A stretch of DNA of 64,000 nt from Candidatus Aminicenantes bacterium (GTDB lineage Bacteria; Acidobacteriota; Aminicenantia; S016-38): contig JAMOUJ010000006.1 of assembly GCA_027068075.1 (NCBI GenBank), positions 462,359-526,358 on the forward strand. The letters are read 5' to 3'. The notes under the pieces are model-generated. The model did not search any database, was not told the DNA's origin, and saw only the letters and a list, made by a program, of their open reading frames with translations. The position numbers and the translations under genes are program-made. Below are positions 1-64,000 of the stretch, piece by piece. The stretch's first letter is position 1; each line of letters starts with the position of its first letter.

Positions 1-2
1 GG

Positions 3-404
3 TCCCGGGAATATCTCTCTGGAATTCTCCAGAACATAACAGGGGTATTCTTTGAAAAGGCCAGAAAGGTGGAACTCAATACGGAATTTGAGGACCTTGA
101 AATCCCTCTCAAAAAAGCGGTGCCCCTGGGGTTGATAGTGAACGAAGCGGTGAGCAATTCTCTGAAACACGCCTTCCCCTCGGGAAAGGGAAAGATTACG
201 GTGCGATTCGGTAGGAAGGGAAAGAATTTGAGCCTTACGGTGGAGGACGATGGGGTAGGTCTTCCCGAAAAACTCAGGAAAAATCCAGGTCGGAACCTTG
301 GATTGAGGCTCATGAAAATTCTGAGCCAGCAACTGGGGGGAGACCTGAAGATTGAGGTGGATGGCGGCACCCGAATTACCGTGGAGTTTAAGGAGGAGAA
401 ATGA
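3..404 (+). CDS. Sensor histidine kinase, C-terminal ATPase domain (5' end lies outside the window)
   Basis: The frame is open from the window edge. HATPase_c-type motifs are present: LIVNEAVSNSLKHAF, EDDGVGLP and GLGLRLM. The stop overlaps the next start (ATGA at 401-404). Confidence 0.85.
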   Translation, partial: SREYLSGILQNITGVFFEKARKVELNTEFEDLEIPLKKAVPLGLIVNEAVSNSLKHAFPSGKGKITVRFGRKGKNLSLTVEDDGVGLPEKLRKNPGRNLGLRLMKILSQQLGGDLKIEVDGGTRITVEFKEEK

Positions 405-2647
405 AAAAGAAAATCCTCATAGTGGAGGACGAGGCCATCACCGCCGAGGACATAAAACTTCTCCTGGAGGCGGAGGGATACGAGGTGGTGGGGATTTCGT
501 CCACCGTGGAGGGTACCCTGGAGGCCGCCCGAAAGAAAAAACCCGACCTTGCCATCGTGGACATAGTCCTGGAGGAGGGAGACGGGATTGAAGTGGCGGA
601 GAAACTCATGGGGGACATGGGGGTCCCCGTTATCTTCATAACCGCCTATTCTGACAAATCCACCCTGGAAAGGGTGCTCAAGGTTCAGCCCTATTCTTAC
701 ATATTGAAACCCTTTGACGGAAGGGAACTCCTGGGGATCGTGAAAATTTCCCTGGACCGGGCGGAAACGGAAAAAAGGCTCCGGAGTTTGAGGAACCTTC
801 TTGAATTCCTCAACCAGGCCAGGGAGGCCATCATACGAGCAAAGGACAGGAAGGAGATCTCAAAAAAACTTTGCAGGGAAATAGCCCCTAAATTCTCTCC
901 CAGATGCGCCCTTCTTCTTTTTGAAGGCCAGGAACTTTTCCACTGGGAACTCAACCTCGGGGGAGAGGAGAAGAAGTTTTTGAAACTTCTCCGCAACGGG
1001 GCCCTTCCTGAGTGCCTGATGGAGAGCAGGGAAGAAGCCGTGTATTTGAGGGACGAGCGCAAAGAATGTGAGAATTGTCCTTTGAAGTCCCTCTGCAAGG
1101 ACCGGGGCATGATTTTGATGAGGTTTATTTCCCGGGGGGTTTTTTACGGGGCCCTTTACCTTTCGCCACCGGAAAACTTCAGAGAGGAGGACCTTTCCTA
1201 CATCAAGGGATTTTCCAGGGACCTGGCCCTGGCCTTTGAGGCGAGACGCACGGAAAAGGAAGCCGGAGAAACCCTGGTTCAACTTCAATCCTCCCTCTCC
1301 TTCCTCCAGGCGGTCCTCAACTCCATGAGGGAAATGGTGTTTGCCTTTGACGAAGAGATGAAGTTCACCTTCGTGCATGCCCCTGACGAAGAAGCCCTCC
1401 TTCTTAAAAAAGAGAGTTTTATAGGGAAAAGGCCCGACGAGATTTTATCGGAAGAACTGGTGGAAAGTTTCAGGAGGGCCTTTGAGGAAAACAGAAAGGG
1501 AAAGGTGGTGAATTACGAATACACCATTGAAATAAAGGGAGAAAAACGCTGGTATGCCGTATCCCAGAGTCCTTTACTTCTGGGCAATCGTTTTTCCGGG
1601 GCCGTGGCCATAGTCCGGGAAATAACCCAAAGGAAAAAACTGGAACTTCAACTTATGGAGAGGGAGAAAATCTACCGGGGACTTTTTGAAAATGTTCCGG
1701 TGGGACTTTATAGGTCCACCCCCCAGGGAAAAATCTTGGAGGCCAATCCCGCCTTCCTCCGAATCCTGGGCTTTCAATCCCTGGAGGAACTGAACCAGAG
1801 GGTGGCCACCAATCTTTTCGCCGAACCGGGGGAAAGGGAGAGATGGCAGCGGGAACTGGAGGCCCAGGGGGTTCTGGAGGCCGAATACAGACTTAGAAGG
1901 AAGGATGGAAACATAATCTGGGTCAGGGATTGGGCCAGGGTCACCGAGAGGGAGGGGGAAAAATTTTACGAAGGGGCCATTCAGGACATCACGGTCATAA
2001 AAAGGAGTCAGGAAGCACTCCAGAGATATATTATGGAACTCAGAAAACTGTTTAACGAGACCGTGGCGGCCCTGGGGGCCATGGTGGAGATGAGGGACCC
2101 GTACACCGCCGGCCACCAACTCAGGGTGGCCGAACTGGCGGTGGCCATAGCCCGGGAGATGGGTCTGCCCCAGGAAAGGGTGGACCTGGTAAGGGTGGCG
2201 GCCCTCCTCCACGACATAGGAAAACTGGCCATCCCGGCGGAAATTCTGGTGAAGCCCGGCAGACTCCTGCCCGAGGAAATGGAACTGGTGAAACTCCACT
2301 CCACCATCTCTTACCAGATATTGAACAAGATAGAATTTCCGTGGCCCGTGGCGGAGGTGGTCTATCAGCACCACGAAAGGCTGGATGGCAGCGGTTATCC
2401 CCGGGGACTCAAGGGGCCGGGGATAATGAGGGAGGCCAAGATTCTGGCGGTGGCGGATGTGGTGGAGGCCATGAGTTCCCACAGGCCCTACAGACCCTCC
2501 TACGGAGTGGCCCGGGCCCTGGAGGAGATAAACAGCGGGAGGGGAAAATACTACGATTCCCAGGTGGTAGAGGCTGCCCTGGCGGTCTTCAAGAGGGGAT
2601 TTCGTTTTAGAAAAAGTTTCTTTGCTCCTGGCAGACCTTCTTCGTAA
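401..2647 (+). CDS. Response regulator with REC, GAF-like, 2x PAS and HD-GYP domains (putative c-di-GMP phosphodiesterase)
   Basis: REC motifs (KILIVEDE, DLAIVDIVL, ILKPF), two PAS-like segments, and the HD-GYP signature LLHDIGKLAIP ... HHERLDGSGYPRGL. Confidence 0.85.
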   Translation: MKKKILIVEDEAITAEDIKLLLEAEGYEVVGISSTVEGTLEAARKKKPDLAIVDIVLEEGDGIEVAEKLMGDMGVPVIFITAYSDKSTLERVLKVQPYSYILKPFDGRELLGIVKISLDRAETEKRLRSLRNLLEFLNQAREAIIRAKDRKEISKKLCREIAPKFSPRCALLLFEGQELFHWELNLGGEEKKFLKLLRNGALPECLMESREEAVYLRDERKECENCPLKSLCKDRGMILMRFISRGVFYGALYLSPPENFREEDLSYIKGFSRDLALAFEARRTEKEAGETLVQLQSSLSFLQAVLNSMREMVFAFDEEMKFTFVHAPDEEALLLKKESFIGKRPDEILSEELVESFRRAFEENRKGKVVNYEYTIEIKGEKRWYAVSQSPLLLGNRFSGAVAIVREITQRKKLELQLMEREKIYRGLFENVPVGLYRSTPQGKILEANPAFLRILGFQSLEELNQRVATNLFAEPGERERWQRELEAQGVLEAEYRLRRKDGNIIWVRDWARVTEREGEKFYEGAIQDITVIKRSQEALQRYIMELRKLFNETVAALGAMVEMRDPYTAGHQLRVAELAVAIAREMGLPQERVDLVRVAALLHDIGKLAIPAEILVKPGRLLPEEMELVKLHSTISYQILNKIEFPWPVAEVVYQHHERLDGSGYPRGLKGPGIMREAKILAVADVVEAMSSHRPYRPSYGVARALEEINSGRGKYYDSQVVEAALAVFKRGFRFRKSFFAPGRPSS

Positions 2648-2673
2648 AATATAAGTTCAACAAGGAGGTTAAG

Positions 2674-4785
2674 ATGAAAGGTATTGCTCTTTTAGCCATG
2701 ATTTCGGTTCTCATCCTGGGCCTTACCTATTGCGGTAAAAAGCCCGCCGAAAGACAAAATCCACTTCTGGTTTCGTCCTTTGACACTCCCTTTGGGGTTC
2801 CTCCCTTTGACAAAATCAAGTTGGAGGATTATCTGCCCGCCTTCCAGAAGGCCATGGAGGAACACCGGAAGGAAATTCAAAGGATAGCGGAAAATCCGGA
2901 GGAACCCACCTTTGAAAACACCGTGGAGGCCTTTGACAGGAGCGGTGCCCTCCTGCGTAGAGTTTCCGCCATATTTTTTGGAATATTGGAGGCCGACGGC
3001 AACGACCAGATGAGGGAAGTGGCTAAGAAGATTATGCCCATGCTTTCCAGGCACGAAGACGAAATATACATGAACGAAAAACTTTTCCAGAGGATAAAGG
3101 CGGTTTACGACAAAAGGGATTCCCTCAATCTCAACACAGAGCAGAAGACGGTGGTGGAAAAATACTATCAGGACTTCGTCCGGGGAGGGGCAGGATTGCC
3201 TCCGGAGAAAAAAGAGAAACTCAAAAAAATAAACGAAGAACTTTCCCTCCTCACCCTGAAATTCGGTGAGAATGTTCTTAAAGATAAAAACCGTTTTCTA
3301 TTGCTCCTGGATGAGAAGGATGTGGAAGGCCTCCCCGAGGGTGTGAAGAAGGCGGCAGCCCAACTGGCGAAGGAAAAAGGGCATCCCGGAAAATGGGCCA
3401 TTTCCCTGGATAAGCCCAGTTTCATCCCCTTCCTTCAGTATTCCCCCAGAAGGGACCTCCGTAAAAAGGTTTTCCTGGCCTACACTCACCTGGGGGACAA
3501 CGACAACGAATACGACAACAAGGAAATAGTGAGGAAAATCGTTAATCTGAGGATTGAAAAATCCCACATCTTGGGGTACGAAACCTATGCGGACTACTCC
3601 CTGGCGGAGAACATGGCCAAAAACCCCAAAAATGTTTACGATCTCCTGTGGAAGGTGTGGAAACCGGGCCTCAAAAAAGCCAAGGAAGAGAGGGCCGTTC
3701 TTCAGGGCATTATTGACAGGGAAGGGGGAAATTTCAAACTGAAGCCCTGGGATTGGTGGTATTACGCAGAGAAGGTGCGTAAGGAAAAATACGCCCTGGA
3801 CGAAGAGATGCTAAGGCCCTATTTCGTCTTGGACAATGTCCGCAAGGGGGCCTTTTATGTGGCGGAAAGGTTGTACGGGATAAAATTCGTGGAAAGACCC
3901 GATCTTCCCAAGTACAACCCCGAGGTCCTGGCCTTTGAGGTCCAGGACCGAAACGGTAAGACCATAGGGATTTACTATGCCGACTACTTCCCCAGGCCGG
4001 GAAAGCAGTCCGGAGCCTGGATGGACGCCTTCGTGAAGGAAGCCATAGTGAACGGAAAGAGGGTCGTTCCCGTGGTTTACAATGTGACCAACTTTCCCAG
4101 GCCCGTAGACGGGAAACCCTCCCTTCTCACCCTGGAACAGGTCCTCACCCTTTTCCACGAGTTCGGCCACGCCCTCCACGAACTCCTTTCCCGCTGCACC
4201 TATTACAGGGTTTCTGGAACCAATGTGGCCCTGGACTTCGTGGAACTTCCCTCCCAGTTTATGGAGAACTGGGCCGTGGAGCCGGAGGTCATGAAGTATT
4301 ACGCCCGCCACTACGAAACCGGCGAACCCATCCCCGACGAACTCATAGAGAAAATCAGGAAGTCCCGCCATTTCAACCAGGGTTTTGCCACCACGGAGTA
4401 CCTCGCCGCCGCCTTCCTGGATATGGACTGGCACACCCTTCCCCGACAGGGAGATTGGGATGTTAGAAAATTTGAGAAGGAGGCCATGGACAAAATAGGC
4501 CTCATACCGGAGATCGTGGTGAGATACCGTAGCACCTATTTCAGGCACATATTCTCCGGGGGCTACGCCGCCGGTTATTACAGTTACATATGGGCCGAGG
4601 TTCTGGATGCCGATGCCTTCCAGGCCTTCAAAGAAAAGGGGCTCTGGGACAAGGATACCGGCGACAGGTTCAAAAAGTACATACTGGAAAAGGGAGGAAG
4701 CGAGGATCCCATGGTTCTTTATGTTAAGTTCCGGGGAAAGCCTCCCAGCATAGAGCCGCTTCTGAAGAGGAGGGGTCTGGAGTAA
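2674..4785 (+). CDS. dcp: M3 family peptidyl-dipeptidase (Dcp-like), exported
   Basis: HEFGHALHE zinc motif, 703 aa, N-terminal signal sequence with Cys (LTYCGKK), and AGGAGG upstream of the ATG. Confidence 0.85.
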   Translation: MKGIALLAMISVLILGLTYCGKKPAERQNPLLVSSFDTPFGVPPFDKIKLEDYLPAFQKAMEEHRKEIQRIAENPEEPTFENTVEAFDRSGALLRRVSAIFFGILEADGNDQMREVAKKIMPMLSRHEDEIYMNEKLFQRIKAVYDKRDSLNLNTEQKTVVEKYYQDFVRGGAGLPPEKKEKLKKINEELSLLTLKFGENVLKDKNRFLLLLDEKDVEGLPEGVKKAAAQLAKEKGHPGKWAISLDKPSFIPFLQYSPRRDLRKKVFLAYTHLGDNDNEYDNKEIVRKIVNLRIEKSHILGYETYADYSLAENMAKNPKNVYDLLWKVWKPGLKKAKEERAVLQGIIDREGGNFKLKPWDWWYYAEKVRKEKYALDEEMLRPYFVLDNVRKGAFYVAERLYGIKFVERPDLPKYNPEVLAFEVQDRNGKTIGIYYADYFPRPGKQSGAWMDAFVKEAIVNGKRVVPVVYNVTNFPRPVDGKPSLLTLEQVLTLFHEFGHALHELLSRCTYYRVSGTNVALDFVELPSQFMENWAVEPEVMKYYARHYETGEPIPDELIEKIRKSRHFNQGFATTEYLAAAFLDMDWHTLPRQGDWDVRKFEKEAMDKIGLIPEIVVRYRSTYFRHIFSGGYAAGYYSYIWAEVLDADAFQAFKEKGLWDKDTGDRFKKYILEKGGSEDPMVLYVKFRGKPPSIEPLLKRRGLE

Positions 4786-5241
4786 TCAGCCCGTGGAGCC
4801 GAACCCCCCTTCACCCCGGGGGGTTCCCCAATCTATCTCCTCCTTTGCCGCCTTGAAAACTTCGGCCTGAATGTAGGGGAGGAGCACGAACTGGATTATT
4901 TTATCTCCGGCATTTATCTTGAAGGGGGAATCCCTTAAATTCATCAGGTGAATTTTCACTATCCCCCGGTAACTGGAGTCCACCACCTGGGCTCCCTTTA
5001 TGACCCCCTTCAGGGCCATGGAGGAGCGGTTAAATGCAATGAGCACCGTTCCCCGGGGAATTTCTACCCGAAGGCATGTGTTTATCAGGGCGTCCCCCCG
5101 GGGAGGAATTTCCAGATCGTAGGGGGCGTAGAAATCCAGCCCTGCGTCTCCGGGATGGGCATAGGATGGAAGTTTGATCTTCCGCGGATCAATTCCCAGC
5201 CTTCTGGCTTCGTCTTCGTCCACATACACCTTGATTTTCAT
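4786..5241 (-). CDS. dut: dUTP diphosphatase
   Basis: dUTPase motifs AGLDF, NRSS, VDSSYRG and GDKIIQ, plus the C-terminal RGEGGFGSTG. The gene is convergent with dcp with no spacer. Confidence 0.9.
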   Translation of the reverse strand: MKIKVYVDEDEARRLGIDPRKIKLPSYAHPGDAGLDFYAPYDLEIPPRGDALINTCLRVEIPRGTVLIAFNRSSMALKGVIKGAQVVDSSYRGIVKIHLMNLRDSPFKINAGDKIIQFVLLPYIQAEVFKAAKEEIDWGTPRGEGGFGSTG

Positions 5242-5260
5242 GGATAAATTTTAACACCTC

Positions 5261-5269
5261 TGATATAAT
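5261..5269 (+). promoter_or_regulatory. Extended -10 element TGATATAAT
   Basis: TGnTATAAT match lying 10 nt upstream of the TTG start of the 5279 gene. No SD is visible between them. Confidence 0.3.
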
Positions 5270-5278
5270 TCCCGGGAA

Positions 5279-6103
5279 TTGAACTTCAGGAAGCAGTTAA
5301 TAGTATTCGTCCTTTTTGACCTGGTGGTTATCTCTGCCCTGGGGTTATACCTTCTTCTTCCCGTTCCCCTTTACCAGGGGAAAGTCGGGGAACTTTCCGG
5401 TCTTTTTCCCCGGTGGGAGTCCGAGGAGTACACGGGTTCCCCCTTCTGGGAAGGGAAGGTTTTTCAGGGTTCTTTGGGGAAATTGGAGGTGGTATGGAGG
5501 GACGGGGAGGCCTGTGGGAAGGTGAAACCCCCTTCGCCCATGGAAGTTAAGAAAACCCCCTACGGAACTCTTTTCCTTTCCACCGCTCCCCACGGTTACA
5601 TCGCCGGCTTTTACTTCTGCGGGTCCGGTAAACTCTTCTGGGTGGACATGACCTCCTGGAGCCACCTTTCCCGAAACCTTTCTGCCTTTGCCAGGGTGGT
5701 GGAAAGCCTAAAACTTAACGGAAAGCCCGTGTTTCCAGCGGAGGTAAAGTTCAAAACCGGCTGGCCCCACATAAAGGATAGCCTAACCCTTTTTCTTCTG
5801 GCCACCCTGGGAATTCTCCTTCTTTCCGGTCTATATCTGGCCCTGTTTCCGTTTTTCGGAGCCTGTCCCCGCCGGACGGAGAGTTGCTTTCCCTCCTCTC
5901 TGATAAAGTTCAGGGGGAAATTTCTGGCAAAATCCCGTCCCTGCTGCGTTTGCGTGGAAGACGGCAAAATAAAGATTTACACCAGGGGGTATGAACCTCT
6001 GATTTTCTCCCTGGAAGAAGCCGAAATCCAGGGGACCACCCTTCGCCTTCCCCAGGTCACCCTTTACCTGAATTCCCCCCTTCGCCTGCGGGATAATTCC
6101 TGA
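5279..6103 (+). CDS. Hypothetical two-TM membrane protein with a conserved Cys cluster (paralog of 62410-63303)
   Basis: N-terminal TM and a second TM (LTLFLLATLGILLLSGLYLALFPFF). Motifs shared with the 62410 protein: FWVD, LK(L/I)NG, G-x-CP and CCVC...(K/N)KI(K/E)(I/V)Y. Confidence 0.6.
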   Translation: MNFRKQLIVFVLFDLVVISALGLYLLLPVPLYQGKVGELSGLFPRWESEEYTGSPFWEGKVFQGSLGKLEVVWRDGEACGKVKPPSPMEVKKTPYGTLFLSTAPHGYIAGFYFCGSGKLFWVDMTSWSHLSRNLSAFARVVESLKLNGKPVFPAEVKFKTGWPHIKDSLTLFLLATLGILLLSGLYLALFPFFGACPRRTESCFPSSLIKFRGKFLAKSRPCCVCVEDGKIKIYTRGYEPLIFSLEEAEIQGTTLRLPQVTLYLNSPLRLRDNS

Positions 6104-6119
6104 ATCTTTCAGGTTTTCA

Positions 6120-7700
6120 TTATTTTTCCACGGGGAAGGTCATTTTACCCTTCCAGGTTATCCGGGGATGAACCCGGTTGATGTAATCCACCAGAAGAAG
6201 GGCTATTTTTACCGTTTGGAGGGTGCTTTCCAGGGGCCAGTTGGGGTCGTATTCGTCCGCAGGGGTGTGGTAATTTCCCCGGAAAAACTCCATCAAGCGG
6301 TTTCTACCGGATGCGTATCTTTCTCCGGCGGAGATCCAGACGGCGGGAATTCCACGCCGGGCAAAACTGAATTGATCTGAGCGGTAAAAGAAACCCTGCT
6401 CGGACATGGAAAAATAGGAATAATTCAGACCTTCCTTTTTTAGAATTTTCTTCAAAATGTCCTCCAGGGTAGAGTATCGGGCCCCCACGGCCATGAAATC
6501 GGAAGTTCTCTCCCACACCGGAGTGGACTCAAAATTTATGTTGACCACCACCGAAGAGGGATCTAAGGACCTGGCGAAGTATCTGGAACCCAGGAGACCT
6601 GCTTCCTCCGCCTGACAGGCGAGGAGAACCACCGAATAATCAAGATGAGCCTGATATTCCTTTAATACCCGGGCGGCTGCCATCATGGAAGCCACCGCCG
6701 AGGCGTTGTCTATGGCTCCGTTGAATATATTGTCTCCCTTTAAAGAGGGGTCCTTGCCCAGGTGATCTATGTGGGCGCTTAGAACGATGAATTTTTTCCT
6801 CAACTTCGGAGAGCGCCCCGGAATGAAACCCACCACGTTGTTGGCCTTCAGCGTTCTGAAGGAATTTTTGCCTTTGATTTTTATTTTGAGCCCCAGGGGA
6901 ATGGGTCTAAAATTTCTGGATTCCGACCTTGCGTAGAGCCTTTCCAGGCTAATTCCCTTCCTGTTTAAAATGGCCTTCAGGGCTTTTTCCTTTATCCAGC
7001 CCCGGAACTCCAGGGGATTCTTCAGGTCCTCCGGTAGGTACAACTGTTCGCCGCTCCACGAATTTCTCACCACTTCCCATCCGTATCCTGCGGTTTCGTC
7101 GGTATGGATGAGAAGAACGCCCCGGGCTCCTGCCCTGGCCGCTTCCTCCAGTTTGTAGGTCCATCGCCCATAGTAGGTGAGGGCTCGGCCGTTGAAAAGA
7201 GCGGGATTTTTTCTACCCGGTTCGTTCACCCTGATGATGAGAATTTTTCCCTTCAGGTCTTCCCCCTTGTAATCGTCCCAGTTCCAGGCCTTTGACCTTA
7301 TGCCGTATCCTGCGAAGACCGCATCCCCTTCTAAGAAAAAATCCCTCCGTTCCCTCACATAATTGCCCATCACTGCCTTTCTGTATGCGAATTTAAGGCC
7401 GCCGGCTTCAACCTGGAGTTCCTCCGTGGTAAAGGCCTTGAGAACCATGGGCTGAAAGTAGGTTTTAAAAAAGGGCTCTATGTCCATGACCTGGTATAGA
7501 CTTCGTATGTATTTTTCCGCCAGGGCACCACCCCTGGTTCCCGGAGCCCTGCCCTCCAGAAGGTCGTCGCTCAGGAACTGTAGCACTCCCCGTATCTCCC
7601 TTTTGGAGAGGTGACTCAGGTAAGGATCAATGTTTGAACCTCCCTGAAGAACCTGAGAAAAAAACAAAATCATTGAAAAGACAATCGCCTTCCATTTCAT
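6120..7700 (-). CDS. M28 family aminopeptidase with PA domain, secreted
   Basis: SAHIDHLG and ACQAEEAGLLGSRYF metal-ligand regions, and signal peptide MKWKAIVFSMILFF. GGAGG precedes the ATG at 7700 (the track ORF extends to 7727). Confidence 0.8.
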   Translation of the reverse strand: MKWKAIVFSMILFFSQVLQGGSNIDPYLSHLSKREIRGVLQFLSDDLLEGRAPGTRGGALAEKYIRSLYQVMDIEPFFKTYFQPMVLKAFTTEELQVEAGGLKFAYRKAVMGNYVRERRDFFLEGDAVFAGYGIRSKAWNWDDYKGEDLKGKILIIRVNEPGRKNPALFNGRALTYYGRWTYKLEEAARAGARGVLLIHTDETAGYGWEVVRNSWSGEQLYLPEDLKNPLEFRGWIKEKALKAILNRKGISLERLYARSESRNFRPIPLGLKIKIKGKNSFRTLKANNVVGFIPGRSPKLRKKFIVLSAHIDHLGKDPSLKGDNIFNGAIDNASAVASMMAAARVLKEYQAHLDYSVVLLACQAEEAGLLGSRYFARSLDPSSVVVNINFESTPVWERTSDFMAVGARYSTLEDILKKILKKEGLNYSYFSMSEQGFFYRSDQFSFARRGIPAVWISAGERYASGRNRLMEFFRGNYHTPADEYDPNWPLESTLQTVKIALLLVDYINRVHPRITWKGKMTFPVEK

Positions 7701-7785
7701 GACAACCTCCTGCTCTAATCTTAACAAAATTTTTCACAAGAGGGAGATTTTAGTTTCGAGGCAACTTCAATAGAGTTGCAGAGTA

Positions 7786-7803
7786 GGGGGGCAATTGCCC
7801 CCC
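7786..7803 (-). terminator. Perfect 18-nt palindrome GGGGGGCAATTGCCCCCC, about 5 nt past the DUF2202 stop
   Basis: A 7-bp GC stem with a 4-nt loop, read directly. The U-tract is weak, so this is an intrinsic-terminator candidate only. Confidence 0.45.
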
Positions 7804-7808
7804 TGGTT

Positions 7809-8489
7809 TTACCAATTCCTTCCTCTGCCCCATCTCCCCCGTCTTCCGTTGCTTCCGTTGCTGGAATTCAGGATTTCTTCCAGTTCTTCTTGAGAAATGT
7901 ATTGGGCTTTGTAAGTGATTCCGTATCTGCTGAGGAGTCGGGTAAAGGCCCTTATGTGATTTTCGGAACCTTTTTTAAGATTTGATAAGGCGAAGGTGAT
8001 GTCCATATTGTCTACTTTGAGTAGCCATTTCTCAAGGTCGTAGATGTCAAGGTCTTCTATGGTGGCTCCTACGATTAGTGCGTCCTGGGGAGACCGGAGA
8101 CCCTTGGCCACGAGTTCTTCGTAAAGTTGCTGCATTTTAGGATTGGAGAACCTACCTACGGCGTCGTTCTCAACCGGATCCTTTATTCCGTACTTGGTCA
8201 GTAAAGCCTTCACCACATCCATGTGTCTCTGCTCACTTTTTGCGATGTTGGAGAAGACCCTGAGTCCCCATGTCTTTCCCAGGGTTTTGTATACATCCCT
8301 GGCCAGTTTTTCTTCTTCCCTCATGTGGAGGAGGGCCGTCCGTTCGTCCTGACTTATTTCCTGTTTGGGAAAGGAGTTTATGTAAGGGAGAATTCCCGGT
8401 CCGAACCCTCCTTTCCCCTGTCCGTACCGCCCGTAGGCGAATCCGATTACCAGAATGGAAAGGACCACGGTTAGAGTTCTTTTTGCCAT
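7809..8489 (-). CDS. DUF2202 ferritin-like protein, secreted
   Basis: Signal peptide, paired helices with E..E/EQRH motifs (HMREEEKLARDVY, AKSEQRHMDVV) typical of DUF2202/ferritin-like folds, and AAGGAGG before the ATG. Confidence 0.7.
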   Translation of the reverse strand: MAKRTLTVVLSILVIGFAYGRYGQGKGGFGPGILPYINSFPKQEISQDERTALLHMREEEKLARDVYKTLGKTWGLRVFSNIAKSEQRHMDVVKALLTKYGIKDPVENDAVGRFSNPKMQQLYEELVAKGLRSPQDALIVGATIEDLDIYDLEKWLLKVDNMDITFALSNLKKGSENHIRAFTRLLSRYGITYKAQYISQEELEEILNSSNGSNGRRGRWGRGRNW

Positions 8490-8524
8490 TTTTACCTCCT
8501 TGAAAGGTTTTGGACCTTAATAAA

Positions 8525-8539
8525 GCAAGAACCCTGCCA
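8525..8539 (-). promoter_or_regulatory. Sigma-54 (-24/-12) promoter for the DUF2202 gene
   Basis: The minus strand reads TTGGCAGGGTTCTTGCT (TGGCAG-N5-TTGC). The GC element lies about 36 nt upstream of the ATG at 8489. The spacer GGTTC is the same as in the divergent promoter. Confidence 0.65.
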
Positions 8540-8652
8540 ATGGGAATGAGACCATCGGATGAGGGGGTTGGGAACCTTTGTTTTCCGCTTCCGTTGGGGC
8601 AAAGAATGGTCATGGTTCTTATTTTTTGTTAGTATAGTTTCGTGGAGGAGGG

Positions 8653-8688
8653 TTCGCAAAAAAATGCGAATTTGTAAATATCTGCGAA
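8653..8688. promoter_or_regulatory. Candidate enhancer (UAS): TTCGCA-AAAAAA-TGCGAA palindrome plus a third TGCGAA half-site
   Basis: Palindrome at 8653-8670 and an extra TGCGAA at 8683-8688. It lies between the two divergent sigma-54 promoters, about 57 and 114 nt from their -24 boxes. Confidence 0.45.
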
Positions 8689-8726
8689 TTTTAACGGCGA
8701 AGCCCCTTTATTGGAGCGGAGTGTCC

Positions 8727-8742
8727 TGGCACGGTTCTTGCA
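8727..8742 (+). promoter_or_regulatory. Sigma-54 (-24/-12) promoter for the His-rich protein operon
   Basis: CCTGGCACGGTTCTTGCAT, a perfect TGGCAC-N5-TTGCA, lying 33 nt upstream of the ATG at 8775. Confidence 0.8.
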
Positions 8743-8774
8743 TTTTATAGGTGACTTCAAAGAGGAGGCTGAAA

Positions 8775-9404
8775 ATGAGGAAATTGGCAACCGTTTTTGC
8801 AACCATCGGATTAGCGGGGTTTCTAATGGCGGGAAACAAGGATAAGAACAAGACCACGACTCCCACGGCCACTACCAGGGGTACCGTCACCGTCAAGAGT
8901 ACTTCAAGTTCTTTACCTCAAACCCTGGGTTCTCTCCAGAAGAAGGGAAAAGAAGTGAAAAACCTGCGTCTCGGGAGGGAAAAAGTGGGGGTGAGAAAGA
9001 GGAAACAGATTAAAACCCAGGAGCAAATACCTCAGGAGGTTAGAAAACGCGCCAGAAAGAGAATCCAAAACCGCCAGAGGCACCGGAATTTCATTGACGA
9101 AGACGGCGATGGGATTAACGACCTGTTGCAGGATGCTGATGGGGACGGTATTCCCAACGGTAAGGATCCGGATTGGATGTGCCCCAACTGCGGTTCCAGG
9201 GTTCAAACCCATGTCCGGGAGAGAGACCATCACCAAAACCGCCAGGGAATGACGCACCACGAATGTCCGCATTCCGGTGGTTCCAAGAAACATCAGGAGA
9301 AATACCGTAAAAACGATCGTTCTCCCCATCGGGATAAGAAACACGACAACGGTCACAGGCACGGCCATCACCACCACGGAGGAAACAACAACCACCATGG
9401 GTAA
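8775..9404 (+). CDS. Secreted His-rich protein with DxDxDG Ca-binding-like repeats
   Basis: AGGAGG RBS before the ATG at 8775 (the track ORF starts at GTG 8751). Signal peptide MRKLATVFATIGLAGFLMAG, repeats DEDGDGINDLLQDADGDGIPNGKD, and C-terminal tail HDNGHRHGHHHHGGNNNHHG. Confidence 0.7.
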   Translation: MRKLATVFATIGLAGFLMAGNKDKNKTTTPTATTRGTVTVKSTSSSLPQTLGSLQKKGKEVKNLRLGREKVGVRKRKQIKTQEQIPQEVRKRARKRIQNRQRHRNFIDEDGDGINDLLQDADGDGIPNGKDPDWMCPNCGSRVQTHVRERDHHQNRQGMTHHECPHSGGSKKHQEKYRKNDRSPHRDKKHDNGHRHGHHHHGGNNNHHG

Positions 9405-10485
9405 TAGAACCGGATCGTTCAGGAGGGGGCTGGTCCCCCTCCTATTTTCGGTTTTTGTGGTATGCTCACTTCTATTTCCTTTGAGAGCCCAGGATGTTTC
9501 CCTTGGCTTTTCCTATTCTGCCACGGCAAGTTCCAACATATTCAACAACTACGAGAAGGTGGGTGATTTCATAAACAGAGGATGGTTGGACTTATCCGTT
9601 TACCCCAGCAGGGAACTTGAATTTTATCTGTCCACCGGTTATTCCCTGTTTCAAAAAAATCCATACCTTAATTTCCTAACCGTGGAATTGGGAGCAGATT
9701 GGGTAAGGTATTTGAAGGGCAGAAGCATGATTCATTTCAACGCCGGCGTGGACCTGCAGCGTTTCAAAACGGAATACGACTATTACAACTACTACCAGCC
9801 CTTTTTTCAGGGAGACTTCAAGTATTACATAAACCCTTCTCTTCTGTTCAGGGCTTCGTATGTTTTTGAGTACACCAGGTTTGTATATTTTCCAGACTAT
9901 TCCAACCATAAACACCGATTATTCGTCCAGATAAACAAATTCCTTCCCCTCAAAATGACCCTGCGGGGCGAGGCAGGAGCGAGGTTCAAGGTTTACACCG
10001 GAGACGGTTCCAGAATAAAACAAATTTACGGCAGGTTGAGGCTATCCAAGGGGCTGGGATACAAAATAGGACTGACCGGGGAAGTTACCCTCAAGAAAAA
10101 CTATGTTTCCGAATCCGTTCCCGGCAGAATAGAGGAAAATTTCTTCTTCAACACGCCCTTTTACGACGAGTTTTCTTGGGACGGTGCCTGGGGTTTTCTT
10201 CAGATGAAGGCCATTTTGCCGCACGAAATTGAATTCGCCACCAGGGTGAGTTATTACAGAAGAGATTTTCCCCACATATTGGCCCTGGATCTGGAAGGGA
10301 ATCCCCTCCAGCCTACCCAGGATAGAGAGGATAACCTGAAACAATTTAGAGTTTCGTTAAAGAGAAGGTGGCCTTCCGTGGAAATTTCCCTGATCTACAT
10401 GTACAGATCCAATGCCTCCAATGATCCATATTTCACCTTCTCCGACGGAATAGTTATGCTCAGCACCGGGCTCTTCTTTCGTTAA
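9397..10485 (+). CDS. Putative outer-membrane beta-barrel protein
   Basis: The ATG at 9397 overlaps the upstream stop by 8 nt. Signal peptide LLFPLRAQD, alternating aromatic/Tyr-rich strands, and an aromatic-rich C-terminus (TGLFFR). Confidence 0.6.
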   Translation: MGNRTGSFRRGLVPLLFSVFVVCSLLFPLRAQDVSLGFSYSATASSNIFNNYEKVGDFINRGWLDLSVYPSRELEFYLSTGYSLFQKNPYLNFLTVELGADWVRYLKGRSMIHFNAGVDLQRFKTEYDYYNYYQPFFQGDFKYYINPSLLFRASYVFEYTRFVYFPDYSNHKHRLFVQINKFLPLKMTLRGEAGARFKVYTGDGSRIKQIYGRLRLSKGLGYKIGLTGEVTLKKNYVSESVPGRIEENFFFNTPFYDEFSWDGAWGFLQMKAILPHEIEFATRVSYYRRDFPHILALDLEGNPLQPTQDREDNLKQFRVSLKRRWPSVEISLIYMYRSNASNDPYFTFSDGIVMLSTGLFFR

Positions 10486-10488
10486 AAA

Positions 10489-10914
10489 ATGAGAAAAATA
10501 GCAGGTCTTCTTCTCCTTTTTTTCCTGATGGGAGGGGAGGTCTGCTTTTACTTCTCTCCTGACAGGAAGGTGGAGATAGAGGGGAAGGTAGAAGCGGTAA
10601 GGGAAAACCAGAGATTTTGTCGTTCCCCGTATTTTGTGGTCTTGGAGGTAAAGGATGGGGGAGGAAAAATTTTCAGGGTTTACACATCGCCCCGTTGGTT
10701 TTTCACCCTCAGACCCCAGGTAGGAGAAAAAGTGAAAATCAAAGGAGCCTTCTGGGATGAAAACAAGGAGTATGTTATAGCCGAGTGGATATACTTCAGA
10801 GGAGAAAAAATATACTTGAGGGATGAGAGGGGGTTTCCCCTCTGGAGCCGTAGGTTGCGAAGGGGTCGGCTGGCGAGGAAAAGGTTTGGAAAACCATGGG
10901 AAAAAGGACGGTAA
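10489..10914 (+). CDS. Small exported hypothetical protein with an Arg-rich tail (possibly OB-fold-like)
   Basis: Signal peptide MRKIAGLLLLFFLMGG, 3-nt gap from the upstream gene, and tail RRLRRGRLARKRFGKPWEKGR. Confidence 0.55.
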   Translation: MRKIAGLLLLFFLMGGEVCFYFSPDRKVEIEGKVEAVRENQRFCRSPYFVVLEVKDGGGKIFRVYTSPRWFFTLRPQVGEKVKIKGAFWDENKEYVIAEWIYFRGEKIYLRDERGFPLWSRRLRRGRLARKRFGKPWEKGR

Positions 10915-12074
10915 TCCTCTTTCTCCTTCCCTTCCTGTTTCTGGCAATCTTTTACGCTTATTTTTTCTCCTATGTTAATTCTAAAAACCAGCAGAGAGTT
11001 ATGGATCTTGCCCTGGCCCAGGCGAAGATCAACACCGCCTTTATTGAGGTGGCAGGGAAGCACCTGCTGGAGGAAGGGGAGGAGAACCTTGAAAATTTCC
11101 TTTCCCGCTTGATGGAAGACGAGGAGGTCGTATATGTGGCGGTGGAGAAGAAGGGAAAACTCACATTCTGGGATAGCAAGTATCCGGGGTATCTACCCAT
11201 ACAGAAAAGAACCTCCCCCAGGATTTTCCCTTCCCCCATAGGGAGTATACTGGAAATGAGGGGGGAGATTGGAGAAGGGGTTTTCGTATACCTCGGGATT
11301 GATTTTTCCCTGTTGGACGAGATTAAAAAAAGATCCTTCGTAAACTTTCTGGTGGTTTTTTCCTCCCTTCTTTTGTTTTCAGCCCTGTCTTTTGCCTACA
11401 TTCTCTATGTAAACCACCTCTACTTCAAAAAAGAGGAGGAAGTTTTCAGGGAGAGACAGGAAAAGGAAAGGTTTAGAGAACTCAGCCTTTTAACTTCTTC
11501 CCTTTCCCACGAACTTAAAAACCCCATAAACAACCTTTATTTAAACCTTCAACTTCTGGAGAGAAAACTCCGGGAAGACGACCTGGCCAGGTATCTTTCC
11601 AGGCTTAAGCAAGAGGCCAGGAGGCTCTCCGACATAGTGGAAACCCATTTATCCCTGATAAAACTCAGTCCCCACCGGGAAAAGGTGAAGTTAAAGGACC
11701 TCCTTCCCCTGGAGTATCCCCTGGTTCTGCATCTGGAGGTAGATAAAGACCTGGAATTAGAGACTGACCCCAAACTTTTCCGCCTCATACTTTCCAACCT
11801 CCTTCGCAATTCCGCCGAAGCCGGAGCGAAAAATGTCTGGCTCCGGTGGAAAGAGAGGCGCCTGGAGGTAGAAGACGATGCCGGTGGAGTCGGCCAGGAG
11901 CATTTGGAAACCTTGTTTGAACCCTTTTACTCAGGGAAAAAGGAGGGCAGCGGCATAGGCCTGGCCCTCGTAAGGAGGGTGGCTGAGGCCCTGGGTATAA
12001 AAATAAAGGCAGAAAACGGAGAAAATGGTCTTAAAATAATAATGGAGTTTAAAGATGAAGATTCTGATAATTGA
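10896..12074 (+). CDS. Membrane sensor histidine kinase
   Basis: Two TM segments flank a periplasmic domain of about 120 aa. H-box SSLSHELKNPIN and HATPase motifs NLLRNSAEA, EDDAGGV and GSGIGLALV. Confidence 0.85.
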   Translation: MGKRTVILFLLPFLFLAIFYAYFFSYVNSKNQQRVMDLALAQAKINTAFIEVAGKHLLEEGEENLENFLSRLMEDEEVVYVAVEKKGKLTFWDSKYPGYLPIQKRTSPRIFPSPIGSILEMRGEIGEGVFVYLGIDFSLLDEIKKRSFVNFLVVFSSLLLFSALSFAYILYVNHLYFKKEEEVFRERQEKERFRELSLLTSSLSHELKNPINNLYLNLQLLERKLREDDLARYLSRLKQEARRLSDIVETHLSLIKLSPHREKVKLKDLLPLEYPLVLHLEVDKDLELETDPKLFRLILSNLLRNSAEAGAKNVWLRWKERRLEVEDDAGGVGQEHLETLFEPFYSGKKEGSGIGLALVRRVAEALGIKIKAENGENGLKIIMEFKDEDSDN

Positions 12075-13395
12075 GGATGAGAAGCCCTCGGCAGAAGCCC
12101 TTAAGGAGTTCCTGCTGGAGAGGGGAGACCAGGTAGAAGTGGCTGAGAACGGAGCCCGGGGTCTGGAAAGGTTTCGGCAGGGGGGCTTTGATGTGGTTCT
12201 TCTGGACTGGAAACTCCCTGACATGGACGGCGAAGATGTTTTTAAACAGATCAGGGAAATAAATCCCCTGAGCCTGGTCATATTCATAACCGCCTACGCC
12301 ATGGTGGATAAGGCGGTTAAGGTTCTGAAAGAAGGTGCCTTTTACTACATGACCAAACCTATAGAACTGGATCAACTGGACCATTTGCTCAAAGAGGCGG
12401 AGGAGAAACTGAACCTCCGCAGGGAAGTAGAAGTTCTCAGGGAAACCCTGGGTGATAAGTACACCTTTGAAAACTTCGTGGCCCGTTCCAGAAGGATGCA
12501 GGAAGTTCTTTCGTTGGCCGTCAGGGCTGCCCGCTCCACCGCCAGTATCCTGATAACTGGAGAAAGCGGAACGGGCAAGGAAAAACTTGCCAGAATAATC
12601 CATGGGGCCTCTCCCCGGGCCAATGGTCCCTTCATCGCAGTAAACCTCGCCGCCATTCCGGAAACCTTGATTGAAAGCGAACTGTTCGGAGCAGAAAAAG
12701 GTGCTTATACCGGCGCAGACAGGGCCAGACCCGGCAAATTTGAACTGGCCTCCGGAGGGACCCTTTTCCTGGACGAAATCTCCGAAATACCACCGGCGGT
12801 TCAGGTGAAACTCTTAAGAGTTCTTCAGGAAAGAGAAGTTCAGAGACTGGGTTCTTCCAGGTCCAAAAAGGTGGATGTGAGAATAATATCCGCCACCAAC
12901 CGGAATCTCCAGGAACTCGTGGAAAGGGGAGAATTCAGAAGCGACCTTTATTACCGCCTTAATGTGATTGAAATAAAACTTCCTCCCCTGCGGAAAAGAA
13001 GGGAGGAAATTCCGGCTCTGGTGGAAGTTTTTATAAAAAAGTATTCCGCCTACAACGGCAAGGAAATAAAGGGTATAACCCGGGAGGCCCTGGAGGCCCT
13101 CATGAAATACCGTTTTCCGGGGAATATTCGGGAACTTGAAAACATAATAGAGAGGGCAGTGGTGCTGAGCCGTGGGGAATACATAGGCCTGGAGGACCTT
13201 CCCCCCCACATCCTCCGGGAGAAAAGGAAGAGGGGAGGGGGACTTCAGGAGAGACTCCGGGAGGAAGAAATCAGAATAATAAAGGAAGCACTGGAGGAAA
13301 GCGGGTGGAATCAAAGCGAAGCAGCCCGCCGCCTGGGCATATCCGAAAGCACCCTCCGTTACCGCATGAAAATCTTAGGGCTGCAAAAACCCTGA
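12055..13395 (+). CDS. Sigma-54-dependent response regulator (NtrC family)
   Basis: REC (ILIIEDE, VVLLDWKLPD), AAA+ Walker A GESGTGKE, GAYTGA sigma-54 contact loop, and a C-terminal Fis-type HTH (AARRLGISESTLRYRMK). Confidence 0.9.
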   Translation: MKILIIEDEKPSAEALKEFLLERGDQVEVAENGARGLERFRQGGFDVVLLDWKLPDMDGEDVFKQIREINPLSLVIFITAYAMVDKAVKVLKEGAFYYMTKPIELDQLDHLLKEAEEKLNLRREVEVLRETLGDKYTFENFVARSRRMQEVLSLAVRAARSTASILITGESGTGKEKLARIIHGASPRANGPFIAVNLAAIPETLIESELFGAEKGAYTGADRARPGKFELASGGTLFLDEISEIPPAVQVKLLRVLQEREVQRLGSSRSKKVDVRIISATNRNLQELVERGEFRSDLYYRLNVIEIKLPPLRKRREEIPALVEVFIKKYSAYNGKEIKGITREALEALMKYRFPGNIRELENIIERAVVLSRGEYIGLEDLPPHILREKRKRGGGLQERLREEEIRIIKEALEESGWNQSEAARRLGISESTLRYRMKILGLQKP

Positions 13396-13439
13396 ATGTA
13401 GTAGAATAGAATTGTAGAGATGATTGAAGGAGGTGAAAA

Positions 13440-13799
13440 ATGAGAAGGTGGCTCTTCCTATTCCTGGCAGCGGCTCTTTTCCTCTGGGGTTGTAAGGGAA
13501 CTGCTGACTTTCCCAGGGAAGTGAAATTTGAAGTCACTTCCACTCCTTCCGGGAAAATATTTTCCGGAATTTACGGGAACACCAGGGTAACCGACACCAT
13601 TACCAGGGCCAGGACCCCTCAAACCTATACCACAGAACTTCGGGATCAGATGGATGTTGCCTCCGGCGTTTTCAAAAAGGTAGATCCAGGGACATGGCAA
13701 CTGACGGTTAAGGTGTATGTAAACGGCCAACTCAAAGACCAGGCTTCAACCTCTGGGGAAAATGGTTCCATCACCCTCTCCGTCAGCGGCATGGATTGA
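13440..13799 (+). CDS. Small lipoprotein, hypothetical
   Basis: Lipobox-like LFLWGC, GGAGG RBS, last gene of the co-oriented cluster. Confidence 0.6.
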   Translation: MRRWLFLFLAAALFLWGCKGTADFPREVKFEVTSTPSGKIFSGIYGNTRVTDTITRARTPQTYTTELRDQMDVASGVFKKVDPGTWQLTVKVYVNGQLKDQASTSGENGSITLSVSGMD

Positions 13800-13826
13800 A
13801 CGGCGAAGTTAAAAAATGTGAATTGA

Positions 13827-14480
13827 TCAGCGGAATCTCCTTCTGACCGGAGGCATTTCTCCCACCACCTTGAAAACATGGCTCCTGGCCACTTCCCTGC
13901 ATCCCGCAAGGAGGCGAATATTCAAAAATTTCCCCAGCAAACCCTTCCCTCCGCACCCGGCAGGCACCTTCCAGGAGAAGGAAGTTTTCCCCAGGGGAAC
14001 CTCCCCTAAACTGCAGACCATTTCCTCGCCGCGCCATAGGGAAAGTTCTCCCTTTCCCTCCCCGACCTCAGGCCAGGACAGGACCACCGCATCCCCTGCC
14101 CGGTATTCGGTCAGGTCTGGCTCCAGGGAGATGTGGGCCACGGGCAATTCCTTGAGAAGGAAGTATTCGCTCCTGGCCTCTCCGTCCTTCCAGACGGCCC
14201 TGAGGAAGTACTTCCCCTCGTGGAGACCCCCGCACAAACCCTTCCTGGGAATCCAGAAGAACATGCCGTGGGTGAGTTCAACCCCAGAGGCTATTTTGCA
14301 ATTGTTCCCCAGGAAGAAATCCAGTTTAACGGTGGAAGGACGGGAGAATCCCTTGAAACTCCACCTTACCTCGTATGGTCCGCTTTCCAGATACCAAACC
14401 TCCCCCCTGGCAGGAGTTTCAAATTTTATTTCCCCGGGAAGGAGAAACAGACCTAAAAGCAGAAAAACCGTAAACTTCAT
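13827..14480 (-). CDS. Secreted hypothetical with two Ig-like repeats
   Basis: Signal peptide MKFTVFLLLGLFLLPG and an internal duplication (Y-x-V-x-W ... K pattern appears twice). Preferred over the overlapping + strand ORF 13870-14526, which lacks a signal peptide or RBS. Confidence 0.55.
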   Translation of the reverse strand: MKFTVFLLLGLFLLPGEIKFETPARGEVWYLESGPYEVRWSFKGFSRPSTVKLDFFLGNNCKIASGVELTHGMFFWIPRKGLCGGLHEGKYFLRAVWKDGEARSEYFLLKELPVAHISLEPDLTEYRAGDAVVLSWPEVGEGKGELSLWRGEEMVCSLGEVPLGKTSFSWKVPAGCGGKGLLGKFLNIRLLAGCREVARSHVFKVVGEMPPVRRRFR

Positions 14481-14573
14481 AAAAACATTCTACCATTGGA
14501 GGAAAGTCTTTTCAGCCCGGCCTTGAATCGTTAGAGAAATGGTCTTAAAATTGGATAAGATAAGGAGAAAAAG

Positions 14574-15647
14574 ATGAAGCGAGTTTTTACGATGGTAGGC
14601 CTTATTTTCCTGGGAGGTGCCATCCTGTCCGGGGAATGGACGGGTAAAACCTACAGGAAAGGGGGCTTCGTGGTGGTGGAAAACTACGGAAAGGGACTCT
14701 GGGGGGAGAGAATAACCGAGAAAATAAGGTTTGTAGAAAGTTTCTCCGTGGGGAGGGAGGACGGACAGGATTACGAAATCTTCAGTGCACAGATTCTCCT
14801 GGCGGTGAGTTCCGGAGGAGAAATGGCGGTTTTTGACCGCAAGCAATTTAAACTCCGCAAATATTCCAAGGAGGGGAAATTCCTCTGGGAAACGGGAAAA
14901 AAGGGCGAAGGCCCCGGAGAATTTAAATATCCCACAGGACTTTCCTTCAGCCCAGAGGGAGAAATTTGGGTGGTGGATTACCCCAAAAAAATTCACCGTT
15001 TTTCTTCAGAGGGTAAATTTAAAGGGGTGTTAAAAATTGAGGAGAATGTAGGGAACCTTTTCTTTTTGAAAAACGGCAGGATACTCGGGGCCCTGTTTTA
15101 TTCAAGAGGTAGCGGTTTAAGGGCGGCATTTTTTGACAGAAAAATGAAAAAACTGGCGGATTTTCCCTTTCAATACAGTTTCGGTCCCAAAAGCCCGATC
15201 GGAGAAAGTTTCGTTGAGGATAAAGTGATCGCCTCTGGAGGAGAAGTAATCTTCGCCCTTCCGGACAAATACGAAGTGGCGGTTTTCAGTGAAGACGGAT
15301 CCCCCCTTATTAAAATCATAAGAAAAATTCACTTCAAACCAACAGAAATTAAAATAGTGGGAGGGGGAGGAATATCCATAACCACCGGCGACGAAGTGGG
15401 ACCATGCTTTTACTTTAAAAACGCCTATTATGTAGTTCAATTTGGGAAAATAAAGGTAAGGGGCAAAGAGGATTACTACGAAAACTTCCTTGACTTTTAC
15501 ACGCAGGAAGGAAAACTCCTGGGTTCATACCCTCTACCTCCGGAAACCACCCTCAAATGGGTAGACGATGAGTCCAACTTCTACTTCTTCCAGAAAGAGC
15601 CCTTCCCCCGGATCTACAGAGCCCGCTTCGTCCTCCGCCAACCCTAA
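14574..15647 (+). CDS. 6-bladed beta-propeller (NHL/TolB-like) protein, paralog 1
   Basis: Signal/TM at the N-terminus and motif GEGPGEFKYPTGLSFSPEGEIWVVD. Similar in length and motifs to 23810-24877 and 33544-34686. Confidence 0.65.
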   Translation: MKRVFTMVGLIFLGGAILSGEWTGKTYRKGGFVVVENYGKGLWGERITEKIRFVESFSVGREDGQDYEIFSAQILLAVSSGGEMAVFDRKQFKLRKYSKEGKFLWETGKKGEGPGEFKYPTGLSFSPEGEIWVVDYPKKIHRFSSEGKFKGVLKIEENVGNLFFLKNGRILGALFYSRGSGLRAAFFDRKMKKLADFPFQYSFGPKSPIGESFVEDKVIASGGEVIFALPDKYEVAVFSEDGSPLIKIIRKIHFKPTEIKIVGGGGISITTGDEVGPCFYFKNAYYVVQFGKIKVRGKEDYYENFLDFYTQEGKLLGSYPLPPETTLKWVDDESNFYFFQKEPFPRIYRARFVLRQP

Positions 15648-15697
15648 CCCCACTTGACAAATTCATGCATGAACAAAAATTTGAAGGAGGAGGGACG

Positions 15698-15910
15698 ATG
15701 ATAAAGATAACTTTTTGGTTGAGGGTTAAGGGGAGGAAAGATTTGGTAAAGAAGGTTTTTAGAGGAGACAATAATTTTTCCGGGGGAGAGGCCATGGAGC
15801 GGTTGAGGGAGGAGATGAGGGGCGTTGATTACACCATTGAGGGATTTGAATTTACCTGGATTGAGGATCCTATGGTCCCTCCAGAATTGAAAGACCGGGG
15901 GCGGGGTTAA
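15698..15910 (+). CDS. Small hypothetical protein (70 aa)
   Basis: GAAGGAGGAGGG RBS directly before the ATG at 15698 (the track ORF starts at 15665). No recognisable domain. Confidence 0.45.
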   Translation: MIKITFWLRVKGRKDLVKKVFRGDNNFSGGEAMERLREEMRGVDYTIEGFEFTWIEDPMVPPELKDRGRG

Positions 15911-16081
15911 ATCCTAATTTTCAAAGAGGGCTGGCGACCACCGGGATTAACCTTTCGGAGATTTTCCTTCTCTCCCTCTGGTGTTGAAGAATCCAACGAG
16001 GTTATTTTTTAAGTTTACCTGCGGATTTTCTTGTGTTACCATGGAGTTTGGGGAATTTAAAGGGCGTAAGGAGGTGTGTGC

Positions 16082-17761
16082 ATGAAAGGGTATTCGGTCC
16101 TTTTTAGTTTTTTCGCTTTGATGTCCGTATTTTTGACGGTGGGTTGCGGAAGGGGGGAAGGGGAACTCAGGAAGTTTATCCGGGAAAAGTCCTCCCAACT
16201 CAGCAGGTTGGAGACCCGCCTGAACCTCGCCGAGTGGGAGGCGGCCACCAGCGGTACTGAGGAAGCCTACAAAAAACTTCAGGAAGCCAAGGACCGTTAT
16301 ACCGTGTTTTTGGCCAACAGTAAGGATTTTAAGTTTCTCAAATCCTGGCTCCTTAAAAAGGATAAAATCAAAGACCCGCTTCTCCGGCGGGAGTTGGAAA
16401 TTCTCTACAATTATTACCTTCCAAACCAGGTTAACCCGGAATTGATGAGGAAAATCAACGGCCTGGAGACCGAAATCGCCAGAAAATTCGCCACCTACAG
16501 GGCGAAAATTGACGGGAAGGAATATTCCCTGAACGACATTGAAGAAGTTTTGAAGAACTCCAGGGACGAAGAACTCAGGAGGAAGGCCTGGGAAGGTCAG
16601 AAGGGGGTGGGCAGGATAGTGGAGGCTCCCCTCAAGGAACTCGTGAAACTCAGAAATAAGTTGGGCCGTTCCCTTGGTTTTAAAAATTATTACGAAATGA
16701 GGCTTGCGGCCACGGAGATGACGCCGGAACAACTTTTCAGGATCCTTGACCGGGTGGCGGAACTTACGGATGAGCCTTTCCGGAGGCTTAAGGCGAGAAT
16801 AGACGGGGAAATAGCCGCAAGGAGAGGAAAAAGGCCCGAAGAACTGATGCCCTGGGACTACGAGGACCCGTTTTTCCAGGAGGCCCCGGCGGTCTTCCAG
16901 GTTAACCTGGACAGGTTTTACAGGGGCAGGGATGTGGTCAAAATTGCCCTTGATTACTACGATTCCGTAGGGCTTGACCTCCACGATGTGATAGAGAGGA
17001 GCGATCTTTTTGAAAGGCCGGGCAAAAGCCCCCATGCCTTTGCCATTGACATAAACAGGGCCGGGGATGTAAGGATTCTTCTAAACATAAAGGACAACGA
17101 ATTCTGGATGATATCCGCCCTTCACGAACTGGGACACGCTGCCTATTCTAAATATGTGGACAAAACCGATCTCCCCTACTTGCTGAGGACCGAGGCCCAC
17201 ATGTTCACCACCGAAGCGGTGGCCATGTTCTTTGAGGATATGACCAGGAATCCGCACTGGATGGTGGAGATGCTCGGTGTCAAAAGGGAGGAAATAGAGC
17301 CTTACATTCAGGCCATGAAGGAGTACCTCAGCGCTAAGGCCCTGATTTTTGCCCGCTGGGACATGGTGATGACCCATTTTGAAAGGGATATGTACGAGAA
17401 CCCATACCAGAACTTGAATGCCCTGTGGTGGATTTACAAGAAGAGATATCAGAACCTCCGAAGGCCCCGGGGAAGAAACGAACCCGATTGGGCCGCTAAA
17501 ATCCACATCGCCCTTTATCCCGTTTATTATCACAATTACATGCTGGGGGAATTGCTGGCCTGTCAGTTCCATCGTTACATAATACGCCACATCTACGGTG
17601 GGCGCAGAGATGTTAGTTTTGCCCATGAACCCAGAATCGGCAGGTTTTTCGTAGAGGAGGTGTTTTCCCAGGGGGCCAAATACCGCTGGGACGAGATGAT
17701 TAGGCGGGCCACGGGAGAGCCTTTAAAGGTGGATTACTTCGTGGAAAGATTTTTCAGGTGA
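16082..17761 (+). CDS. Gluzincin metallopeptidase, M2/M3-like (ACE-like), lipoprotein
   Basis: HELGHAAY plus a downstream TEAVAMFFE (HEXXH+E), lipobox LTVGCG, and AAGGAGG 7 nt before the ATG at 16082. Confidence 0.65.
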   Translation: MKGYSVLFSFFALMSVFLTVGCGRGEGELRKFIREKSSQLSRLETRLNLAEWEAATSGTEEAYKKLQEAKDRYTVFLANSKDFKFLKSWLLKKDKIKDPLLRRELEILYNYYLPNQVNPELMRKINGLETEIARKFATYRAKIDGKEYSLNDIEEVLKNSRDEELRRKAWEGQKGVGRIVEAPLKELVKLRNKLGRSLGFKNYYEMRLAATEMTPEQLFRILDRVAELTDEPFRRLKARIDGEIAARRGKRPEELMPWDYEDPFFQEAPAVFQVNLDRFYRGRDVVKIALDYYDSVGLDLHDVIERSDLFERPGKSPHAFAIDINRAGDVRILLNIKDNEFWMISALHELGHAAYSKYVDKTDLPYLLRTEAHMFTTEAVAMFFEDMTRNPHWMVEMLGVKREEIEPYIQAMKEYLSAKALIFARWDMVMTHFERDMYENPYQNLNALWWIYKKRYQNLRRPRGRNEPDWAAKIHIALYPVYYHNYMLGELLACQFHRYIIRHIYGGRRDVSFAHEPRIGRFFVEEVFSQGAKYRWDEMIRRATGEPLKVDYFVERFFR

Positions 17762-17774
17762 AGGTTTAAACCCT

Positions 17775-20282
17775 CTAAATTTCAAGGTTATCTTTAAGCC
17801 TTATGTCCTCCGAGGAACCGCCCACCAGAATCCGATATTTTCCCTTCTGGAGTTTCCATTTTCCCTGGTTTTCGTCAAAATAGCGGAGGTTCTTCAAATT
17901 TATTTTAATGGCGATTTTCCTGGTTTCGCCGGGGTGGAGAAAAACCCTTTGAAAACCCTTTAACTCCATGGCAGGCCGGGGGACTTTCCCTTCAGGCGGG
18001 GCCACATAGACCTGGACCACCTCGGCGCCCGGGAAATTCCCGGTGTTGGAGAGCCTCAAGGAAACCTCCAGGGAATCTTCGGTTTTGTTTAAGTGGAGAT
18101 CCCAGTACTTGAAACTGGTGTAAGAAAGGCCGTGTCCAAAGGGAAAGGCAGGTTTTATGCCTTTGCTGGTGAGGTGGCGATAGCCCACGAAAACCCCCTC
18201 GTTATACACTGCCTTTAAACTCGGATCTTTGTAAGTTCTGAAAGCCGGGCAGTCTTCCGGGTTTTTGAACCAGGAAAAGGGGAGTTTTCCCGAGGGGCTG
18301 AACTCTCCGAAGAGGGCGTCCGCTATGGCCAGGGCCCCTTCCTGGCCGGGGTACCAGGCCTCCAGAATCGCCCCCACCCCTTCAACCCATTTGTTTACCA
18401 GAACCTCGGAGCCGTTGATCAAGATTACGGCAGTTCTGGGATTCGCCCTGGATACCGCCTGGATGAGTTCGTCCTGGTTGGGGATGGCCATGGAGGGGCG
18501 GTCCCAACTTTCGGTTTCCAGATGGGAGGAAAGGCCCCCAAATATCAAAACCACATCGGCCTTTTTAGCAATTTCCACCGCTTCCCCCAGGAGGTTCCTT
18601 CCGGGTATTTCCCAACCGAACTTCATTTCGGAGACAGCCCATGAAGAGGAATACTCAAGGGTTATTTTATGCGGCTTTCCTCCTTCAAGGTTTACTTCCA
18701 CGGTCTTAAGGTTCACTTCCAGGGTTTTTACGGGGTCCTTCCATTCTTCCAGTATCAGTCTGGAGTCAAGGTAAACCCTCAGGCCTCCGTCGCAGAGGAA
18801 TTTCAGTTTGTATTTCCCGGAGACCGGGGGGAGGAGTTCTCCGGTCCACCTTATGGAAAATTCGTTGCGGTCGTTTCCCCGGGATAGTTCGGGTTCAGCG
18901 GCATCATACCCCCAGTTGAAAAAGATCTCCGGGTCAATTCTCTTTATTGCGGGTTCTCCCTGGAGGTCCCGGTTGGGGTAATATTCACCCATCAGGCCAC
19001 TTTTCCCACAGCACCTCAGGAATTTGCTCTCCACCGGAAGAATGTCCCCCTTTATCTCTGCCCCCGGGGCGTAGTAAATCTTCACGGATTTTCCCAATTT
19101 CGCCTTCAAACTTTGAAGTGGGGTTACGACCCTTACGGGCCTCACCATGGAACTTCCCCCTCCGCCGGTGCTGGCGTATTTGGCGTTGGGCCCTATTATG
19201 GCCAAGGATCGGATTTTTTGGGGGTTTATGGGAAGTAGACCGTTGTTTTTGAGGAGAACCAGGGATTGCCGGGCGGCTTCCAGGGCGATTTCCCTGTGGG
19301 TTGTAAAGACCTGGTCAAGAGCCTGTGGTTCCAGGGGCCTTCTGTTTCCCGTATCAAATATCCCAGAGACGAACATGGCCCGGAGGATTCTTTTCGCCTT
19401 TTCGTTTATTTCCTCTTCGCTCACCTCTCCTTTTTTTACTTTTTCAAGGAGTTTTTCCCCGAAGAACCTTCCGTAGGGCATCTCCAGGTCAAGTCCGCTC
19501 AGGGCGGCCTTTACCGTGCTGTGGGTGGCCCCCCAGTCCGAGACCACGAATCCCCTGAATCCCCACTGGTTTTTCAGTATCTCCCTGAGAAGATGTTTGT
19601 TCTCGGAGCAGTAATCGCCGTTCACCTTGTTGTAGGCCGCCATTACGCATAGGGCCCCTCCTTCATTAACTGCTTTTCGGAAGGCAGGAAGGTAAATTTC
19701 CCGCAGGGCCCTTTCTCCCACGATCACATCAACTTTGGTGCGGTTCCACTCCTGGTTGTTGGCGGTGTAGTGTTTCACGCAGGCTATAACTCCCTGGCTT
19801 TGAACGCCTTTTATGAAACCCGAGGCGATTTCCCCGGCCAGGAACGGGTCTTCCCCGTAACTTTCAAAATTTCTTCCCCCCACCGGAAGGCGGTAAATGT
19901 TGACGCAAGGGGCTAAAAGGACATTTCTTCCCTTGGCCATCAATTCTTCCGCCATGGCCCTGCCCACTTTTTTCACCAGATCCGGATTCCAGGTGGCGGC
20001 CAGGGCTATGGGGGCCGGAAAAGCGGTGGATTTTCCCCATCTTACGCCGGCGGGCCCGTCGCTCATTTTTAGGGCTGGAATTCCAAGTCTGGGGTTTTCC
20101 GGAACTTCAAAGCCCTTTCCGCTCAGAAGAGCGATTTTTTCCTTAAGGCTCATTCGGGAAAGCAGGTCTTCCACCCTTTTTTCTACGGGGCAAGAGGGGT
20201 TGAGATAGGCGGGCGATTTTGAAAAAAGAACTAAGGAAAAGGCGAAAATAAAAAGAACGCCATGAATTTTCAATCCGGTCAT
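17775..20282 (-). CDS. GH3 beta-glucosidase with inserted PA14 domain, secreted
   Basis: GH3 motifs KHYTANNQE and GFRGFVVSDWGA (nucleophile Asp), PA14-like GLMGEYYPNRDLQGEP, and a C-terminal Fn3-like domain. Confidence 0.85.
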   Translation of the reverse strand: MTGLKIHGVLFIFAFSLVLFSKSPAYLNPSCPVEKRVEDLLSRMSLKEKIALLSGKGFEVPENPRLGIPALKMSDGPAGVRWGKSTAFPAPIALAATWNPDLVKKVGRAMAEELMAKGRNVLLAPCVNIYRLPVGGRNFESYGEDPFLAGEIASGFIKGVQSQGVIACVKHYTANNQEWNRTKVDVIVGERALREIYLPAFRKAVNEGGALCVMAAYNKVNGDYCSENKHLLREILKNQWGFRGFVVSDWGATHSTVKAALSGLDLEMPYGRFFGEKLLEKVKKGEVSEEEINEKAKRILRAMFVSGIFDTGNRRPLEPQALDQVFTTHREIALEAARQSLVLLKNNGLLPINPQKIRSLAIIGPNAKYASTGGGGSSMVRPVRVVTPLQSLKAKLGKSVKIYYAPGAEIKGDILPVESKFLRCCGKSGLMGEYYPNRDLQGEPAIKRIDPEIFFNWGYDAAEPELSRGNDRNEFSIRWTGELLPPVSGKYKLKFLCDGGLRVYLDSRLILEEWKDPVKTLEVNLKTVEVNLEGGKPHKITLEYSSSWAVSEMKFGWEIPGRNLLGEAVEIAKKADVVLIFGGLSSHLETESWDRPSMAIPNQDELIQAVSRANPRTAVILINGSEVLVNKWVEGVGAILEAWYPGQEGALAIADALFGEFSPSGKLPFSWFKNPEDCPAFRTYKDPSLKAVYNEGVFVGYRHLTSKGIKPAFPFGHGLSYTSFKYWDLHLNKTEDSLEVSLRLSNTGNFPGAEVVQVYVAPPEGKVPRPAMELKGFQRVFLHPGETRKIAIKINLKNLRYFDENQGKWKLQKGKYRILVGGSSEDIRLKDNLEI

Positions 20283-20365
20283 CTTTGCCTCCTTGGCTTT
20301 CTCATTTCAAAAGAGATATACCACAGTTTCCTTAGGAGAATCAAAAATTGATAGAATATTTGGGC

Positions 20366-21073
20366 ATGGAAAAGGAGAAGAAAAATTCTCAACTCCTGGG
20401 AATTCTCGGGGGAATGGGGCCGGAGGCAGGACTTGAATTTGCCAGGATTTTAATTGAAAAAACCCCGGCCACCAGGGATCAGGAACACATGCCCTTCGTT
20501 CTTCTCAACTGGCCGCAGGTGCCTGACCGGACGGCTTTCCTCTTGGGAAAGGGCCCGGACCCCGTCCCATCCATGCTTGAGGGAATTGAGAAACTCAAGG
20601 GGGCCGGAGCCTCCCGCATTGCCCTTCCCTGTAATACGGCCCACGCCTTTCTGGGAAGGTTGAGGAACCGCACTTCGGTTTTCGTATACGACATGCTTGA
20701 AACTGCGGCAACTTGGGTTGCCAGAAAAATTCCAGAGGGGGAGAAAATAGGCTTGATCGCCACCCTGGGGACCCTCTCCTCGGGGCTTTACCCCAAGTAC
20801 TTTGAAAAATACGAGATTCTGATGCCTTCCGCCGGGGAGCAGGAGAGGATTCACCACGCCATTTACCGAAGGATAAAATCCGGAAGCCTGGAAAGCGCTC
20901 AAAGGGAACTTTTGATGGTGGCCGAAAACCTCCACCGCCGGGGAGCCAGGGCCGTAATTTTAGGGTGCACCGAGGTGGAGATGGCCCTGCGAAAAACCCA
21001 CTTCAAAATCCCGTGGATAAAGCCCATGGAAATACTGGCAGAGCAAATCCTCAAGGATTTTGATTTTCTGTAA
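20366..21073 (+). CDS. Aspartate/glutamate racemase family protein
   Basis: GILGGMGPEAG, LPCNTAHAF and ILGCTEVEM (two catalytic Cys motifs). The track ORF begins at TTG 20348. Confidence 0.8.
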   Translation: MEKEKKNSQLLGILGGMGPEAGLEFARILIEKTPATRDQEHMPFVLLNWPQVPDRTAFLLGKGPDPVPSMLEGIEKLKGAGASRIALPCNTAHAFLGRLRNRTSVFVYDMLETAATWVARKIPEGEKIGLIATLGTLSSGLYPKYFEKYEILMPSAGEQERIHHAIYRRIKSGSLESAQRELLMVAENLHRRGARAVILGCTEVEMALRKTHFKIPWIKPMEILAEQILKDFDFL

Positions 21074-21143
21074 AGGAGCGGCAAATCCGGATTTCTTGTC
21101 CCCCTTCCCTTTATGGGGTAAAATTTTCCCTGAGGAGGCAGGG

Positions 21144-22499
21144 ATGCTGGACGAAATAAGGCTTATGCTTCTTGTGGACGAGGAAGGTCAGGAGGTGTGG
21201 AGGTACGGAAGGGCAGAGGAATGGGTTCGCTCGGCGCTCCAGCGGGGCATAAGGGAAGGTCGCCTGGTGGTTTTGGGACACACACCCATCCCCGCAGGCC
21301 CCAATTCCCAGGAAAAAATTCTCCTCAAGACGGCGGTGGTGGTTCCCGTGGAAGAGGGCGAGGCTAAGTATTTTCTCTATTTTGACTCCGATGTGAAGGA
21401 GCATTTCAGGCAGGAAGAAATCTGGCAGGCCGTGGGAATAGCCAGGTGGCTCATCAGCGAAAGAAGCCGGGCAAAGAGAATGGAGGAGGAATTAAAATCG
21501 GATTTTGTGGGAAAGAGCGAGGCTTCCCACCGCATAAGACGGCAGATACAGGAGGCCGCCTTCTTTGATGTAAACATCCTCATAGAAGGGGAGACCGGAG
21601 TTGGCAAGGGTCTTGTTGCGGAGCAGATACACCGCTTATCCGGACTTAAAGGCAAATTCGTTTCCCTGAACTGCGCCTCGGTTCCGGCCTCTTTATTTGA
21701 GAGCGAGTTATTTGGGCACAGGAGAGGAGCCTTTACCGATGCCAGGGAAGAGAAGCGTGGACTTGTGGAGGAGGCCGCAGGAGGGACTCTGTTTTTAGAC
21801 GAGATAACGGAGATGCCGCTGGAGGTTCAGGGTAAATTACTTCGCTTTGTGGAGACTGGTAGATTTCGCAGGGTGGGGGAGACGAGGGAGAGGGAGGTTC
21901 ACCTTCGGATAATTTCAGCGACGAACAGGCCATTAGAGAAGGCTTTAAGGGAAAGACGCCTGAGGGAAGACCTTTTATACCGTCTTTCCACCTATCAGAT
22001 AAAGATTCCTCCCCTGAGGGAGCGGAAGGAGGACATAGAGGCCCTTTTAGAATATTACGGGGAACTTCTTCGTGGGAGGAAACTTACGAAAGAAGCGCTT
22101 TACCTCATAAGAGAATATCCCTTTCCCGGGAATGTTCGCCAACTTATGTCCCTTCTTCAGCGGTTAGGTATGCGGAGAGAGCCTCTGGAGATAACGGGGG
22201 AGGAAGTGGAGAAAGAACTTTCCCTTTTCCCTGAAGTGTACTTCAAGGATGATAAAGATGAGGTGGCCCTTCTTTGGGAGAAGATAGAGCAGGGAGGTAA
22301 TTTCTGGGAGGTGGTCTGGGAGCCCTTCATCCGCAGGGACCTGAAAAGATCGGAAGTGAGGGAGTTTTTAAGAAAAGCCTTGATGAAGGGAGAAGGCTCC
22401 CTTAAGAAGGCAGCCCTGCTTTTAGGGGTGAAAGAAGAAGAGTACCCGAAATTTATCATTTACCTCCATCGCCACGAGGTTCACCCCAGGGTAAAATAA
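21144..22499 (+). CDS. Sigma-54-dependent transcriptional activator without a receiver domain (GAF-like N-terminus)
   Basis: GAGGAGG RBS before the ATG at 21144. Walker A GETGVGKG, GAFTDA loop, Walker B LFLDEI, and a C-terminal HTH-like AALLLGVKEEEY. Confidence 0.85.
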   Translation: MLDEIRLMLLVDEEGQEVWRYGRAEEWVRSALQRGIREGRLVVLGHTPIPAGPNSQEKILLKTAVVVPVEEGEAKYFLYFDSDVKEHFRQEEIWQAVGIARWLISERSRAKRMEEELKSDFVGKSEASHRIRRQIQEAAFFDVNILIEGETGVGKGLVAEQIHRLSGLKGKFVSLNCASVPASLFESELFGHRRGAFTDAREEKRGLVEEAAGGTLFLDEITEMPLEVQGKLLRFVETGRFRRVGETREREVHLRIISATNRPLEKALRERRLREDLLYRLSTYQIKIPPLRERKEDIEALLEYYGELLRGRKLTKEALYLIREYPFPGNVRQLMSLLQRLGMRREPLEITGEEVEKELSLFPEVYFKDDKDEVALLWEKIEQGGNFWEVVWEPFIRRDLKRSEVREFLRKALMKGEGSLKKAALLLGVKEEEYPKFIIYLHRHEVHPRVK

Positions 22500-22660
22500 C
22501 TTGATTGTTATCTACCCTTTCCTGTCTGTTATGAAGGGTAGAGGCCCTGCAAAGGGTTCCCGGGGTTCCCTCACATTCTTTATAACTGATTTGTTATTCT
22601 GCTTATTTCGCTTTCCGCTTAAAAACTTTGCGTCTCGGGCTTTTTCTGGGTTTGCAAATC

Positions 22661-22676
22661 TGGCACGGAATTTGCT
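22661..22676 (+). promoter_or_regulatory. Sigma-54 (-24/-12) promoter
   Basis: TCTGGCACGGAATTTGCTT (TGGCAC-N5-TTGC), 162 nt downstream of the activator gene and 66 nt upstream of the GTG at 22742. Confidence 0.8.
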
Positions 22677-22741
22677 TATATCCGGATAGGCCCTTTCTGG
22701 GTCCGATCCCCAGGGGGGAGAAACATACAGGGAGGTGTACG

Positions 22742-23440
22742 GTGAGGACCGGAAAGTTTCTCCTCTGGTTTTTCCTGGCCTTTTCCCTGGTGGCAGGCTT
22801 GGATAAATATCGTTTTGAACTGGGGGAAAATCCAAAGGTCATAGTGAAAACTTCTGTCTCCACATCTAAAGGGCTTCTGAAAGTCTACGGTATACGATCA
22901 GAAAAAGGGGAGTATTACATCCTGGCTGAACTTGGGGAGCCGGAAGTAAAATCATCCTTTCTTCTTTTCCTTTCATCCCCAAAGACGATTTTAAAGGTGG
23001 GAAAAGAGAAAGCCAGCGTGCCGGTGGATCAGGATGTGCTCGTCAAGGGTGAACTTACGAAACTTGCCCCTTACATGAAGGACATGATTCTGGCTTTGAA
23101 GGAGGCCTATGAAACGACTCCCTCAACGGATACCTGGAATAGCAACTATGCGGTTTTGTACTCCATGCTTACGGGCAAAAACATTAAAAACTGGGGGAAG
23201 GTTACCAGCAAAAGAGGCGAATTGCTTCAATGCGATAACTGCGATCTCGTGAAGAAAAGATCCATTTCTCAGTGTAGATCTCTTTACGACAAATGCATGA
23301 AAGAATGTGAATCCATGGAGAGGGGAAGGGGGAGAGACAGGTGTATTAGCGCGTGTGTGCAGAAAAGGATGGAATGCAATAACAGGTATGTGAAGGCCTG
23401 GATGGAGTGTAAAATTAGTTGTGAACCGAGGCCGAAGTGA
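22742..23440 (+). CDS. Secreted hypothetical protein with a Cys-rich C-terminal domain
   Basis: GGGAGG RBS before the GTG at 22742, so the track ORF's first 38 codons would include the promoter. Signal peptide FLLWFFLAFSLVAG and 11 Cys in the last ~70 aa (CDNC...C...C..EC...C..AC...C...C..SC). Confidence 0.6.
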   Translation: MRTGKFLLWFFLAFSLVAGLDKYRFELGENPKVIVKTSVSTSKGLLKVYGIRSEKGEYYILAELGEPEVKSSFLLFLSSPKTILKVGKEKASVPVDQDVLVKGELTKLAPYMKDMILALKEAYETTPSTDTWNSNYAVLYSMLTGKNIKNWGKVTSKRGELLQCDNCDLVKKRSISQCRSLYDKCMKECESMERGRGRDRCISACVQKRMECNNRYVKAWMECKISCEPRPK

Positions 23441-23809
23441 AATACTGCGAAGGCGTCCCCTTTGACTTCTGTGGCTGAAGAGGTGAAAATTACTTGCCGG
23501 TGGTGTAGTCTTGAAAAATAAAAAATCCTTTTCTGCCTCTGATGCTTATTTTGTCCATTCTCGTTCATTTTTTGTGGGGTGCGTGTGGTTAAGTTTAATT
23601 TAAGATGCGAACACCTTGGATGCGGATTCGCAAAATTTAAAACCTCCTGTGAACTGGTAAAAGATAATGTTTAAAATTTATGTCAAAAACGGTTTTCTAC
23701 GCACCATGGAGGAAAACGAAGGCGAAGATCCTTCTCTTTTAAAATACGCATTGCCACGGGGTTGGTTGACGAAAAGACATCCTCTTTCGTTTAAAAAGGG
23801 AGATAGATT

Positions 23810-24877
23810 ATGAAGGGATTTGACGCCGGGCGCCTGCTGGGGATCTTAATGGTTGTGGTCTTCGGAGGTATTTTGACTTCAGGCGAATGGTTGAAGGAAA
23901 TCGGGAAAATCGGCGGAGGTGGAGACCATTATGAGTTTTTCATGATAACGAGCGTGGATCTTGATAAGGATGGAAATATTTATGTGGCGGATTCAAAGGG
24001 TAGGTTTATAAGGAAATATTCAAAAAATGGTAAGTTTTTAAAAGAAACGGGAAAAATGGGAAGAGGGCCGGGTGATTTTATGGGTCCCCTGGATCTGACG
24101 CTGGGTAATAATAAAATTTTCGTTCTGGATGGAGGGAATAGAAGAATAGCAATTTACGATAAAGAACTGAAAAGAAAGCCTCAATATATAAAAATAACTG
24201 AGGAATTAGGGTATCCAACTAATGTATTTTTCATGAATAATCTCCTTTATCTATCGCTAATGCTGAACCTTGACCCTAATAAAAACGATAACAGAATAGT
24301 TGGCATAACTCCTGAATCCAGATTTAAGATAATTTATGCTTTTTTCAACCATTTTCCTGATTATTATAAGAGGACCGAAAACGAATTACAGATGGCAATG
24401 TACATGGGCTATTTGTTCCTGAAGGTGGCCCTGGATAAAAATAGAAAGGAAATCGTATCGTGCTACATGCATCCTGGGGAAAAAGTTAACTTGTATTATT
24501 ACAACTATCAGGGTAAATTTATTAAAAAACAATCCTTCACATTGTTAAAAGGATATCAATTCCCTAAATTCCTCCTGAAGTATCCCAAGCGGTATCCGAA
24601 AAAATACACATTCCTTCAAATTGATTCAATTCGTTATTATAAAGACAAATATGTTCTTTTACACTATCTTATCTCAAGAATAACGAAATCCGGGAGCGAT
24701 AAAAACTCAGAGAGCACCGCTTACATTGCTGTGATAGATACGGAGAGTGGGAAAATAATAGGGAAGTATAGGGTCCCTTCTGGGTTGAGAATCTTCAAAG
24801 TAAAGGGAAACTATTCGTACGGAAAGGACTTTAACGACGATGCTGAGGGTGTTAACATTTACGAAATTCGCTTTTGA
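23810..24877 (+). CDS. 6-bladed beta-propeller protein, paralog 2 (A+T-rich copy)
   Basis: Motif GRGPGDFMGPLDLTLGNNKIFVLD, N-terminal TM, and GGGAG RBS. Codon usage is visibly more A/T-rich than in neighbouring genes. Confidence 0.65.
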   Translation: MKGFDAGRLLGILMVVVFGGILTSGEWLKEIGKIGGGGDHYEFFMITSVDLDKDGNIYVADSKGRFIRKYSKNGKFLKETGKMGRGPGDFMGPLDLTLGNNKIFVLDGGNRRIAIYDKELKRKPQYIKITEELGYPTNVFFMNNLLYLSLMLNLDPNKNDNRIVGITPESRFKIIYAFFNHFPDYYKRTENELQMAMYMGYLFLKVALDKNRKEIVSCYMHPGEKVNLYYYNYQGKFIKKQSFTLLKGYQFPKFLLKYPKRYPKKYTFLQIDSIRYYKDKYVLLHYLISRITKSGSDKNSESTAYIAVIDTESGKIIGKYRVPSGLRIFKVKGNYSYGKDFNDDAEGVNIYEIRF

Positions 24878-24955
24878 CCACAGAAGGGCCGACTCTTAGG
24901 ACCCGGTTTATTCAAAAATTTGGAGAAAAAAGGGGTGGAATGATAAAATATTTCC

Positions 24956-27925
24956 ATGAATGGAGAAGTGATAAAAATTGAAGCATCTGCGGGGACTGGA
25001 AAAACCTATCGTCTGGCCCGCAGGTACATTGACCTTTTGATGAGGTATTTTCCGGATGGTTTGGGCAGCATCCTTGCCATAACCTTCACCAACAAGGCCG
25101 CCGGAGAGATGAAGAGGAGAATTCTATCCTGGTTGAAAGAGACCGCCTTGGGGGGAAGGGTTGAGTGGGTGGAGGGCGAAATTTCCCCGGAAGAGGAAAG
25201 GGAAATTCGGCAAAGGGCCCTGGAGGCAGTGGAGTACATACTCCGGAATTACACCGAATTCCGCGTGGGCACCATTGATAGTTTCGTCAGGAAAATAGCC
25301 CTGGCCGGGGCCTACGAAATAGGCCTTCCCCCCCGGTTTGACATAGCCCAGCATCCAGAGCCTTACTTTGAAAGGGCCCTGGATGAAATGCTGGATACCC
25401 ACGAAGAACTATTTCGGAAATTTGCCGTAAACTACGCCCGCCACGAGATGGGAACATCCTGGTTTCTAAAGAGGGTGATTTTAAACGAAATTAAATTGAT
25501 GCACGAATATAGAAATACATACACGATTCCCCTAACCGTCAGGGAGGGAAATTTTGAAGAGGCGGTCCGGGAGATCAAGGATATTTTTCAGGAATTTTGG
25601 GAAACCATAGACGAAAGTCAATTAAAAGGAAATTTAGGAAAGGGCCTGTCCAAGTTTTCTAAGAGCCGTAGTGTAAAGCAAATGAAACAGGCTCTTAAAG
25701 GAGCAGCCTTTGCCAAAAAAAGCGCCGAGGACCTTTTTAAAAAGGGGGCCCAGGTGAGCGAGGAGACGAAGAGACTTTGGATAAATTTCCGGGAAAAACT
25801 TGAGGATTTCGTCGTTTTACTTCTGAACTTAAAACAAAGAAACATTTTTCACCTTATAGAGCCGGTTTCGGAAACTCTTGAAAATATAAAAAAGGAAAAC
25901 AACTTGATTTTCTTGGAAGAACTCAACCGCATAGTTTACGACAAAGTGAAGGAGGAAAACCTGGAGTTTCCCCAGATTTACATAAACCTTTCTGCCAGAA
26001 TTTTTCACTTCCTGTTTGACGAGTTTCAGGACACCAATAGAATGGAATGGGAAAACTTAAAACCCATGATAGAAGATGTCTTTGCGTGTGGTAAGGGGAG
26101 CCTTTTCGTGGTGGGAGACATCAAGCAGTCTATTTACAGATTTAGGGGAGCGTCCCCGGAACTTTTTGCTCAACTGCACGAGGAAATACCTAAATGGGTG
26201 CCCCTTAAGGAAGAGCGGTTGAAGTACAACTGGAGAAGCAGGGAAGTGGTGCTGGAATTCGTCAAAAAAGCCTTTGACCCTGAAAACCTGGAAAACTACC
26301 TTACCGATGGGATTACCCGGGACGACCTGAAAATCTACGAACAGGTCCGGGAAACCCACGAAATTCCCCCGGGCCTTCGCGAAAAAAGGAGAGGCGGTTA
26401 TGTGGAGGTCCGAAAAGTGAAAGTGGAATCAGAAAGCGGGAACGAAAGGGTCGGGGAGGAATTGAAGGAGGTGATGAGGGATGTCCTGGAAAGATATCAT
26501 CCCGGAGATGTCGTGGTTCTCGTGAGGAAAAGGGACCAGGCCGCCACGGTTGCCCGCTGGCTTTCGGAGGAAGGGGTGCCCGTGGTTTCTCAGAGTTCCC
26601 TGAACCTGAAGGAAGACCCCACGGTGGAGGCGGTGGTTTCCCTCATGAGGTTTCTTGATTCTCCCATAGACGACCTTTCCTTCGCCAATTTCGTCCTTAG
26701 CCGGCTTTTTCAAACCGTGTCCGGGGACCGTTTCCCAGAGGTGTTAAAACTCCTGGAGGGGGAACAAAACTCCCCCCTTTACAAGGAATTTCAGCGGAAC
26801 TTCCCTGAACTCTGGGAAAGGTACTTCAACCACCTTTTCACCAGAGCCGTGGGTTTTCTTCCTCCCTACGACCTGGCGGTGAAAATAATGGAGACCTTTT
26901 CCCTGAAGGCGGACCTCTTCCTAAATCAGCTTCTGGAGGTTCTGTGGAAGAGGGAGGCCCTGGGCGAAAACAGCCTGAGGAGGTTTTTAGAATTCTGGGA
27001 TTCCGCCGAGGACGAACTTGCCCTGAGCATGCCCGAAGGGGTGGAGGCGGTAAGAATAATGACCATCCACAAGGCCAAGGGCCTTGAGGCTCCGGTGGTT
27101 GTGGTGCCCTTCGCTGAACTTAACCCTAAAAAACGGAGTTACGAATACCTCATGAAAGAGGAGGGTCTTATATTGAATTTAGGGAAATACATTGCTAAAA
27201 ACTTTCGCTCCCTCCATAAGGTGTATGCAGAAGACCTGAAGAACAGATGGCAGGACGAATTGAACGCCCTTTATGTGGCCTTCACCAGGGCCAGAGACGA
27301 ACTTTACATAATAAACCTGGGGTTAAGAGACAACAAACTCCAGGATTATAACTTCGGTTACGGAGAGGAGGAGTGGGAGGTACACATTCTGCGCCTGGGG
27401 AAGAAGGGAAAAGGAGTGGTCGCTCCGGAGAAGGCGCCCAGCGGAGACGAATTCACCCCGTCCTTCTCCTGGGAAGCCCGGCTCAGGGAAAAACCCAGGA
27501 CCTTTCAGGGTTCCTATTTGGCCAGGAAGCGGGGGGAAAGGGTCCACAGAGTCCTGGAATTTCTGGGAAAGGAACCCCCATCGCCCTCCGAACTGGAGGA
27601 ACTTTCCCGGGGATTCTCAGCCCAGGAGAAGGAGGCCCTGACCTGGCTGGTGGAAGAGAACCCGGACCTTTTTTCCGGGGAGGTTTTCGCCGAATTTGAA
27701 GTGGTGGACGGGGAGGGTAACACCTATCGGATGGATCGGGTGGTTTTATCCGATGAGGTCAGGGTTTTTGAGTTCAAAACCGGGGGAGAATACGCCGACC
27801 AACACCTCCAGCAACTAAACAATTATCTTTCCCTTTTGAGCAGGGTTTATCCTAAGAAACCGCTCCGGGGAGTTCTTCTGTATTTGGACAGCAGAACCAG
27901 GAGGGAAGTGAAATGGGAAAATTGA
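24956..27925 (+). CDS. addA: AddA/RecB-like UvrD-family helicase with C-terminal PD-(D/E)XK nuclease
   Basis: Walker A EASAGTGKTY, DEFQDTN, VGDIKQSIYRFRGA, MTIHKAKGLE and nuclease motif MDRVV...VFEFKTG. Confidence 0.75.
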   Translation: MNGEVIKIEASAGTGKTYRLARRYIDLLMRYFPDGLGSILAITFTNKAAGEMKRRILSWLKETALGGRVEWVEGEISPEEEREIRQRALEAVEYILRNYTEFRVGTIDSFVRKIALAGAYEIGLPPRFDIAQHPEPYFERALDEMLDTHEELFRKFAVNYARHEMGTSWFLKRVILNEIKLMHEYRNTYTIPLTVREGNFEEAVREIKDIFQEFWETIDESQLKGNLGKGLSKFSKSRSVKQMKQALKGAAFAKKSAEDLFKKGAQVSEETKRLWINFREKLEDFVVLLLNLKQRNIFHLIEPVSETLENIKKENNLIFLEELNRIVYDKVKEENLEFPQIYINLSARIFHFLFDEFQDTNRMEWENLKPMIEDVFACGKGSLFVVGDIKQSIYRFRGASPELFAQLHEEIPKWVPLKEERLKYNWRSREVVLEFVKKAFDPENLENYLTDGITRDDLKIYEQVRETHEIPPGLREKRRGGYVEVRKVKVESESGNERVGEELKEVMRDVLERYHPGDVVVLVRKRDQAATVARWLSEEGVPVVSQSSLNLKEDPTVEAVVSLMRFLDSPIDDLSFANFVLSRLFQTVSGDRFPEVLKLLEGEQNSPLYKEFQRNFPELWERYFNHLFTRAVGFLPPYDLAVKIMETFSLKADLFLNQLLEVLWKREALGENSLRRFLEFWDSAEDELALSMPEGVEAVRIMTIHKAKGLEAPVVVVPFAELNPKKRSYEYLMKEEGLILNLGKYIAKNFRSLHKVYAEDLKNRWQDELNALYVAFTRARDELYIINLGLRDNKLQDYNFGYGEEEWEVHILRLGKKGKGVVAPEKAPSGDEFTPSFSWEARLREKPRTFQGSYLARKRGERVHRVLEFLGKEPPSPSELEELSRGFSAQEKEALTWLVEENPDLFSGEVFAEFEVVDGEGNTYRMDRVVLSDEVRVFEFKTGGEYADQHLQQLNNYLSLLSRVYPKKPLRGVLLYLDSRTRREVKWEN

Positions 27926-30705
27926 TTAAACTTCCGCCCGGGATCCATCCCGTAGAATACCTGGCGGAGAGAATAGGGGCCCGGAAAAACTGGGATAAGG
28001 TTACCGTGGTTTTCCCTGGAAGGAGGCCCAAACTTTACCTGAGGAAGTTCCTCGCCGATAAGGCAGGCGGGCCCTATATCCCTCCCAGGGCCTTCTCCAT
28101 GGAGGACTTCATAAAAAACCTCCATGGGAACTACTTCGGGCCGGTGGATGAGATTTCTCCGGTGGAGGGCGCCTGGAGAATCTTTAACCTGGATGGAAAC
28201 CGCTTCAAAAAGAAGGATAAGAACTTCCCGTCCTGGTTCTTCTGGGGGATGAAGTTCTTTGAAGCCGTGGAGGAACTGGAAAAGAACCTGGTCAATGAGA
28301 AGGACCTCCGGGCACTTATGGCCCAGCCCCAGTTTATCCTGGACGAGATGAAATTACAACACTTTCCCCCGGCGGTGAAGAAGATGCTTGAGGGTCTGGC
28401 GGATTTAAGAAGGGAGTTCGTGGAAGCCCTGGCCCGGGAAAACACCGCCACCGCCGGAATGAAGTACCGGCAGGTGGCGGAGAAAGTAGAGGAGCGGGGA
28501 ATACCCTGGGAGGCGGAGGAGGTTTACTTCGTGGGGCTGGCGGCCCTAACCCGGTCAGAAGAGAAAATAGTCAGGGAAATAATGAAAAACCCCTCCTCCT
28601 ATTTCATTTACCAGCCCTTAGAGGAGGACCTGTTCTCTTACTTGAAAGATTGGGGATTGGAAGAGGAAGAGGTGAAGGGTGGCGGTGGAAAGGGCGAAAT
28701 TTTTATCTACGAGGGCTTTGACACCCACAGCCAGGCCTATGCGGTAAAGAAAATCCTTGAGGAGAAGGACCTTTCCCCGGGAGAGACGGCGGTGGTTCTC
28801 CCGGACCCCTCCCTTCTCCTTCCCCTCCTCTCCGTGGCCCTTTCCGGTCAGGACTTTCCCTACAATGTTTCCATGGGATACCCCGCCACCAGAACGCCGG
28901 TCTACGCCCTTCTGGACCGGGTTATGAAGGTCCAGGAGGAAAAGAGGGACGGAAAATACCGCCTCCGGAGTTATTTAAACCTGGTTCTTCACCCCTATGT
29001 GAAAAACATATACTTCGGAGACGGCCAGAGCGGAGAGGTTACCCGAATTCTATTTCACACCGTCCAGGATGTCCTCTTGGACTCTAAAATTCCCTACTTC
29101 TCCCTGGACGGTGAGGAGATGGAGAAGGCCCTGGAGAGAACCCACAAGGCCACGGGGGTGAGTCGGGAGGAACTTTCCCGTCACCTCACCTGGATCCATC
29201 GCCTTCTCCTTGAAAATTTCTCCCGGGTCTCCACCCTCAAGGAGGTGGCGGAAAACATGGTTCACCTCCTGGAAGCCATTTACGAGAAAAGCCCGGCCCG
29301 GTTTTACCCCCTTTCTTCGCCGTTTTTTAAAACTTTTATGGACTTTCTATCCGAGGTCTCCTTCCTGCCCTTCGCCGAGGATATCAGGGGAAAGGAGGCC
29401 TTTTCCCTCGTAAGGAATTTTCTGGTTTACCTGAGGGTGCCCTTTGAGGGCGTCCCCCTGGAGGGCCTTCAGGTTCTCGGACAACTGGAGACCAGGGCCC
29501 TGAGGTTCAAAAATGTGATTTACATGGCCGCCAACGAGGATTTCCTGCCCTCCACAGAGCCCGTGGACCCGGTCCTTCCCACGCCGGTGAGAAAATACCT
29601 GGGCATACCCACCTACAAGGACAGGGAAAGGGTCATAAGGTATTACTTCATGAGGCTTTTGAAGGGAAGCGACAGGGCCTTTATCACCTACTCGTCCTCC
29701 CCGGAAAGTTCCAGAAGCCGGTTCCTGGAGGAAATAATCTGGGAGGCCGAAAAGGAAGGGAAAACGCTTTCCGAGGAGAAGGTGTCCTTTTCCCTTTCCA
29801 CCGGGCGGAGACCCCTGGAATTTCCCAAAACCCCGGAGGTCGTGGAAAAACTTAAGAATACTAAGTTTTCCCCCACCGCCATAGACCTGTACATGAAGTG
29901 TCCCCTGCGGTATTACTTCTCCCGCATCCTCTCCCTCCGGGAGACGAAGGAGGTGGAGGAGGAACTGGAGGCTTCAAAAATCGGTGCGTTCTTCCACAGG
30001 CTCCTGGAGAGATTTTACTCCGAAGTGGTGGGGAAGGGAGTCGCCGTTTCCCCCGAGGACCTTACCTTTGAGAAGATGGAACCCATTTTTGAAAGGGAAT
30101 TCAGAAAATTCTTTCCATATCAGCACGGGGAGTTTCTGCTTTTCCGTGAGATAGCCCGGGAAAGGCTTAAAATCTTTCTCCACCATGAAAGGGAAAGGGC
30201 GAAGGGAAAAACGGTTAAAATACTGGCCCTGGAGGAGTTTTATGAGGCCGAGTTTCAGGCGGGGGAGCACACCGTAACCCTCAGGGGGAAATTGGACAGG
30301 GTTCACCAGGATAAAGACGAAATATGGGTTCTGGATTACAAAACCGGGGGCGGAGAAACGCCTTCCCTGAAGAAAGAGGTGGGGGAACTTTCAACCCGGG
30401 AGGAAATGAAAAAGAAGATAAAATCCTTTCAACTGCCCATTTACCTATACCTCCTCAAGAACGCCGGGACTTTCGGAATTGAAAATTACGCACACACCCA
30501 GGCGGCCCTGTACTTTATGAATAAAAACGAGGAGAAAATACTTTTTAGAGACGATGATCGGAACTACGCCATGAACGAGTGTCTCCTTCCTTCCCTGAAA
30601 AACCTCCTTTCGGAAATCCTGAACCCGGATGTTCCCTTCTATCCCGACCCTTCCGACGATAGATACTGCGACCACTGCCCCTTCCGTCCGCTTTGCGTTC
30701 CTTGA
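27913..30705 (+). CDS. addB: AddB-like nuclease subunit with Fe-S cluster cysteines
   Basis: Overlaps addA by 13 nt. The N-terminus is a degenerate helicase. C-terminal nuclease motif LDRVH...VLDYKTG, and Cys ligands KCPLRYY ... CDHCPFRPLC. Confidence 0.7.
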   Translation: MGKLIKLPPGIHPVEYLAERIGARKNWDKVTVVFPGRRPKLYLRKFLADKAGGPYIPPRAFSMEDFIKNLHGNYFGPVDEISPVEGAWRIFNLDGNRFKKKDKNFPSWFFWGMKFFEAVEELEKNLVNEKDLRALMAQPQFILDEMKLQHFPPAVKKMLEGLADLRREFVEALARENTATAGMKYRQVAEKVEERGIPWEAEEVYFVGLAALTRSEEKIVREIMKNPSSYFIYQPLEEDLFSYLKDWGLEEEEVKGGGGKGEIFIYEGFDTHSQAYAVKKILEEKDLSPGETAVVLPDPSLLLPLLSVALSGQDFPYNVSMGYPATRTPVYALLDRVMKVQEEKRDGKYRLRSYLNLVLHPYVKNIYFGDGQSGEVTRILFHTVQDVLLDSKIPYFSLDGEEMEKALERTHKATGVSREELSRHLTWIHRLLLENFSRVSTLKEVAENMVHLLEAIYEKSPARFYPLSSPFFKTFMDFLSEVSFLPFAEDIRGKEAFSLVRNFLVYLRVPFEGVPLEGLQVLGQLETRALRFKNVIYMAANEDFLPSTEPVDPVLPTPVRKYLGIPTYKDRERVIRYYFMRLLKGSDRAFITYSSSPESSRSRFLEEIIWEAEKEGKTLSEEKVSFSLSTGRRPLEFPKTPEVVEKLKNTKFSPTAIDLYMKCPLRYYFSRILSLRETKEVEEELEASKIGAFFHRLLERFYSEVVGKGVAVSPEDLTFEKMEPIFEREFRKFFPYQHGEFLLFREIARERLKIFLHHERERAKGKTVKILALEEFYEAEFQAGEHTVTLRGKLDRVHQDKDEIWVLDYKTGGGETPSLKKEVGELSTREEMKKKIKSFQLPIYLYLLKNAGTFGIENYAHTQAALYFMNKNEEKILFRDDDRNYAMNECLLPSLKNLLSEILNPDVPFYPDPSDDRYCDHCPFRPLCVP

Positions 30706-30724
30706 TTTTTCGGTGGAGCCGCCT

Positions 30725-31807
30725 TTAAAGGCGAAAAATTCTCCTCAAAATTCCCTGGGTGAACTCAATGGAGTCAAAGGGACAGACCTCCTGGCACACG
30801 AAACAACTTATGCAGGTTTCGTAATTTATCCTGGGGGATTTTCCCACCTCCAGAATGGAACCCGTGGGGCAGGCTTCCTGGCATATACCGCAGGCGGTGC
30901 ATTTCTCGGGAATGATTTTAGGCCTGGGAAGGGAGCGCCTTAAAAACCTGCGGGCCAGGGAGGGGGAGAGGGGCACCGTGGAGGGAAGGGCAAAACCCTC
31001 CGCCTCCGGTGGGTCCTGAAGATCACCCCCCACGCTTATTTCCGGGAGAAGTCCCTCCTCCTTCGCCATCTTTATAAGGTAAACCAGGTCCTCCGCCTTC
31101 ACGATTTTAGAAGCCACATAATCCAGGGCGAGGCCGTCTTCCGAGGCCATGACCAACCCCAGGGGATAGGGCCTCCCGTTTTGGGGACCGTTTCCCTCCA
31201 TGGCCACCACCCCGTCCATTATGTTAAGCACGGGGGGCTTTACGCTGTATACGGAATAAAGCATCCTGGCGAAGTCCATGTATTCGGAGGCCCTTACATG
31301 CCACTCCGCCTTGAGTTTCCCGGGCACGGTTCCGAACATGTTTTTCACCGCCAGGGTGAGGACCATCTGGGTGTGGGTTTTGAACTTGGGAAGGTTCACC
31401 ACCCGGTCAAATTCAAGGAGTTTTCGGCTCACCTCCAGCCTTTTGAAAAAACTCTGGCCCTTAACCTCCACCGGCGAATCCAGTTCCACCAGTTCCAGGC
31501 CCAGTTCCTCGGCCACGGCCCTTATGCCCGAGACCCGGCCCACCTTCTCCGCACTGGAAAGGGCCGGGGAGTCTCCCACCGCCGGCTTTGCTCCGAGGTC
31601 CAGGAGTTTCTCCGCCACGGCCTTCACCAGCAGTGGATGAGTGGTGACGGCCTTTTCGGGCCTGGTAGGGGCCAGCATGTTGGGCTTCAGAAGAACCCTG
31701 TCCCCCCGGGAAAAGAGGCCCTTCCTGGAGGAGAAAATGCTCTCCACGACTTCCCCCAGTCTCGCCTCCTCATACCAGCGGACCCTGTAAATCTCTACGC
31801 TGACCAC
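30725..31807 (-). CDS. DUF362 domain protein with 2x[4Fe-4S] ferredoxin domain
   Basis: CTACGICQEACP and CISCFVCQEVCP motifs at the C-terminus; DUF362-like N-terminal region. Confidence 0.7.
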   Translation of the reverse strand: MVSVEIYRVRWYEEARLGEVVESIFSSRKGLFSRGDRVLLKPNMLAPTRPEKAVTTHPLLVKAVAEKLLDLGAKPAVGDSPALSSAEKVGRVSGIRAVAEELGLELVELDSPVEVKGQSFFKRLEVSRKLLEFDRVVNLPKFKTHTQMVLTLAVKNMFGTVPGKLKAEWHVRASEYMDFARMLYSVYSVKPPVLNIMDGVVAMEGNGPQNGRPYPLGLVMASEDGLALDYVASKIVKAEDLVYLIKMAKEEGLLPEISVGGDLQDPPEAEGFALPSTVPLSPSLARRFLRRSLPRPKIIPEKCTACGICQEACPTGSILEVGKSPRINYETCISCFVCQEVCPFDSIEFTQGILRRIFRL

Positions 31808-31826
31808 GGGGATATTCTACCAGATG

Positions 31827-33437
31827 TCAGTGGGGGATTCGGGACCGGCCCCTTTTAACGGGCACGAAGAGAAGGTCCCGGAAGTCAAAACTGAAGTCAG
31901 TAAGCGGGGAAAAGGGAGCCATCTTCACCTCCTCAATTTCCCCCCGGTAATTCAGCACGAAGGTCACGAAGGCGTCGGCGTGGAGACTGCGGTCCTTCCA
32001 CCTGACCACGAAGGTGTCGTAATGCCAGTGCTGGAGTTCCCCCACCAGGGATGGGGTGTGGCAGAACCTCATGACGAGTTTCTCTCCAACCTTCTCCACC
32101 ACCATATCCCCGTACCAGCGGTCCACATACCTGCCGGCGTATTGGGAAAGGCTCAGGGAGGGCCTGGTGTTTTTGACCCTTCGCACCTGCGTGGTCTTCA
32201 TCAGTTTTTCCATCCTTTTCCTCACCCTTTCCCGGACAATGGAGAAGGCACCAACCCAATCGCGGGAAGGAAGGCCCATGTAGTAGTCCAGCAAACTGTA
32301 GATTATGGCCTGGTATGCCTGCCTCACCTCCTGGTTGGTCAGGACCACGATGCCCAGTTGAAGGTCAGGGACCAGAACCACGCTGGAGACCATGCCCTTT
32401 ATGGAGCCGGTGTGATAAACCAGTTTGTGGCCGTGATAATCCCTCAGCATCCATCCCAGGCCGTAGGCGAAGAAATTCGGCTGGAGGTCGGAGAGTTCCG
32501 GGGGATATTCCCTGATGGGGATGGGGATTTGGGCGGACCACATCTCCCGGGAAGTTTCCTTGCTGAAGAGGCGGACTTCCCCGTCGGAGCCCTTCCTTAT
32601 AAGTCCCCTGCGGAGTTGAACCATCATCCACTTGGCCATGTCCACCACATTGGAGTTTATGGCCCCCGCCGGAGCGCCGTTGTCCAGGTTTTCGTAGTCC
32701 ACGGCCACCACCTCCCCTTCCACCTCCATGTGGGGAGAGGCAAAATTCTCCGACTTCTTCAAATCCTCCACGCTGGTGTTGCTGTATTTCATCCCCAGGG
32801 GTTTGAAGATCCCCTCCTTTATGAATTCCCCCCAGGTCTTTCCGGTGAGGGCCGGGATTATCTGACCCGCCACTATGTACATGATGTTGCTGTAGGCGAA
32901 CCTGCTCCGGAAACTGAACCTGGGCTTTATAAAGCGGACCCTGTAAACGATTTCCTGGGCGGTGTATGTGGAATGCGGCCAGAAGAGTAAGTCGCCGGCC
33001 CCCAGGCCCAGACCGCTCCTGTGGGTCAGGAGGTCCCTTACGGTTAATTCCCGGGTTACATAGGGGTCGTACATGCGAAAGTCCGGCAGATGTTTTATAA
33101 CCGGATCGTCCCAGCGGAGTTTTCCCCGGTCAACCAGGATTCCCAGGGCGGCGGCGGTGAAGGCCTTGGTGTTGGAGGCAATGCCGAAGAGGGTCAGGGG
33201 AGTTACGGGGGAATTTTCCCCTTTCTTTCGCACTCCGTATCCCCTGGCGAAAACCAGCCTTCCGTCCTTGACCACCCCCACGGCTATTCCGGGAACTTCC
33301 CACTTCTCCTGGGCCCTTTTTACCAGAGCGTCAAATCCCCGGGGAACCGGAGGCCTGGCAGCGGCGGAGAGCAAAAAAATCGGAAGAAGAAGGACCAGAA
33401 ACAGGTATTTCTTTCCGTTAGAACTCTTCCTTTCCAT
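31827..33437 (-). CDS. Serine hydrolase, class-C beta-lactamase/D-aminopeptidase-like, secreted
   Basis: SxxK motif IASNTKAF, YSN motif (FAYSNIMY), signal peptide, and a lipocalin-like C-terminal extension. Confidence 0.8.
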   Translation of the reverse strand: MERKSSNGKKYLFLVLLLPIFLLSAAARPPVPRGFDALVKRAQEKWEVPGIAVGVVKDGRLVFARGYGVRKKGENSPVTPLTLFGIASNTKAFTAAALGILVDRGKLRWDDPVIKHLPDFRMYDPYVTRELTVRDLLTHRSGLGLGAGDLLFWPHSTYTAQEIVYRVRFIKPRFSFRSRFAYSNIMYIVAGQIIPALTGKTWGEFIKEGIFKPLGMKYSNTSVEDLKKSENFASPHMEVEGEVVAVDYENLDNGAPAGAINSNVVDMAKWMMVQLRRGLIRKGSDGEVRLFSKETSREMWSAQIPIPIREYPPELSDLQPNFFAYGLGWMLRDYHGHKLVYHTGSIKGMVSSVVLVPDLQLGIVVLTNQEVRQAYQAIIYSLLDYYMGLPSRDWVGAFSIVRERVRKRMEKLMKTTQVRRVKNTRPSLSLSQYAGRYVDRWYGDMVVEKVGEKLVMRFCHTPSLVGELQHWHYDTFVVRWKDRSLHADAFVTFVLNYRGEIEEVKMAPFSPLTDFSFDFRDLLFVPVKRGRSRIPH

Positions 33438-33496
33438 GGTTACCTCCATGTCCTATTTTAACAATTTTCCCCCGGGAAGCCAGCACCGCATCGGCC

Positions 33497-33526
33497 TTGA
33501 CCTGGAAATTCAGGCTGTGGTATACA
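33497..33526 (+). promoter_or_regulatory. Sigma-70-type promoter candidate (TTGACC-18 nt-TATACA)
   Basis: Read directly in the 94-nt divergent intergenic region, 18 nt upstream of the ATG at 33544. Confidence 0.35.
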
Positions 33527-33543
33527 AAGGCCAGGAGGAAGAA

Positions 33544-34686
33544 ATGAGAAAATTCAGCGTATTGACGGCAGCCCTGGCCCTGGTGTTTGTGGTTTCGTGC
33601 GGGGGGCCTAAAAAGAAAGCCCCGGCAAAACAGGAGGGACCTCCCAGGGTCTCCAATGGCGAAAACCCCATGCGGGGTAAAATAACCCTGCAACTGGAAG
33701 AGAAGTTCCGGTGGAGCCCAAAAACTACCGGGAAGAATTTTTCCATCCTGGACTTCGTCCGGGGTTCCGATGAAAGCCTTTTTCTCCTGGGGAGGAAGAA
33801 TTACCGAATCTACAAAATAAGTCCGGAAGGCAAGGTGGTCAAAATGTTCTCCAATAAGGGAGAGGGCCCCGGAGAATTCAAATTTTTCCCGAAACTCAAA
33901 GCCTTTGGAGACTCCCTCTGGGCCGCCTCGGCCAGGAAAATGGTGGAGTTTGACCTGGACGGGAATCTCATACGAGAATTTCACCTGAAGAGGCTCTACC
34001 GGGGGATAACGCCCCTGGGAGGGGACAAATTTCTGGGCAGTTCCCTGAGTTTTGAAGAGGGAAGCGAGAAAATCCGGCTGATAATTTTCAACGCCCAGGA
34101 GGAGGTTCTCCGGCGTCTCTGGGAAACCAGTAAGGCGGGCTTCGTCCACATGAAAATGGGCAAGGGGACCTTCGTCTTCGCCTCCGGGCCACCCCTGCTT
34201 CCCAGGATGGTCTGGGCCTATCAACCGGACTCCGGCCTGGTTTACATAACCGAGGCTGACCGCTATGAAGTATGGGTCAAGGACCTGGACGGTAAAGTGC
34301 GCCTGGTGCTTTCCCGCCAGTACCAACGGAGCCCCTTCACCGAGGAAGAAAAGGAGAAATTCCTGGAGGGGCTTAGGGCCGCATCACCGGAGTTCAAAAA
34401 AGCCCTGCGGAGAAGGCTTCCCCAGCGCCTCTGCGCCATCTACCGTCTAGTTCCCCTTCCCCACGACTACCTCCTGGTCCTCAGCGTAAAGGATACGGAC
34501 ACTTACGGCTACGATGTTTTTGGCCCCCACGGAAAATTCCTCTACCAGATTGAAATGCCGAAAGAAGTGGAGGAAACCTTCAAAGTTTACCCCGACGGAA
34601 CCATAGCCACCGTCAGGAATGAAAAGGGCCAGGAAGTTTACACCGAATACCGGGTCAAAAACCTTCCGGAAATCTTCGGAAAATGA
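33544..34686 (+). CDS. 6-bladed beta-propeller lipoprotein, paralog 3
   Basis: AGGAGG RBS before the ATG at 33544. The track ORF from 33073 runs antisense through the neighbouring gene. Lipobox VFVVSCGG and motif GEGPGEFKFFPKLKAF. Confidence 0.7.
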   Translation: MRKFSVLTAALALVFVVSCGGPKKKAPAKQEGPPRVSNGENPMRGKITLQLEEKFRWSPKTTGKNFSILDFVRGSDESLFLLGRKNYRIYKISPEGKVVKMFSNKGEGPGEFKFFPKLKAFGDSLWAASARKMVEFDLDGNLIREFHLKRLYRGITPLGGDKFLGSSLSFEEGSEKIRLIIFNAQEEVLRRLWETSKAGFVHMKMGKGTFVFASGPPLLPRMVWAYQPDSGLVYITEADRYEVWVKDLDGKVRLVLSRQYQRSPFTEEEKEKFLEGLRAASPEFKKALRRRLPQRLCAIYRLVPLPHDYLLVLSVKDTDTYGYDVFGPHGKFLYQIEMPKEVEETFKVYPDGTIATVRNEKGQEVYTEYRVKNLPEIFGK

Positions 34687-34696
34687 AAAACTTTAA

Positions 34697-35860
34697 TCAT
34701 TGGGAGGGTTCCAGAATCGCCCTCAGCCTCTGAAGGAGGGCTTTGTCTTCCAGGGAAAATTGATAAAAACCGTCCCTTCCACCGCCCCGGGCGCCGAGTT
34801 CCCTGAGAAAACCGAGGACCTTCTCCTCAAGTTCGGGCTCAGGGAGGGAAAGGAAGAGTTTACCGGTCCTTGAAGAGTAGAGGAGCCCAGCTCTTTTCTC
34901 CCTCAAAAGCGCATTGGCCATGTGTTTTAACGCCCGCTCGTCCTCAAAATCCAGTTCCTCTAAGATGACCCCCTCCTCCCTGGCGAGGAGTTCCCTTATC
35001 TTTTCCTCAGCCAGGGATTTTTCTAACCTCTGGAGTTTTTTGGAAAGCCTCCTTTTCTCCGCCACGACCTGAGAGACCCTATCACTCAACCTTTCCTCCT
35101 CCATGCCGAAGGAGGAGACCAGTTCCTTTACCTTGGCCCTCGCCTCCTGAAGGTAGGAAAGCGCAGGGGCGCTTACCCTGAAGTAAAGCCTTGCGTTTCC
35201 CCGGACCTTATCGGTGCCGTAAACCGCTATAAGGCCGATTTCCGAGGTTTGCTTCACATGGGTTCCCTTGCACAGGGAATAATCCCAGCCTTCTATCTCA
35301 ACCACCCGAACCCTCTCTCCCACATCCACCAACTTCCTCAAAGGGAGCCTCTTCGCCTCTTCTGCGGCAAGCCAGTAGGTCTTTACGGGGCGGTTCTCCT
35401 GGATCGCCTTGAAAGCCTCCAGTTCCGCCAGGGCTACCTTTTCCCAGGGGACTTTGGGGGTTGAAACCTCCACAGAAACATGCTCCTCCTGGATAGAAGC
35501 GGATAGGGTCTTCCAACCGAAAAGTCTTTCAAGAACCGCTGAAAACAGGTGCTGTCCCGTGTGCATCTTCATGAAGAGATATCTCCTTTCCCAGTCTATT
35601 TCCATAAGGCATTCCTCGCAGTCCAAAGGCTCCGCCAGGCGGTGATAAACCCTTCCGTTTTCCTCAAAAACCTCCAGAACTTCCTTTCCGCCTACGGTCC
35701 CTTTGTCCGGAAACTGCCCTCCCCCTCCGGGATAAAAAATAGTCCTGTCAAAGGCGTAAAGCAGACCGCCTTCCGCCTCCCTGCGTTCAACCACCCTGGC
35801 GGTGATGGAACGAAGATAAGGCTCTTCGTAATAAACCCTTTCACTAACCCTGCCCTTCAT
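34697..35860 (-). CDS. alaX: Alanyl-tRNA editing protein AlaX-L (AlaRS editing domain plus C-terminal DHHA1-like region)
   Basis: Zinc-binding motifs HTGQHLFSA and CKGTHV, typical of the AlaRS second additional domain. Confidence 0.75.
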   Translation of the reverse strand: MKGRVSERVYYEEPYLRSITARVVERREAEGGLLYAFDRTIFYPGGGGQFPDKGTVGGKEVLEVFEENGRVYHRLAEPLDCEECLMEIDWERRYLFMKMHTGQHLFSAVLERLFGWKTLSASIQEEHVSVEVSTPKVPWEKVALAELEAFKAIQENRPVKTYWLAAEEAKRLPLRKLVDVGERVRVVEIEGWDYSLCKGTHVKQTSEIGLIAVYGTDKVRGNARLYFRVSAPALSYLQEARAKVKELVSSFGMEEERLSDRVSQVVAEKRRLSKKLQRLEKSLAEEKIRELLAREEGVILEELDFEDERALKHMANALLREKRAGLLYSSRTGKLFLSLPEPELEEKVLGFLRELGARGGGRDGFYQFSLEDKALLQRLRAILEPSQ

Positions 35861-35925
35861 CCCCTCTATTTTACCAGAAAAAACAAACGCAGAATTTTAT
35901 AAAGGCGTTAAAGAGCGAACCCCTG

Positions 35926-35934
35926 TGATATAAT
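35926..35934 (+). promoter_or_regulatory. Extended -10 element TGATATAAT upstream of hsdM
   Basis: TGnTATAAT match 68 nt upstream of the GTG at 36002. Confidence 0.3.
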
Positions 35935-36001
35935 AAACATAAGATGAAAAATATAAAACTTATCCTTATGAGATGTCAATATTGCATGAGGAGGTGGGAT
36001 T

Positions 36002-37780
36002 GTGGAGTTACCTCAATGGCTTAAAAGTAGATACGAAACTCTTTGGGAAGCCTTCGGAAGCAAGAAGTTCAGGCCAGAAGATGCCTTGAAGGTTATTCGT
36101 GAAAAAGACTTGGACATCTCGGAAGAAGGACTAATTGTGGTTCTTTCAGAACTTCGCAAAAGAGGATGGGTTAAGGTAGAACCCGACCCTCAAGATGCCC
36201 GTAAGAAATACTATATTCTCATGCCACCTGAACCCCAAATCTCTCTTTTTCCGGAAGAGGCTCCCAAAAAACTTACGAGGGCGGAACTTGAAGGGCTTCT
36301 TAAAAAAGCAGCAGACCTTATAAGAACGAGGGTTGATTATACCTTCATCCTGATTCTTCTTTTCTATAAAAGGATAAGCGACAAATGGAAGGCAGAATTT
36401 GATGAGGCTTATAAGGAAGCTCTTGCTGATGGCCTGAGCGAAGAAGAAGCCCTTCAGGAGGCGAAAAACTCCATCTATCATGACTTTGACATTCCCGAAG
36501 AATACCTCTGGGACGAGTTAAGAAAGGACCCGCAGCGACTTCCTGAAAACTTCTCCAAAGCCATGAAAGCTATGGCCGAGAGGAATCCCGAACTTCGCGA
36601 TGTTTTTGAAACCATAGACTTCGTTCAGTTTACCTCCAACAGGGAAAACGCCGAGATACTTCGCCAGCTCGTGGAACTTTTCAGTTCCCATTCCCTTAAA
36701 GAAGTCTCACCGGATATTTTGGGGGACGCATATGAATGGATACTCCGCTATTTTGCTCCTCAAAAGGCTAAGGAGGGAGAGGTTTACACCCCAAGGGAAG
36801 TTATAGAGCTTATGGTGAGGATATTAGACCCGAAACCTGGCCAAAGCATTTACGACCCTGCATGCGGTTCAGCAGGAATGCTTATCATTTCCTACAAGCA
36901 TGTGGAGAAATCCCACGACCGCGAAGGTGCAGACAGGCTTTTCCTTTACGGACAGGAAGCCAATCACAAAACCTTGGCCCTCGCCAAGATGAACCTTTAC
37001 ATTCACGACATAAGGAACGCAAAACTGGCCCAGGGAGATACCCTTCTTTATCCAAAGTTTAAAAAGGGCCAGAGCCTTCAAACCTTTGACTTCGTAATAG
37101 CAAATCCCCCCTGGAACCAGGACGGATACGGGGAGGAAGTCCTGAAAAAGGGAGAACTTTGGAGGGAAAGATACACCTTCGGATTTACAACCCGCCAATC
37201 AGCGGATTGGGCGTGGATCCAGCACATGCTCGCCTCAGCTAAAGACGACGGCAAAGTGGCCATAGTCATTGACAATGGAGCGCTTTTCAGGGGAGGAAGA
37301 GAGCGGGCCATAAGAAAAGCAGTCCTTGAAGAGGACCTTTTAGAGGCGGTCATTCTTCTTCCGGAAAAACTCTTCTACAACACCGGAGCACCAGGGGCCA
37401 TAATGATATTTAATAAGGCAAAGCCTCCTGAGAGAAGGGGTAAAGTTCTATTTATAAACGCCAGCAGAGAATTTCGTCAGCATCCGGAAGTAAGAAAACT
37501 CAATCAACTTGCCCCTGAAAACATAGAAAAGATAACAGAAGCTTACAGAAAATTTTCAGAGGAAGAGGGCTTCTCAAGGGCAGTTCCAATAGAAGAAATA
37601 AGAGAAAACGACTATAACCTCAATGTAACCCTTTATGTATTCCCCGTGGAAGAGCAGGAAGAGATAGATGTTGCGAAAGAATGGGAGGAACTTCAGAGTT
37701 TGGAGCAAAGGTATTCGGAACTGAAAAACAAGATAAAAGGTTATCTGGAAGAGATGGAGTATTTTAAACATAAGGAGTAA
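36002..37780 (+). CDS. hsdM: Type I R-M DNA methyltransferase subunit HsdM with an N-terminal wHTH-like extension
   Basis: N6-MTase motifs DPACGSAGML (motif I) and NPPWNQ (motif IV). HsdM_N-like helix region starts near aa 95. GAGGAGG RBS before the GTG. Confidence 0.9.
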   Translation: MELPQWLKSRYETLWEAFGSKKFRPEDALKVIREKDLDISEEGLIVVLSELRKRGWVKVEPDPQDARKKYYILMPPEPQISLFPEEAPKKLTRAELEGLLKKAADLIRTRVDYTFILILLFYKRISDKWKAEFDEAYKEALADGLSEEEALQEAKNSIYHDFDIPEEYLWDELRKDPQRLPENFSKAMKAMAERNPELRDVFETIDFVQFTSNRENAEILRQLVELFSSHSLKEVSPDILGDAYEWILRYFAPQKAKEGEVYTPREVIELMVRILDPKPGQSIYDPACGSAGMLIISYKHVEKSHDREGADRLFLYGQEANHKTLALAKMNLYIHDIRNAKLAQGDTLLYPKFKKGQSLQTFDFVIANPPWNQDGYGEEVLKKGELWRERYTFGFTTRQSADWAWIQHMLASAKDDGKVAIVIDNGALFRGGRERAIRKAVLEEDLLEAVILLPEKLFYNTGAPGAIMIFNKAKPPERRGKVLFINASREFRQHPEVRKLNQLAPENIEKITEAYRKFSEEEGFSRAVPIEEIRENDYNLNVTLYVFPVEEQEEIDVAKEWEELQSLEQRYSELKNKIKGYLEEMEYFKHKE

Positions 37781-37783
37781 AAA

Positions 37784-39178
37784 TTGGACGAGAAGGAACT
37801 TCAATTGATCCTTGAAAGCGGAGAGGGATATAAAATAGAGTTCAAAGAGAGTGTTACCGGAATAGATAAAGATATGGTAGCCTTTGCTAACTCTGCGGGT
37901 GGAAGGATATTTATAGGAATAACAGACGATGGAGAAATAAAGGGTGTTAAGATTACCAACAAGTTGAAATCCCAAGTTCAAGATATTGCCAACAATTGTC
38001 AGCCACCCGTAAATATCCTGATGGAAGAATTTAGAAATATCCTTATTGTAGAGGTAAGAGAAGGAGAGGACAAACCATATAAGTGTTCATCTGGATTTTA
38101 TATTAGAGTTGGCCCCAACTCCCAAAAACTGAGCAGAAACGAGATAATAGAGTTTTTTAAATCTGAGGGAAAAATTCGTTTTGATGAACTTGTTAATCTA
38201 AAATTTGATTACAGAAAGCACTTTGACCGTAAGAAGTTTGAGAAATTCTTAAAATTGGCTGGAATCTCTAAAGTGCTTAGTATTCCTTCAATATTGATAA
38301 ATTTAGGAGTAGCAGAAAAACAGGAAGGCAAGCTTATTTTCAATAATGCGGGTATTTTATTCTTTGCCAGAAACCTTAACGATATATATTTCCACACCGT
38401 TGTAACTTGTGCATTATATAAAGGCACAGAGAAGGTAAATGTTCTTGATAGAAAAGATTACAACGAGGATATAGTGAGCAATGTGGATATGGCTATGAAT
38501 TTCCTTAAAAATTATATTCCGGTAAAATACGAAATCACAGGTGAACCAAGGAGAAAGGAAATTCCTGAGATTCCCTATGAAGCGCTGAGAGAGGCCGTAA
38601 TCAATGCAGTGGTCCACAGGGATTATTTTGAGAAAGGAGCCAATGTGATGGTGGAAATATTTGACGATAGAATAGAAATCTCGAATCCAGGGGGACTTGT
38701 TAAAGGCCTTAAACCAAAGGATTTTGGCAAAAAGAGCGTTTTAAGAAACCCTCACATCGCCAGCCTGTTTCATAGAATAGGGTATATAGAAAAAATGGGA
38801 ACAGGCATAAACAGAATGAGGAAACTTCTGAGAGAAGCCGGACTTCCTGAGCCGGAATTTGAGTTTGATACATTTTTCACAGTTACCTTCAGGAGACCAA
38901 TTAGGAAAAATGTCGGAGTAAATGTCGGAGTAAATGTCGGAGTAAAAATAGGACTAAAAGGGAAGCGGCTTGAGCGAGTTAACACGATGCTTGAGATACT
39001 TAAAAGAGAAGAAATTTTGAATATAACTCAGCTCGCAAAAATGTTTGGAGTCTCTGAAAGAACCATAGAAAGAGATGTAGAATTTTTAAAGAAAAAAAGA
39101 CTCATTGAATTTGTCGGTCCACCAAAAACTGGAAAATATGTGCTTACCGAAAAGGGCAAAAAACTATGGGAGGAGTAA
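37784..39178 (+). CDS. AlbA_2 (Schlafen-like) / HATPase_c_4 / C-terminal wHTH protein
   Basis: AlbA_2 motif EGYKIEFKES...AFANSAGGRIFIGITDDGEIKGV, REAVINAVVHRDY...ISNPGGL, and a C-terminal HTH ITQLAKMFGVSERTIERDVEFL. Confidence 0.75.
   Translation: MDEKELQLILESGEGYKIEFKESVTGIDKDMVAFANSAGGRIFIGITDDGEIKGVKITNKLKSQVQDIANNCQPPVNILMEEFRNILIVEVREGEDKPYKCSSGFYIRVGPNSQKLSRNEIIEFFKSEGKIRFDELVNLKFDYRKHFDRKKFEKFLKLAGISKVLSIPSILINLGVAEKQEGKLIFNNAGILFFARNLNDIYFHTVVTCALYKGTEKVNVLDRKDYNEDIVSNVDMAMNFLKNYIPVKYEITGEPRRKEIPEIPYEALREAVINAVVHRDYFEKGANVMVEIFDDRIEISNPGGLVKGLKPKDFGKKSVLRNPHIASLFHRIGYIEKMGTGINRMRKLLREAGLPEPEFEFDTFFTVTFRRPIRKNVGVNVGVNVGVKIGLKGKRLERVNTMLEILKREEILNITQLAKMFGVSERTIERDVEFLKKKRLIEFVGPPKTGKYVLTEKGKKLWEE
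38909..38944 (+). repeat. Perfect 3 x 12-bp tandem repeat AATGTCGGAGTA (encodes NVGVNVGVNVGV)
   Basis: Read directly. It lies in the linker before the C-terminal wHTH of the AlbA_2 protein. Confidence 0.95.
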
Positions 39179-39225
39179 ATGGGCCAAATGAGTCAAGGAT
39201 GGGTAAAAAATGGAAAAAGGAGAAA

Positions 39226-40809
39226 ATGAACAATAAAGAAAGAAAAAATTTGGAAAATTACTATCAGCAGTTAATGAAGGTGGAGAACTGGGAGAATATT
39301 CCGATAGAAAAAGCCTTAAACCTTTTAGGGGTGTTGATAGACATTTCTTTAGACTTAAAGAGACCAGAAGGTTTGCAAAAAGCGCTAAATCTTTCAAAGG
39401 AGCTCGAGAAGAGAAAAGGTATTTCTTCAGAGCAAAAAGCTCTTTTGTATTATTTTGTTTCTAATGCTTGGTCAAATTTAAAATGCGTTAAAGAAAAAAA
39501 CTCTTCTGAAAATTGGAACTGGAGAGCAAAAGAAATTGGGAATTCATTACTTTATCTTAGGCGATGTATAAAAGAAGAAGGGTTCAAGAAACTTCCTTCG
39601 ATAAGAAAAGCCCAGATCTATACAAATTTAGGAAACACATTCAGTGAAATAGGTCGCTCTGTAGAATCTATCGAATATTTCGATAAGGCTTTAAAAATAT
39701 TCCCAAATTTTCCTATGGCGCTGGGAAATAAAGGTGAGGCACTTTTAAGTTTGGCTGGAATTCTGTATGATCCTTGTCATCGAGAAGTTTTATTAAGACA
39801 TGCATATGAGAATTTGGACAAAGCTTTGTCTTATTCTCAAAAATACCAAATTCGTGATAGTGCTAAAATCGAGTTTGAAAAAACATTAAAAAAAATCGAA
39901 GAATTTCCCTTCCAATGTGGAAACCAAAATATAAATCTAAATAATTTTTCTCTGGGTGACTCTATCGAAGAAATATCTTATAGGAAATGGGCTTTAGAAC
40001 ATAGACTTTTCCTCAATCCTTTAAATGATATTGGCTCCTATAGTCTTGCAGCGAGAGATGTCCTTACTACCCCATCTATAATTGTTAGGGAAGGTGAGGG
40101 TCCATATTATCACGGATTTTATAATCAAATGAAGCAGGAATTTGTATCAGCTCGATATCTTTATTATGAAGGTATTAACTCTTATGAACCGCATTTCTCC
40201 GATAGAGAAGTCTTACTTTATAATACATTAGATTATCCCGTATATTCCTTTTCAGCTGAAAAGATTAAAATAGCATTTAGAATGGTTTATTCTATTCTTG
40301 ACAAGCTATCCTACTTCCTCAATGATTATTTAAGACTGAATATAAATGAAAGACGAGTAAGTTTTAAGTCATTTTGGTATGAAAAACAAGATAGACAAAA
40401 AGGTCTTAGAAAAGAATTTGTAAATCGTCCTAATTGGCCATTGCGAGGTTTATTTTGGTTAAGTAAGGATCTATTTGAAAGCACTCCAGGATTTAAGGAA
40501 TATTTAGAGCCAGAAGCGCAAGAGCTTCATAAAGTTCGGAATTGCCTTGAGCATAGATATCTTAAATTGCATTCTGAAGAATGGCCGAGATTACAAAAAA
40601 ATGGCTTTTTTATAGACCACTTAGCATTTTCAATGAGCCGTTTTGATTTTGAGGCGAAGGCACTCAAACTTTTGAAATTAGTCCGTTCGGCTTTGATTTA
40701 TCTAAGCTTAGCTATACATGTAGAAGAATGCTTAAGAAATAGAAATTTAAAGTCCTCAACAATTGTGTCAATGCAACTGGATGTTTGGAAAGATGAGTGG
40801 AAAATTTAG
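39226..40809 (+). CDS. TPR-repeat protein with a C-terminal HEPN domain (Rx4H; LA2681-like by recollection)
   Basis: TPR-like IYTNLGNTFSEIGRSVESIEYFDKALKIFPNFPMALGNKGEALL and HEPN motif HKVRNCLEHRY. AAGGAG RBS before the ATG at 39226; alternative upstream ATGs at 39166 and 39199. Confidence 0.65.
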   Translation: MNNKERKNLENYYQQLMKVENWENIPIEKALNLLGVLIDISLDLKRPEGLQKALNLSKELEKRKGISSEQKALLYYFVSNAWSNLKCVKEKNSSENWNWRAKEIGNSLLYLRRCIKEEGFKKLPSIRKAQIYTNLGNTFSEIGRSVESIEYFDKALKIFPNFPMALGNKGEALLSLAGILYDPCHREVLLRHAYENLDKALSYSQKYQIRDSAKIEFEKTLKKIEEFPFQCGNQNINLNNFSLGDSIEEISYRKWALEHRLFLNPLNDIGSYSLAARDVLTTPSIIVREGEGPYYHGFYNQMKQEFVSARYLYYEGINSYEPHFSDREVLLYNTLDYPVYSFSAEKIKIAFRMVYSILDKLSYFLNDYLRLNINERRVSFKSFWYEKQDRQKGLRKEFVNRPNWPLRGLFWLSKDLFESTPGFKEYLEPEAQELHKVRNCLEHRYLKLHSEEWPRLQKNGFFIDHLAFSMSRFDFEAKALKLLKLVRSALIYLSLAIHVEECLRNRNLKSSTIVSMQLDVWKDEWKI

Positions 40810-40824
40810 AAATGGGGGTATAAT

Positions 40825-41622
40825 ATGGAGAAAGGTAAAGCAATTCAGCTTTTAGAGAAATGCATTCTTGAAATCGAAGAATTAAAAAAAGTAAGATTTA
40901 ACTCACCTCAATTTACTGCTTGGAAAAGCAAAACAAATTCTCTTTTAGAGAAAATATTTGGAAAAAACTCAAGACAATTGGAAGATTTTGGAAAAATCTT
41001 TAAACATCAACAGGCAGGAGCTATAATTATGATAGCTGCTCAGAAACCAGCGTATAAGATTCATGAGATAGAAATCCAAGCTTTAGAAGAGGCAAAAGCA
41101 TTATTAAATTCTTTTAAAGAACAATTGATTGATTTTGGAGAGATTGAAAAGACACAAAGGAAATTCAACGATGTCATTTCAGAGCTTGAGAGGATTTTTG
41201 ATCGATTTTATATTATTGCTCGCCAAATAGAAAAAAGACATAACAATAGGCCTACTTTAGAAATTATTGATGAATACGATGTTCAGGACTTATTACATGC
41301 GCTTCTCAAATTGTTTTTTGACGATATAAGAAGGGAAGAGTGGACTCCAAGCTATGCCGGAGGAGCGGCAAGGATGGATTTTTTGCTTAAAAATGAAAAA
41401 ATAGTCATAGAAGTGAAAAAGACAAGGAAAGGTTTAACTGATAAGCAGATAGGTGACCAGTTGCTTCAAGATATTGAGAGATATAAAAAACACTCTGATT
41501 GCGACTATTTAATATGTTTTGTGTATGACCCGGAAGGTAGAATTGGCAATCCTCGTGGGTTGGAAAAAGACCTTAGCAAAGAAGAAGATGGATTTAGGGT
41601 ATCAGTTTATGTTAGGCCATGA
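40825..41622 (+). CDS. Hypothetical protein with a C-terminal PD-(D/E)XK-like nuclease core
   Basis: Pattern E-YDVQDLL ... RMDFLL ... IVIEVKK ... YLICFVYD fits an alpha-beta-beta-beta restriction-endonuclease core (E...D...ExK). The stop overlaps the hsdS start (ATGA). Confidence 0.5.
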   Translation: MEKGKAIQLLEKCILEIEELKKVRFNSPQFTAWKSKTNSLLEKIFGKNSRQLEDFGKIFKHQQAGAIIMIAAQKPAYKIHEIEIQALEEAKALLNSFKEQLIDFGEIEKTQRKFNDVISELERIFDRFYIIARQIEKRHNNRPTLEIIDEYDVQDLLHALLKLFFDDIRREEWTPSYAGGAARMDFLLKNEKIVIEVKKTRKGLTDKQIGDQLLQDIERYKKHSDCDYLICFVYDPEGRIGNPRGLEKDLSKEEDGFRVSVYVRP

Positions 41623-42908
41623 GGAATGAAAAACATAGAGCAACTTCATCAAGACTTTTCTCGATTCCGAATGATTGGATTCTTACAAAATTAGGGGCAT
41701 GTGTGGAAATAAGAGGGTCTAAAAGACTTTCTTTTAAAGATAAGAAGATTCCCTTTATTCCTATGGAGTTAATCCCGACTGAGAGTGTGTATGTTAAATA
41801 TGAATTAAAGAAGCCCCAAGAAATTAAAAGTTTTACATATTGTGAAGCTGGAGACCTGCTCTTAGCAAAGATCACACCTTCCTTAGAGAATGGAAAACAA
41901 GGTATTGTTCCTCAAGATATACCTAATGGTTTTGCTCTGGCTACCACCGAAGTTTTCCCTCTTCAATCAAAGAAAGAAAAAATTCTAAATTTATTCCTTT
42001 TCTATCTTCTTAAGACTCCAAGGTTCAGAAATGTGCTTATTACCTCCATGATAGGGACTACTGGAAGACAGAGGGCATCTAAAGAGGCCCTCTTATCCCT
42101 CCCCATCCCCCTCCCTCCACTCTCCGAGCAAAAGAAGATTGCTGAGATTCTTTCCACTGTGGATGAGGCCATAGAGGTTACGGATAAGGAGATTGAAAAG
42201 GCGGAGAGCTTGAAACGCGGGCTTATGCAGGAGCTTTTGACTAAGGCGATAGGGCACAGCAGGTTTAAGAAAACCGAGGTGGGAACGATACCTGAGGAGT
42301 GGGAGGTGGTGAGAGTAGAAAAAATTTTTGATGTTTATGGAGGGACAACTCCTTCTACTAATAACCCTTCTTTTTGGGATGGAGAGATTCTCTGGGTAAC
42401 TCCTACCGATATAACAAAATTAGGAAATAGAATATATTTAAATGACACTGAAAGAAAAATTTCTGAGGAAGGATTAAAAAAGTCCAATCTAAAATTATTG
42501 GAACCTTTTACTATTTTATTGACTACAAGAGCAACAATAGGTTACGCAGCTTTATCTCCTAAGCAACTTACGATAAATCAAGGAATGACAGCTTTTATCC
42601 CCTTGAAGAAGGACCTTATCAATCCTGTTTTTTATATTTACTGGTTCTCTAAAATTAGAGATTTTTTGCTTCAATTAGGAGGGGGAAGTACTTTCAAAGA
42701 GGTTTCGAGGACCACTCTAAAAAAGCTATATGTTCCCCTCCCCCCTCTTCCAGAACAGAAAAAAATAGCCGAGATTCTTTCCTCTGTTGACGATTTCATA
42801 GAAAGCTTGAGAGCACGCAGGGAAAAGCTGGTAAAATTAAAGCAGGGATTAATGGAAGACCTATTGACGGGCAAAAGGAGGGTTAAGATAGATGCCGAGG
42901 ACACCTGA
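41619..42908 (+). CDS. hsdS: Type I R-M specificity subunit HsdS
   Basis: Two target-recognition domains, each followed by a conserved helix repeat (LPIPLPPLSEQKKIAEILSTVDEAIE and LYVPLPPLPEQKKIAEILSSVDDFIE). Confidence 0.9.
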   Translation: MRNEKHRATSSRLFSIPNDWILTKLGACVEIRGSKRLSFKDKKIPFIPMELIPTESVYVKYELKKPQEIKSFTYCEAGDLLLAKITPSLENGKQGIVPQDIPNGFALATTEVFPLQSKKEKILNLFLFYLLKTPRFRNVLITSMIGTTGRQRASKEALLSLPIPLPPLSEQKKIAEILSTVDEAIEVTDKEIEKAESLKRGLMQELLTKAIGHSRFKKTEVGTIPEEWEVVRVEKIFDVYGGTTPSTNNPSFWDGEILWVTPTDITKLGNRIYLNDTERKISEEGLKKSNLKLLEPFTILLTTRATIGYAALSPKQLTINQGMTAFIPLKKDLINPVFYIYWFSKIRDFLLQLGGGSTFKEVSRTTLKKLYVPLPPLPEQKKIAEILSSVDDFIESLRARREKLVKLKQGLMEDLLTGKRRVKIDAEDT

Positions 42909-45888
42909 AGCGCATCAAGTTGAGAAATTTCTCATCCATAAGTTAATAGAGCAGGGCTGGAGGTATGTTCCAGGGGATGAACTTCCAAGGGAGGATTTCC
43001 GCCAGCCCCTCCTTGAGAAGGACCTTATAAAGGCTCTGGAGAGAATAAACAAAACAGAAGCCACTGAAAAGGATTTTCTTAGGGCAATTGCAAGGCTAAA
43101 AGGGGAAGGTTTTGGTCCAGAGGGCCATAAGAAGGTTCTTCGGTATTTTAAGTATGGCATCCCAATAAAGCTCGAAAAAACCGGAGTTGTGGAGTTCTTA
43201 GAGCTTTTTGATTACAAGAATCCGCAGAACAACGAGTTTATAGTTTCCAACCAGGTAATCTATCATGGGGGAAATCCTATAAGAACCGATATAATGCTCT
43301 ATGTAAATGGAATTCCCCTTGTGGATATAGAATGCAAGAACCCTGAAGACCCCTCCATCAGCTGGAGAAACGCTTACAAGCAGATAAAGTATTATGAAAG
43401 CACCGTTCCTGACCTTTACCGTTATGTGCAGATAGGGGTTGCAGCAGAGGCCACCGCCAGATATTTCCCGATAGTTCCCTGGCGAGAAGATGTAACGGTT
43501 TACCTCTGGCGTGAGGATGGAAAAGAGCCTCTTGAAGCCCTATCTCTCATGCTTTCGCCAGCAAGGCTTCTGGATATGATAAGAAACTTTATTTTCGTAA
43601 GGGAGGAGCATGGGGAGATAACCAAAGTGATGACCAGATACATGCAGTATAGGGCTGTAAACAAAATTGTGGACAGAGTGCTTGCAAACTTGAGGGGCGA
43701 GGAGGATAAAAATCGTGGTCTTATATGGCACTGGCAGGGAAGCGGAAAGACTCTCACCATGATCTTTGCAGCCCACAAACTGTTTTATGCCGAAGAAATG
43801 GAAAATCCCACGCTGTTTTTTGTTGTTGACAGATTGGACCTTGCAGAGCAGCTTCAGGGAGAATTCGCTGCCCTGGATATGCCTTTTTCTGCTGAGACTG
43901 TGGAATCCATTGACCATCTAAAGAAGATAATCTCTCACGACGACTTTAAGGGAAAAAGGGGAATCTTTATAACCCTTATTCAGAAATTTTCTCCGGAGAA
44001 ACTAAGGGAAGTTAAGGAGTTTATGTCCTCAAAGGGAAGCGGAACCATAGCGGAACGGAAAAATGTTGTTCTTTTCATAGACGAAGCCCACAGGAACCAA
44101 TATGGTGTGCTGGCAGCCCAGATGAAGGATATATTCAAGAATGCCTTTGCCTTCGCATTTACAGGAACGCCCATATCCAAGAATCAGCGGGATACTTACT
44201 TGGAGTTCAGCTATCCGCCTGAGGAACTATACCTTGACCGTTATTTCATAACCGACTCCATAATGGACGGCTTTACAGTGAGAATCGTCTATGAGCCGAG
44301 ACTTACAGGCGAGGTTCACCTGAGAAAAGAACTTCTGGACCTTTTTATAAACTCAACCCTTGAAGAGCTGCCTGAGGATGAAAGGAAGATAGTGGAGCCG
44401 GAACTTAGGAGAAGAATAAATATCATAAATACCTTCTTTGAGGACCCTGAGAGGATAGATAAAATCTCTGAAGACATAGCTCAGCATTTTCTTGAAAATT
44501 TAGATGGAAAATTCAAGGCTATGGTTGTGGTAGGGAGCAGGAAAGCGTGTCTTATGTATAGGGACAGGCTTAGAAAACTCCTTCCGGAAAATTATGTTGA
44601 GGTTGTAATGACTGCCAGCCCGGGCGAGGAAGAGGGAAAAGGGGAATATGTAAGTGAAATAGCAGAGAAGTATGGCAGCAGCGATGTCTCAAGTGCAATT
44701 AAAACTGTGGTAACCAAATTCAAAGAGGAAGAATACCCCAAGATTCTTATCGTGACGGAAATGCTTCTTACAGGTTTTGATGCCCCGATTCTTCAAACCA
44801 TGTATCTTGACAAACTTCTAAAGGAACATCGTCTTCTTCAAGCAATAGCCAGGACAAACAGACCTTATAAGGGGCTCAAAGAAGCCGGGCTCATAATAGA
44901 CTATGTAGGAATATTGAAGGAGTTTAAGAGGGCATTTGCAATTTACAATGAAGAGGACATAGAAGGGGCACTCTGGAATGTGAAAGACCTTGAGACCGAC
45001 TTTGAAAAGGAACTGATGGAAATTCTGAACTTTTTCCAGGGTCTGGAGAGAAAATTTGAAAGGGAAACCTTTGTCTCCGCAGTGGAGATTTTAACCGGCG
45101 AAGATGGGAAGGCGAAGGACTTTATCGCTAAATACTGGAGGCTTAGAAAGCTCTTTGAACTTTTGGGCTCCTCCCCGGACAAGTTAAAATATCTTGACGA
45201 TTATAAGTGGTTGTCAGCGGTCTATTCCTATTACAGAAAACTGGTGGATAGGGAAGAGGAGAAGCCGGATGTCAGTAAATATTTTAGAAAGACCATAGAA
45301 CTTATTCATCAAACCACAGAAATAGAGAAGATAGAAAAGGACCTTCCGCCAATTGTCATAGATGTGGACTCTATAGAGGATATTGTTAAAAACGCTAAAT
45401 CAGAGAAGGAAAAAGCCGCCACGGTGATTTTTACATTGAGAAACATAATCCTTGTGGAAAAAGAGAGAAAGCCCGTTTACGAATCTCTGGTAGATAAAGT
45501 GGAAAGATTGGTGAAGATGTGGCAGCAGAGGGCGAAAGATTACAGGAAATTATATGAGGAAGGTCTTGGAATTCTGAAAGAAAAAAGAAATATAGATAAG
45601 AGGCAAAAAGAACTTGGGCTTTCGGACCTTGAATATTCCATTTTGTTAACAGTGGAGGAAAAGATTGGGGAGGAAAAGGGAATTGAAAACGAAATAAGAA
45701 AACTCGTGGAGGAAATTGGAGCAGACCTATTTGAGGGCTGGCTCGGTCAGGTAACGGTGAGGAGGAAAGTGGAAAGAAAGATAAGGAGATTTGCCAGAAG
45801 GCTTAAAAAGGAATATGGATTGAGTTTTGAGGAGATGGAAGAACTTTACAGGAAAATCTGGGAAAGGGTGAAAAACTATGGAATTTGA
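42892..45888 (+). CDS. hsdR: Type I R-M restriction/translocase subunit HsdR
   Basis: N-terminal nuclease region (TDIMLYVNGIPLVDIECK) and SF2 motifs HWQGSGKT, FIDEAHRNQ, FTGTP and QAIARTNR; 998 aa. Confidence 0.9.
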   Translation: MPRTPEAHQVEKFLIHKLIEQGWRYVPGDELPREDFRQPLLEKDLIKALERINKTEATEKDFLRAIARLKGEGFGPEGHKKVLRYFKYGIPIKLEKTGVVEFLELFDYKNPQNNEFIVSNQVIYHGGNPIRTDIMLYVNGIPLVDIECKNPEDPSISWRNAYKQIKYYESTVPDLYRYVQIGVAAEATARYFPIVPWREDVTVYLWREDGKEPLEALSLMLSPARLLDMIRNFIFVREEHGEITKVMTRYMQYRAVNKIVDRVLANLRGEEDKNRGLIWHWQGSGKTLTMIFAAHKLFYAEEMENPTLFFVVDRLDLAEQLQGEFAALDMPFSAETVESIDHLKKIISHDDFKGKRGIFITLIQKFSPEKLREVKEFMSSKGSGTIAERKNVVLFIDEAHRNQYGVLAAQMKDIFKNAFAFAFTGTPISKNQRDTYLEFSYPPEELYLDRYFITDSIMDGFTVRIVYEPRLTGEVHLRKELLDLFINSTLEELPEDERKIVEPELRRRINIINTFFEDPERIDKISEDIAQHFLENLDGKFKAMVVVGSRKACLMYRDRLRKLLPENYVEVVMTASPGEEEGKGEYVSEIAEKYGSSDVSSAIKTVVTKFKEEEYPKILIVTEMLLTGFDAPILQTMYLDKLLKEHRLLQAIARTNRPYKGLKEAGLIIDYVGILKEFKRAFAIYNEEDIEGALWNVKDLETDFEKELMEILNFFQGLERKFERETFVSAVEILTGEDGKAKDFIAKYWRLRKLFELLGSSPDKLKYLDDYKWLSAVYSYYRKLVDREEEKPDVSKYFRKTIELIHQTTEIEKIEKDLPPIVIDVDSIEDIVKNAKSEKEKAATVIFTLRNIILVEKERKPVYESLVDKVERLVKMWQQRAKDYRKLYEEGLGILKEKRNIDKRQKELGLSDLEYSILLTVEEKIGEEKGIENEIRKLVEEIGADLFEGWLGQVTVRRKVERKIRRFARRLKKEYGLSFEEMEELYRKIWERVKNYGI

Positions 45889-46426
45889 ATACAAAGTTTT
45901 TTACAGAAAGGTAAAATACGCCCGGGTGGAAATAAGGTCAGGAGAGTTGAGGGTAATTGTTCCCTTTGGAGTTAAAGCCGATGCCGTTGTAGAGAGGCAT
46001 CGTAGGTGGATAGAGAAAAAGATGAGGGAGATAGAGAGGGTAAAGGCAGAGGCCGAGAAACTTAAACCTGTGGAAAGAACAGAGGCGGAGTTTAGACGCT
46101 TGATGAGGGATTTTATATGCGAAGCCGAGAGGGCTTTTGGGGTAAAATCCAAGAAGGTGTTATTCAGGAAGATGAAAACAAGGTGGGCGAGTTGCTCAAG
46201 CAAGGGTAATATAACGGTGAATCGCCTGGCGAAAGTGCTTCCCGACCATCTCCTCCGTTACATCGCTTTCCATGAGGTTGCTCATTTAATACATAAGAAT
46301 CATGGTAAAGCCTTTCGTGACCTTCTTTCCAGATTTTTCCCCGACCACCGTCGCATTGATTTACAGCTCCAGCGGTGGTGGTTCGTGGTAAGTCCAAAAT
46401 TTTATGGAGGGAAAGATGGCTACTGA
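45878..46426 (+). CDS. YgjP-like (DUF45/WLM) zinc metallopeptidase
   Basis: HEVAHLIHKNH motif. Overlaps the hsdR stop by 11 nt. This family is commonly linked to hsdR. Confidence 0.75.
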   Translation: MEFEYKVFYRKVKYARVEIRSGELRVIVPFGVKADAVVERHRRWIEKKMREIERVKAEAEKLKPVERTEAEFRRLMRDFICEAERAFGVKSKKVLFRKMKTRWASCSSKGNITVNRLAKVLPDHLLRYIAFHEVAHLIHKNHGKAFRDLLSRFFPDHRRIDLQLQRWWFVVSPKFYGGKDGY

Positions 46427-46970
46427 GATTTTAATTGAGCCAGTATTTGAAAACGAAGAACTCTTGGAAGCATTTCCTGAGTTTTCTCGGGTGGCCTTTA
46501 CTTTGATAGCAAAATCTGGAGCCTCATCTTCTTTTAAACTTAAATTGAGCCAGACAGGAGGCGAAACGGTAGAGCAAATAAAGATTAAGAAAATGCGAGT
46601 GCTGAGCAAAGATATAAGATATGAAGTAACATTTGGAAAGGACTTTGTAGTTCATTTTCCTCCAGGAGAAACCGAAATATTGCTTCAAACATCTTACAAA
46701 ATAGTCTTTCCTGTACCTGGCGTTTACTGGCTGGAATTAAAAGTAGAACCGGAAAGTGTAGAAACAAAACAGAGGATGCTAAATGGAGGAGTAGGTCGGG
46801 GGTGGAGTAAAGGTGAGGAAAAGAACTCTTTAAGACAGCCCATACTCGTCATTGATGGAGTCAATCTCGAACAAATAAAAATAAATAGGGATCTCAGGTA
46901 TTTAACCTATGCAATTCTCGCATTGACTGTGGTAAGCGTGATAACGATGTTACTGTCATTTCTTTTTTAG
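46416..46970 (+). CDS. Hypothetical tail-anchored membrane protein
   Basis: GGAGGG RBS before the ATG at 46416, which overlaps the ygjP end. A single C-terminal TM (LTYAILALTVVSVITMLLSFLF). No recognisable domain. Confidence 0.5.
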   Translation: MATEILIEPVFENEELLEAFPEFSRVAFTLIAKSGASSSFKLKLSQTGGETVEQIKIKKMRVLSKDIRYEVTFGKDFVVHFPPGETEILLQTSYKIVFPVPGVYWLELKVEPESVETKQRMLNGGVGRGWSKGEEKNSLRQPILVIDGVNLEQIKINRDLRYLTYAILALTVVSVITMLLSFLF

Positions 46971-47166
46971 AGTATGTGTTATAATATTAAGTGTGTGATT
47001 GGAGGGTGTTAATAGATGCATGCATTATAAGATGCGCAAGGGAGCATATAGAGAAACGGGTGGCTGGATGTTTCTAATTACGAAAATAGAACCAAGAAAC
47101 TTAATGAATAAGAGAATTAGGACAGAGAGTATCTTTAATGACAATAAAACAAGAAGGGGGTAAAAG

Positions 47167-48027
47167 ATGTCAAGAATAGGTAAATTTATGGTGACTTTAG
47201 CCCTGCTTTCTTTTCTATCTGGAAAAAGCGTGAAAATTGCTGTGGTAGGGATAACAAATGTCTCACAGTTTGGCCAACCATTCCGTTCAGAAAGGGCTCT
47301 TGAAAGTTTAGGAATTACACAAGACCTATTATCTTCCTATGCAGAAGAGGTTTTAACTACGCTTATAGCATCTCAAACTCCTTACATTGTAGTAGAAAGA
47401 AGAAAAGTCCTTACTCTAATAAAAGAGCAAGATTTTAATCGCTCTGGCCTGGTTAATAATTCTGATATGGCAGTAAGGTTAGGAGAACTCTTAGGGGCGA
47501 ATTATATAGTAACGGGATCCATTGTAAATATTGGAAGGGAAAGGAGAAGGTTTCGAGGGTATGGAATCTCTACTGAAAGTATAGTCTATTTTGTAGAGGC
47601 TTCACTTAAAATGTTAGATGTCAATACCGGAGCTATAGTTAAGGCTGGATTATATGATGCCGAGTTTAGGGTTCAAGACACAGGTTTTAGCCAAAGTTCT
47701 AATACATTAGCAGTAAGAAAACTACTTAAAATAGCCTTTCAAAAATTTGTGCAAGATTTAAATAATTACTATGCCTCCTCCTATGGAAACAAAGGCAAAA
47801 AAGAAAGACGAAACCGAGTATTAAGAATAGATGTTATTTCTGAGCCTGAAGGAGCGGAGGTGGAAGTTGATGGTATATATATGGGAAGCACACCATGTAA
47901 AATAGAAGTAGAAAGGGGAAAGATTGTATCCGTCTCCATTGCATTAGAAGGATATGAAACTTGGAAGAAAAAAGTCAAAGCCATAGAAGGGTTAAGAATA
48001 AAAGTAAAGTTAAAGAAAAAAGAGTAG
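47167..48027 (+). CDS. CsgG/LpoB-like domain plus C-terminal PEGA domain protein, exported
   Basis: KIAVVGITN ... YIVVERRKVLTLIKEQDFNRSGLV ... LGANYIVTGSI (CsgG-like), and ISEPEGAEVEVDGIYMGSTPCKIEV (PEGA). Confidence 0.6.
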   Translation: MSRIGKFMVTLALLSFLSGKSVKIAVVGITNVSQFGQPFRSERALESLGITQDLLSSYAEEVLTTLIASQTPYIVVERRKVLTLIKEQDFNRSGLVNNSDMAVRLGELLGANYIVTGSIVNIGRERRRFRGYGISTESIVYFVEASLKMLDVNTGAIVKAGLYDAEFRVQDTGFSQSSNTLAVRKLLKIAFQKFVQDLNNYYASSYGNKGKKERRNRVLRIDVISEPEGAEVEVDGIYMGSTPCKIEVERGKIVSVSIALEGYETWKKKVKAIEGLRIKVKLKKKE

Positions 48028-48275
48028 TATCTTGTTCAATCATGGAAAAGTTAAGAACATCTTTTTCTTAGGGAGAAAAGGGAAATGCTCAGTTCTGAAT
48101 CGTTGTCTCTAACATTACCAGCACCCGCCCCGAAGGTTCATTTAGCGCATTCCGCTTTCGCGAAACTTTCCTACGCTCCCAGAAAACTCTATTCCGCCCT
48201 CGCCGACCTCGTCCAATCCCGCCTCCAAAAAGCAAGGAGCCTGTGAGATAGGAGCAAATAAAAAAGGAGTGAACT

Positions 48276-48779
48276 ATGGGAAGTTTATCGACTTGGCAAA
48301 TAATTGGGGCAATAGGGTCTATTATAACTGCCATTTTTGTCATGTTAACTTACTTTCTCCAGAGAAAAGGAATAAAAACCTCCCTTGAAGTTTCGGTTAA
48401 TGTGAGAGATATTATGTCTTTTTCTTCTGGAACGGCTCAAAAGAATGAGAAAGGACCTTTTGTCTTTATAATTGTCAGAAACCCAGGGTTGAGGGATGTA
48501 AAAATAGTTCGGATTTCCTTTTATTTTTCAAGGTTAGGTAAAAAGAAATTATTTATGTATTCCCATATCAAAAGTGAGCAAGGTTTACCGTGTATAATAA
48601 AAAGTGGTCAAGATTGTAAATTTTGGTTCCCTGTCTCTTTAGTTAAAGAATTGGCGAAGCAAGAAAATCTCTCCTTTCCAACAAAAATAAGGGTTGTCAT
48701 AGCAGATGCTTTAGAGGAAAAATTTGAAAGCAATTCATTGAAAATAGAAGCCTCAGAGGAAAGAAACCACGGAAAATAA
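48276..48779 (+). CDS. Hypothetical N-terminally anchored membrane protein
   Basis: AAGGAG RBS and N-terminal TM WQIIGAIGSIITAIFVMLTYF. No recognisable domain. Confidence 0.5.
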   Translation: MGSLSTWQIIGAIGSIITAIFVMLTYFLQRKGIKTSLEVSVNVRDIMSFSSGTAQKNEKGPFVFIIVRNPGLRDVKIVRISFYFSRLGKKKLFMYSHIKSEQGLPCIIKSGQDCKFWFPVSLVKELAKQENLSFPTKIRVVIADALEEKFESNSLKIEASEERNHGK

Positions 48780-48842
48780 CGAAGTGAGGATCGTCTATGA
48801 AATTCTGTCCAATGGTGCGTCAAGCCCCTTGTAAAAACTCCT

Positions 48843-48883
48843 GAAATCTCCAGGGGCGTCTGGGAAATTTCCGGGAAAGAAAG
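48843..48883 (+). repeat. Repeat X, copy A (two GAAATYTCC half-sites; includes palindrome GGAAATTTCC)
   Basis: About 80 percent identical by eye to 50029-50071, in the same orientation. Confidence 0.7.
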
Positions 48884-48906
48884 AGCATTCCTCAATCAGA
48901 GGCAAG

Positions 48907-48948
48907 TTTTACCCTACAAGCGGGCAAAAATCAAGTTTTGTAGGGTAA
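48907..48948 (+). repeat. 42-bp imperfect palindrome H, copy A (TTACCCTACAA ... TTGTAGGGTAA)
   Basis: 37/42 identical to 49953-49994. Abuts the stop end (48950) of the nucleotidyltransferase gene. Confidence 0.9.
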
Positions 48949-48949
48949 G

Positions 48950-49945
48950 TCATTGGAGAAGGTCCTCCAGGGATTCTACGAAAGAACTTACCAGGGGAAG
49001 TTTTTCCTTAGTTTCCTTCAATGAAGTTTTTATTCGCCTTTTCCAGGAGGGAGGGAAGGTCTTCCAAAGCCTCAGGAGTTTTTCCTTCTCCTGAGGATTC
49101 TGCAAAATGTATCTACCCACATAAACCGCCTGTTTCAGGTCCTTCTCGGCCTTCCCTGGCTCCTTCCTCCTTCTGGAAACCAAAATTTTGTGGAAGAAGA
49201 ATGCCGATGGTGAAGGAAGTAATATCTTAAGTCCGCGGGCGACCTTTAAAGTTATGCTATCCGAAAGTAATATATCCATGAACCTTAAAATCTGAGGAGT
49301 TACTTTTAGTTCCTTTATAAAAGGAGGCTTGCTTCTTCCCCTTCCCCTCTGGGGCGCGAGAAATTCTATTTTCATCCCATATCCGGTAAAGTAAAGTGAG
49401 CCGTCAGGATTGAAATTTTCTGAAAATCCCAGATCCTTAAGAAGCCCTGAAAGGTTAAACTCCTTTCCCTTATAGGGCAGGGGGATGAGAATGTCCAGGT
49501 CCCTGGTGGTTAGGGGATAATGGGGAACCGAGAGGTATTTCTGATAAAGCCAGAAACACCATGTGCCTATAACCTCTATGCCTTCTTCCCAAAGGCCGCT
49601 TTTGGTAAATTCTCTAAAAAGTTTCTCTATGGGCTGGAGAAAATGAACTTCCCCACTGGGTTTTTCTCTTAACAGTTTTAATGCTTGTCTTACTTCTTTT
49701 AGTTCGGCCTCCAGTTTTTTTCTTTTCTTCAAAGCCTTTAAAAGCTCCTGGGGGACTTCTTTTCCTATATATTCATCAACGAGTTTCCCTTCTTTTCTAT
49801 ATTGGAGATAATAGTAAATCCTATTTCCTTTTTTCTTTTTTTTGATTCTCCCCTTAGGAAGCGACCCAAGGGCGGAAATAATTGAGCGCTCCTGCTGTCT
49901 GTAAAATTCAACCGTTTCATCAAGCATGTGTTTAAGGTCTTTCAC
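48950..49945 (-). CDS. Nucleotidyltransferase-fold protein (GSU2403/AbiEii-like by recollection)
   Basis: Minimal NTase pattern G(T)WCFW...TTRDLDILIP, an N-terminal basic region with IYYYLQYRKEGKLVDEYIG, and a GTG start at 49945. Confidence 0.55.
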   Translation of the reverse strand: MKDLKHMLDETVEFYRQQERSIISALGSLPKGRIKKKKKGNRIYYYLQYRKEGKLVDEYIGKEVPQELLKALKKRKKLEAELKEVRQALKLLREKPSGEVHFLQPIEKLFREFTKSGLWEEGIEVIGTWCFWLYQKYLSVPHYPLTTRDLDILIPLPYKGKEFNLSGLLKDLGFSENFNPDGSLYFTGYGMKIEFLAPQRGRGRSKPPFIKELKVTPQILRFMDILLSDSITLKVARGLKILLPSPSAFFFHKILVSRRRKEPGKAEKDLKQAVYVGRYILQNPQEKEKLLRLWKTFPPSWKRRIKTSLKETKEKLPLVSSFVESLEDLLQ

Positions 49946-49952
49946 ATTATAA

Positions 49953-49994
49953 TTTTACCCTACCAATAAGCAAAAATCAAGTTTTGTAGGGTAA
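49953..49994 (+). repeat. 42-bp imperfect palindrome H, copy B
   Basis: Begins 7 nt beyond the GTG start of the nucleotidyltransferase gene. A TATAAT (minus strand, 49951-49946) lies between the two. Confidence 0.9.
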
Positions 49995-50028
49995 AACTCG
50001 GATTCCTGTCATTTTTTCGGCCTCCACC

Positions 50029-50071
50029 GAAATCCTTAAGAGGCATCTGGGAAATCTCCGGAAAAGGAAAG
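50029..50071 (+). repeat. Repeat X, copy B
   Basis: Direct copy of 48843-48883. Confidence 0.7.
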
Positions 50072-50154
50072 TCGTTGATTGTAAGAAGATGAGGGGAGTC
50101 TGAAATGGAGGGGGCAGACCCCCAGCGGGGGCTGGAGAATCTGCACGTATAACA

Positions 50155-50652
50155 TTATCCCTGAGGCCGAGAGTTGGGCCTGGCGCTCTGATAAGCCCCC
50201 TTCAGTTTCTCTAAGTGCCAGCCGTAGCGTATTTTCTCCTTGAGATGCTGAAGTTCCCTTTCCAGTTCTAAGAGAGCCCCGGTGCATTTCCTCTTCCACC
50301 GGGCGAAGACCCTCGTATTCACTTCGTTCAATTGGGCCTTAATCTCCGGGAGGCCTTCCAGGCAGTATCCCACCGCCAATTCCGCCTCAGGATATCTGTT
50401 TTTCTCCGCTTCCTCCGGGGGCAAGTCCTCAAAAAGATAGGAGTAAATCCCCACATACATGGTGTAAACGCCCAGGACAAAGCGGCAGCGCCTCAGTATC
50501 CAGTAGTTTTCGTATTCAAAGGTTAGGACCGCTATGGTGGCCCAGAAAAGGTCTTTAAGGCCGTACCAGAGGGCGTCCAATTCGTAAAGTGCCCTCCGAC
50601 AAATCTCCTCAACCCTGTGTTTTGCTTCGTCCATTCCCTTGCTCATAACCAC
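50155..50652 (-). CDS. Hypothetical protein (about 163-165 aa)
   Basis: Start is GTG 50652 or ATG 50646. A central hydrophobic segment (WATIAVLTFEYENYWIL...VYTMYVGIYSYLF). GC-rich hairpins (GGGGG/CCCCC) follow the stop. No domain recognised. Confidence 0.45.
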   Translation of the reverse strand: MVMSKGMDEAKHRVEEICRRALYELDALWYGLKDLFWATIAVLTFEYENYWILRRCRFVLGVYTMYVGIYSYLFEDLPPEEAEKNRYPEAELAVGYCLEGLPEIKAQLNEVNTRVFARWKRKCTGALLELERELQHLKEKIRYGWHLEKLKGAYQSARPNSRPQG

Positions 50653-50856
50653 AATTTTAATACCCGATTCAAGTCCCGTTTTGGGGAGGAATACGGCCTT
50701 ATCCCGGTCAGGGCAGAGGGGCTTGGTTCCGTTCCTGGCCCGTTCTTTGTGGTTGGCAACCCGGGCCGGGGAAGGGTGAACCGCATGGTTTTCAGGGGGT
50801 TGACTCAGGACACCTTCGGTAACGGGCGCCAGGGCAGAGGGGGGCGGCTTTCCGCC

Positions 50857-52194
50857 TTACTTCAAGAAAACTTCAATTACGGGAACGGCCACGGCGGGCT
50901 TCCGGATAGGAAGGTGGAGGATTACATCTCCCTTTTCTTCGGTGAATTTCACTTCGGAGGCGTCGTGGAGCAGTTGGGCGTATTCCACTTTCCCGCCGTA
51001 GCCCTCCAGGTGAAGTCTCCCGATGGAGGGCCAGGAGAGAACATGTATGTAGAGGCGTCGGGTTTGGGGGTTGTAGGTTAAAAGGCAGTTGTCGGGTTTT
51101 TTAAATTCGTCCGGTGGTTGGGTGCATCCGTATATGGACCGGCTGTGGTACCTCATCCACCTTCCTATTCCTTTCAGCCTTCGGACGGTTTTCTCCGGGA
51201 AGGCTCCTCTGCCGGTGGGACCCACATTGAGCAGGAGGTTTCCTCCTTTGCTCACCGCTTCTATGAGCATGGTTATCAGTTGGCGGGTGCTTTTCCACCC
51301 GTTGCTGTCCCTCATGTAGCCCCAGTAGCCGGTTATGGTCTGGCAGGTTTCCCAGGGGACCCTGTGCCCACCGTGTTTCACCCATCCCCTGGGCATTACC
51401 TGCTCCGGCGTCCGGTAGTCCCAGCCTCCGGGAAAATCCAGAAGGTCAAGCCTATCGTTGATGATTATCCAGGGCTGGAGGCTTCTTATGAGGCTCAGAA
51501 GTTCGGTGGAGTGCCAATCCTGCCTTCCCTTGCCGTTTTTTCCGGGAAAGGAGAAATCCAGGAATAGCAGGTCCACCCTGCCGAATTGTGTCAGCAGTTC
51601 CCGGAGTTGGTTCTTCATGTACTCCACATAGGCCTTCATGTTTCTATGGCGGTTTTCTTCCCGGGCCTGGTTCGGATTCCGGAAAAGGGGATGGTATTTG
51701 TCCAGGGTGTATTGGGGATGGTGCCAGTCAAGGAGGGAGTAGTAAAACCCCACCCTCAGCCCTGCTTCTCTGAAGGCCTTTACGAAGGGACGGAGGAGGT
51801 CCCTGCCGTAGGGCGTGTTGGTGGCCTTGTAATCGGTGTACTTGCTGTCCCATAGGCAGAAGCCCTCGTGGTGTTTGGCCGTTATCACCGCATAGCGCAT
51901 TCCCGCTTCCCTGGCCAGGCGGGCCCACCGGGCCGGGTCGTAGAGGTCCGGGTAAAAATGGCGAAAATACTTCGTGTATTCTTCTTCCGGGATCTTTTCG
52001 TAGTACTTAACCCACTCGCTCCTTCCGCTCAGGGAATAGGTTCCCCAGTGGATAAACATTCCGAAGCGGGCTTCCTGCCACCACCTCATTCTCCGGGCCT
52101 TTTCCGCCGGGGTCTCTGCGTACTTCCATTTTCTGGCCCCAAGGCTTAAAAGAACCAGGAGCACAAGGGCAGGAATTAGCAGAAGTCGTTTCAT
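50857..52194 (-). CDS. GH29 alpha-L-fucosidase, secreted
   Basis: FGMFIHWG and AKHHEGFCLW motifs, plus a signal peptide. Confidence 0.85.
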   Translation of the reverse strand: MKRLLLIPALVLLVLLSLGARKWKYAETPAEKARRMRWWQEARFGMFIHWGTYSLSGRSEWVKYYEKIPEEEYTKYFRHFYPDLYDPARWARLAREAGMRYAVITAKHHEGFCLWDSKYTDYKATNTPYGRDLLRPFVKAFREAGLRVGFYYSLLDWHHPQYTLDKYHPLFRNPNQAREENRHRNMKAYVEYMKNQLRELLTQFGRVDLLFLDFSFPGKNGKGRQDWHSTELLSLIRSLQPWIIINDRLDLLDFPGGWDYRTPEQVMPRGWVKHGGHRVPWETCQTITGYWGYMRDSNGWKSTRQLITMLIEAVSKGGNLLLNVGPTGRGAFPEKTVRRLKGIGRWMRYHSRSIYGCTQPPDEFKKPDNCLLTYNPQTRRLYIHVLSWPSIGRLHLEGYGGKVEYAQLLHDASEVKFTEEKGDVILHLPIRKPAVAVPVIEVFLK

Positions 52195-52296
52195 TTGGAC
52201 CTCCTGAAGTCTGGGCTTTCTTCGGTCATGTTTAAAATTCTATACCTTTTCCTCCGTTTTAAAAAGCATCGGAGGGAAGGATCGCTCCTGCGCCCC

Positions 52297-53448
52297 TCAG
52301 AAGGAATACTTAACCTCCAGGAAGACCCTGGAGGAGTCCTCCAGCCTTCCGAAGGGGGTTTCAGGGGCACCGTGAAACACCGTGGCCCCTAAGTAAATGT
52401 TTACCCCGTCGGCGAATTGATAGGTAAAGATGGGAAGCAGGAAGTAGTCGCCGTCTCGGAAGTTGTAAACGCTTATCAACTGGAACTTCCAGTATCCCTC
52501 CTTTTTATAGGTGAGAACCAGTGAAGCGGAGCGGGAGGTCTTCTCCTCAAAGGGGCTCATGAGGCCCTCGTGCCACTTGAGAACCCTCTTTTCTATGAAC
52601 TGGAGGTCGGCGGTAAGGTTCGGCGTTGCGGCCCACTCCAGGGCCAGGACATAGTGGATGTAGGGGTTTTTGGTGAAGGGGTCCGTGCCCTCACTGTCCC
52701 CGGTGAGGAAGTAGGCCCCTTCCCCTTTGAGGACGAAACTGCCGATGGCGTAGTCAAAGTCAGCCCCGAAGACCTGCTGGCGGGGATGCTTCATCACCAG
52801 GGCGTGGGTGGACGGGTCAGGGACCACCGAAGGGTGGAGGTCAAAACCGCTCCAGTAGGAGAGAGAGAAGTTCAGGCCCTTTACTTCCGAGGAAAACCTC
52901 AAACCTTCCTGCCAGTTTTCCGGCTTCTGCTCCGGGATCTCTTCCCGGGCACCGGGTACCTCCATGCCCAGGTGGTTGGGCCTGAAGAAGGGCACCAGGA
53001 CCAGTTCCAGGGACGAGTCCCCGAAGTAAAGGTCCAGTTTGGCCGCATCCACCGCCAGGCGGTAGTCTTCAATCTCCGCCGTGATGTTGGTGTAATCCCA
53101 GGGGGTTATGTTGTCGGTGGGGTTTATCCAGTCGGTTTTTCCCCAGAAAACGAACTGCCGTCCCAGCCTCAGGTCCGCCGCCTTCCAGTGGAAGGTTATG
53201 TAGGCCTCCACCGGGTAAATTCTGAGACCCCTTTCGGAAAGGTGGCCTGCCCGAAGGTCAAAGTCAATGGAGGAAAAGAAGTCTATCCTCTGTGTGGACT
53301 TCTTCATGTTCAACTGAAATCGGGACCCGAACCGGGAGAAACCGTAGGGGGAAACCAGGGATTGGTGAGCGTAGAACTTCATGTATCCTGTGAAATCCCC
53401 GGCGGTCAGGCTCAGCCAGGCCAGGAGTAAGAAAACGGCCCTTCTCAT
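52297..53448 (-). CDS. Putative outer-membrane beta-barrel protein of the MMPL operon
   Basis: Signal peptide, beta-strand periodicity, terminal aromatic residue (EVKYSF), and a 4-nt overlap with the upstream gene. Confidence 0.55.
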   Translation of the reverse strand: MRRAVFLLLAWLSLTAGDFTGYMKFYAHQSLVSPYGFSRFGSRFQLNMKKSTQRIDFFSSIDFDLRAGHLSERGLRIYPVEAYITFHWKAADLRLGRQFVFWGKTDWINPTDNITPWDYTNITAEIEDYRLAVDAAKLDLYFGDSSLELVLVPFFRPNHLGMEVPGAREEIPEQKPENWQEGLRFSSEVKGLNFSLSYWSGFDLHPSVVPDPSTHALVMKHPRQQVFGADFDYAIGSFVLKGEGAYFLTGDSEGTDPFTKNPYIHYVLALEWAATPNLTADLQFIEKRVLKWHEGLMSPFEEKTSRSASLVLTYKKEGYWKFQLISVYNFRDGDYFLLPIFTYQFADGVNIYLGATVFHGAPETPFGRLEDSSRVFLEVKYSF

Positions 53449-54209
53449 TTCTTGAGGTTCCTCTTGGTGAACATGGCGGCGGGCAGGCCCTGATCCACCT
53501 TCAGGTTTTCAAACTTCATCTCGCTCTGGCTTTTGGCCTGGAGGTTTTTCATCACCAGGTCCGTCTGAAACCAGGCCCCCTTTATTTTTTTGAACTCCCT
53601 GACCTCCAGGACCTTCCACAGGGCCCCTGTGCGGTCGTAGTATTCCGCCCTCACCACCGACCACTTTTCCGGGTCCACATAGTGGATTATCTTCCCGTAT
53701 TTCGTTTCCTTTTCCACCTTCCTGCTGGCGGGCAGGGCCTCAATCTTGTAAACCTTCTTTCCGTCCAGGTCCACCAGCCCCAGGTTTTCGTACTTCCAGT
53801 CGTCCAGTTTGGGTTTTCCGATGTCGTAGTAACTGAAGTCGGAACCCATGAAGGGACCTCCCTTTCCGCTGGAGGCTATTCTCTTTATTCTCCTGAGGGC
53901 GGGAAGGTAAAGGTATCTTTCGTCTTCCCCCTGGCTGTGCTCCCGCAGGAGAAAGGCCGTTCCGGCCACATCCGGCGGGTAGGTGAACCTCATGAGGGTG
54001 TCGGTTTCGTTCTGGTTTCTTTTTCTGGCGAACATCTTAATTTTCCTTATCCTGGTTTTTCCCCGGGATTCAATCTTTAGGGTCACATCCGCCACCAGGT
54101 CCTTCCAGGAGGCCTTGTTCACCACCCTTTCCATAATTTCCCTGCCGCTGGGCTGGGCCCCCAGCAGGGCACCGGAAAGAATTACCGCAAAAATCAATCC
54201 CCTTTTCAT
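53445..54209 (-). CDS. LolA-like outer-membrane lipoprotein-sorting family protein
   Basis: Size and sequence pattern (RKIKMF...TLMRFTYPPDVAGTAFL...YLYLPALRRIKRI) resemble the LolA_like family commonly paired with MMPL exporters. Overlaps both neighbours by 4 nt. Confidence 0.6.
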   Translation of the reverse strand: MKRGLIFAVILSGALLGAQPSGREIMERVVNKASWKDLVADVTLKIESRGKTRIRKIKMFARKRNQNETDTLMRFTYPPDVAGTAFLLREHSQGEDERYLYLPALRRIKRIASSGKGGPFMGSDFSYYDIGKPKLDDWKYENLGLVDLDGKKVYKIEALPASRKVEKETKYGKIIHYVDPEKWSVVRAEYYDRTGALWKVLEVREFKKIKGAWFQTDLVMKNLQAKSQSEMKFENLKVDQGLPAAMFTKRNLKK

Positions 54210-56548
54210 TTTGTCCTCCTTGCTGCCTTAAGCAGCGATTTTGGTTTAAAGGTTATGAAGTATATGGGGAGGATGGTCAGGGAGGCAAAGGCGGTGGTCA
54301 GCATGGTCAGGGCCAGGAGGAAGCCCATGGCCCTTACCCCCTTGAACACGGAGAGCACCAGGAGCATAAACCCACTGGCCACCACTAAGGAGTTGAAGAC
54401 TATGGCCACCCCGGAGGTGGTCATGGTGGGGGAAACCGCCTCCTTGTAGCCCTTGTCCACCTCCCTTATGTATCGGTGAATGAAGTGTATGGCGTAGTCC
54501 ACCCCTATTCCTATGGCCAGACTGGAGGTGACCATGGTCTGGATGTCCAGGGGAATGGAGAGGAGGCCCATGGTGGCGAAGTTCAGGAAAATACCGAAGA
54601 ACAGGGGAACGGTGTTGAAAATCCCCAGAACCGGAGACCGGAACATGAGGGTCGTGAGGAGCCACACCAGAACCAGGGAGGCTATTATGCTCCAGAACTG
54701 GCCGCTTATGACCATCTGCCTGACCACCAGGATGAGTTTTGCCATACCGGTAATGTCTGCCCTTATTTCCCCGTGTTTCTTCAGAAAATCGGATATTTCC
54801 CGGTCAATTTTGGTCAAAACGGAGTTTTTGTCCGTCTTGACGAAAATGGCCACCCTGCCGTTTCTGTAATTGAAGTCCACCAGGTTGGCGAAGTCCTCGG
54901 GGGAGGCGCTCATTTCGTAGAGTTGAAGCAGTTGGGCTATGAGTTTTTCCCCTTTTACCTTAAAGGTCCGCTCCACACGCCGTCCCCCTTCCTCCACCAC
55001 CTCCCTTTCCACCTCTATCTCCCCGGGAATCCTGTAGTAGGCCGGGTCGTTGTCGTGCATGGCCCGGTTCAGGAGTTTTACGAAGTCGGCTATGGACTGG
55101 GTGGCCCCCACATGGGCGTTTTTTTCCAGTTCAGCCTGGAGTTCGTCCACCGCCTGGAGAACCCTGGGCTGCTTCAAGTAACCGTCCCTGTCCCCCTCCA
55201 CGAAAACATAGAAGGTGGTGGTGCCGGCGAAGTGGCGGTTTACGAATTCCGCCGCCTTCCTCACAGGATTGTTCTTTGGAAACTGGTTGATGGTGCTGGC
55301 CTCCACCTTGAGTTTAGAAATTCCCGCCACCGAAAGGAGAAGCACCGCCACTATGCCCAGGGCAAAGGCGGTCTTTCTCTTTACCAGGGCCCGGGCGTAG
55401 GCCTCCATCCAGCGGCGGAACCTTTCCCTGAGACCGGTTCTCCTTTTTATGGTCTTGAGTTTCAAAAGAGCCAGGGTGGCCGGAACGAAGGAAAGGGACC
55501 ACACGAGGGCGGAGAAGACCCCGAAGGCCGAGAAAACTCCCAATTCCTCCAGGGATTCCATGTGGCTGGTGTTAAGGGCTAAGAATCCCGCCATGGTGGT
55601 GAGGGAGGTCATGACCACCGGCGCCCAGAGGTCGTACATAACATCACGCACCAGGGCCCGGGGCTGGGAATACTTTTCCGCCTTGAAGTAATAATGGGAG
55701 AGTATGTGGATGCTGTCGGCAATGCCAATGGCCATTATGAGTATGGGAAGCATTTCCGTGGAATGGCTCAGGGGTCTCCCGATGAGGGCCATAAAACCCA
55801 GGGTCCAGACCACGCTGGCCAGGACCACCGTCAGGGGAATGAGAACGCCCCGGGCGGAGGTGAAGATAAAGAGAAGAAGAAGGAAAATGAGGATTATCCC
55901 TGAGGTGAAGAAAATTCCCATGTCCTTGGCAATTCCCTTGCTTATGTAGAGGTTTATCACCGGTTCTCCGGTGGCAAAAACCTTCCCCCCATGGGAGGAA
56001 TTGAAGCGGTCTATGAAGGCCAGAAGTTTCTCGGCGAATTGGTCCTCGTCGGCGCTCTTTTGGAGGAAAACCAGGACCATGGCGGAGTTTCGGTCGTCGG
56101 CTACGAGGAGTTTGCTCAGTTTGGGGTTCTGGCTGAGGTTGGTTTTCCACTTCTCTATGTCCGTTTCGGTTTCGGGCCTGTCCTGAAGGGCCTCCACCAC
56201 CTCTATGCCTTCGGGGGTTCCCAGGATGACCTTGGCGTTGGTGGGGCTCATGACGGAATAAACCTCCGAAAAATCTTCCAGGGAGGAGGTGAGTTCCATG
56301 AGTTCCGAAGCCCCCTTCAGGGAGAAAACTTTTCCCTGATAGATGACCATGGCTATGGTCTTGGAGGGAAATACCTCCTTCATCTTGTCGTAAAGTCTTT
56401 TGGCGGGGATGGATTGGGGCAGGGCGGCGGTTATGTCCGGGTTCATCCGCAGGTTTTTCATTTGATAACCGAAAAAGGCCGTCAGGGCCAGGAGAATTAA
56501 AATTACCCTCCAGGGATGCTTTACTTCCCAATCAATGATTTTTCTCAT
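54206..56548 (-). CDS. MMPL/RND-superfamily exporter (12 TM, two large loops)
   Basis: 780 aa, duplicated 6-TM architecture with SSD-like segments (GIADSIHILSHY, GIGVDYAIHFIHRY). Confidence 0.8.
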   Translation of the reverse strand: MRKIIDWEVKHPWRVILILLALTAFFGYQMKNLRMNPDITAALPQSIPAKRLYDKMKEVFPSKTIAMVIYQGKVFSLKGASELMELTSSLEDFSEVYSVMSPTNAKVILGTPEGIEVVEALQDRPETETDIEKWKTNLSQNPKLSKLLVADDRNSAMVLVFLQKSADEDQFAEKLLAFIDRFNSSHGGKVFATGEPVINLYISKGIAKDMGIFFTSGIILIFLLLLFIFTSARGVLIPLTVVLASVVWTLGFMALIGRPLSHSTEMLPILIMAIGIADSIHILSHYYFKAEKYSQPRALVRDVMYDLWAPVVMTSLTTMAGFLALNTSHMESLEELGVFSAFGVFSALVWSLSFVPATLALLKLKTIKRRTGLRERFRRWMEAYARALVKRKTAFALGIVAVLLLSVAGISKLKVEASTINQFPKNNPVRKAAEFVNRHFAGTTTFYVFVEGDRDGYLKQPRVLQAVDELQAELEKNAHVGATQSIADFVKLLNRAMHDNDPAYYRIPGEIEVEREVVEEGGRRVERTFKVKGEKLIAQLLQLYEMSASPEDFANLVDFNYRNGRVAIFVKTDKNSVLTKIDREISDFLKKHGEIRADITGMAKLILVVRQMVISGQFWSIIASLVLVWLLTTLMFRSPVLGIFNTVPLFFGIFLNFATMGLLSIPLDIQTMVTSSLAIGIGVDYAIHFIHRYIREVDKGYKEAVSPTMTTSGVAIVFNSLVVASGFMLLVLSVFKGVRAMGFLLALTMLTTAFASLTILPIYFITFKPKSLLKAARRTK

Positions 56549-57111
56549 GGCAGTTCTCCTTTCAACATTTTTTTGAAGGCCTGGGCCTCCTTTCCAAGGT
56601 CTTCCGCATCCTTGCCCTGGATCATTTTTACCGAAAGACCCAGGATGTAGGTCCAGAAAAGGTCAAAGAGCCATGGGGCAGGGGAAATTTCGTTTATTTT
56701 CCTTTCCAGGGGGGCTCTAAACCGGGCCAGGTCCCTGCGGAAGTTTTCGTCTTCGGAACCCAGGAAGTCCTCCTTGAGGATTATGCTCAGTTCGTCAAGT
56801 CTGGACCTGAAGTACTGGATGTGGAAGTCAAGGAGGGCGTATATGGCCTCCCGAAAGTCCTCCTCATCCTTAACCTTCTGATAGGCCTCTCCGTAAAATC
56901 GGGAGGTAAAGTCCAGGACCAGGGAGCGATAAAGTTCCCTTTTGGAGGGAAAATAGTAGTAAAGAATCCCCTTGGAAAGTTCTGCCCTCTCCGCTATCTC
57001 GTCCATGGTGGCCGCTTCGTAGCCCTTTTCGGAAAAGACAGACAGGGCCGCCTCCTTTATCTGAGCAATTCGCTGGTTTCTTTCCCTTTTCCTTCGGTGA
57101 ACGGTGCCCAT
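56545..57111 (-). CDS. TetR/AcrR family transcriptional regulator
   Basis: N-terminal HTH FSEKGYEAATMDEIAERAELSKGILYYYFPSKRELY. First gene of the four-gene overlapping operon. Confidence 0.85.
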   Translation of the reverse strand: MGTVHRRKRERNQRIAQIKEAALSVFSEKGYEAATMDEIAERAELSKGILYYYFPSKRELYRSLVLDFTSRFYGEAYQKVKDEEDFREAIYALLDFHIQYFRSRLDELSIILKEDFLGSEDENFRRDLARFRAPLERKINEISPAPWLFDLFWTYILGLSVKMIQGKDAEDLGKEAQAFKKMLKGELP

Positions 57112-57114
57112 TTT

Positions 57115-57130
57115 TTGACCTCAGAGTCAA
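57115..57130. promoter_or_regulatory. Candidate TetR operator TTGAC-N6-GTCAA (a third GTCAA lies at 57145-57149)
   Basis: Inverted repeat starting 4 nt upstream of the tetR start codon and overlapping its GAGG RBS. Confidence 0.35.
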
Positions 57131-57191
57131 ATTTTAACTCATTGGTCAATTTTTCTCAAGGAAAATACCGGGTATGGAGGGTTTGTGGGGC

Positions 57192-57626
57192 TTAACTGGG
57201 GGGGCGGGTTCCCTTTCCTTCCGTAAAGCCCCTTATCCTCAACTGAAGGGCCCTGTAGGAGACGAACAGGTCCACTATGGCCAGGACTATGCCCAGAAAA
57301 AACATCACCAGGGAGGCGAAGAACAGGAGGAAACTCAGGCCTCCGCCGCCGGTCCAGTAGGTGAACAGGGAGGTCAGGAGGCAGAACATTATGGAGGAGA
57401 AAAGGAGAATCATGGAATTTCTGAGGAGCAGTCCCCGCCGGTAGAGGACCTTTATCTCCGCCCCGGAGATGTCTTCGCCCCGCCGCATTCTCTGGTGGAG
57501 TTCCCTCACCCGGTCTATGACCCTTCCGTATCTGTTCTGCATGGTGAGGGCCACCAGTCCTTCTCCCGAAATCAAAACGAAGGGAACCAGGGCCGCCTTT
57601 ATCAACGCCAGAGTATCCGCCGTCAC
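57192..57626 (-). CDS. DUF2721-like membrane protein
   Basis: Three TM segments and a pattern (ALVPFVLISGEGLVALTMQNRYGRVIDRVRELH) resembling DUF2721. Confidence 0.55.
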   Translation of the reverse strand: MTADTLALIKAALVPFVLISGEGLVALTMQNRYGRVIDRVRELHQRMRRGEDISGAEIKVLYRRGLLLRNSMILLFSSIMFCLLTSLFTYWTGGGGLSFLLFFASLVMFFLGIVLAIVDLFVSYRALQLRIRGFTEGKGTRPPS

Positions 57627-57635
57627 GGTTTCCTC

Positions 57636-60236
57636 CTAAAAAATGCGGAGGGTTTTCCTGAAGGTTCCCGGAGGATAGGGCAGGGGAGGAAGGGGTCTTC
57701 CTTTGAAAACCCCATTGAGTTTCACCCTGTAAACGGTGGGAGTAACTGAGCGCCAGAGGGTGAGGTATCCCTCCTTCTTTACTCCGTTCAGGTTTCCCTC
57801 CATGCTCAGGTCGTGTTCTCCCGGAGGCAGGGATAGGGTATACCAGGCCCAGGAGGAGTCCCTGTTCCTTTCCTGGTGGACCGCCACCTTCTTCCCGTCC
57901 AGGTAAAATACAGGGGCGGGCAGGGGACCTTTACCGGAAGAGACGAGCAGCACCGCCAGGCGGGCACCTTTGACCTCGGAGGGTATTCTTAACTTCAGGT
58001 TTATTCTCTCCCTGTCCCTTTTCAGTCGGAACTTCACCCGGGGCCAGGAAAGGGGTTTGCTGGAAAGGCGGGAGACCTTCCGGCCTTCCAGCCACATGCC
58101 CGATATCAACTCCGGATTTAATGGTCTGGGTTTTTTGTAGGTGGCGTAGAGTTTCAGAAGAACTTCGTCCTTTCCCACGCCTTCCACTTCGTAGTAGGCC
58201 CCACCCACGGCAGGAAGAAGGGCCTCCTCCACCGGATAAATTTCGTAGATGGCGGTTTCGTATCCGTCAAGTTGAAACTCCACCTCGTCCCCGTAGGAGT
58301 AAAGTTTGCGGAAGAAGCCCCGCCGGGGATAAACCTCCTCCACCGCCAGGGAGCGGGCGGCGGGGGAAAGGCCGTAATCGTTGCTGAGTTTTACCTTTAT
58401 CCTCTGGGATTTCATCGCCGGGTTTCTCAGGGCTATTATTCCCCTCCGGCCCGAGAAGTGAACATATCCGTAGGCCTCCCCTTTTCCGGGATTTCCCCCC
58501 ACCATTTCGGTGTAATGGGTCAGGATTTTAAACCTGCTCCGGGCCCAGAGATAAGCCCTGGCTATGGCATCCCATTCCTGGGGCGTTAGAAGGTCCGGGG
58601 AAACATAAAGTTCAAACATGGAAATTCCCCGGGCGAAGTAGAGGACTGCGTTGTTGGTGAACTTGTCCAGGGGTTCCGCTTCACCCCCCAGTTTCTGAAG
58701 ATGGCCCTTTATGATGCCGTGGGTCATAAGCCCGGCTACGGGAAACCAGAAGTCCTTTTTCACGAAGTCGTCGTAGAGGACATAGTCCCTGTAGGTCATG
58801 GCCCGGTCCCTCTTGCTGATGGAGGGAACCTTTGCGTAGCCGTAGTCGTAGCCCTGCATCCATATGGTGTTTGCGTAGAGGAGCCACCACGGGCTCAGCC
58901 AGGTGCCGGAGGTTATGTTGAGGAACATCTTCGGATTGGCCCTTCTTACTTCCCTGGTCAGGGCCGCCAATTTTTTCAAAATGGCCCTCCTGGAGTAAAT
59001 GCCCACGGGATGACCGTGTCCCGGCTCGCTGCAGGAGAATTGAAAGCCGTCCCATTTGTAGTAGGCAACCCCGTATTGATTTACGAAGTCCAGAACCCTT
59101 TTTCTGAAGAGGGCATAATAATTCTTCCCCCCGAAGCACATCTGGTCTCCCACGGTTTCGTAGCCGTGTTCCCTCATCCAGGAAACCCTCCAGTCCCGGT
59201 GAGAATAACCCCCCGTGGGGCCGAACCATATGCCCAGGACGGTTCCGGTTCTGGCCAGGGCCCTTTCTACGGGTTTAAGTCCCCGGGGAAATTGCTTCCT
59301 TGAAAGGCGCCAGTCGCTTCTGTATTCGTCCCACCCGTCGTCTAAGACGAAGGCGTCCAATTTTATCCCGTACTTCTCAGTAAGTTTTTTCCGGAAAAGA
59401 TTTATTATACGCAGGGTGTTTTCTTCGTTCATCACCCTGAGGGGATCCTTTACCAATTCCGGAGACCTCAGGTCGTACCAGGAATTGTAAAGCAGATAGG
59501 GTTTAAAGGGGGCCACCTGAACCTTCTCCAGGTAGCGGAAAAACCAGTACTTCACCCTGGGATCGGGGGTTATCCCCACCACCGCCGGGTCGCTCCAGAT
59601 TCCCCGGGAGGTGATTTTTTCCCCTATGTATTGGTAAACTTCCACCCCATCGTCCTTCACAACGGCAGTCCCTGCGGGATACTCAAGCCCCCAGAAGGCT
59701 CCGGCCCGGTCGTTCCTTACGGCGGCGGGCTGACCGTAGCCTCCCGCCTTGATGACCTTCACCGGGGACAGGAGTTTGCACCTGTAAACCGATATCCTTC
59801 TGAGGAAGTGGAGGCCGAACTTGGGATCGTAAATCCTTATCTTACGCCTCACGAAGAAGTCTCTGGGACCCAGGGAGTAGAGAATCTCCAGTTTCAGGGG
59901 TACGGTCCTTCTGCCGGCCATGAGGATTTTCACGAAGGCGGTGCCGTCGCTTTCTTTTCCCTTTTCAATCTTCTCCACCTTGAAGTCCTTTTTGGTGAAG
60001 GTCACGGGGTTTTCCGAGTTGTTGAACTTTCCGGGAGCCCTCCAGCCGGTCCAGACCACATCCAGGGCGAAGTCTCCGTCGGTGGTTATGTAAGCGTTGC
60101 GGGAAGAACTCAGGGTTTCAAACTCCAGGTTTCCGTCCTTCACATAAACCACGAACTTTACATTGGGATTCACCAGTTGGAGGTTTTCGGCGAAAACCAG
60201 GAGACCCAGTATGAAGAAAAGGCCCAGTCTTTTCAT
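57636..60236 (-). CDS. Large secreted glycoside hydrolase, alpha-galactosidase-like (GH36/GH27 clan)
   Basis: FVLDDGWDEY and YYKWDGF motifs. Signal peptide at MKRLGLFFILGLLVFA, with GGAGG before the ATG at 60236 (the track ORF extends to 60302). Confidence 0.55.
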   Translation of the reverse strand: MKRLGLFFILGLLVFAENLQLVNPNVKFVVYVKDGNLEFETLSSSRNAYITTDGDFALDVVWTGWRAPGKFNNSENPVTFTKKDFKVEKIEKGKESDGTAFVKILMAGRRTVPLKLEILYSLGPRDFFVRRKIRIYDPKFGLHFLRRISVYRCKLLSPVKVIKAGGYGQPAAVRNDRAGAFWGLEYPAGTAVVKDDGVEVYQYIGEKITSRGIWSDPAVVGITPDPRVKYWFFRYLEKVQVAPFKPYLLYNSWYDLRSPELVKDPLRVMNEENTLRIINLFRKKLTEKYGIKLDAFVLDDGWDEYRSDWRLSRKQFPRGLKPVERALARTGTVLGIWFGPTGGYSHRDWRVSWMREHGYETVGDQMCFGGKNYYALFRKRVLDFVNQYGVAYYKWDGFQFSCSEPGHGHPVGIYSRRAILKKLAALTREVRRANPKMFLNITSGTWLSPWWLLYANTIWMQGYDYGYAKVPSISKRDRAMTYRDYVLYDDFVKKDFWFPVAGLMTHGIIKGHLQKLGGEAEPLDKFTNNAVLYFARGISMFELYVSPDLLTPQEWDAIARAYLWARSRFKILTHYTEMVGGNPGKGEAYGYVHFSGRRGIIALRNPAMKSQRIKVKLSNDYGLSPAARSLAVEEVYPRRGFFRKLYSYGDEVEFQLDGYETAIYEIYPVEEALLPAVGGAYYEVEGVGKDEVLLKLYATYKKPRPLNPELISGMWLEGRKVSRLSSKPLSWPRVKFRLKRDRERINLKLRIPSEVKGARLAVLLVSSGKGPLPAPVFYLDGKKVAVHQERNRDSSWAWYTLSLPPGEHDLSMEGNLNGVKKEGYLTLWRSVTPTVYRVKLNGVFKGRPLPPLPYPPGTFRKTLRIF

Positions 60237-60416
60237 CTTTCCTCCTTCAGGCACTTCAGGAAAAAGAATTATAAACGAAACCCCGGCTTTGGACAAAGCC
60301 ATTTCCTTGGGAATTATCCCCTTCCCTCCGGCTGGATGAAGAGGCCCCTTCTCCGTTCTCCCGGTGGGGTGAGATTTTGGTAAACTATTTATGAGAAGAG
60401 ATAAGGAGGTAGGAAG

Positions 60417-61466
60417 ATGAAAAAACTGGTTTTGAGCATATTATTTCCGGCGCTGGTCCTCTTTCCTCTCCTGGGACAAACCTCCGGCGGAGACCGCCAC
60501 CGGGGATTTGCTCCCGGACAGCAGGTGGTTTTTGCACCGGATTTTTCCCGCTGTCCCTCGGGAAGCCTTCCCGCCGTATTTGACAAGGTGGAGGGGACCG
60601 GGGAATGCGTGAAGTTCGCCGGAAGGACCTGGATAGCACCCGCCGGCGAAAGATTCCGGGTTTACAAGAGGGTAAACCTCGCCTCCGGTGACTTCACCGT
60701 GGAATTTAACCTTATGATCAACCAGAGGAAGGTGGGTCCCGGCCAGCCCAGGTTCTGGTTTGAGTTATACAAAAGCAACGGCAGGTTCACGGTGAAACTT
60801 CCCATCACCCTGGAGGTTGCCGGGATTTCCGGAGGTTTCTGCGGGGTATTCCTTACGGGACTTGGAAAGGTGGCCACCCTCAGGAACTGCAGCGGAAAAA
60901 CGCTTCACTTTGCCCTCCGGGCAAGAAACAGGAGGTTGATGCTCTTCCTCAACGGAAGGATGCTGGCCTCCGTTCCCTTTAAACTGGACCCCGGGGAGTT
61001 CGTAAGCGGCCTGGAATTCACCCTAAACGACTTCAGGTTCAACGAGAAGTACGGCATCCTGCTTTCCGGAATACGAGTGGCCAGGGCTTTCTCCGGCGGA
61101 GAAGAAAGGGGAATCCGAGTTGAGAGAACACCCCGGGGAGTTAAGTTCATGATCCCCGGTGAACTTCTATTCGGCCGCCGTGGATTTTTCCTAAGGCCGG
61201 GAGCGGCCAGGGCACTTCGCCCTGTGGTGGATGCCCTCAGAAAACACCCTGAAAAACAAGCCTTCATCGTCGTCTATGCCGGCGGTGAAAACCCCGGAGC
61301 CGACCTTTGCCGTACTCTCCGGAAGGCTCAAAGCGTGGCGGATTACCTGCGATATGGCCAGGGCATAAAAGCGGATAGGATAAAAATTGAACTCAGGATG
61401 AGGTTCCATCCGGACCAAAGGAGTGGAGGGCCTGAGGAGGAACTCCTGGAAATAAAAGTGTACTGA
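60417..61466 (+). CDS. Exported protein with a C-terminal OmpA-like peptidoglycan-binding domain
   Basis: Signal peptide. The C-terminal region FGRRGFFLRPGAARALRPVVDALRKHPEKQAFIVVY...LRKAQSVADYLRYGQGIKADRIKI follows the OmpA_C pattern. Confidence 0.5.
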   Translation: MKKLVLSILFPALVLFPLLGQTSGGDRHRGFAPGQQVVFAPDFSRCPSGSLPAVFDKVEGTGECVKFAGRTWIAPAGERFRVYKRVNLASGDFTVEFNLMINQRKVGPGQPRFWFELYKSNGRFTVKLPITLEVAGISGGFCGVFLTGLGKVATLRNCSGKTLHFALRARNRRLMLFLNGRMLASVPFKLDPGEFVSGLEFTLNDFRFNEKYGILLSGIRVARAFSGGEERGIRVERTPRGVKFMIPGELLFGRRGFFLRPGAARALRPVVDALRKHPEKQAFIVVYAGGENPGADLCRTLRKAQSVADYLRYGQGIKADRIKIELRMRFHPDQRSGGPEEELLEIKVY

Positions 61467-61550
61467 TTTCACCCCCGGAAAACTCCGCAATCCTGCGGCG
61501 GGAATTGAAATAGACTGAGATTGGTGGGAGAATAAAGGTGGAGGTGAGCC

Positions 61551-62390
61551 TTGAGAAAATGTGTGGTTTTTCTTGGTTTTTTCCTTCTCCTGGTTGGGGG
61601 CCTTTACTCCCAGAAAAAACTGGAATTTAACCTTTCCTTCAACGGTTCCCTCGTAAATCCTTCGGACTTAAACGCCATGGCGGAGTTCGTAAACTCCGCC
61701 TTTGAGCGCGCCGTCCAACTGTACCCCCAAATTACTCTGGACCATCCTCTTCCCCTGGTGAAAAACATGTGGGGAGGGAGCGTGGAACTAAAGCCCTTCT
61801 TCACCCCCTACTTCGCCCTGGGTCTCGGTTTTGGATTTTCCTTGGGAAAGAGAAAAGGGATTTCAACCATTTATGATGCCTCGGGCTACGAATGGGGAAG
61901 GACTGTTCTTAACCCTAAAATTTTCTATCCCTTTGCCAGGGCTTATTTTGTGTATCCTCTTAAGGATTTTTCCCTGGAACTGTCGGCGGGAATGGGCTAC
62001 TTCTACGGCGATTTTTCCACGGAACTTGAAACCTTCGTTTCCAGGGGCGGAGCCTGGAACTACATTAGTTTGAGGGATGTAAAAAAGTGGGCCCCGGGCT
62101 TCATGGGGGGCCTGGGGATAAAGTATTGGCCCTGGAAGAAAGTGGGGATTTTCCTCTCCGGTTCCTACAATTATCTTAATTTCAAGGATCTGAGGGGCGT
62201 TTACCAGGTAACCGACGGAACCAGGACCTACGGCACGGTATATCACTTAGAGATGATGATTGACAGCGTATGGTATCCCTTTTTGAGGGCTGGAAAACCG
62301 AATCCTTCCTCCTCCGTAAGAAATGTAAGGGAAGCGGAATTTAACTTCTCCGGGTTTTCCTTCTCCGCAGGGCTGAGTTTTAGGTTCTGA
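61551..62390 (+). CDS. Putative outer-membrane beta-barrel protein
   Basis: Signal peptide, alternating hydrophobic strands, C-terminal LSFRF. TTG start with a GGAGG RBS. Confidence 0.55.
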   Translation: MRKCVVFLGFFLLLVGGLYSQKKLEFNLSFNGSLVNPSDLNAMAEFVNSAFERAVQLYPQITLDHPLPLVKNMWGGSVELKPFFTPYFALGLGFGFSLGKRKGISTIYDASGYEWGRTVLNPKIFYPFARAYFVYPLKDFSLELSAGMGYFYGDFSTELETFVSRGGAWNYISLRDVKKWAPGFMGGLGIKYWPWKKVGIFLSGSYNYLNFKDLRGVYQVTDGTRTYGTVYHLEMMIDSVWYPFLRAGKPNPSSSVRNVREAEFNFSGFSFSAGLSFRF

Positions 62391-62409
62391 AGGCAGGAAA
62401 GAAAAAGTT

Positions 62410-63303
62410 TCATCTTTGCGCAGGGAGGTAAGGAAACCAGCGGTGGAAGTTGTTTATTTTTATGATGTAGTTTCCAAATTTTATTTTTCCCTTGCGGTAG
62501 AACTCCTCGTTCAAGTCGGAAAGGTCAAATTCAAACTTTAGCTTTCCCCTGACGTAAACTTCTATTTTATTTCCCTTCAAGCAGACGCAGCAGGTGGTGA
62601 TGGTGCTTCTCATAGGGGTTTTCTCCCAGAGGGTGGACATGGGAGAGCAGAGCAGGGCGTCCATCATCTGGGGACATCGGCCAGAGAGCTTAAAGAAAAG
62701 GAGGCTTACTGAGATAATGACGACGAATACTGCTGCGATGAGAAAAATGATAATGTTTTCGTCCTGCATCATTAAAGGGGAAATTTCCCGGTCGGTTTTT
62801 AGAATTTCCTCTACAGCCCTGGGGGAGACCTTTTGACCGTTGATTTTCAAATTTATCAAAAAAGTGTCCAGGACTTTTTTGTATTTTCTAAAGGTGGAGC
62901 GGGTGGAAAGGTCAACCCAGAAGACCTTATCGTGGTCTTTAAAAATAACCACGATCTCGTATCCGTGCTCTAACTTCCTCACAAAATAATAACCCCCTCC
63001 GAAAAGGGAAAGTTTGAAGGTATATTTAGGCTTTTTTATTGAAGGAAGGAGCTGGGTTAAGAAGAGATCGGGCTGGGCCGTTTTCTGCCAAAGCACCCTA
63101 AACAGGGCAAACCTCGCCTTGAAGGTCCATCCCTCCCAGCCCTTTTTGCAGTATCTTTGCCCCTTCCAGTCAGGAACCATCGAGGATATTCCTTCCTCCC
63201 TGAAGGGTTTAAACTTTATCGGCTCCTTCAGAGCAAAAGTCACAATGGCGGAAATAACAAGCCCTGCCACCACTAAAAGCCCGATAACCTTCTTCCAATC
63301 CAT
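62410..63303 (-). CDS. Hypothetical two-TM membrane protein with a conserved Cys cluster (paralog of 5279-6103)
   Basis: Same architecture and shared motifs as the 5279 protein (VFWVDLS, LKINGQKV, GRCP, CCVCLKGNKIEVY). Confidence 0.6.
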   Translation of the reverse strand: MDWKKVIGLLVVAGLVISAIVTFALKEPIKFKPFREEGISSMVPDWKGQRYCKKGWEGWTFKARFALFRVLWQKTAQPDLFLTQLLPSIKKPKYTFKLSLFGGGYYFVRKLEHGYEIVVIFKDHDKVFWVDLSTRSTFRKYKKVLDTFLINLKINGQKVSPRAVEEILKTDREISPLMMQDENIIIFLIAAVFVVIISVSLLFFKLSGRCPQMMDALLCSPMSTLWEKTPMRSTITTCCVCLKGNKIEVYVRGKLKFEFDLSDLNEEFYRKGKIKFGNYIIKINNFHRWFPYLPAQR

Positions 63304-63501
63304 AAACTACCTCCCCACTATTTTACTATCCGGTTCGTCCAGGACAAAAATTTTAAATATCTATGGGTTTAATTGAATTTCCTTCTTCTAACCTCCAGCT
63401 CTATCATCCTTCGGCTGTCGCCGATAATAATCCTTGCCCATTCCTTCATGAGGGTATTATAGCATGGGAGGCAGTTTGCGAGAGTTTTGGGTTTAAAGTG
63501 C

Positions 63502-64000
63502 TCAGAAATAACTTGTGAAGCCCTCGGAATGGAGGCGTTTGAGCATGGAGAGAGCCTTTTCGGCTGTTATCGGGTATTTGAGGGGATATTCTTTTATCTC
63601 CTTTTCCTTTTCCTTTTCTTTTTCTTCTACTTCTTCCACAGATTCTTCATTTGCCTTTTCTGCCTGTCTTTTTTCACTTTCCAAGTTTTTCTTAGTGGTA
63701 AGTTTTCCGTTTGCTATGATGAAATCTTGAAAGTTATCTTTTAGTTCTTTGATTACCTCAGTTTTTTTATTTTCTTCCTTTAAAGACCACGCCAAGACTT
63801 CTAAAAGCGGTTCTTCAAGCTTAGCGGGGGTTCCGAAAAATTTGGGAAGGACCTTTGCTTTTATGGCTATGTCAAAGGCAACCTTAGCGTCCAGATGGGC
63901 TATTTCCGATTTTTCCGCTGCCAGAACGAATAGGGATATTTCGTCTATTACTCGGTATCCAAAGTGGAGGTTGTAATTTTTTAACCTATCCTTTAAATCT
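63502..64000 (-). CDS. 3' part of a gene running in from beyond the window; possibly a McrB-like AAA+ C-terminal region with an acidic/Lys-rich tail
   Basis: My own translation shows the minus frame open from 64000 to the stop at 63502: ...EISLFVLAAEKSEIAHLDAKVAFDIAIKAKVLPKFFGTPAKLEEPLLEVLAW... The (I/L)xxKVLPK(F/L)xG segment resembles McrB-family C-termini (from memory only). Confidence 0.35.
   Translation of the reverse strand, partial: DLKDRLKNYNLHFGYRVIDEISLFVLAAEKSEIAHLDAKVAFDIAIKAKVLPKFFGTPAKLEEPLLEVLAWSLKEENKKTEVIKELKDNFQDFIIANGKLTTKKNLESEKRQAEKANEESVEEVEEKEKEKEKEIKEYPLKYPITAEKALSMLKRLHSEGFTSYF

Follow-up and report, generated by a model that had tools for sequence, protein, structure and literature searches.

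A type I restriction-modification operon of a Candidatus Aminicenantes bacterium carrying three predicted nuclease genes in a variable slot between hsdM and hsdS

In silico analysis of a 64,000-nucleotide stretch of Candidatus Aminicenantes DNA (the window) established that the locus at 36002-46970 is a type I R-M operon, apparently intact, in which a three-gene non-R-M insert (genes A, B and C) splits hsdM from hsdS, with open reading frames, domains (confirmed by Pfam) and junctions as claimed by an earlier, sequence-only reading. Comparison with related loci revealed that the hsdM/hsdS junction is a variable cassette slot and that the insert genes are not one system but three unrelated, independently mobile predicted nuclease modules. 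The explanation which we favour, and consider likely as a whole, is that of an acquired defence island, consisting of an R-M operon with a cargo slot whose three independent nuclease-type modules would add layered immunity.

Organization of the R-M operon

All genes of the operon are located on the + strand. The first, hsdM (36002-37780), starts with GTG behind a GGAGGTG Shine-Dalgarno (SD) sequence and encodes a type I m6A DNA methyltransferase (Pfam N6_Mtase 6e-114 and HsdM_N; PADLOC MTase_I 3.5e-110) that contains both a DPACGS and an NPPW motif and has an N-terminal extension of ~90 aa. The specificity subunit encoded by hsdS (41619-42908) contains two target-recognition domains, Pfam Methylase_S being matched in two stretches, while an internal 68-nt repeat (42108-42175 and 42735-42802) encodes its two conserved regions. 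The restriction/translocase gene hsdR (42892-45888; TIGR00348 9.5e-210; Pfam HSDR_N, SWI2_SNF2, ResIII and T1R_D3-like) specifies the motifs DIECK, GSGKT, DEAH and QAIAR, and is followed by a gene for a YgjP-like HExxH metallopeptidase (45878-46426; Pfam YgjP-like 1e-29; HEVAH motif). The latter is present immediately 3′ of hsdR in 28 of 28 sister operons and completes the conserved four-gene set of this hsd lineage. The tightly packed run ends with ORF188 (46404-46970; GC3 0.35), whose product has a C-terminal transmembrane helix (hydrophobic stretch at residues 166-188); it gave no match in Pfam, PADLOC, NCBIfam or PHROG, is missing from all 80 sister loci, and is possibly additional 3′ cargo.

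The coordinates previously given for all open reading frames were found to be exact, and the tight junctions and low GC content were likewise confirmed. Genes A, B and C are co-oriented between hsdM and hsdS. A 3-nt gap separates hsdM from gene A, with an AAGGAG SD motif overlapping the hsdM stop codon, 15 nt separate B from C, and C and hsdS share an ATGA overlap, while the hsdS/hsdR, hsdR/YgjP and YgjP/ORF188 pairs overlap by 17, 11 and 23 nt, respectively. The A/B junction, earlier described as an overlap or short gap, represents a 13-nt overlap if gene B starts at 39166 and a 47-nt gap if it starts at the ATG at 39226; the latter, specifying 527 aa, is the likely true start owing to a better SD sequence and to the lengths of the homologs (>1800, each of ~520-530 aa).

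Just two extended -10 elements were found on the + strand between 35.4 and 47.2 kb, namely TGATATAAT (35926-35934), located upstream of hsdM by pattern search and sequence inspection, and TGTTATAAT (46977), past the last gene; the former is a candidate promoter of the operon. Only two terminator-like sites, both weak and both within coding sequence (39429 and 43120), were detected on the + strand of the scanned region. Promoter-like matches in this region amounted to 36 as compared to 25 +/- 5 expected, and as many of these fall in the AT-rich insert, internal promoters are possible; both scans employed simple consensus sequences, from which promoter usage in this host may differ. Judged from gene spacing and from the promoter and terminator layout, the whole run is probably transcribed as one unit from the hsdM promoter, and the sequence-only reading's view of it as a single translationally coupled unit is to that extent plausible. 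In that case the cargo would be expressed, and also transferred, together with the R-M genes.

Base composition

The R-M operon has been acquired horizontally and its acquisition is nested, as an island inside the chromosome and as cargo inside the island. Flanking chromosomal genes have a GC content of 0.52 +/- 0.045 and a GC3 of 0.64 +/- 0.08, while the corresponding values are 0.45/0.47 for hsdM, 0.43/0.47 for hsdR, 0.45/0.50 for the YgjP-like gene and 0.39/0.37 for hsdS, and 0.37/0.35, 0.33/0.275 and 0.34/0.27 for genes A, B and C, respectively. A separate compositional origin of the insert, as previously suggested, is thus borne out by its GC3 (0.27-0.35 versus 0.47 in hsdM and hsdR) and by the TTA share of leucine codons, which is 39-42% in B and C versus 6-7% in hsdM, hsdR and the flanks. 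The insert is indeed more AT-rich than hsdM, hsdR and the flanks, but it is not alone in this, as the entire stretch of ~35.9-50.1 kb lies below the GC content of the chromosome.

The three insert genes

Gene A (37784-39178), a "Schlatpase-HTH", starts with TTG behind the AAGGAG motif and encodes, in this order, a Schlafen (AlbA_2) nuclease domain (Pfam SLFN_AlbA_2 1e-20), a GHKL-type ATPase (HATPase_c_4 1e-26) and a C-terminal DeoR-type wHTH. The residues E14/E19/K21 and the GHKL motifs E270/N274, N301-PGG and G339-T-G341 are invariant in seven orthologs of 23-49% identity. Close relatives reside inside other type I operons in six of seven sampled contexts; the gene directly follows hsdM in six sister loci, and its relatives, which occur in two different hsd families, always occupy the first place among the cargo, with variable genes behind them. 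This consistent embedding, found for gene A alone among the three, suggests functional coupling to type I systems, and its first position could reflect a regulatory tie to the downstream cargo that is missed by a model of three independent modules. An R-M linkage of this gene type was reported previously (PMC13462974; bioRxiv 10.64898/2026.05.29.728809; supplement of bioRxiv 10.1101/2024.01.29.577857), AlbA_2-HATPase_c_4-HTH being FAM_00002 in the embedded-gene table of the last of these.

Gene B (39166-40809) specifies a TPR superhelix and an LA2681-family HEPN domain (Pfam HEPN_LA2681 2.4e-81, TPR) in which the RNCLEH motif (R458 to H463; nt 40537-40554) shows no variation among 22 homologs; its AF2 model is confident for the TPR part (residues 23-245) and poor, with low confidence, for the HEPN half. 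In 80 other genomes gene B has no conserved neighbour, being accompanied by gene C in none and by gene A, weakly, in one, and it is solitary in ~90% of them, with hsdM-like genes or R-M methylases nearby in only ~10%. Its neighbourhoods are mostly heterogeneous, with many housekeeping genes, and it was further found on 29 plasmids and three viral contigs.

Gene C (40825-41622) encodes a helical, DUF8371-like N-terminal domain and a PF18742 PD-(D/E)XK nuclease (Pfam REase_DpnII-MboI 6e-61) whose D185...E196-x-K198 residues are invariant in 25 homologs. Its AF2 model has a pLDDT of 82, with only weak PD-(D/E)XK matches in Foldseek. PADLOC, which has no model for the LA2681 TPR-HEPN family of gene B, matched gene C to Aga_Helical-REase (1e-33), with PDC-S35 matching the N-terminus only. 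Elsewhere gene C is solitary, in Pasteurellaceae, in Riemerella, on a metagenome-assembled contig where it adjoins a type IIG enzyme, on a Klebsiella plasmid and on 22 viral contigs, and in the sampled contexts it was never found with B or with hsd homologs detectable using the proteins of the window. Some homologs of B and C adjoin integrases or IS elements. Genes B and C are therefore solitary mobile genes, independent of each other, and the notion of the three as one unit was rejected; a consistent association with R-M genes elsewhere holds for gene A only.

Sister operons and cargo slots

The sister set comprised 80 loci with hsdM orthologs of 63-74% identity, across which the hsdM-hsdS-hsdR-YgjP backbone is conserved. 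The distance from hsdM to hsdS, measured in 59 operons, was ≤150 bp (empty) in 28, 0.15-1 kb in five and >1 kb in 26, with a maximum of 8.6 kb; this combination of empty junctions and diverse cargo identifies the junction as a variable cassette slot, upholding what the sequence-only reading had raised as a possibility. The hsdS/hsdR gap was occupied in 22 of 33 operons, so that in this widespread hsd lineage both junctions are defence-gene cargo slots. The cargo is very diverse and mostly defence-type: its 137 ORFs fall into ~80 clusters, including Fic/DOC (13 loci), AbiJ_NTD4 (eight) and SLFN-GHKL (seven), as well as ORF6N, TIR, HEPN, KAP NTPase, SIR2, SMC-like ATPase, reverse transcriptase, Shedu SduA and DEAD+MZB helicase. 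One sister locus, L114, carries a parallel stack, hsdM-A-AbiJ_NTD4-TIR-hsdS.

Discussion

According to the favoured explanation, a horizontally acquired core of hsdM, hsdS, hsdR and the YgjP-like gene would carry in its hsdM/hsdS slot three independent nuclease-type modules stacked in series: a Schlafen RNase domain under GHKL ATPase and wHTH control, as a recurrent type I R-M companion (A), a TPR sensor joined to a HEPN RNase of LA2681 type (B), and a helical N-terminal domain fused to a PF18742 PD-(D/E)XK nuclease (C). The R-M enzyme would cut incoming unmodified DNA, while the A, B and C proteins are predicted to be latent, self-regulated effectors that may detect infection through their own sensor domains and, once triggered, cleave RNA or DNA of the host or phage as an abortive-infection type back-up. 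Co-expression and co-transfer of the cargo with the R-M genes would, in this best reading, amount to layered defence. For gene B a defence role is suggested by guilt-by-embedding and by the ~10% association with R-M methylases.

The sequence-only reading had drawn an analogy to PrrC of EcoprrI, and the locus does resemble that system in having a HEPN gene co-oriented and tightly packed between type I R-M genes and presumably latent until infection. A PrrC-like guard, in which the Hsd complex holds all three insert proteins latent and phage inhibition of the R-M enzyme releases the nucleases, would accord with this precedent (named in PMC3710099 and bioRxiv 10.1101/2024.01.29.577857), with the embedded position, the translational-coupling-type junctions, the consistent embedding of gene A and the L114 stack. 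It is nevertheless improbable, as B and C are never together elsewhere and nearly always lie outside type I operons, whereas PrrC is found almost exclusively inside them (bioRxiv 10.1101/2024.01.29.577857), and as PrrC is an ABC-ATPase-HEPN fusion while gene B lacks the ATPase and, in the 80 genomes, gave no sign of dependence on the Hsd complex. The analogy thus extends to layout only, gene B was rejected as a PrrC-like R-M partner, and a guard function could apply to gene A alone. We attach an equally low probability to the insert genes being selfish passengers, i.e. mobile genes of a toxin-like or addiction type which occupy a permissive site prone to recombination and contribute nothing to defence. 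The wide mobility of B and C (plasmids, viral contigs, adjoining integrases and IS elements), their GC3, which is much lower than in the hsd backbone, and the heterogeneous neighbourhoods of B are in line with this, but the catalytic motifs, invariant in hundreds to thousands of homologs, indicate selection on the activity of A, B and C, no cognate antitoxin ORFs are evident, the slot houses known defence families in sister operons (Shedu, TIR, SIR2, RT, AbiJ-like), and embedded genes assayed by other groups mostly turned out to be defences.

It is quite unlikely that the gene A product is mainly a C-protein-like regulator, controlling transcription of the operon or of the cargo through its wHTH, with B and C as the only effectors. 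Its C-terminal DeoR/HTH_11-type wHTH, its place ahead of variable genes in two hsd families and source annotations as 'DNA binding domain-containing protein' point in that direction, but its E-x4-E-x-K triad and ATP-binding motifs are invariant even at 23-49% identity, and related SLFN-GHKL modules act as tRNA nucleases driven by ATP (PMC13462974; bioRxiv 10.64898/2026.05.29.728809). Regulator and effector roles are not mutually exclusive. Unlikely, too, is that gene C encodes a stand-alone restriction endonuclease, type II-like or modification-dependent and type IV-like, rather than an abortive-infection effector. Its Pfam family is named after the DpnII/MboI endonucleases, its PD-(D/E)XK motif is intact, one homolog adjoins a type IIG enzyme, and type IV enzymes have been found within type I operons before (PMC11411939). 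However, no cognate Dam-like methyltransferase adjoins C, either at this locus or in the contexts sampled, the DpnII model of Pfam itself is not among the matches at E≤0.01, no modified-base reader domain was detected, and in Detocs and in Argonaute-associated proteins the PF18742 domain acts as an effector that is triggered. An endonuclease of this kind would, like TgvAB or BrxU, extend the range of targeted DNA beyond that of the type I system alone.

Embedding of defence genes is a published phenomenon, better documented than the sequence-only reading had assumed: "guilt-by-embedding" cargo has been described in Hma, BREX, DISARM and type I R-M loci (Payne et al., bioRxiv 10.1101/2024.01.29.577857), and TgvAB in Vibrio VPI-2 is a further example (PMC11411939). 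As in those loci, a defence operon of several genes is here interrupted by variable defence genes; the present locus is distinguished by its particular hsd lineage, in which there are two slots and a YgjP-like gene is conserved in fourth place. With the prokaryotic Schlatpases, described as SLFN-pAgo (bioRxiv 10.64898/2026.05.29.728809) and as Cash and R-M-associated SLFN clusters (PMC13462974), gene A shares R-M association and the SLFN_AlbA_2 and PF13749 GHKL supradomain, followed by a short HTH at the C-terminus as in their commonest architecture. Its E-x4-E-x-K spacing equals that of the E17-D22-K24 triad of CbCash, but it has no Argonaute, CARF/Csx15 or NACHT sensor. Gene B is a full-length member of the LA2681 family (Pfam PF18733; Anantharaman et al. 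2013, PMC3710099) and shows both features described there, fusion to TPR and a conserved Rx4-6H; that study places the family under 'other families' only (TPR fusion, operon with TPR), with no R-M or defence context and no experiments, whereas gene B is embedded in an R-M operon. Gene C resembles Detocs DtcC variants and the PADLOC 'Aga_Helical-REase' in having a PF18742 (REase_DpnII-MboI) nuclease after a helical N-terminal region, but is a solitary ~265-aa protein with no two-component (DtcA/B) or Argonaute partner nearby. The combination of Schlatpase-HTH, LA2681 TPR-HEPN and PF18742 nuclease was found in no other locus sampled, and with three predicted nuclease genes stacked in one slot the operon represents a well-stocked example of such embedding.

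Operon layout and the restriction-modification core

The R-M core of the window comprises hsdM (36002-37780, + strand), encoding an m6A methyltransferase (N6_Mtase, 6e-114; motifs DPACGS and NPPW), hsdS (41619-42908, + strand), whose product has two target-recognition domains (two Methylase_S stretches, with an internal 68-nt repeat corresponding to the two conserved regions), and hsdR (42892-45888, + strand), encoding a PD-(D/E)XK nuclease and SF2 translocase (TIGR00348, 9.5e-210; motifs DIECK, GSGKT, DEAH and QAIAR). Profiles and motifs place HsdM, HsdS and HsdR in a type I R-M system, and as the diagnostic motifs of all three genes are present the predicted core looks functional. Between hsdM and hsdS lie gene A (37784-39178), gene B (39166-40809 as the longest ORF, with ATG 39226 the likelier start) and gene C (40825-41622), all on the + strand; the ORF coordinates of an earlier, sequence-only reading coincide exactly with our ORF map, and every domain that it named is backed by Pfam, NCBIfam and PADLOC. 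The tight junctions that it described were also borne out. Gene A follows hsdM after a 3-nt gap, starting at a TTG codon with an SD sequence, AAGGAG, that overlaps the hsdM stop codon; A and B overlap by 13 nt when the longest B ORF is taken and are separated by 47 nt when ATG 39226 is used; a 15-nt gap separates B from C, and C and hsdS share an ATGA overlap. The 47-nt gap is the likelier, since gene B homologs are 520-530 aa long with an alignment that begins at about residue 28, and the better SD sequence is at ATG 39226. Downstream, overlaps of 17 nt (hsdS/hsdR), 11 nt (hsdR and a YgjP-like gene, 45878-46426) and 23 nt (YgjP-like gene and ORF188, 46404-46970) carry the run to 46970. The only + strand extended -10 elements within 35.4-47.2 kb are at 35926, directly upstream of hsdM, and at 46977, past the last ORF, and the scanned region holds two + strand terminator-like sites, both weak and both within coding sequence. 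From the tight junctions together with this layout, it is plausible that the whole run is a single transcription unit.

The window's HsdM carries an N-terminal extension of approximately 90 aa (36002-36290, residues 1 to ~95) ahead of Pfam HsdM_N, with a weak wHTH-like (MsvR) match and approximately 44% identity retained across 78 sister loci, that is, operons with an orthologous hsdM; it may serve in autoregulation or in the binding of a partner. The YgjP-like gene, which encodes an HExxH metallopeptidase (HEVAH motif), lies directly 3' of hsdR in all 28 sister loci with enough downstream sequence and counts, as judged from gene order, as the constant fourth gene of the lineage; among the papers found in a literature search on YgjP with type I R-M, none addresses its role in such systems. 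ORF188 encodes 188 aa with a C-terminal transmembrane helix, has a GC3 of 0.35 and no family match, lacks a counterpart in every sister locus, and is perhaps further cargo added at the operon's 3' end.

A variable slot in sister operons

In 80 metagenomic sister loci (L089-L168), selected for HsdM orthologs 63-74% identical to that of the window over their full length, the hsdM-hsdS-hsdR-YgjP backbone is conserved. The distance from hsdM to hsdS is bimodal (n=59): the two genes overlap or abut in 28 loci, are 0.15-1 kb apart in 5, and are separated by 1-8.6 kb in 26. The 137 cargo ORFs of these loci fall into about 80 sequence clusters, only ORFs of at least 90 aa having been clustered. Comparison of related hsd loci had been set beforehand as the test of whether the insert is a variable cassette, and the mixture of empty and filled junctions with such diverse cargo upholds that proposal. 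The commonest cargo is Fic/DOC (13 loci), followed by AbiJ_NTD4 (8) and SLFN_AlbA_2-HATPase_c_4 (7, including the window), and further cargo includes ORF6N, TIR, HEPN, KAP NTPases, an SMC-like ATPase, a reverse transcriptase and Shedu SduA, as well as large proteins such as a SIR2 protein of 1308 aa and a DEAD/MZB helicase of 1554 aa. On this comparative evidence, the insert of the window represents one filling of a hypervariable slot rich in predicted defence genes. The hsdS/hsdR junction is a second cargo slot, filled in 22 of 33 sister operons; that of the window is empty, with the two genes overlapping by 17 nt at 42892-42908. DUF6602, HEPN and SEC-C/HEAT proteins are examples of cargo at this second position in sister loci.

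The sequence-only reading had also noted that the insert is richer in A/T and suggested a separate origin, and codon composition agrees: GC3 is 0.64 +/- 0.08 in chromosomal genes, 0.47-0.50 in the hsd backbone (hsdM, hsdR and the YgjP-like gene), 0.35 in A and 0.27 in B and C, with hsdS intermediate at 0.37, and TTA accounts for about 40% of leucine codons in B and C as against 6-7% in hsdM, hsdR and the flanks. In total, the zone of low GC spans approximately 35.9 to 50.1 kb. These strata and the extent of the zone indicate an island that was probably acquired, with the cargo entering afterwards, and the locus is a clear natural case of one defence system nested within another: its composition falls into three strata, and the slot demonstrably varies within one hsd lineage. 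No convincing att-like direct repeats were found bounding the 35.9-50.1 kb island.

Gene A, a Schlafen-GHKL-wHTH protein

Gene A combines PF04326 (1e-20) and PF13749 (1e-26) in one polypeptide, as expected of a Schlatpase, and residues E14/E19/K21 and E270/N274 and the NPGG and GTG motifs are invariant among orthologs at 23-49% identity. The first three residues have the spacing of the E17-D22-K24 triad of Cash, a protein with cA4-activated tRNA cleavage (2026 Nature Communications, PMC13462974); their assignment as a triad rests on this spacing relative to CbCash E17/D22/K24, without structural alignment. Against PDB sequences, the Schlafen domain returned a marginal match to SLFN12 (E~0.07), and the full-length protein a sole match to the uncharacterised 3lmm. 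Among ~100,000 prokaryotic Schlafen proteins, no architecture is commoner than SLFN_AlbA_2 plus PF13749 with a short C-terminal HTH (bioRxiv 10.64898/2026.05.29.728809, 2026), and ATP-driven oligomerisation with tRNA cleavage is known only for SLFN-pAgo (bioRxiv 10.64898/2026.05.29.728809) and Cash (PMC13462974). SLFN-ATPase-DNA-binding proteins have been described as "tightly associated" with R-M, BREX and type I CRISPR (PMC13462974), and AlbA_2-HATPase_c_4-HTH is FAM_00002 in the embedded-gene table of Payne et al. (bioRxiv 10.1101/2024.01.29.577857).

Close relatives of gene A (60-72% identity) lie inside type I operons in six of seven independent contexts, the seventh adjoining Cas6. In these operons hsdR is of another family (EcoEI_R_C type) and the gene order differs, being hsdR-A-...-hsdS-hsdM or hsdR-hsdS-A-hsdM; 4-nt stop/start overlaps are frequent and variable cargo often comes next. 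An A-like gene also directly follows hsdM in six sister loci. The order in which A comes first and differing cargo follows recurs in both hsd families, as when the Schlatpase-HTH gene is followed by AbiJ_NTD4 and TIR (L114, 2138-4935), by an unannotated 292-aa ORF and a 1308-aa SIR2 protein (L118, 11762-18189), by a KAP NTPase and a 582-aa protein (L165, 11789-17025) or by PDDEXK_3, GIY-YIG and AbiEi/AbiEii (L204, 7001-14684). This strong, family-independent embedding suggests functional coupling to the restriction enzymes; gene A is the only insert gene whose genomic behaviour points to coupling with the Hsd complex, and the locus highlights the stand-alone Schlafen-GHKL-wHTH protein as worth testing in type I R-M.

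The linker between the GHKL and wHTH parts of gene A contains an in-frame 12-nt tandem repeat, AAATGTCGGAGT, in about three copies (38909-38944), encoding (NVGV)x3, the length of which could vary by slippage.

Genes B and C

Gene B combines TPRs with a HEPN domain of the LA2681 type (PF18733, 2.4e-81, profile positions 4-204 of 204), and its RNCLEH motif (RNxxEH, Rx4H) is invariant in homologs. The family comprises more than 1800 full-length proteins. In 80 loci sampled from species-representative genomes of many bacterial phyla and of Methanothrix and Methanoculleus, C accompanied no B homolog, A accompanied one, weakly, and an hsdM-like gene lay within 10 kb in nine; a full hsdMSR set occurred only in one locus (L033), on the opposite strand. 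All-vs-all clustering of the +/-3 genes in these loci yielded no conserved neighbour. When 120 flanking proteins were classified by Pfam, R-M-type methyltransferases were the sole recurrent theme (Eco57I 6, N6_Mtase 5, and others), the remainder being unrelated and including tRNA synthetases. Homologs were found on 29 plasmids, where NCBI names them "LA2681 family HEPN domain-containing protein", and on 3 viral contigs; one plasmid homolog adjoins a NACHT protein and integrases. The AF2 model is confident for a TPR superhelix at ~23-245 and poor in the HEPN half (pLDDT <50 at 283-357 and 446-491), and, that half being too poorly modelled, Foldseek returned only TPR proteins. A 2013 survey of HEPN proteins (PMC3710099) lists LA2681 only as "fused to TPR, in operon with TPR"; no later literature on TPR-HEPN/LA2681 was found, and PADLOC v2 has no model for the family. 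The locus draws attention to a TPR-HEPN family that is widespread and is missed by current defence finders (PADLOC v2).

Gene C matches PF18742 (6e-61), with D185, E196 and K198 invariant in homologs, and its AF2 model (pLDDT 82) consists of a helical N-terminal bundle and an alpha/beta core at 150-265. The best Foldseek matches were PD-(D/E)XK domains, all weak, with nothing below E=1e-3 against the PDB. The family, of proteins of ~263 aa, is even larger than that of gene B and is carried by 208 plasmids, mostly conjugative, and 22 viral contigs; homologs lie beside a YhcG-type nuclease in Pasteurellaceae, beside a type IIG enzyme in a contig assembled from a metagenome and, in Riemerella, amid IS and toxin-antitoxin genes. 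Searches with the window's proteins detected neither B nor hsd homologs beside them. The same nuclease family serves as an alternative effector in Detocs and is carried by the Argonaute-associated "Helical-REase" models of PADLOC, although the window operon and the contexts of C homologs contain no DtcA/DtcB or pAgo partner. Residues 1-119 of C also align with positions 1-116 of 264 of the PADLOC candidate PDC-S35 (3e-9), a resemblance limited to the N-terminal domain, the remainder being different. A type II endonuclease of the DpnII/MboI kind was rejected: no Dam-type methylase stands alongside C in the window or in the sampled contexts of its homologs, and PF18742 is the sole Pfam match at E<=0.01, the DpnII endonuclease model giving none.

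A C homolog on a Klebsiella pneumoniae plasmid (L170, NZ_CP132684.1, 6917-7711) is flanked by two tandem filamentous-phage-like units (Zot, replication protein II/X, GspD), which suggests accessory cargo of an inovirus-like element.

One system or three

That type I operons can house other defence genes is already established through PrrC, RloF, TgvAB (PMC11411939) and the "guilt-by-embedding" study (17,432 embedded genes, 3,231 families; bioRxiv 10.1101/2024.01.29.577857), and the analogy with PrrC drawn for this locus from sequence alone stands as regards layout but not as regards membership. R-M-embedded anticodon nucleases of the PrrC/RloC type are defined by an N-terminal ABC-ATPase fused to a C-terminal HEPN, by their almost exclusive occurrence inside type I operons and by latency through binding to the Hsd complex, which a phage anti-restriction peptide lifts, whereas gene B, despite its HEPN domain, has only TPR and HEPN_LA2681 matches, with no ATPase domain in Pfam, NCBIfam or PADLOC, and its embedding is not obligate; a PrrC homolog is therefore rejected, and the window is an unusually well-stocked case of known embedding. 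The co-oriented, closely packed genes could also be read as one three-gene system, or B and C as two genes kept together by selection. Both readings are rejected, since C is absent from all 80 B loci, B has no conserved neighbour (+/-3) in them, and no B or hsd was found in 31 additional C/B loci. Consistent linkage to type I R-M genes in other genomes is seen for A, while B and C are solitary elsewhere and hence most likely autonomous effectors of the abortive-infection type.

We infer the activities, triggers and phenotypes of all three genes as follows. The R-M enzyme would discriminate by methylation at the DNA level, and the cargo would add three latent nucleases with regulatory or sensor modules of their own: GHKL and wHTH in A, TPR in B and the helical N-domain in C. 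Embedding would give co-expression from one promoter, and homologous recombination between the conserved hsd flanks would swap the intervening segment, so that cargo is co-inherited; the low identity of sister hsdS to that of the window (28-59%), compared with hsdM (63-74%) and hsdR (41-56%), fits this route. Two further readings, which we advance tentatively and consider rather doubtful, would make B an unrecognised, widespread single-gene abortive-infection system and A a dedicated type I R-M companion, a guard in the manner of PrrC. In the first, the TPR superhelix of B would recognise a phage protein and so release the HEPN RNase; the homologs of B, more than 1800 in number, span bacterial phyla and methanogens and include plasmid-borne copies. 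The Schlatpase-HTH would monitor the state of the type I enzyme or its DNA products by a mechanism distinct from that of PrrC, which would explain why it always comes first among the cargo genes in unrelated hsd families.

Neighbouring features of the window

The window contains no tRNA or Rfam matches. The presence of AddAB, CsgG and DUF1302, together with SD and extended -10 signals, points to a diderm bacterium, from a metagenome (ENA ERZ27262658). The low-GC island extends past the operon through a CsgG/PEGA-domain lipoprotein gene (47167-48027) and a membrane protein gene (48276-48779), upstream of which sits the extended -10 element at 46977. Two 42-nt direct repeats (48907-48948 and 49953-49994), 88% identical and each internally palindromic (TTACCCTACAA...TTGTAGGGTAA), closely flank a DUF6788/NTP_transf_8 nucleotidyltransferase gene (48950-49945, minus strand), and the whole resembles a small cassette with a hairpin repeat on either side. 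Outside the island, an isolated gene at 23810-24877 with an NHL/beta-propeller-like product has a GC content of 0.37 as against 0.52 in its neighbours and may be another small acquisition. An AddA/AddB-like pair at 24956-30705 (UvrD helicase plus PD-(D/E)XK; PDDEXK_1/Cas4-like) has chromosomal GC and is probably the host recombination-repair helicase-nuclease.
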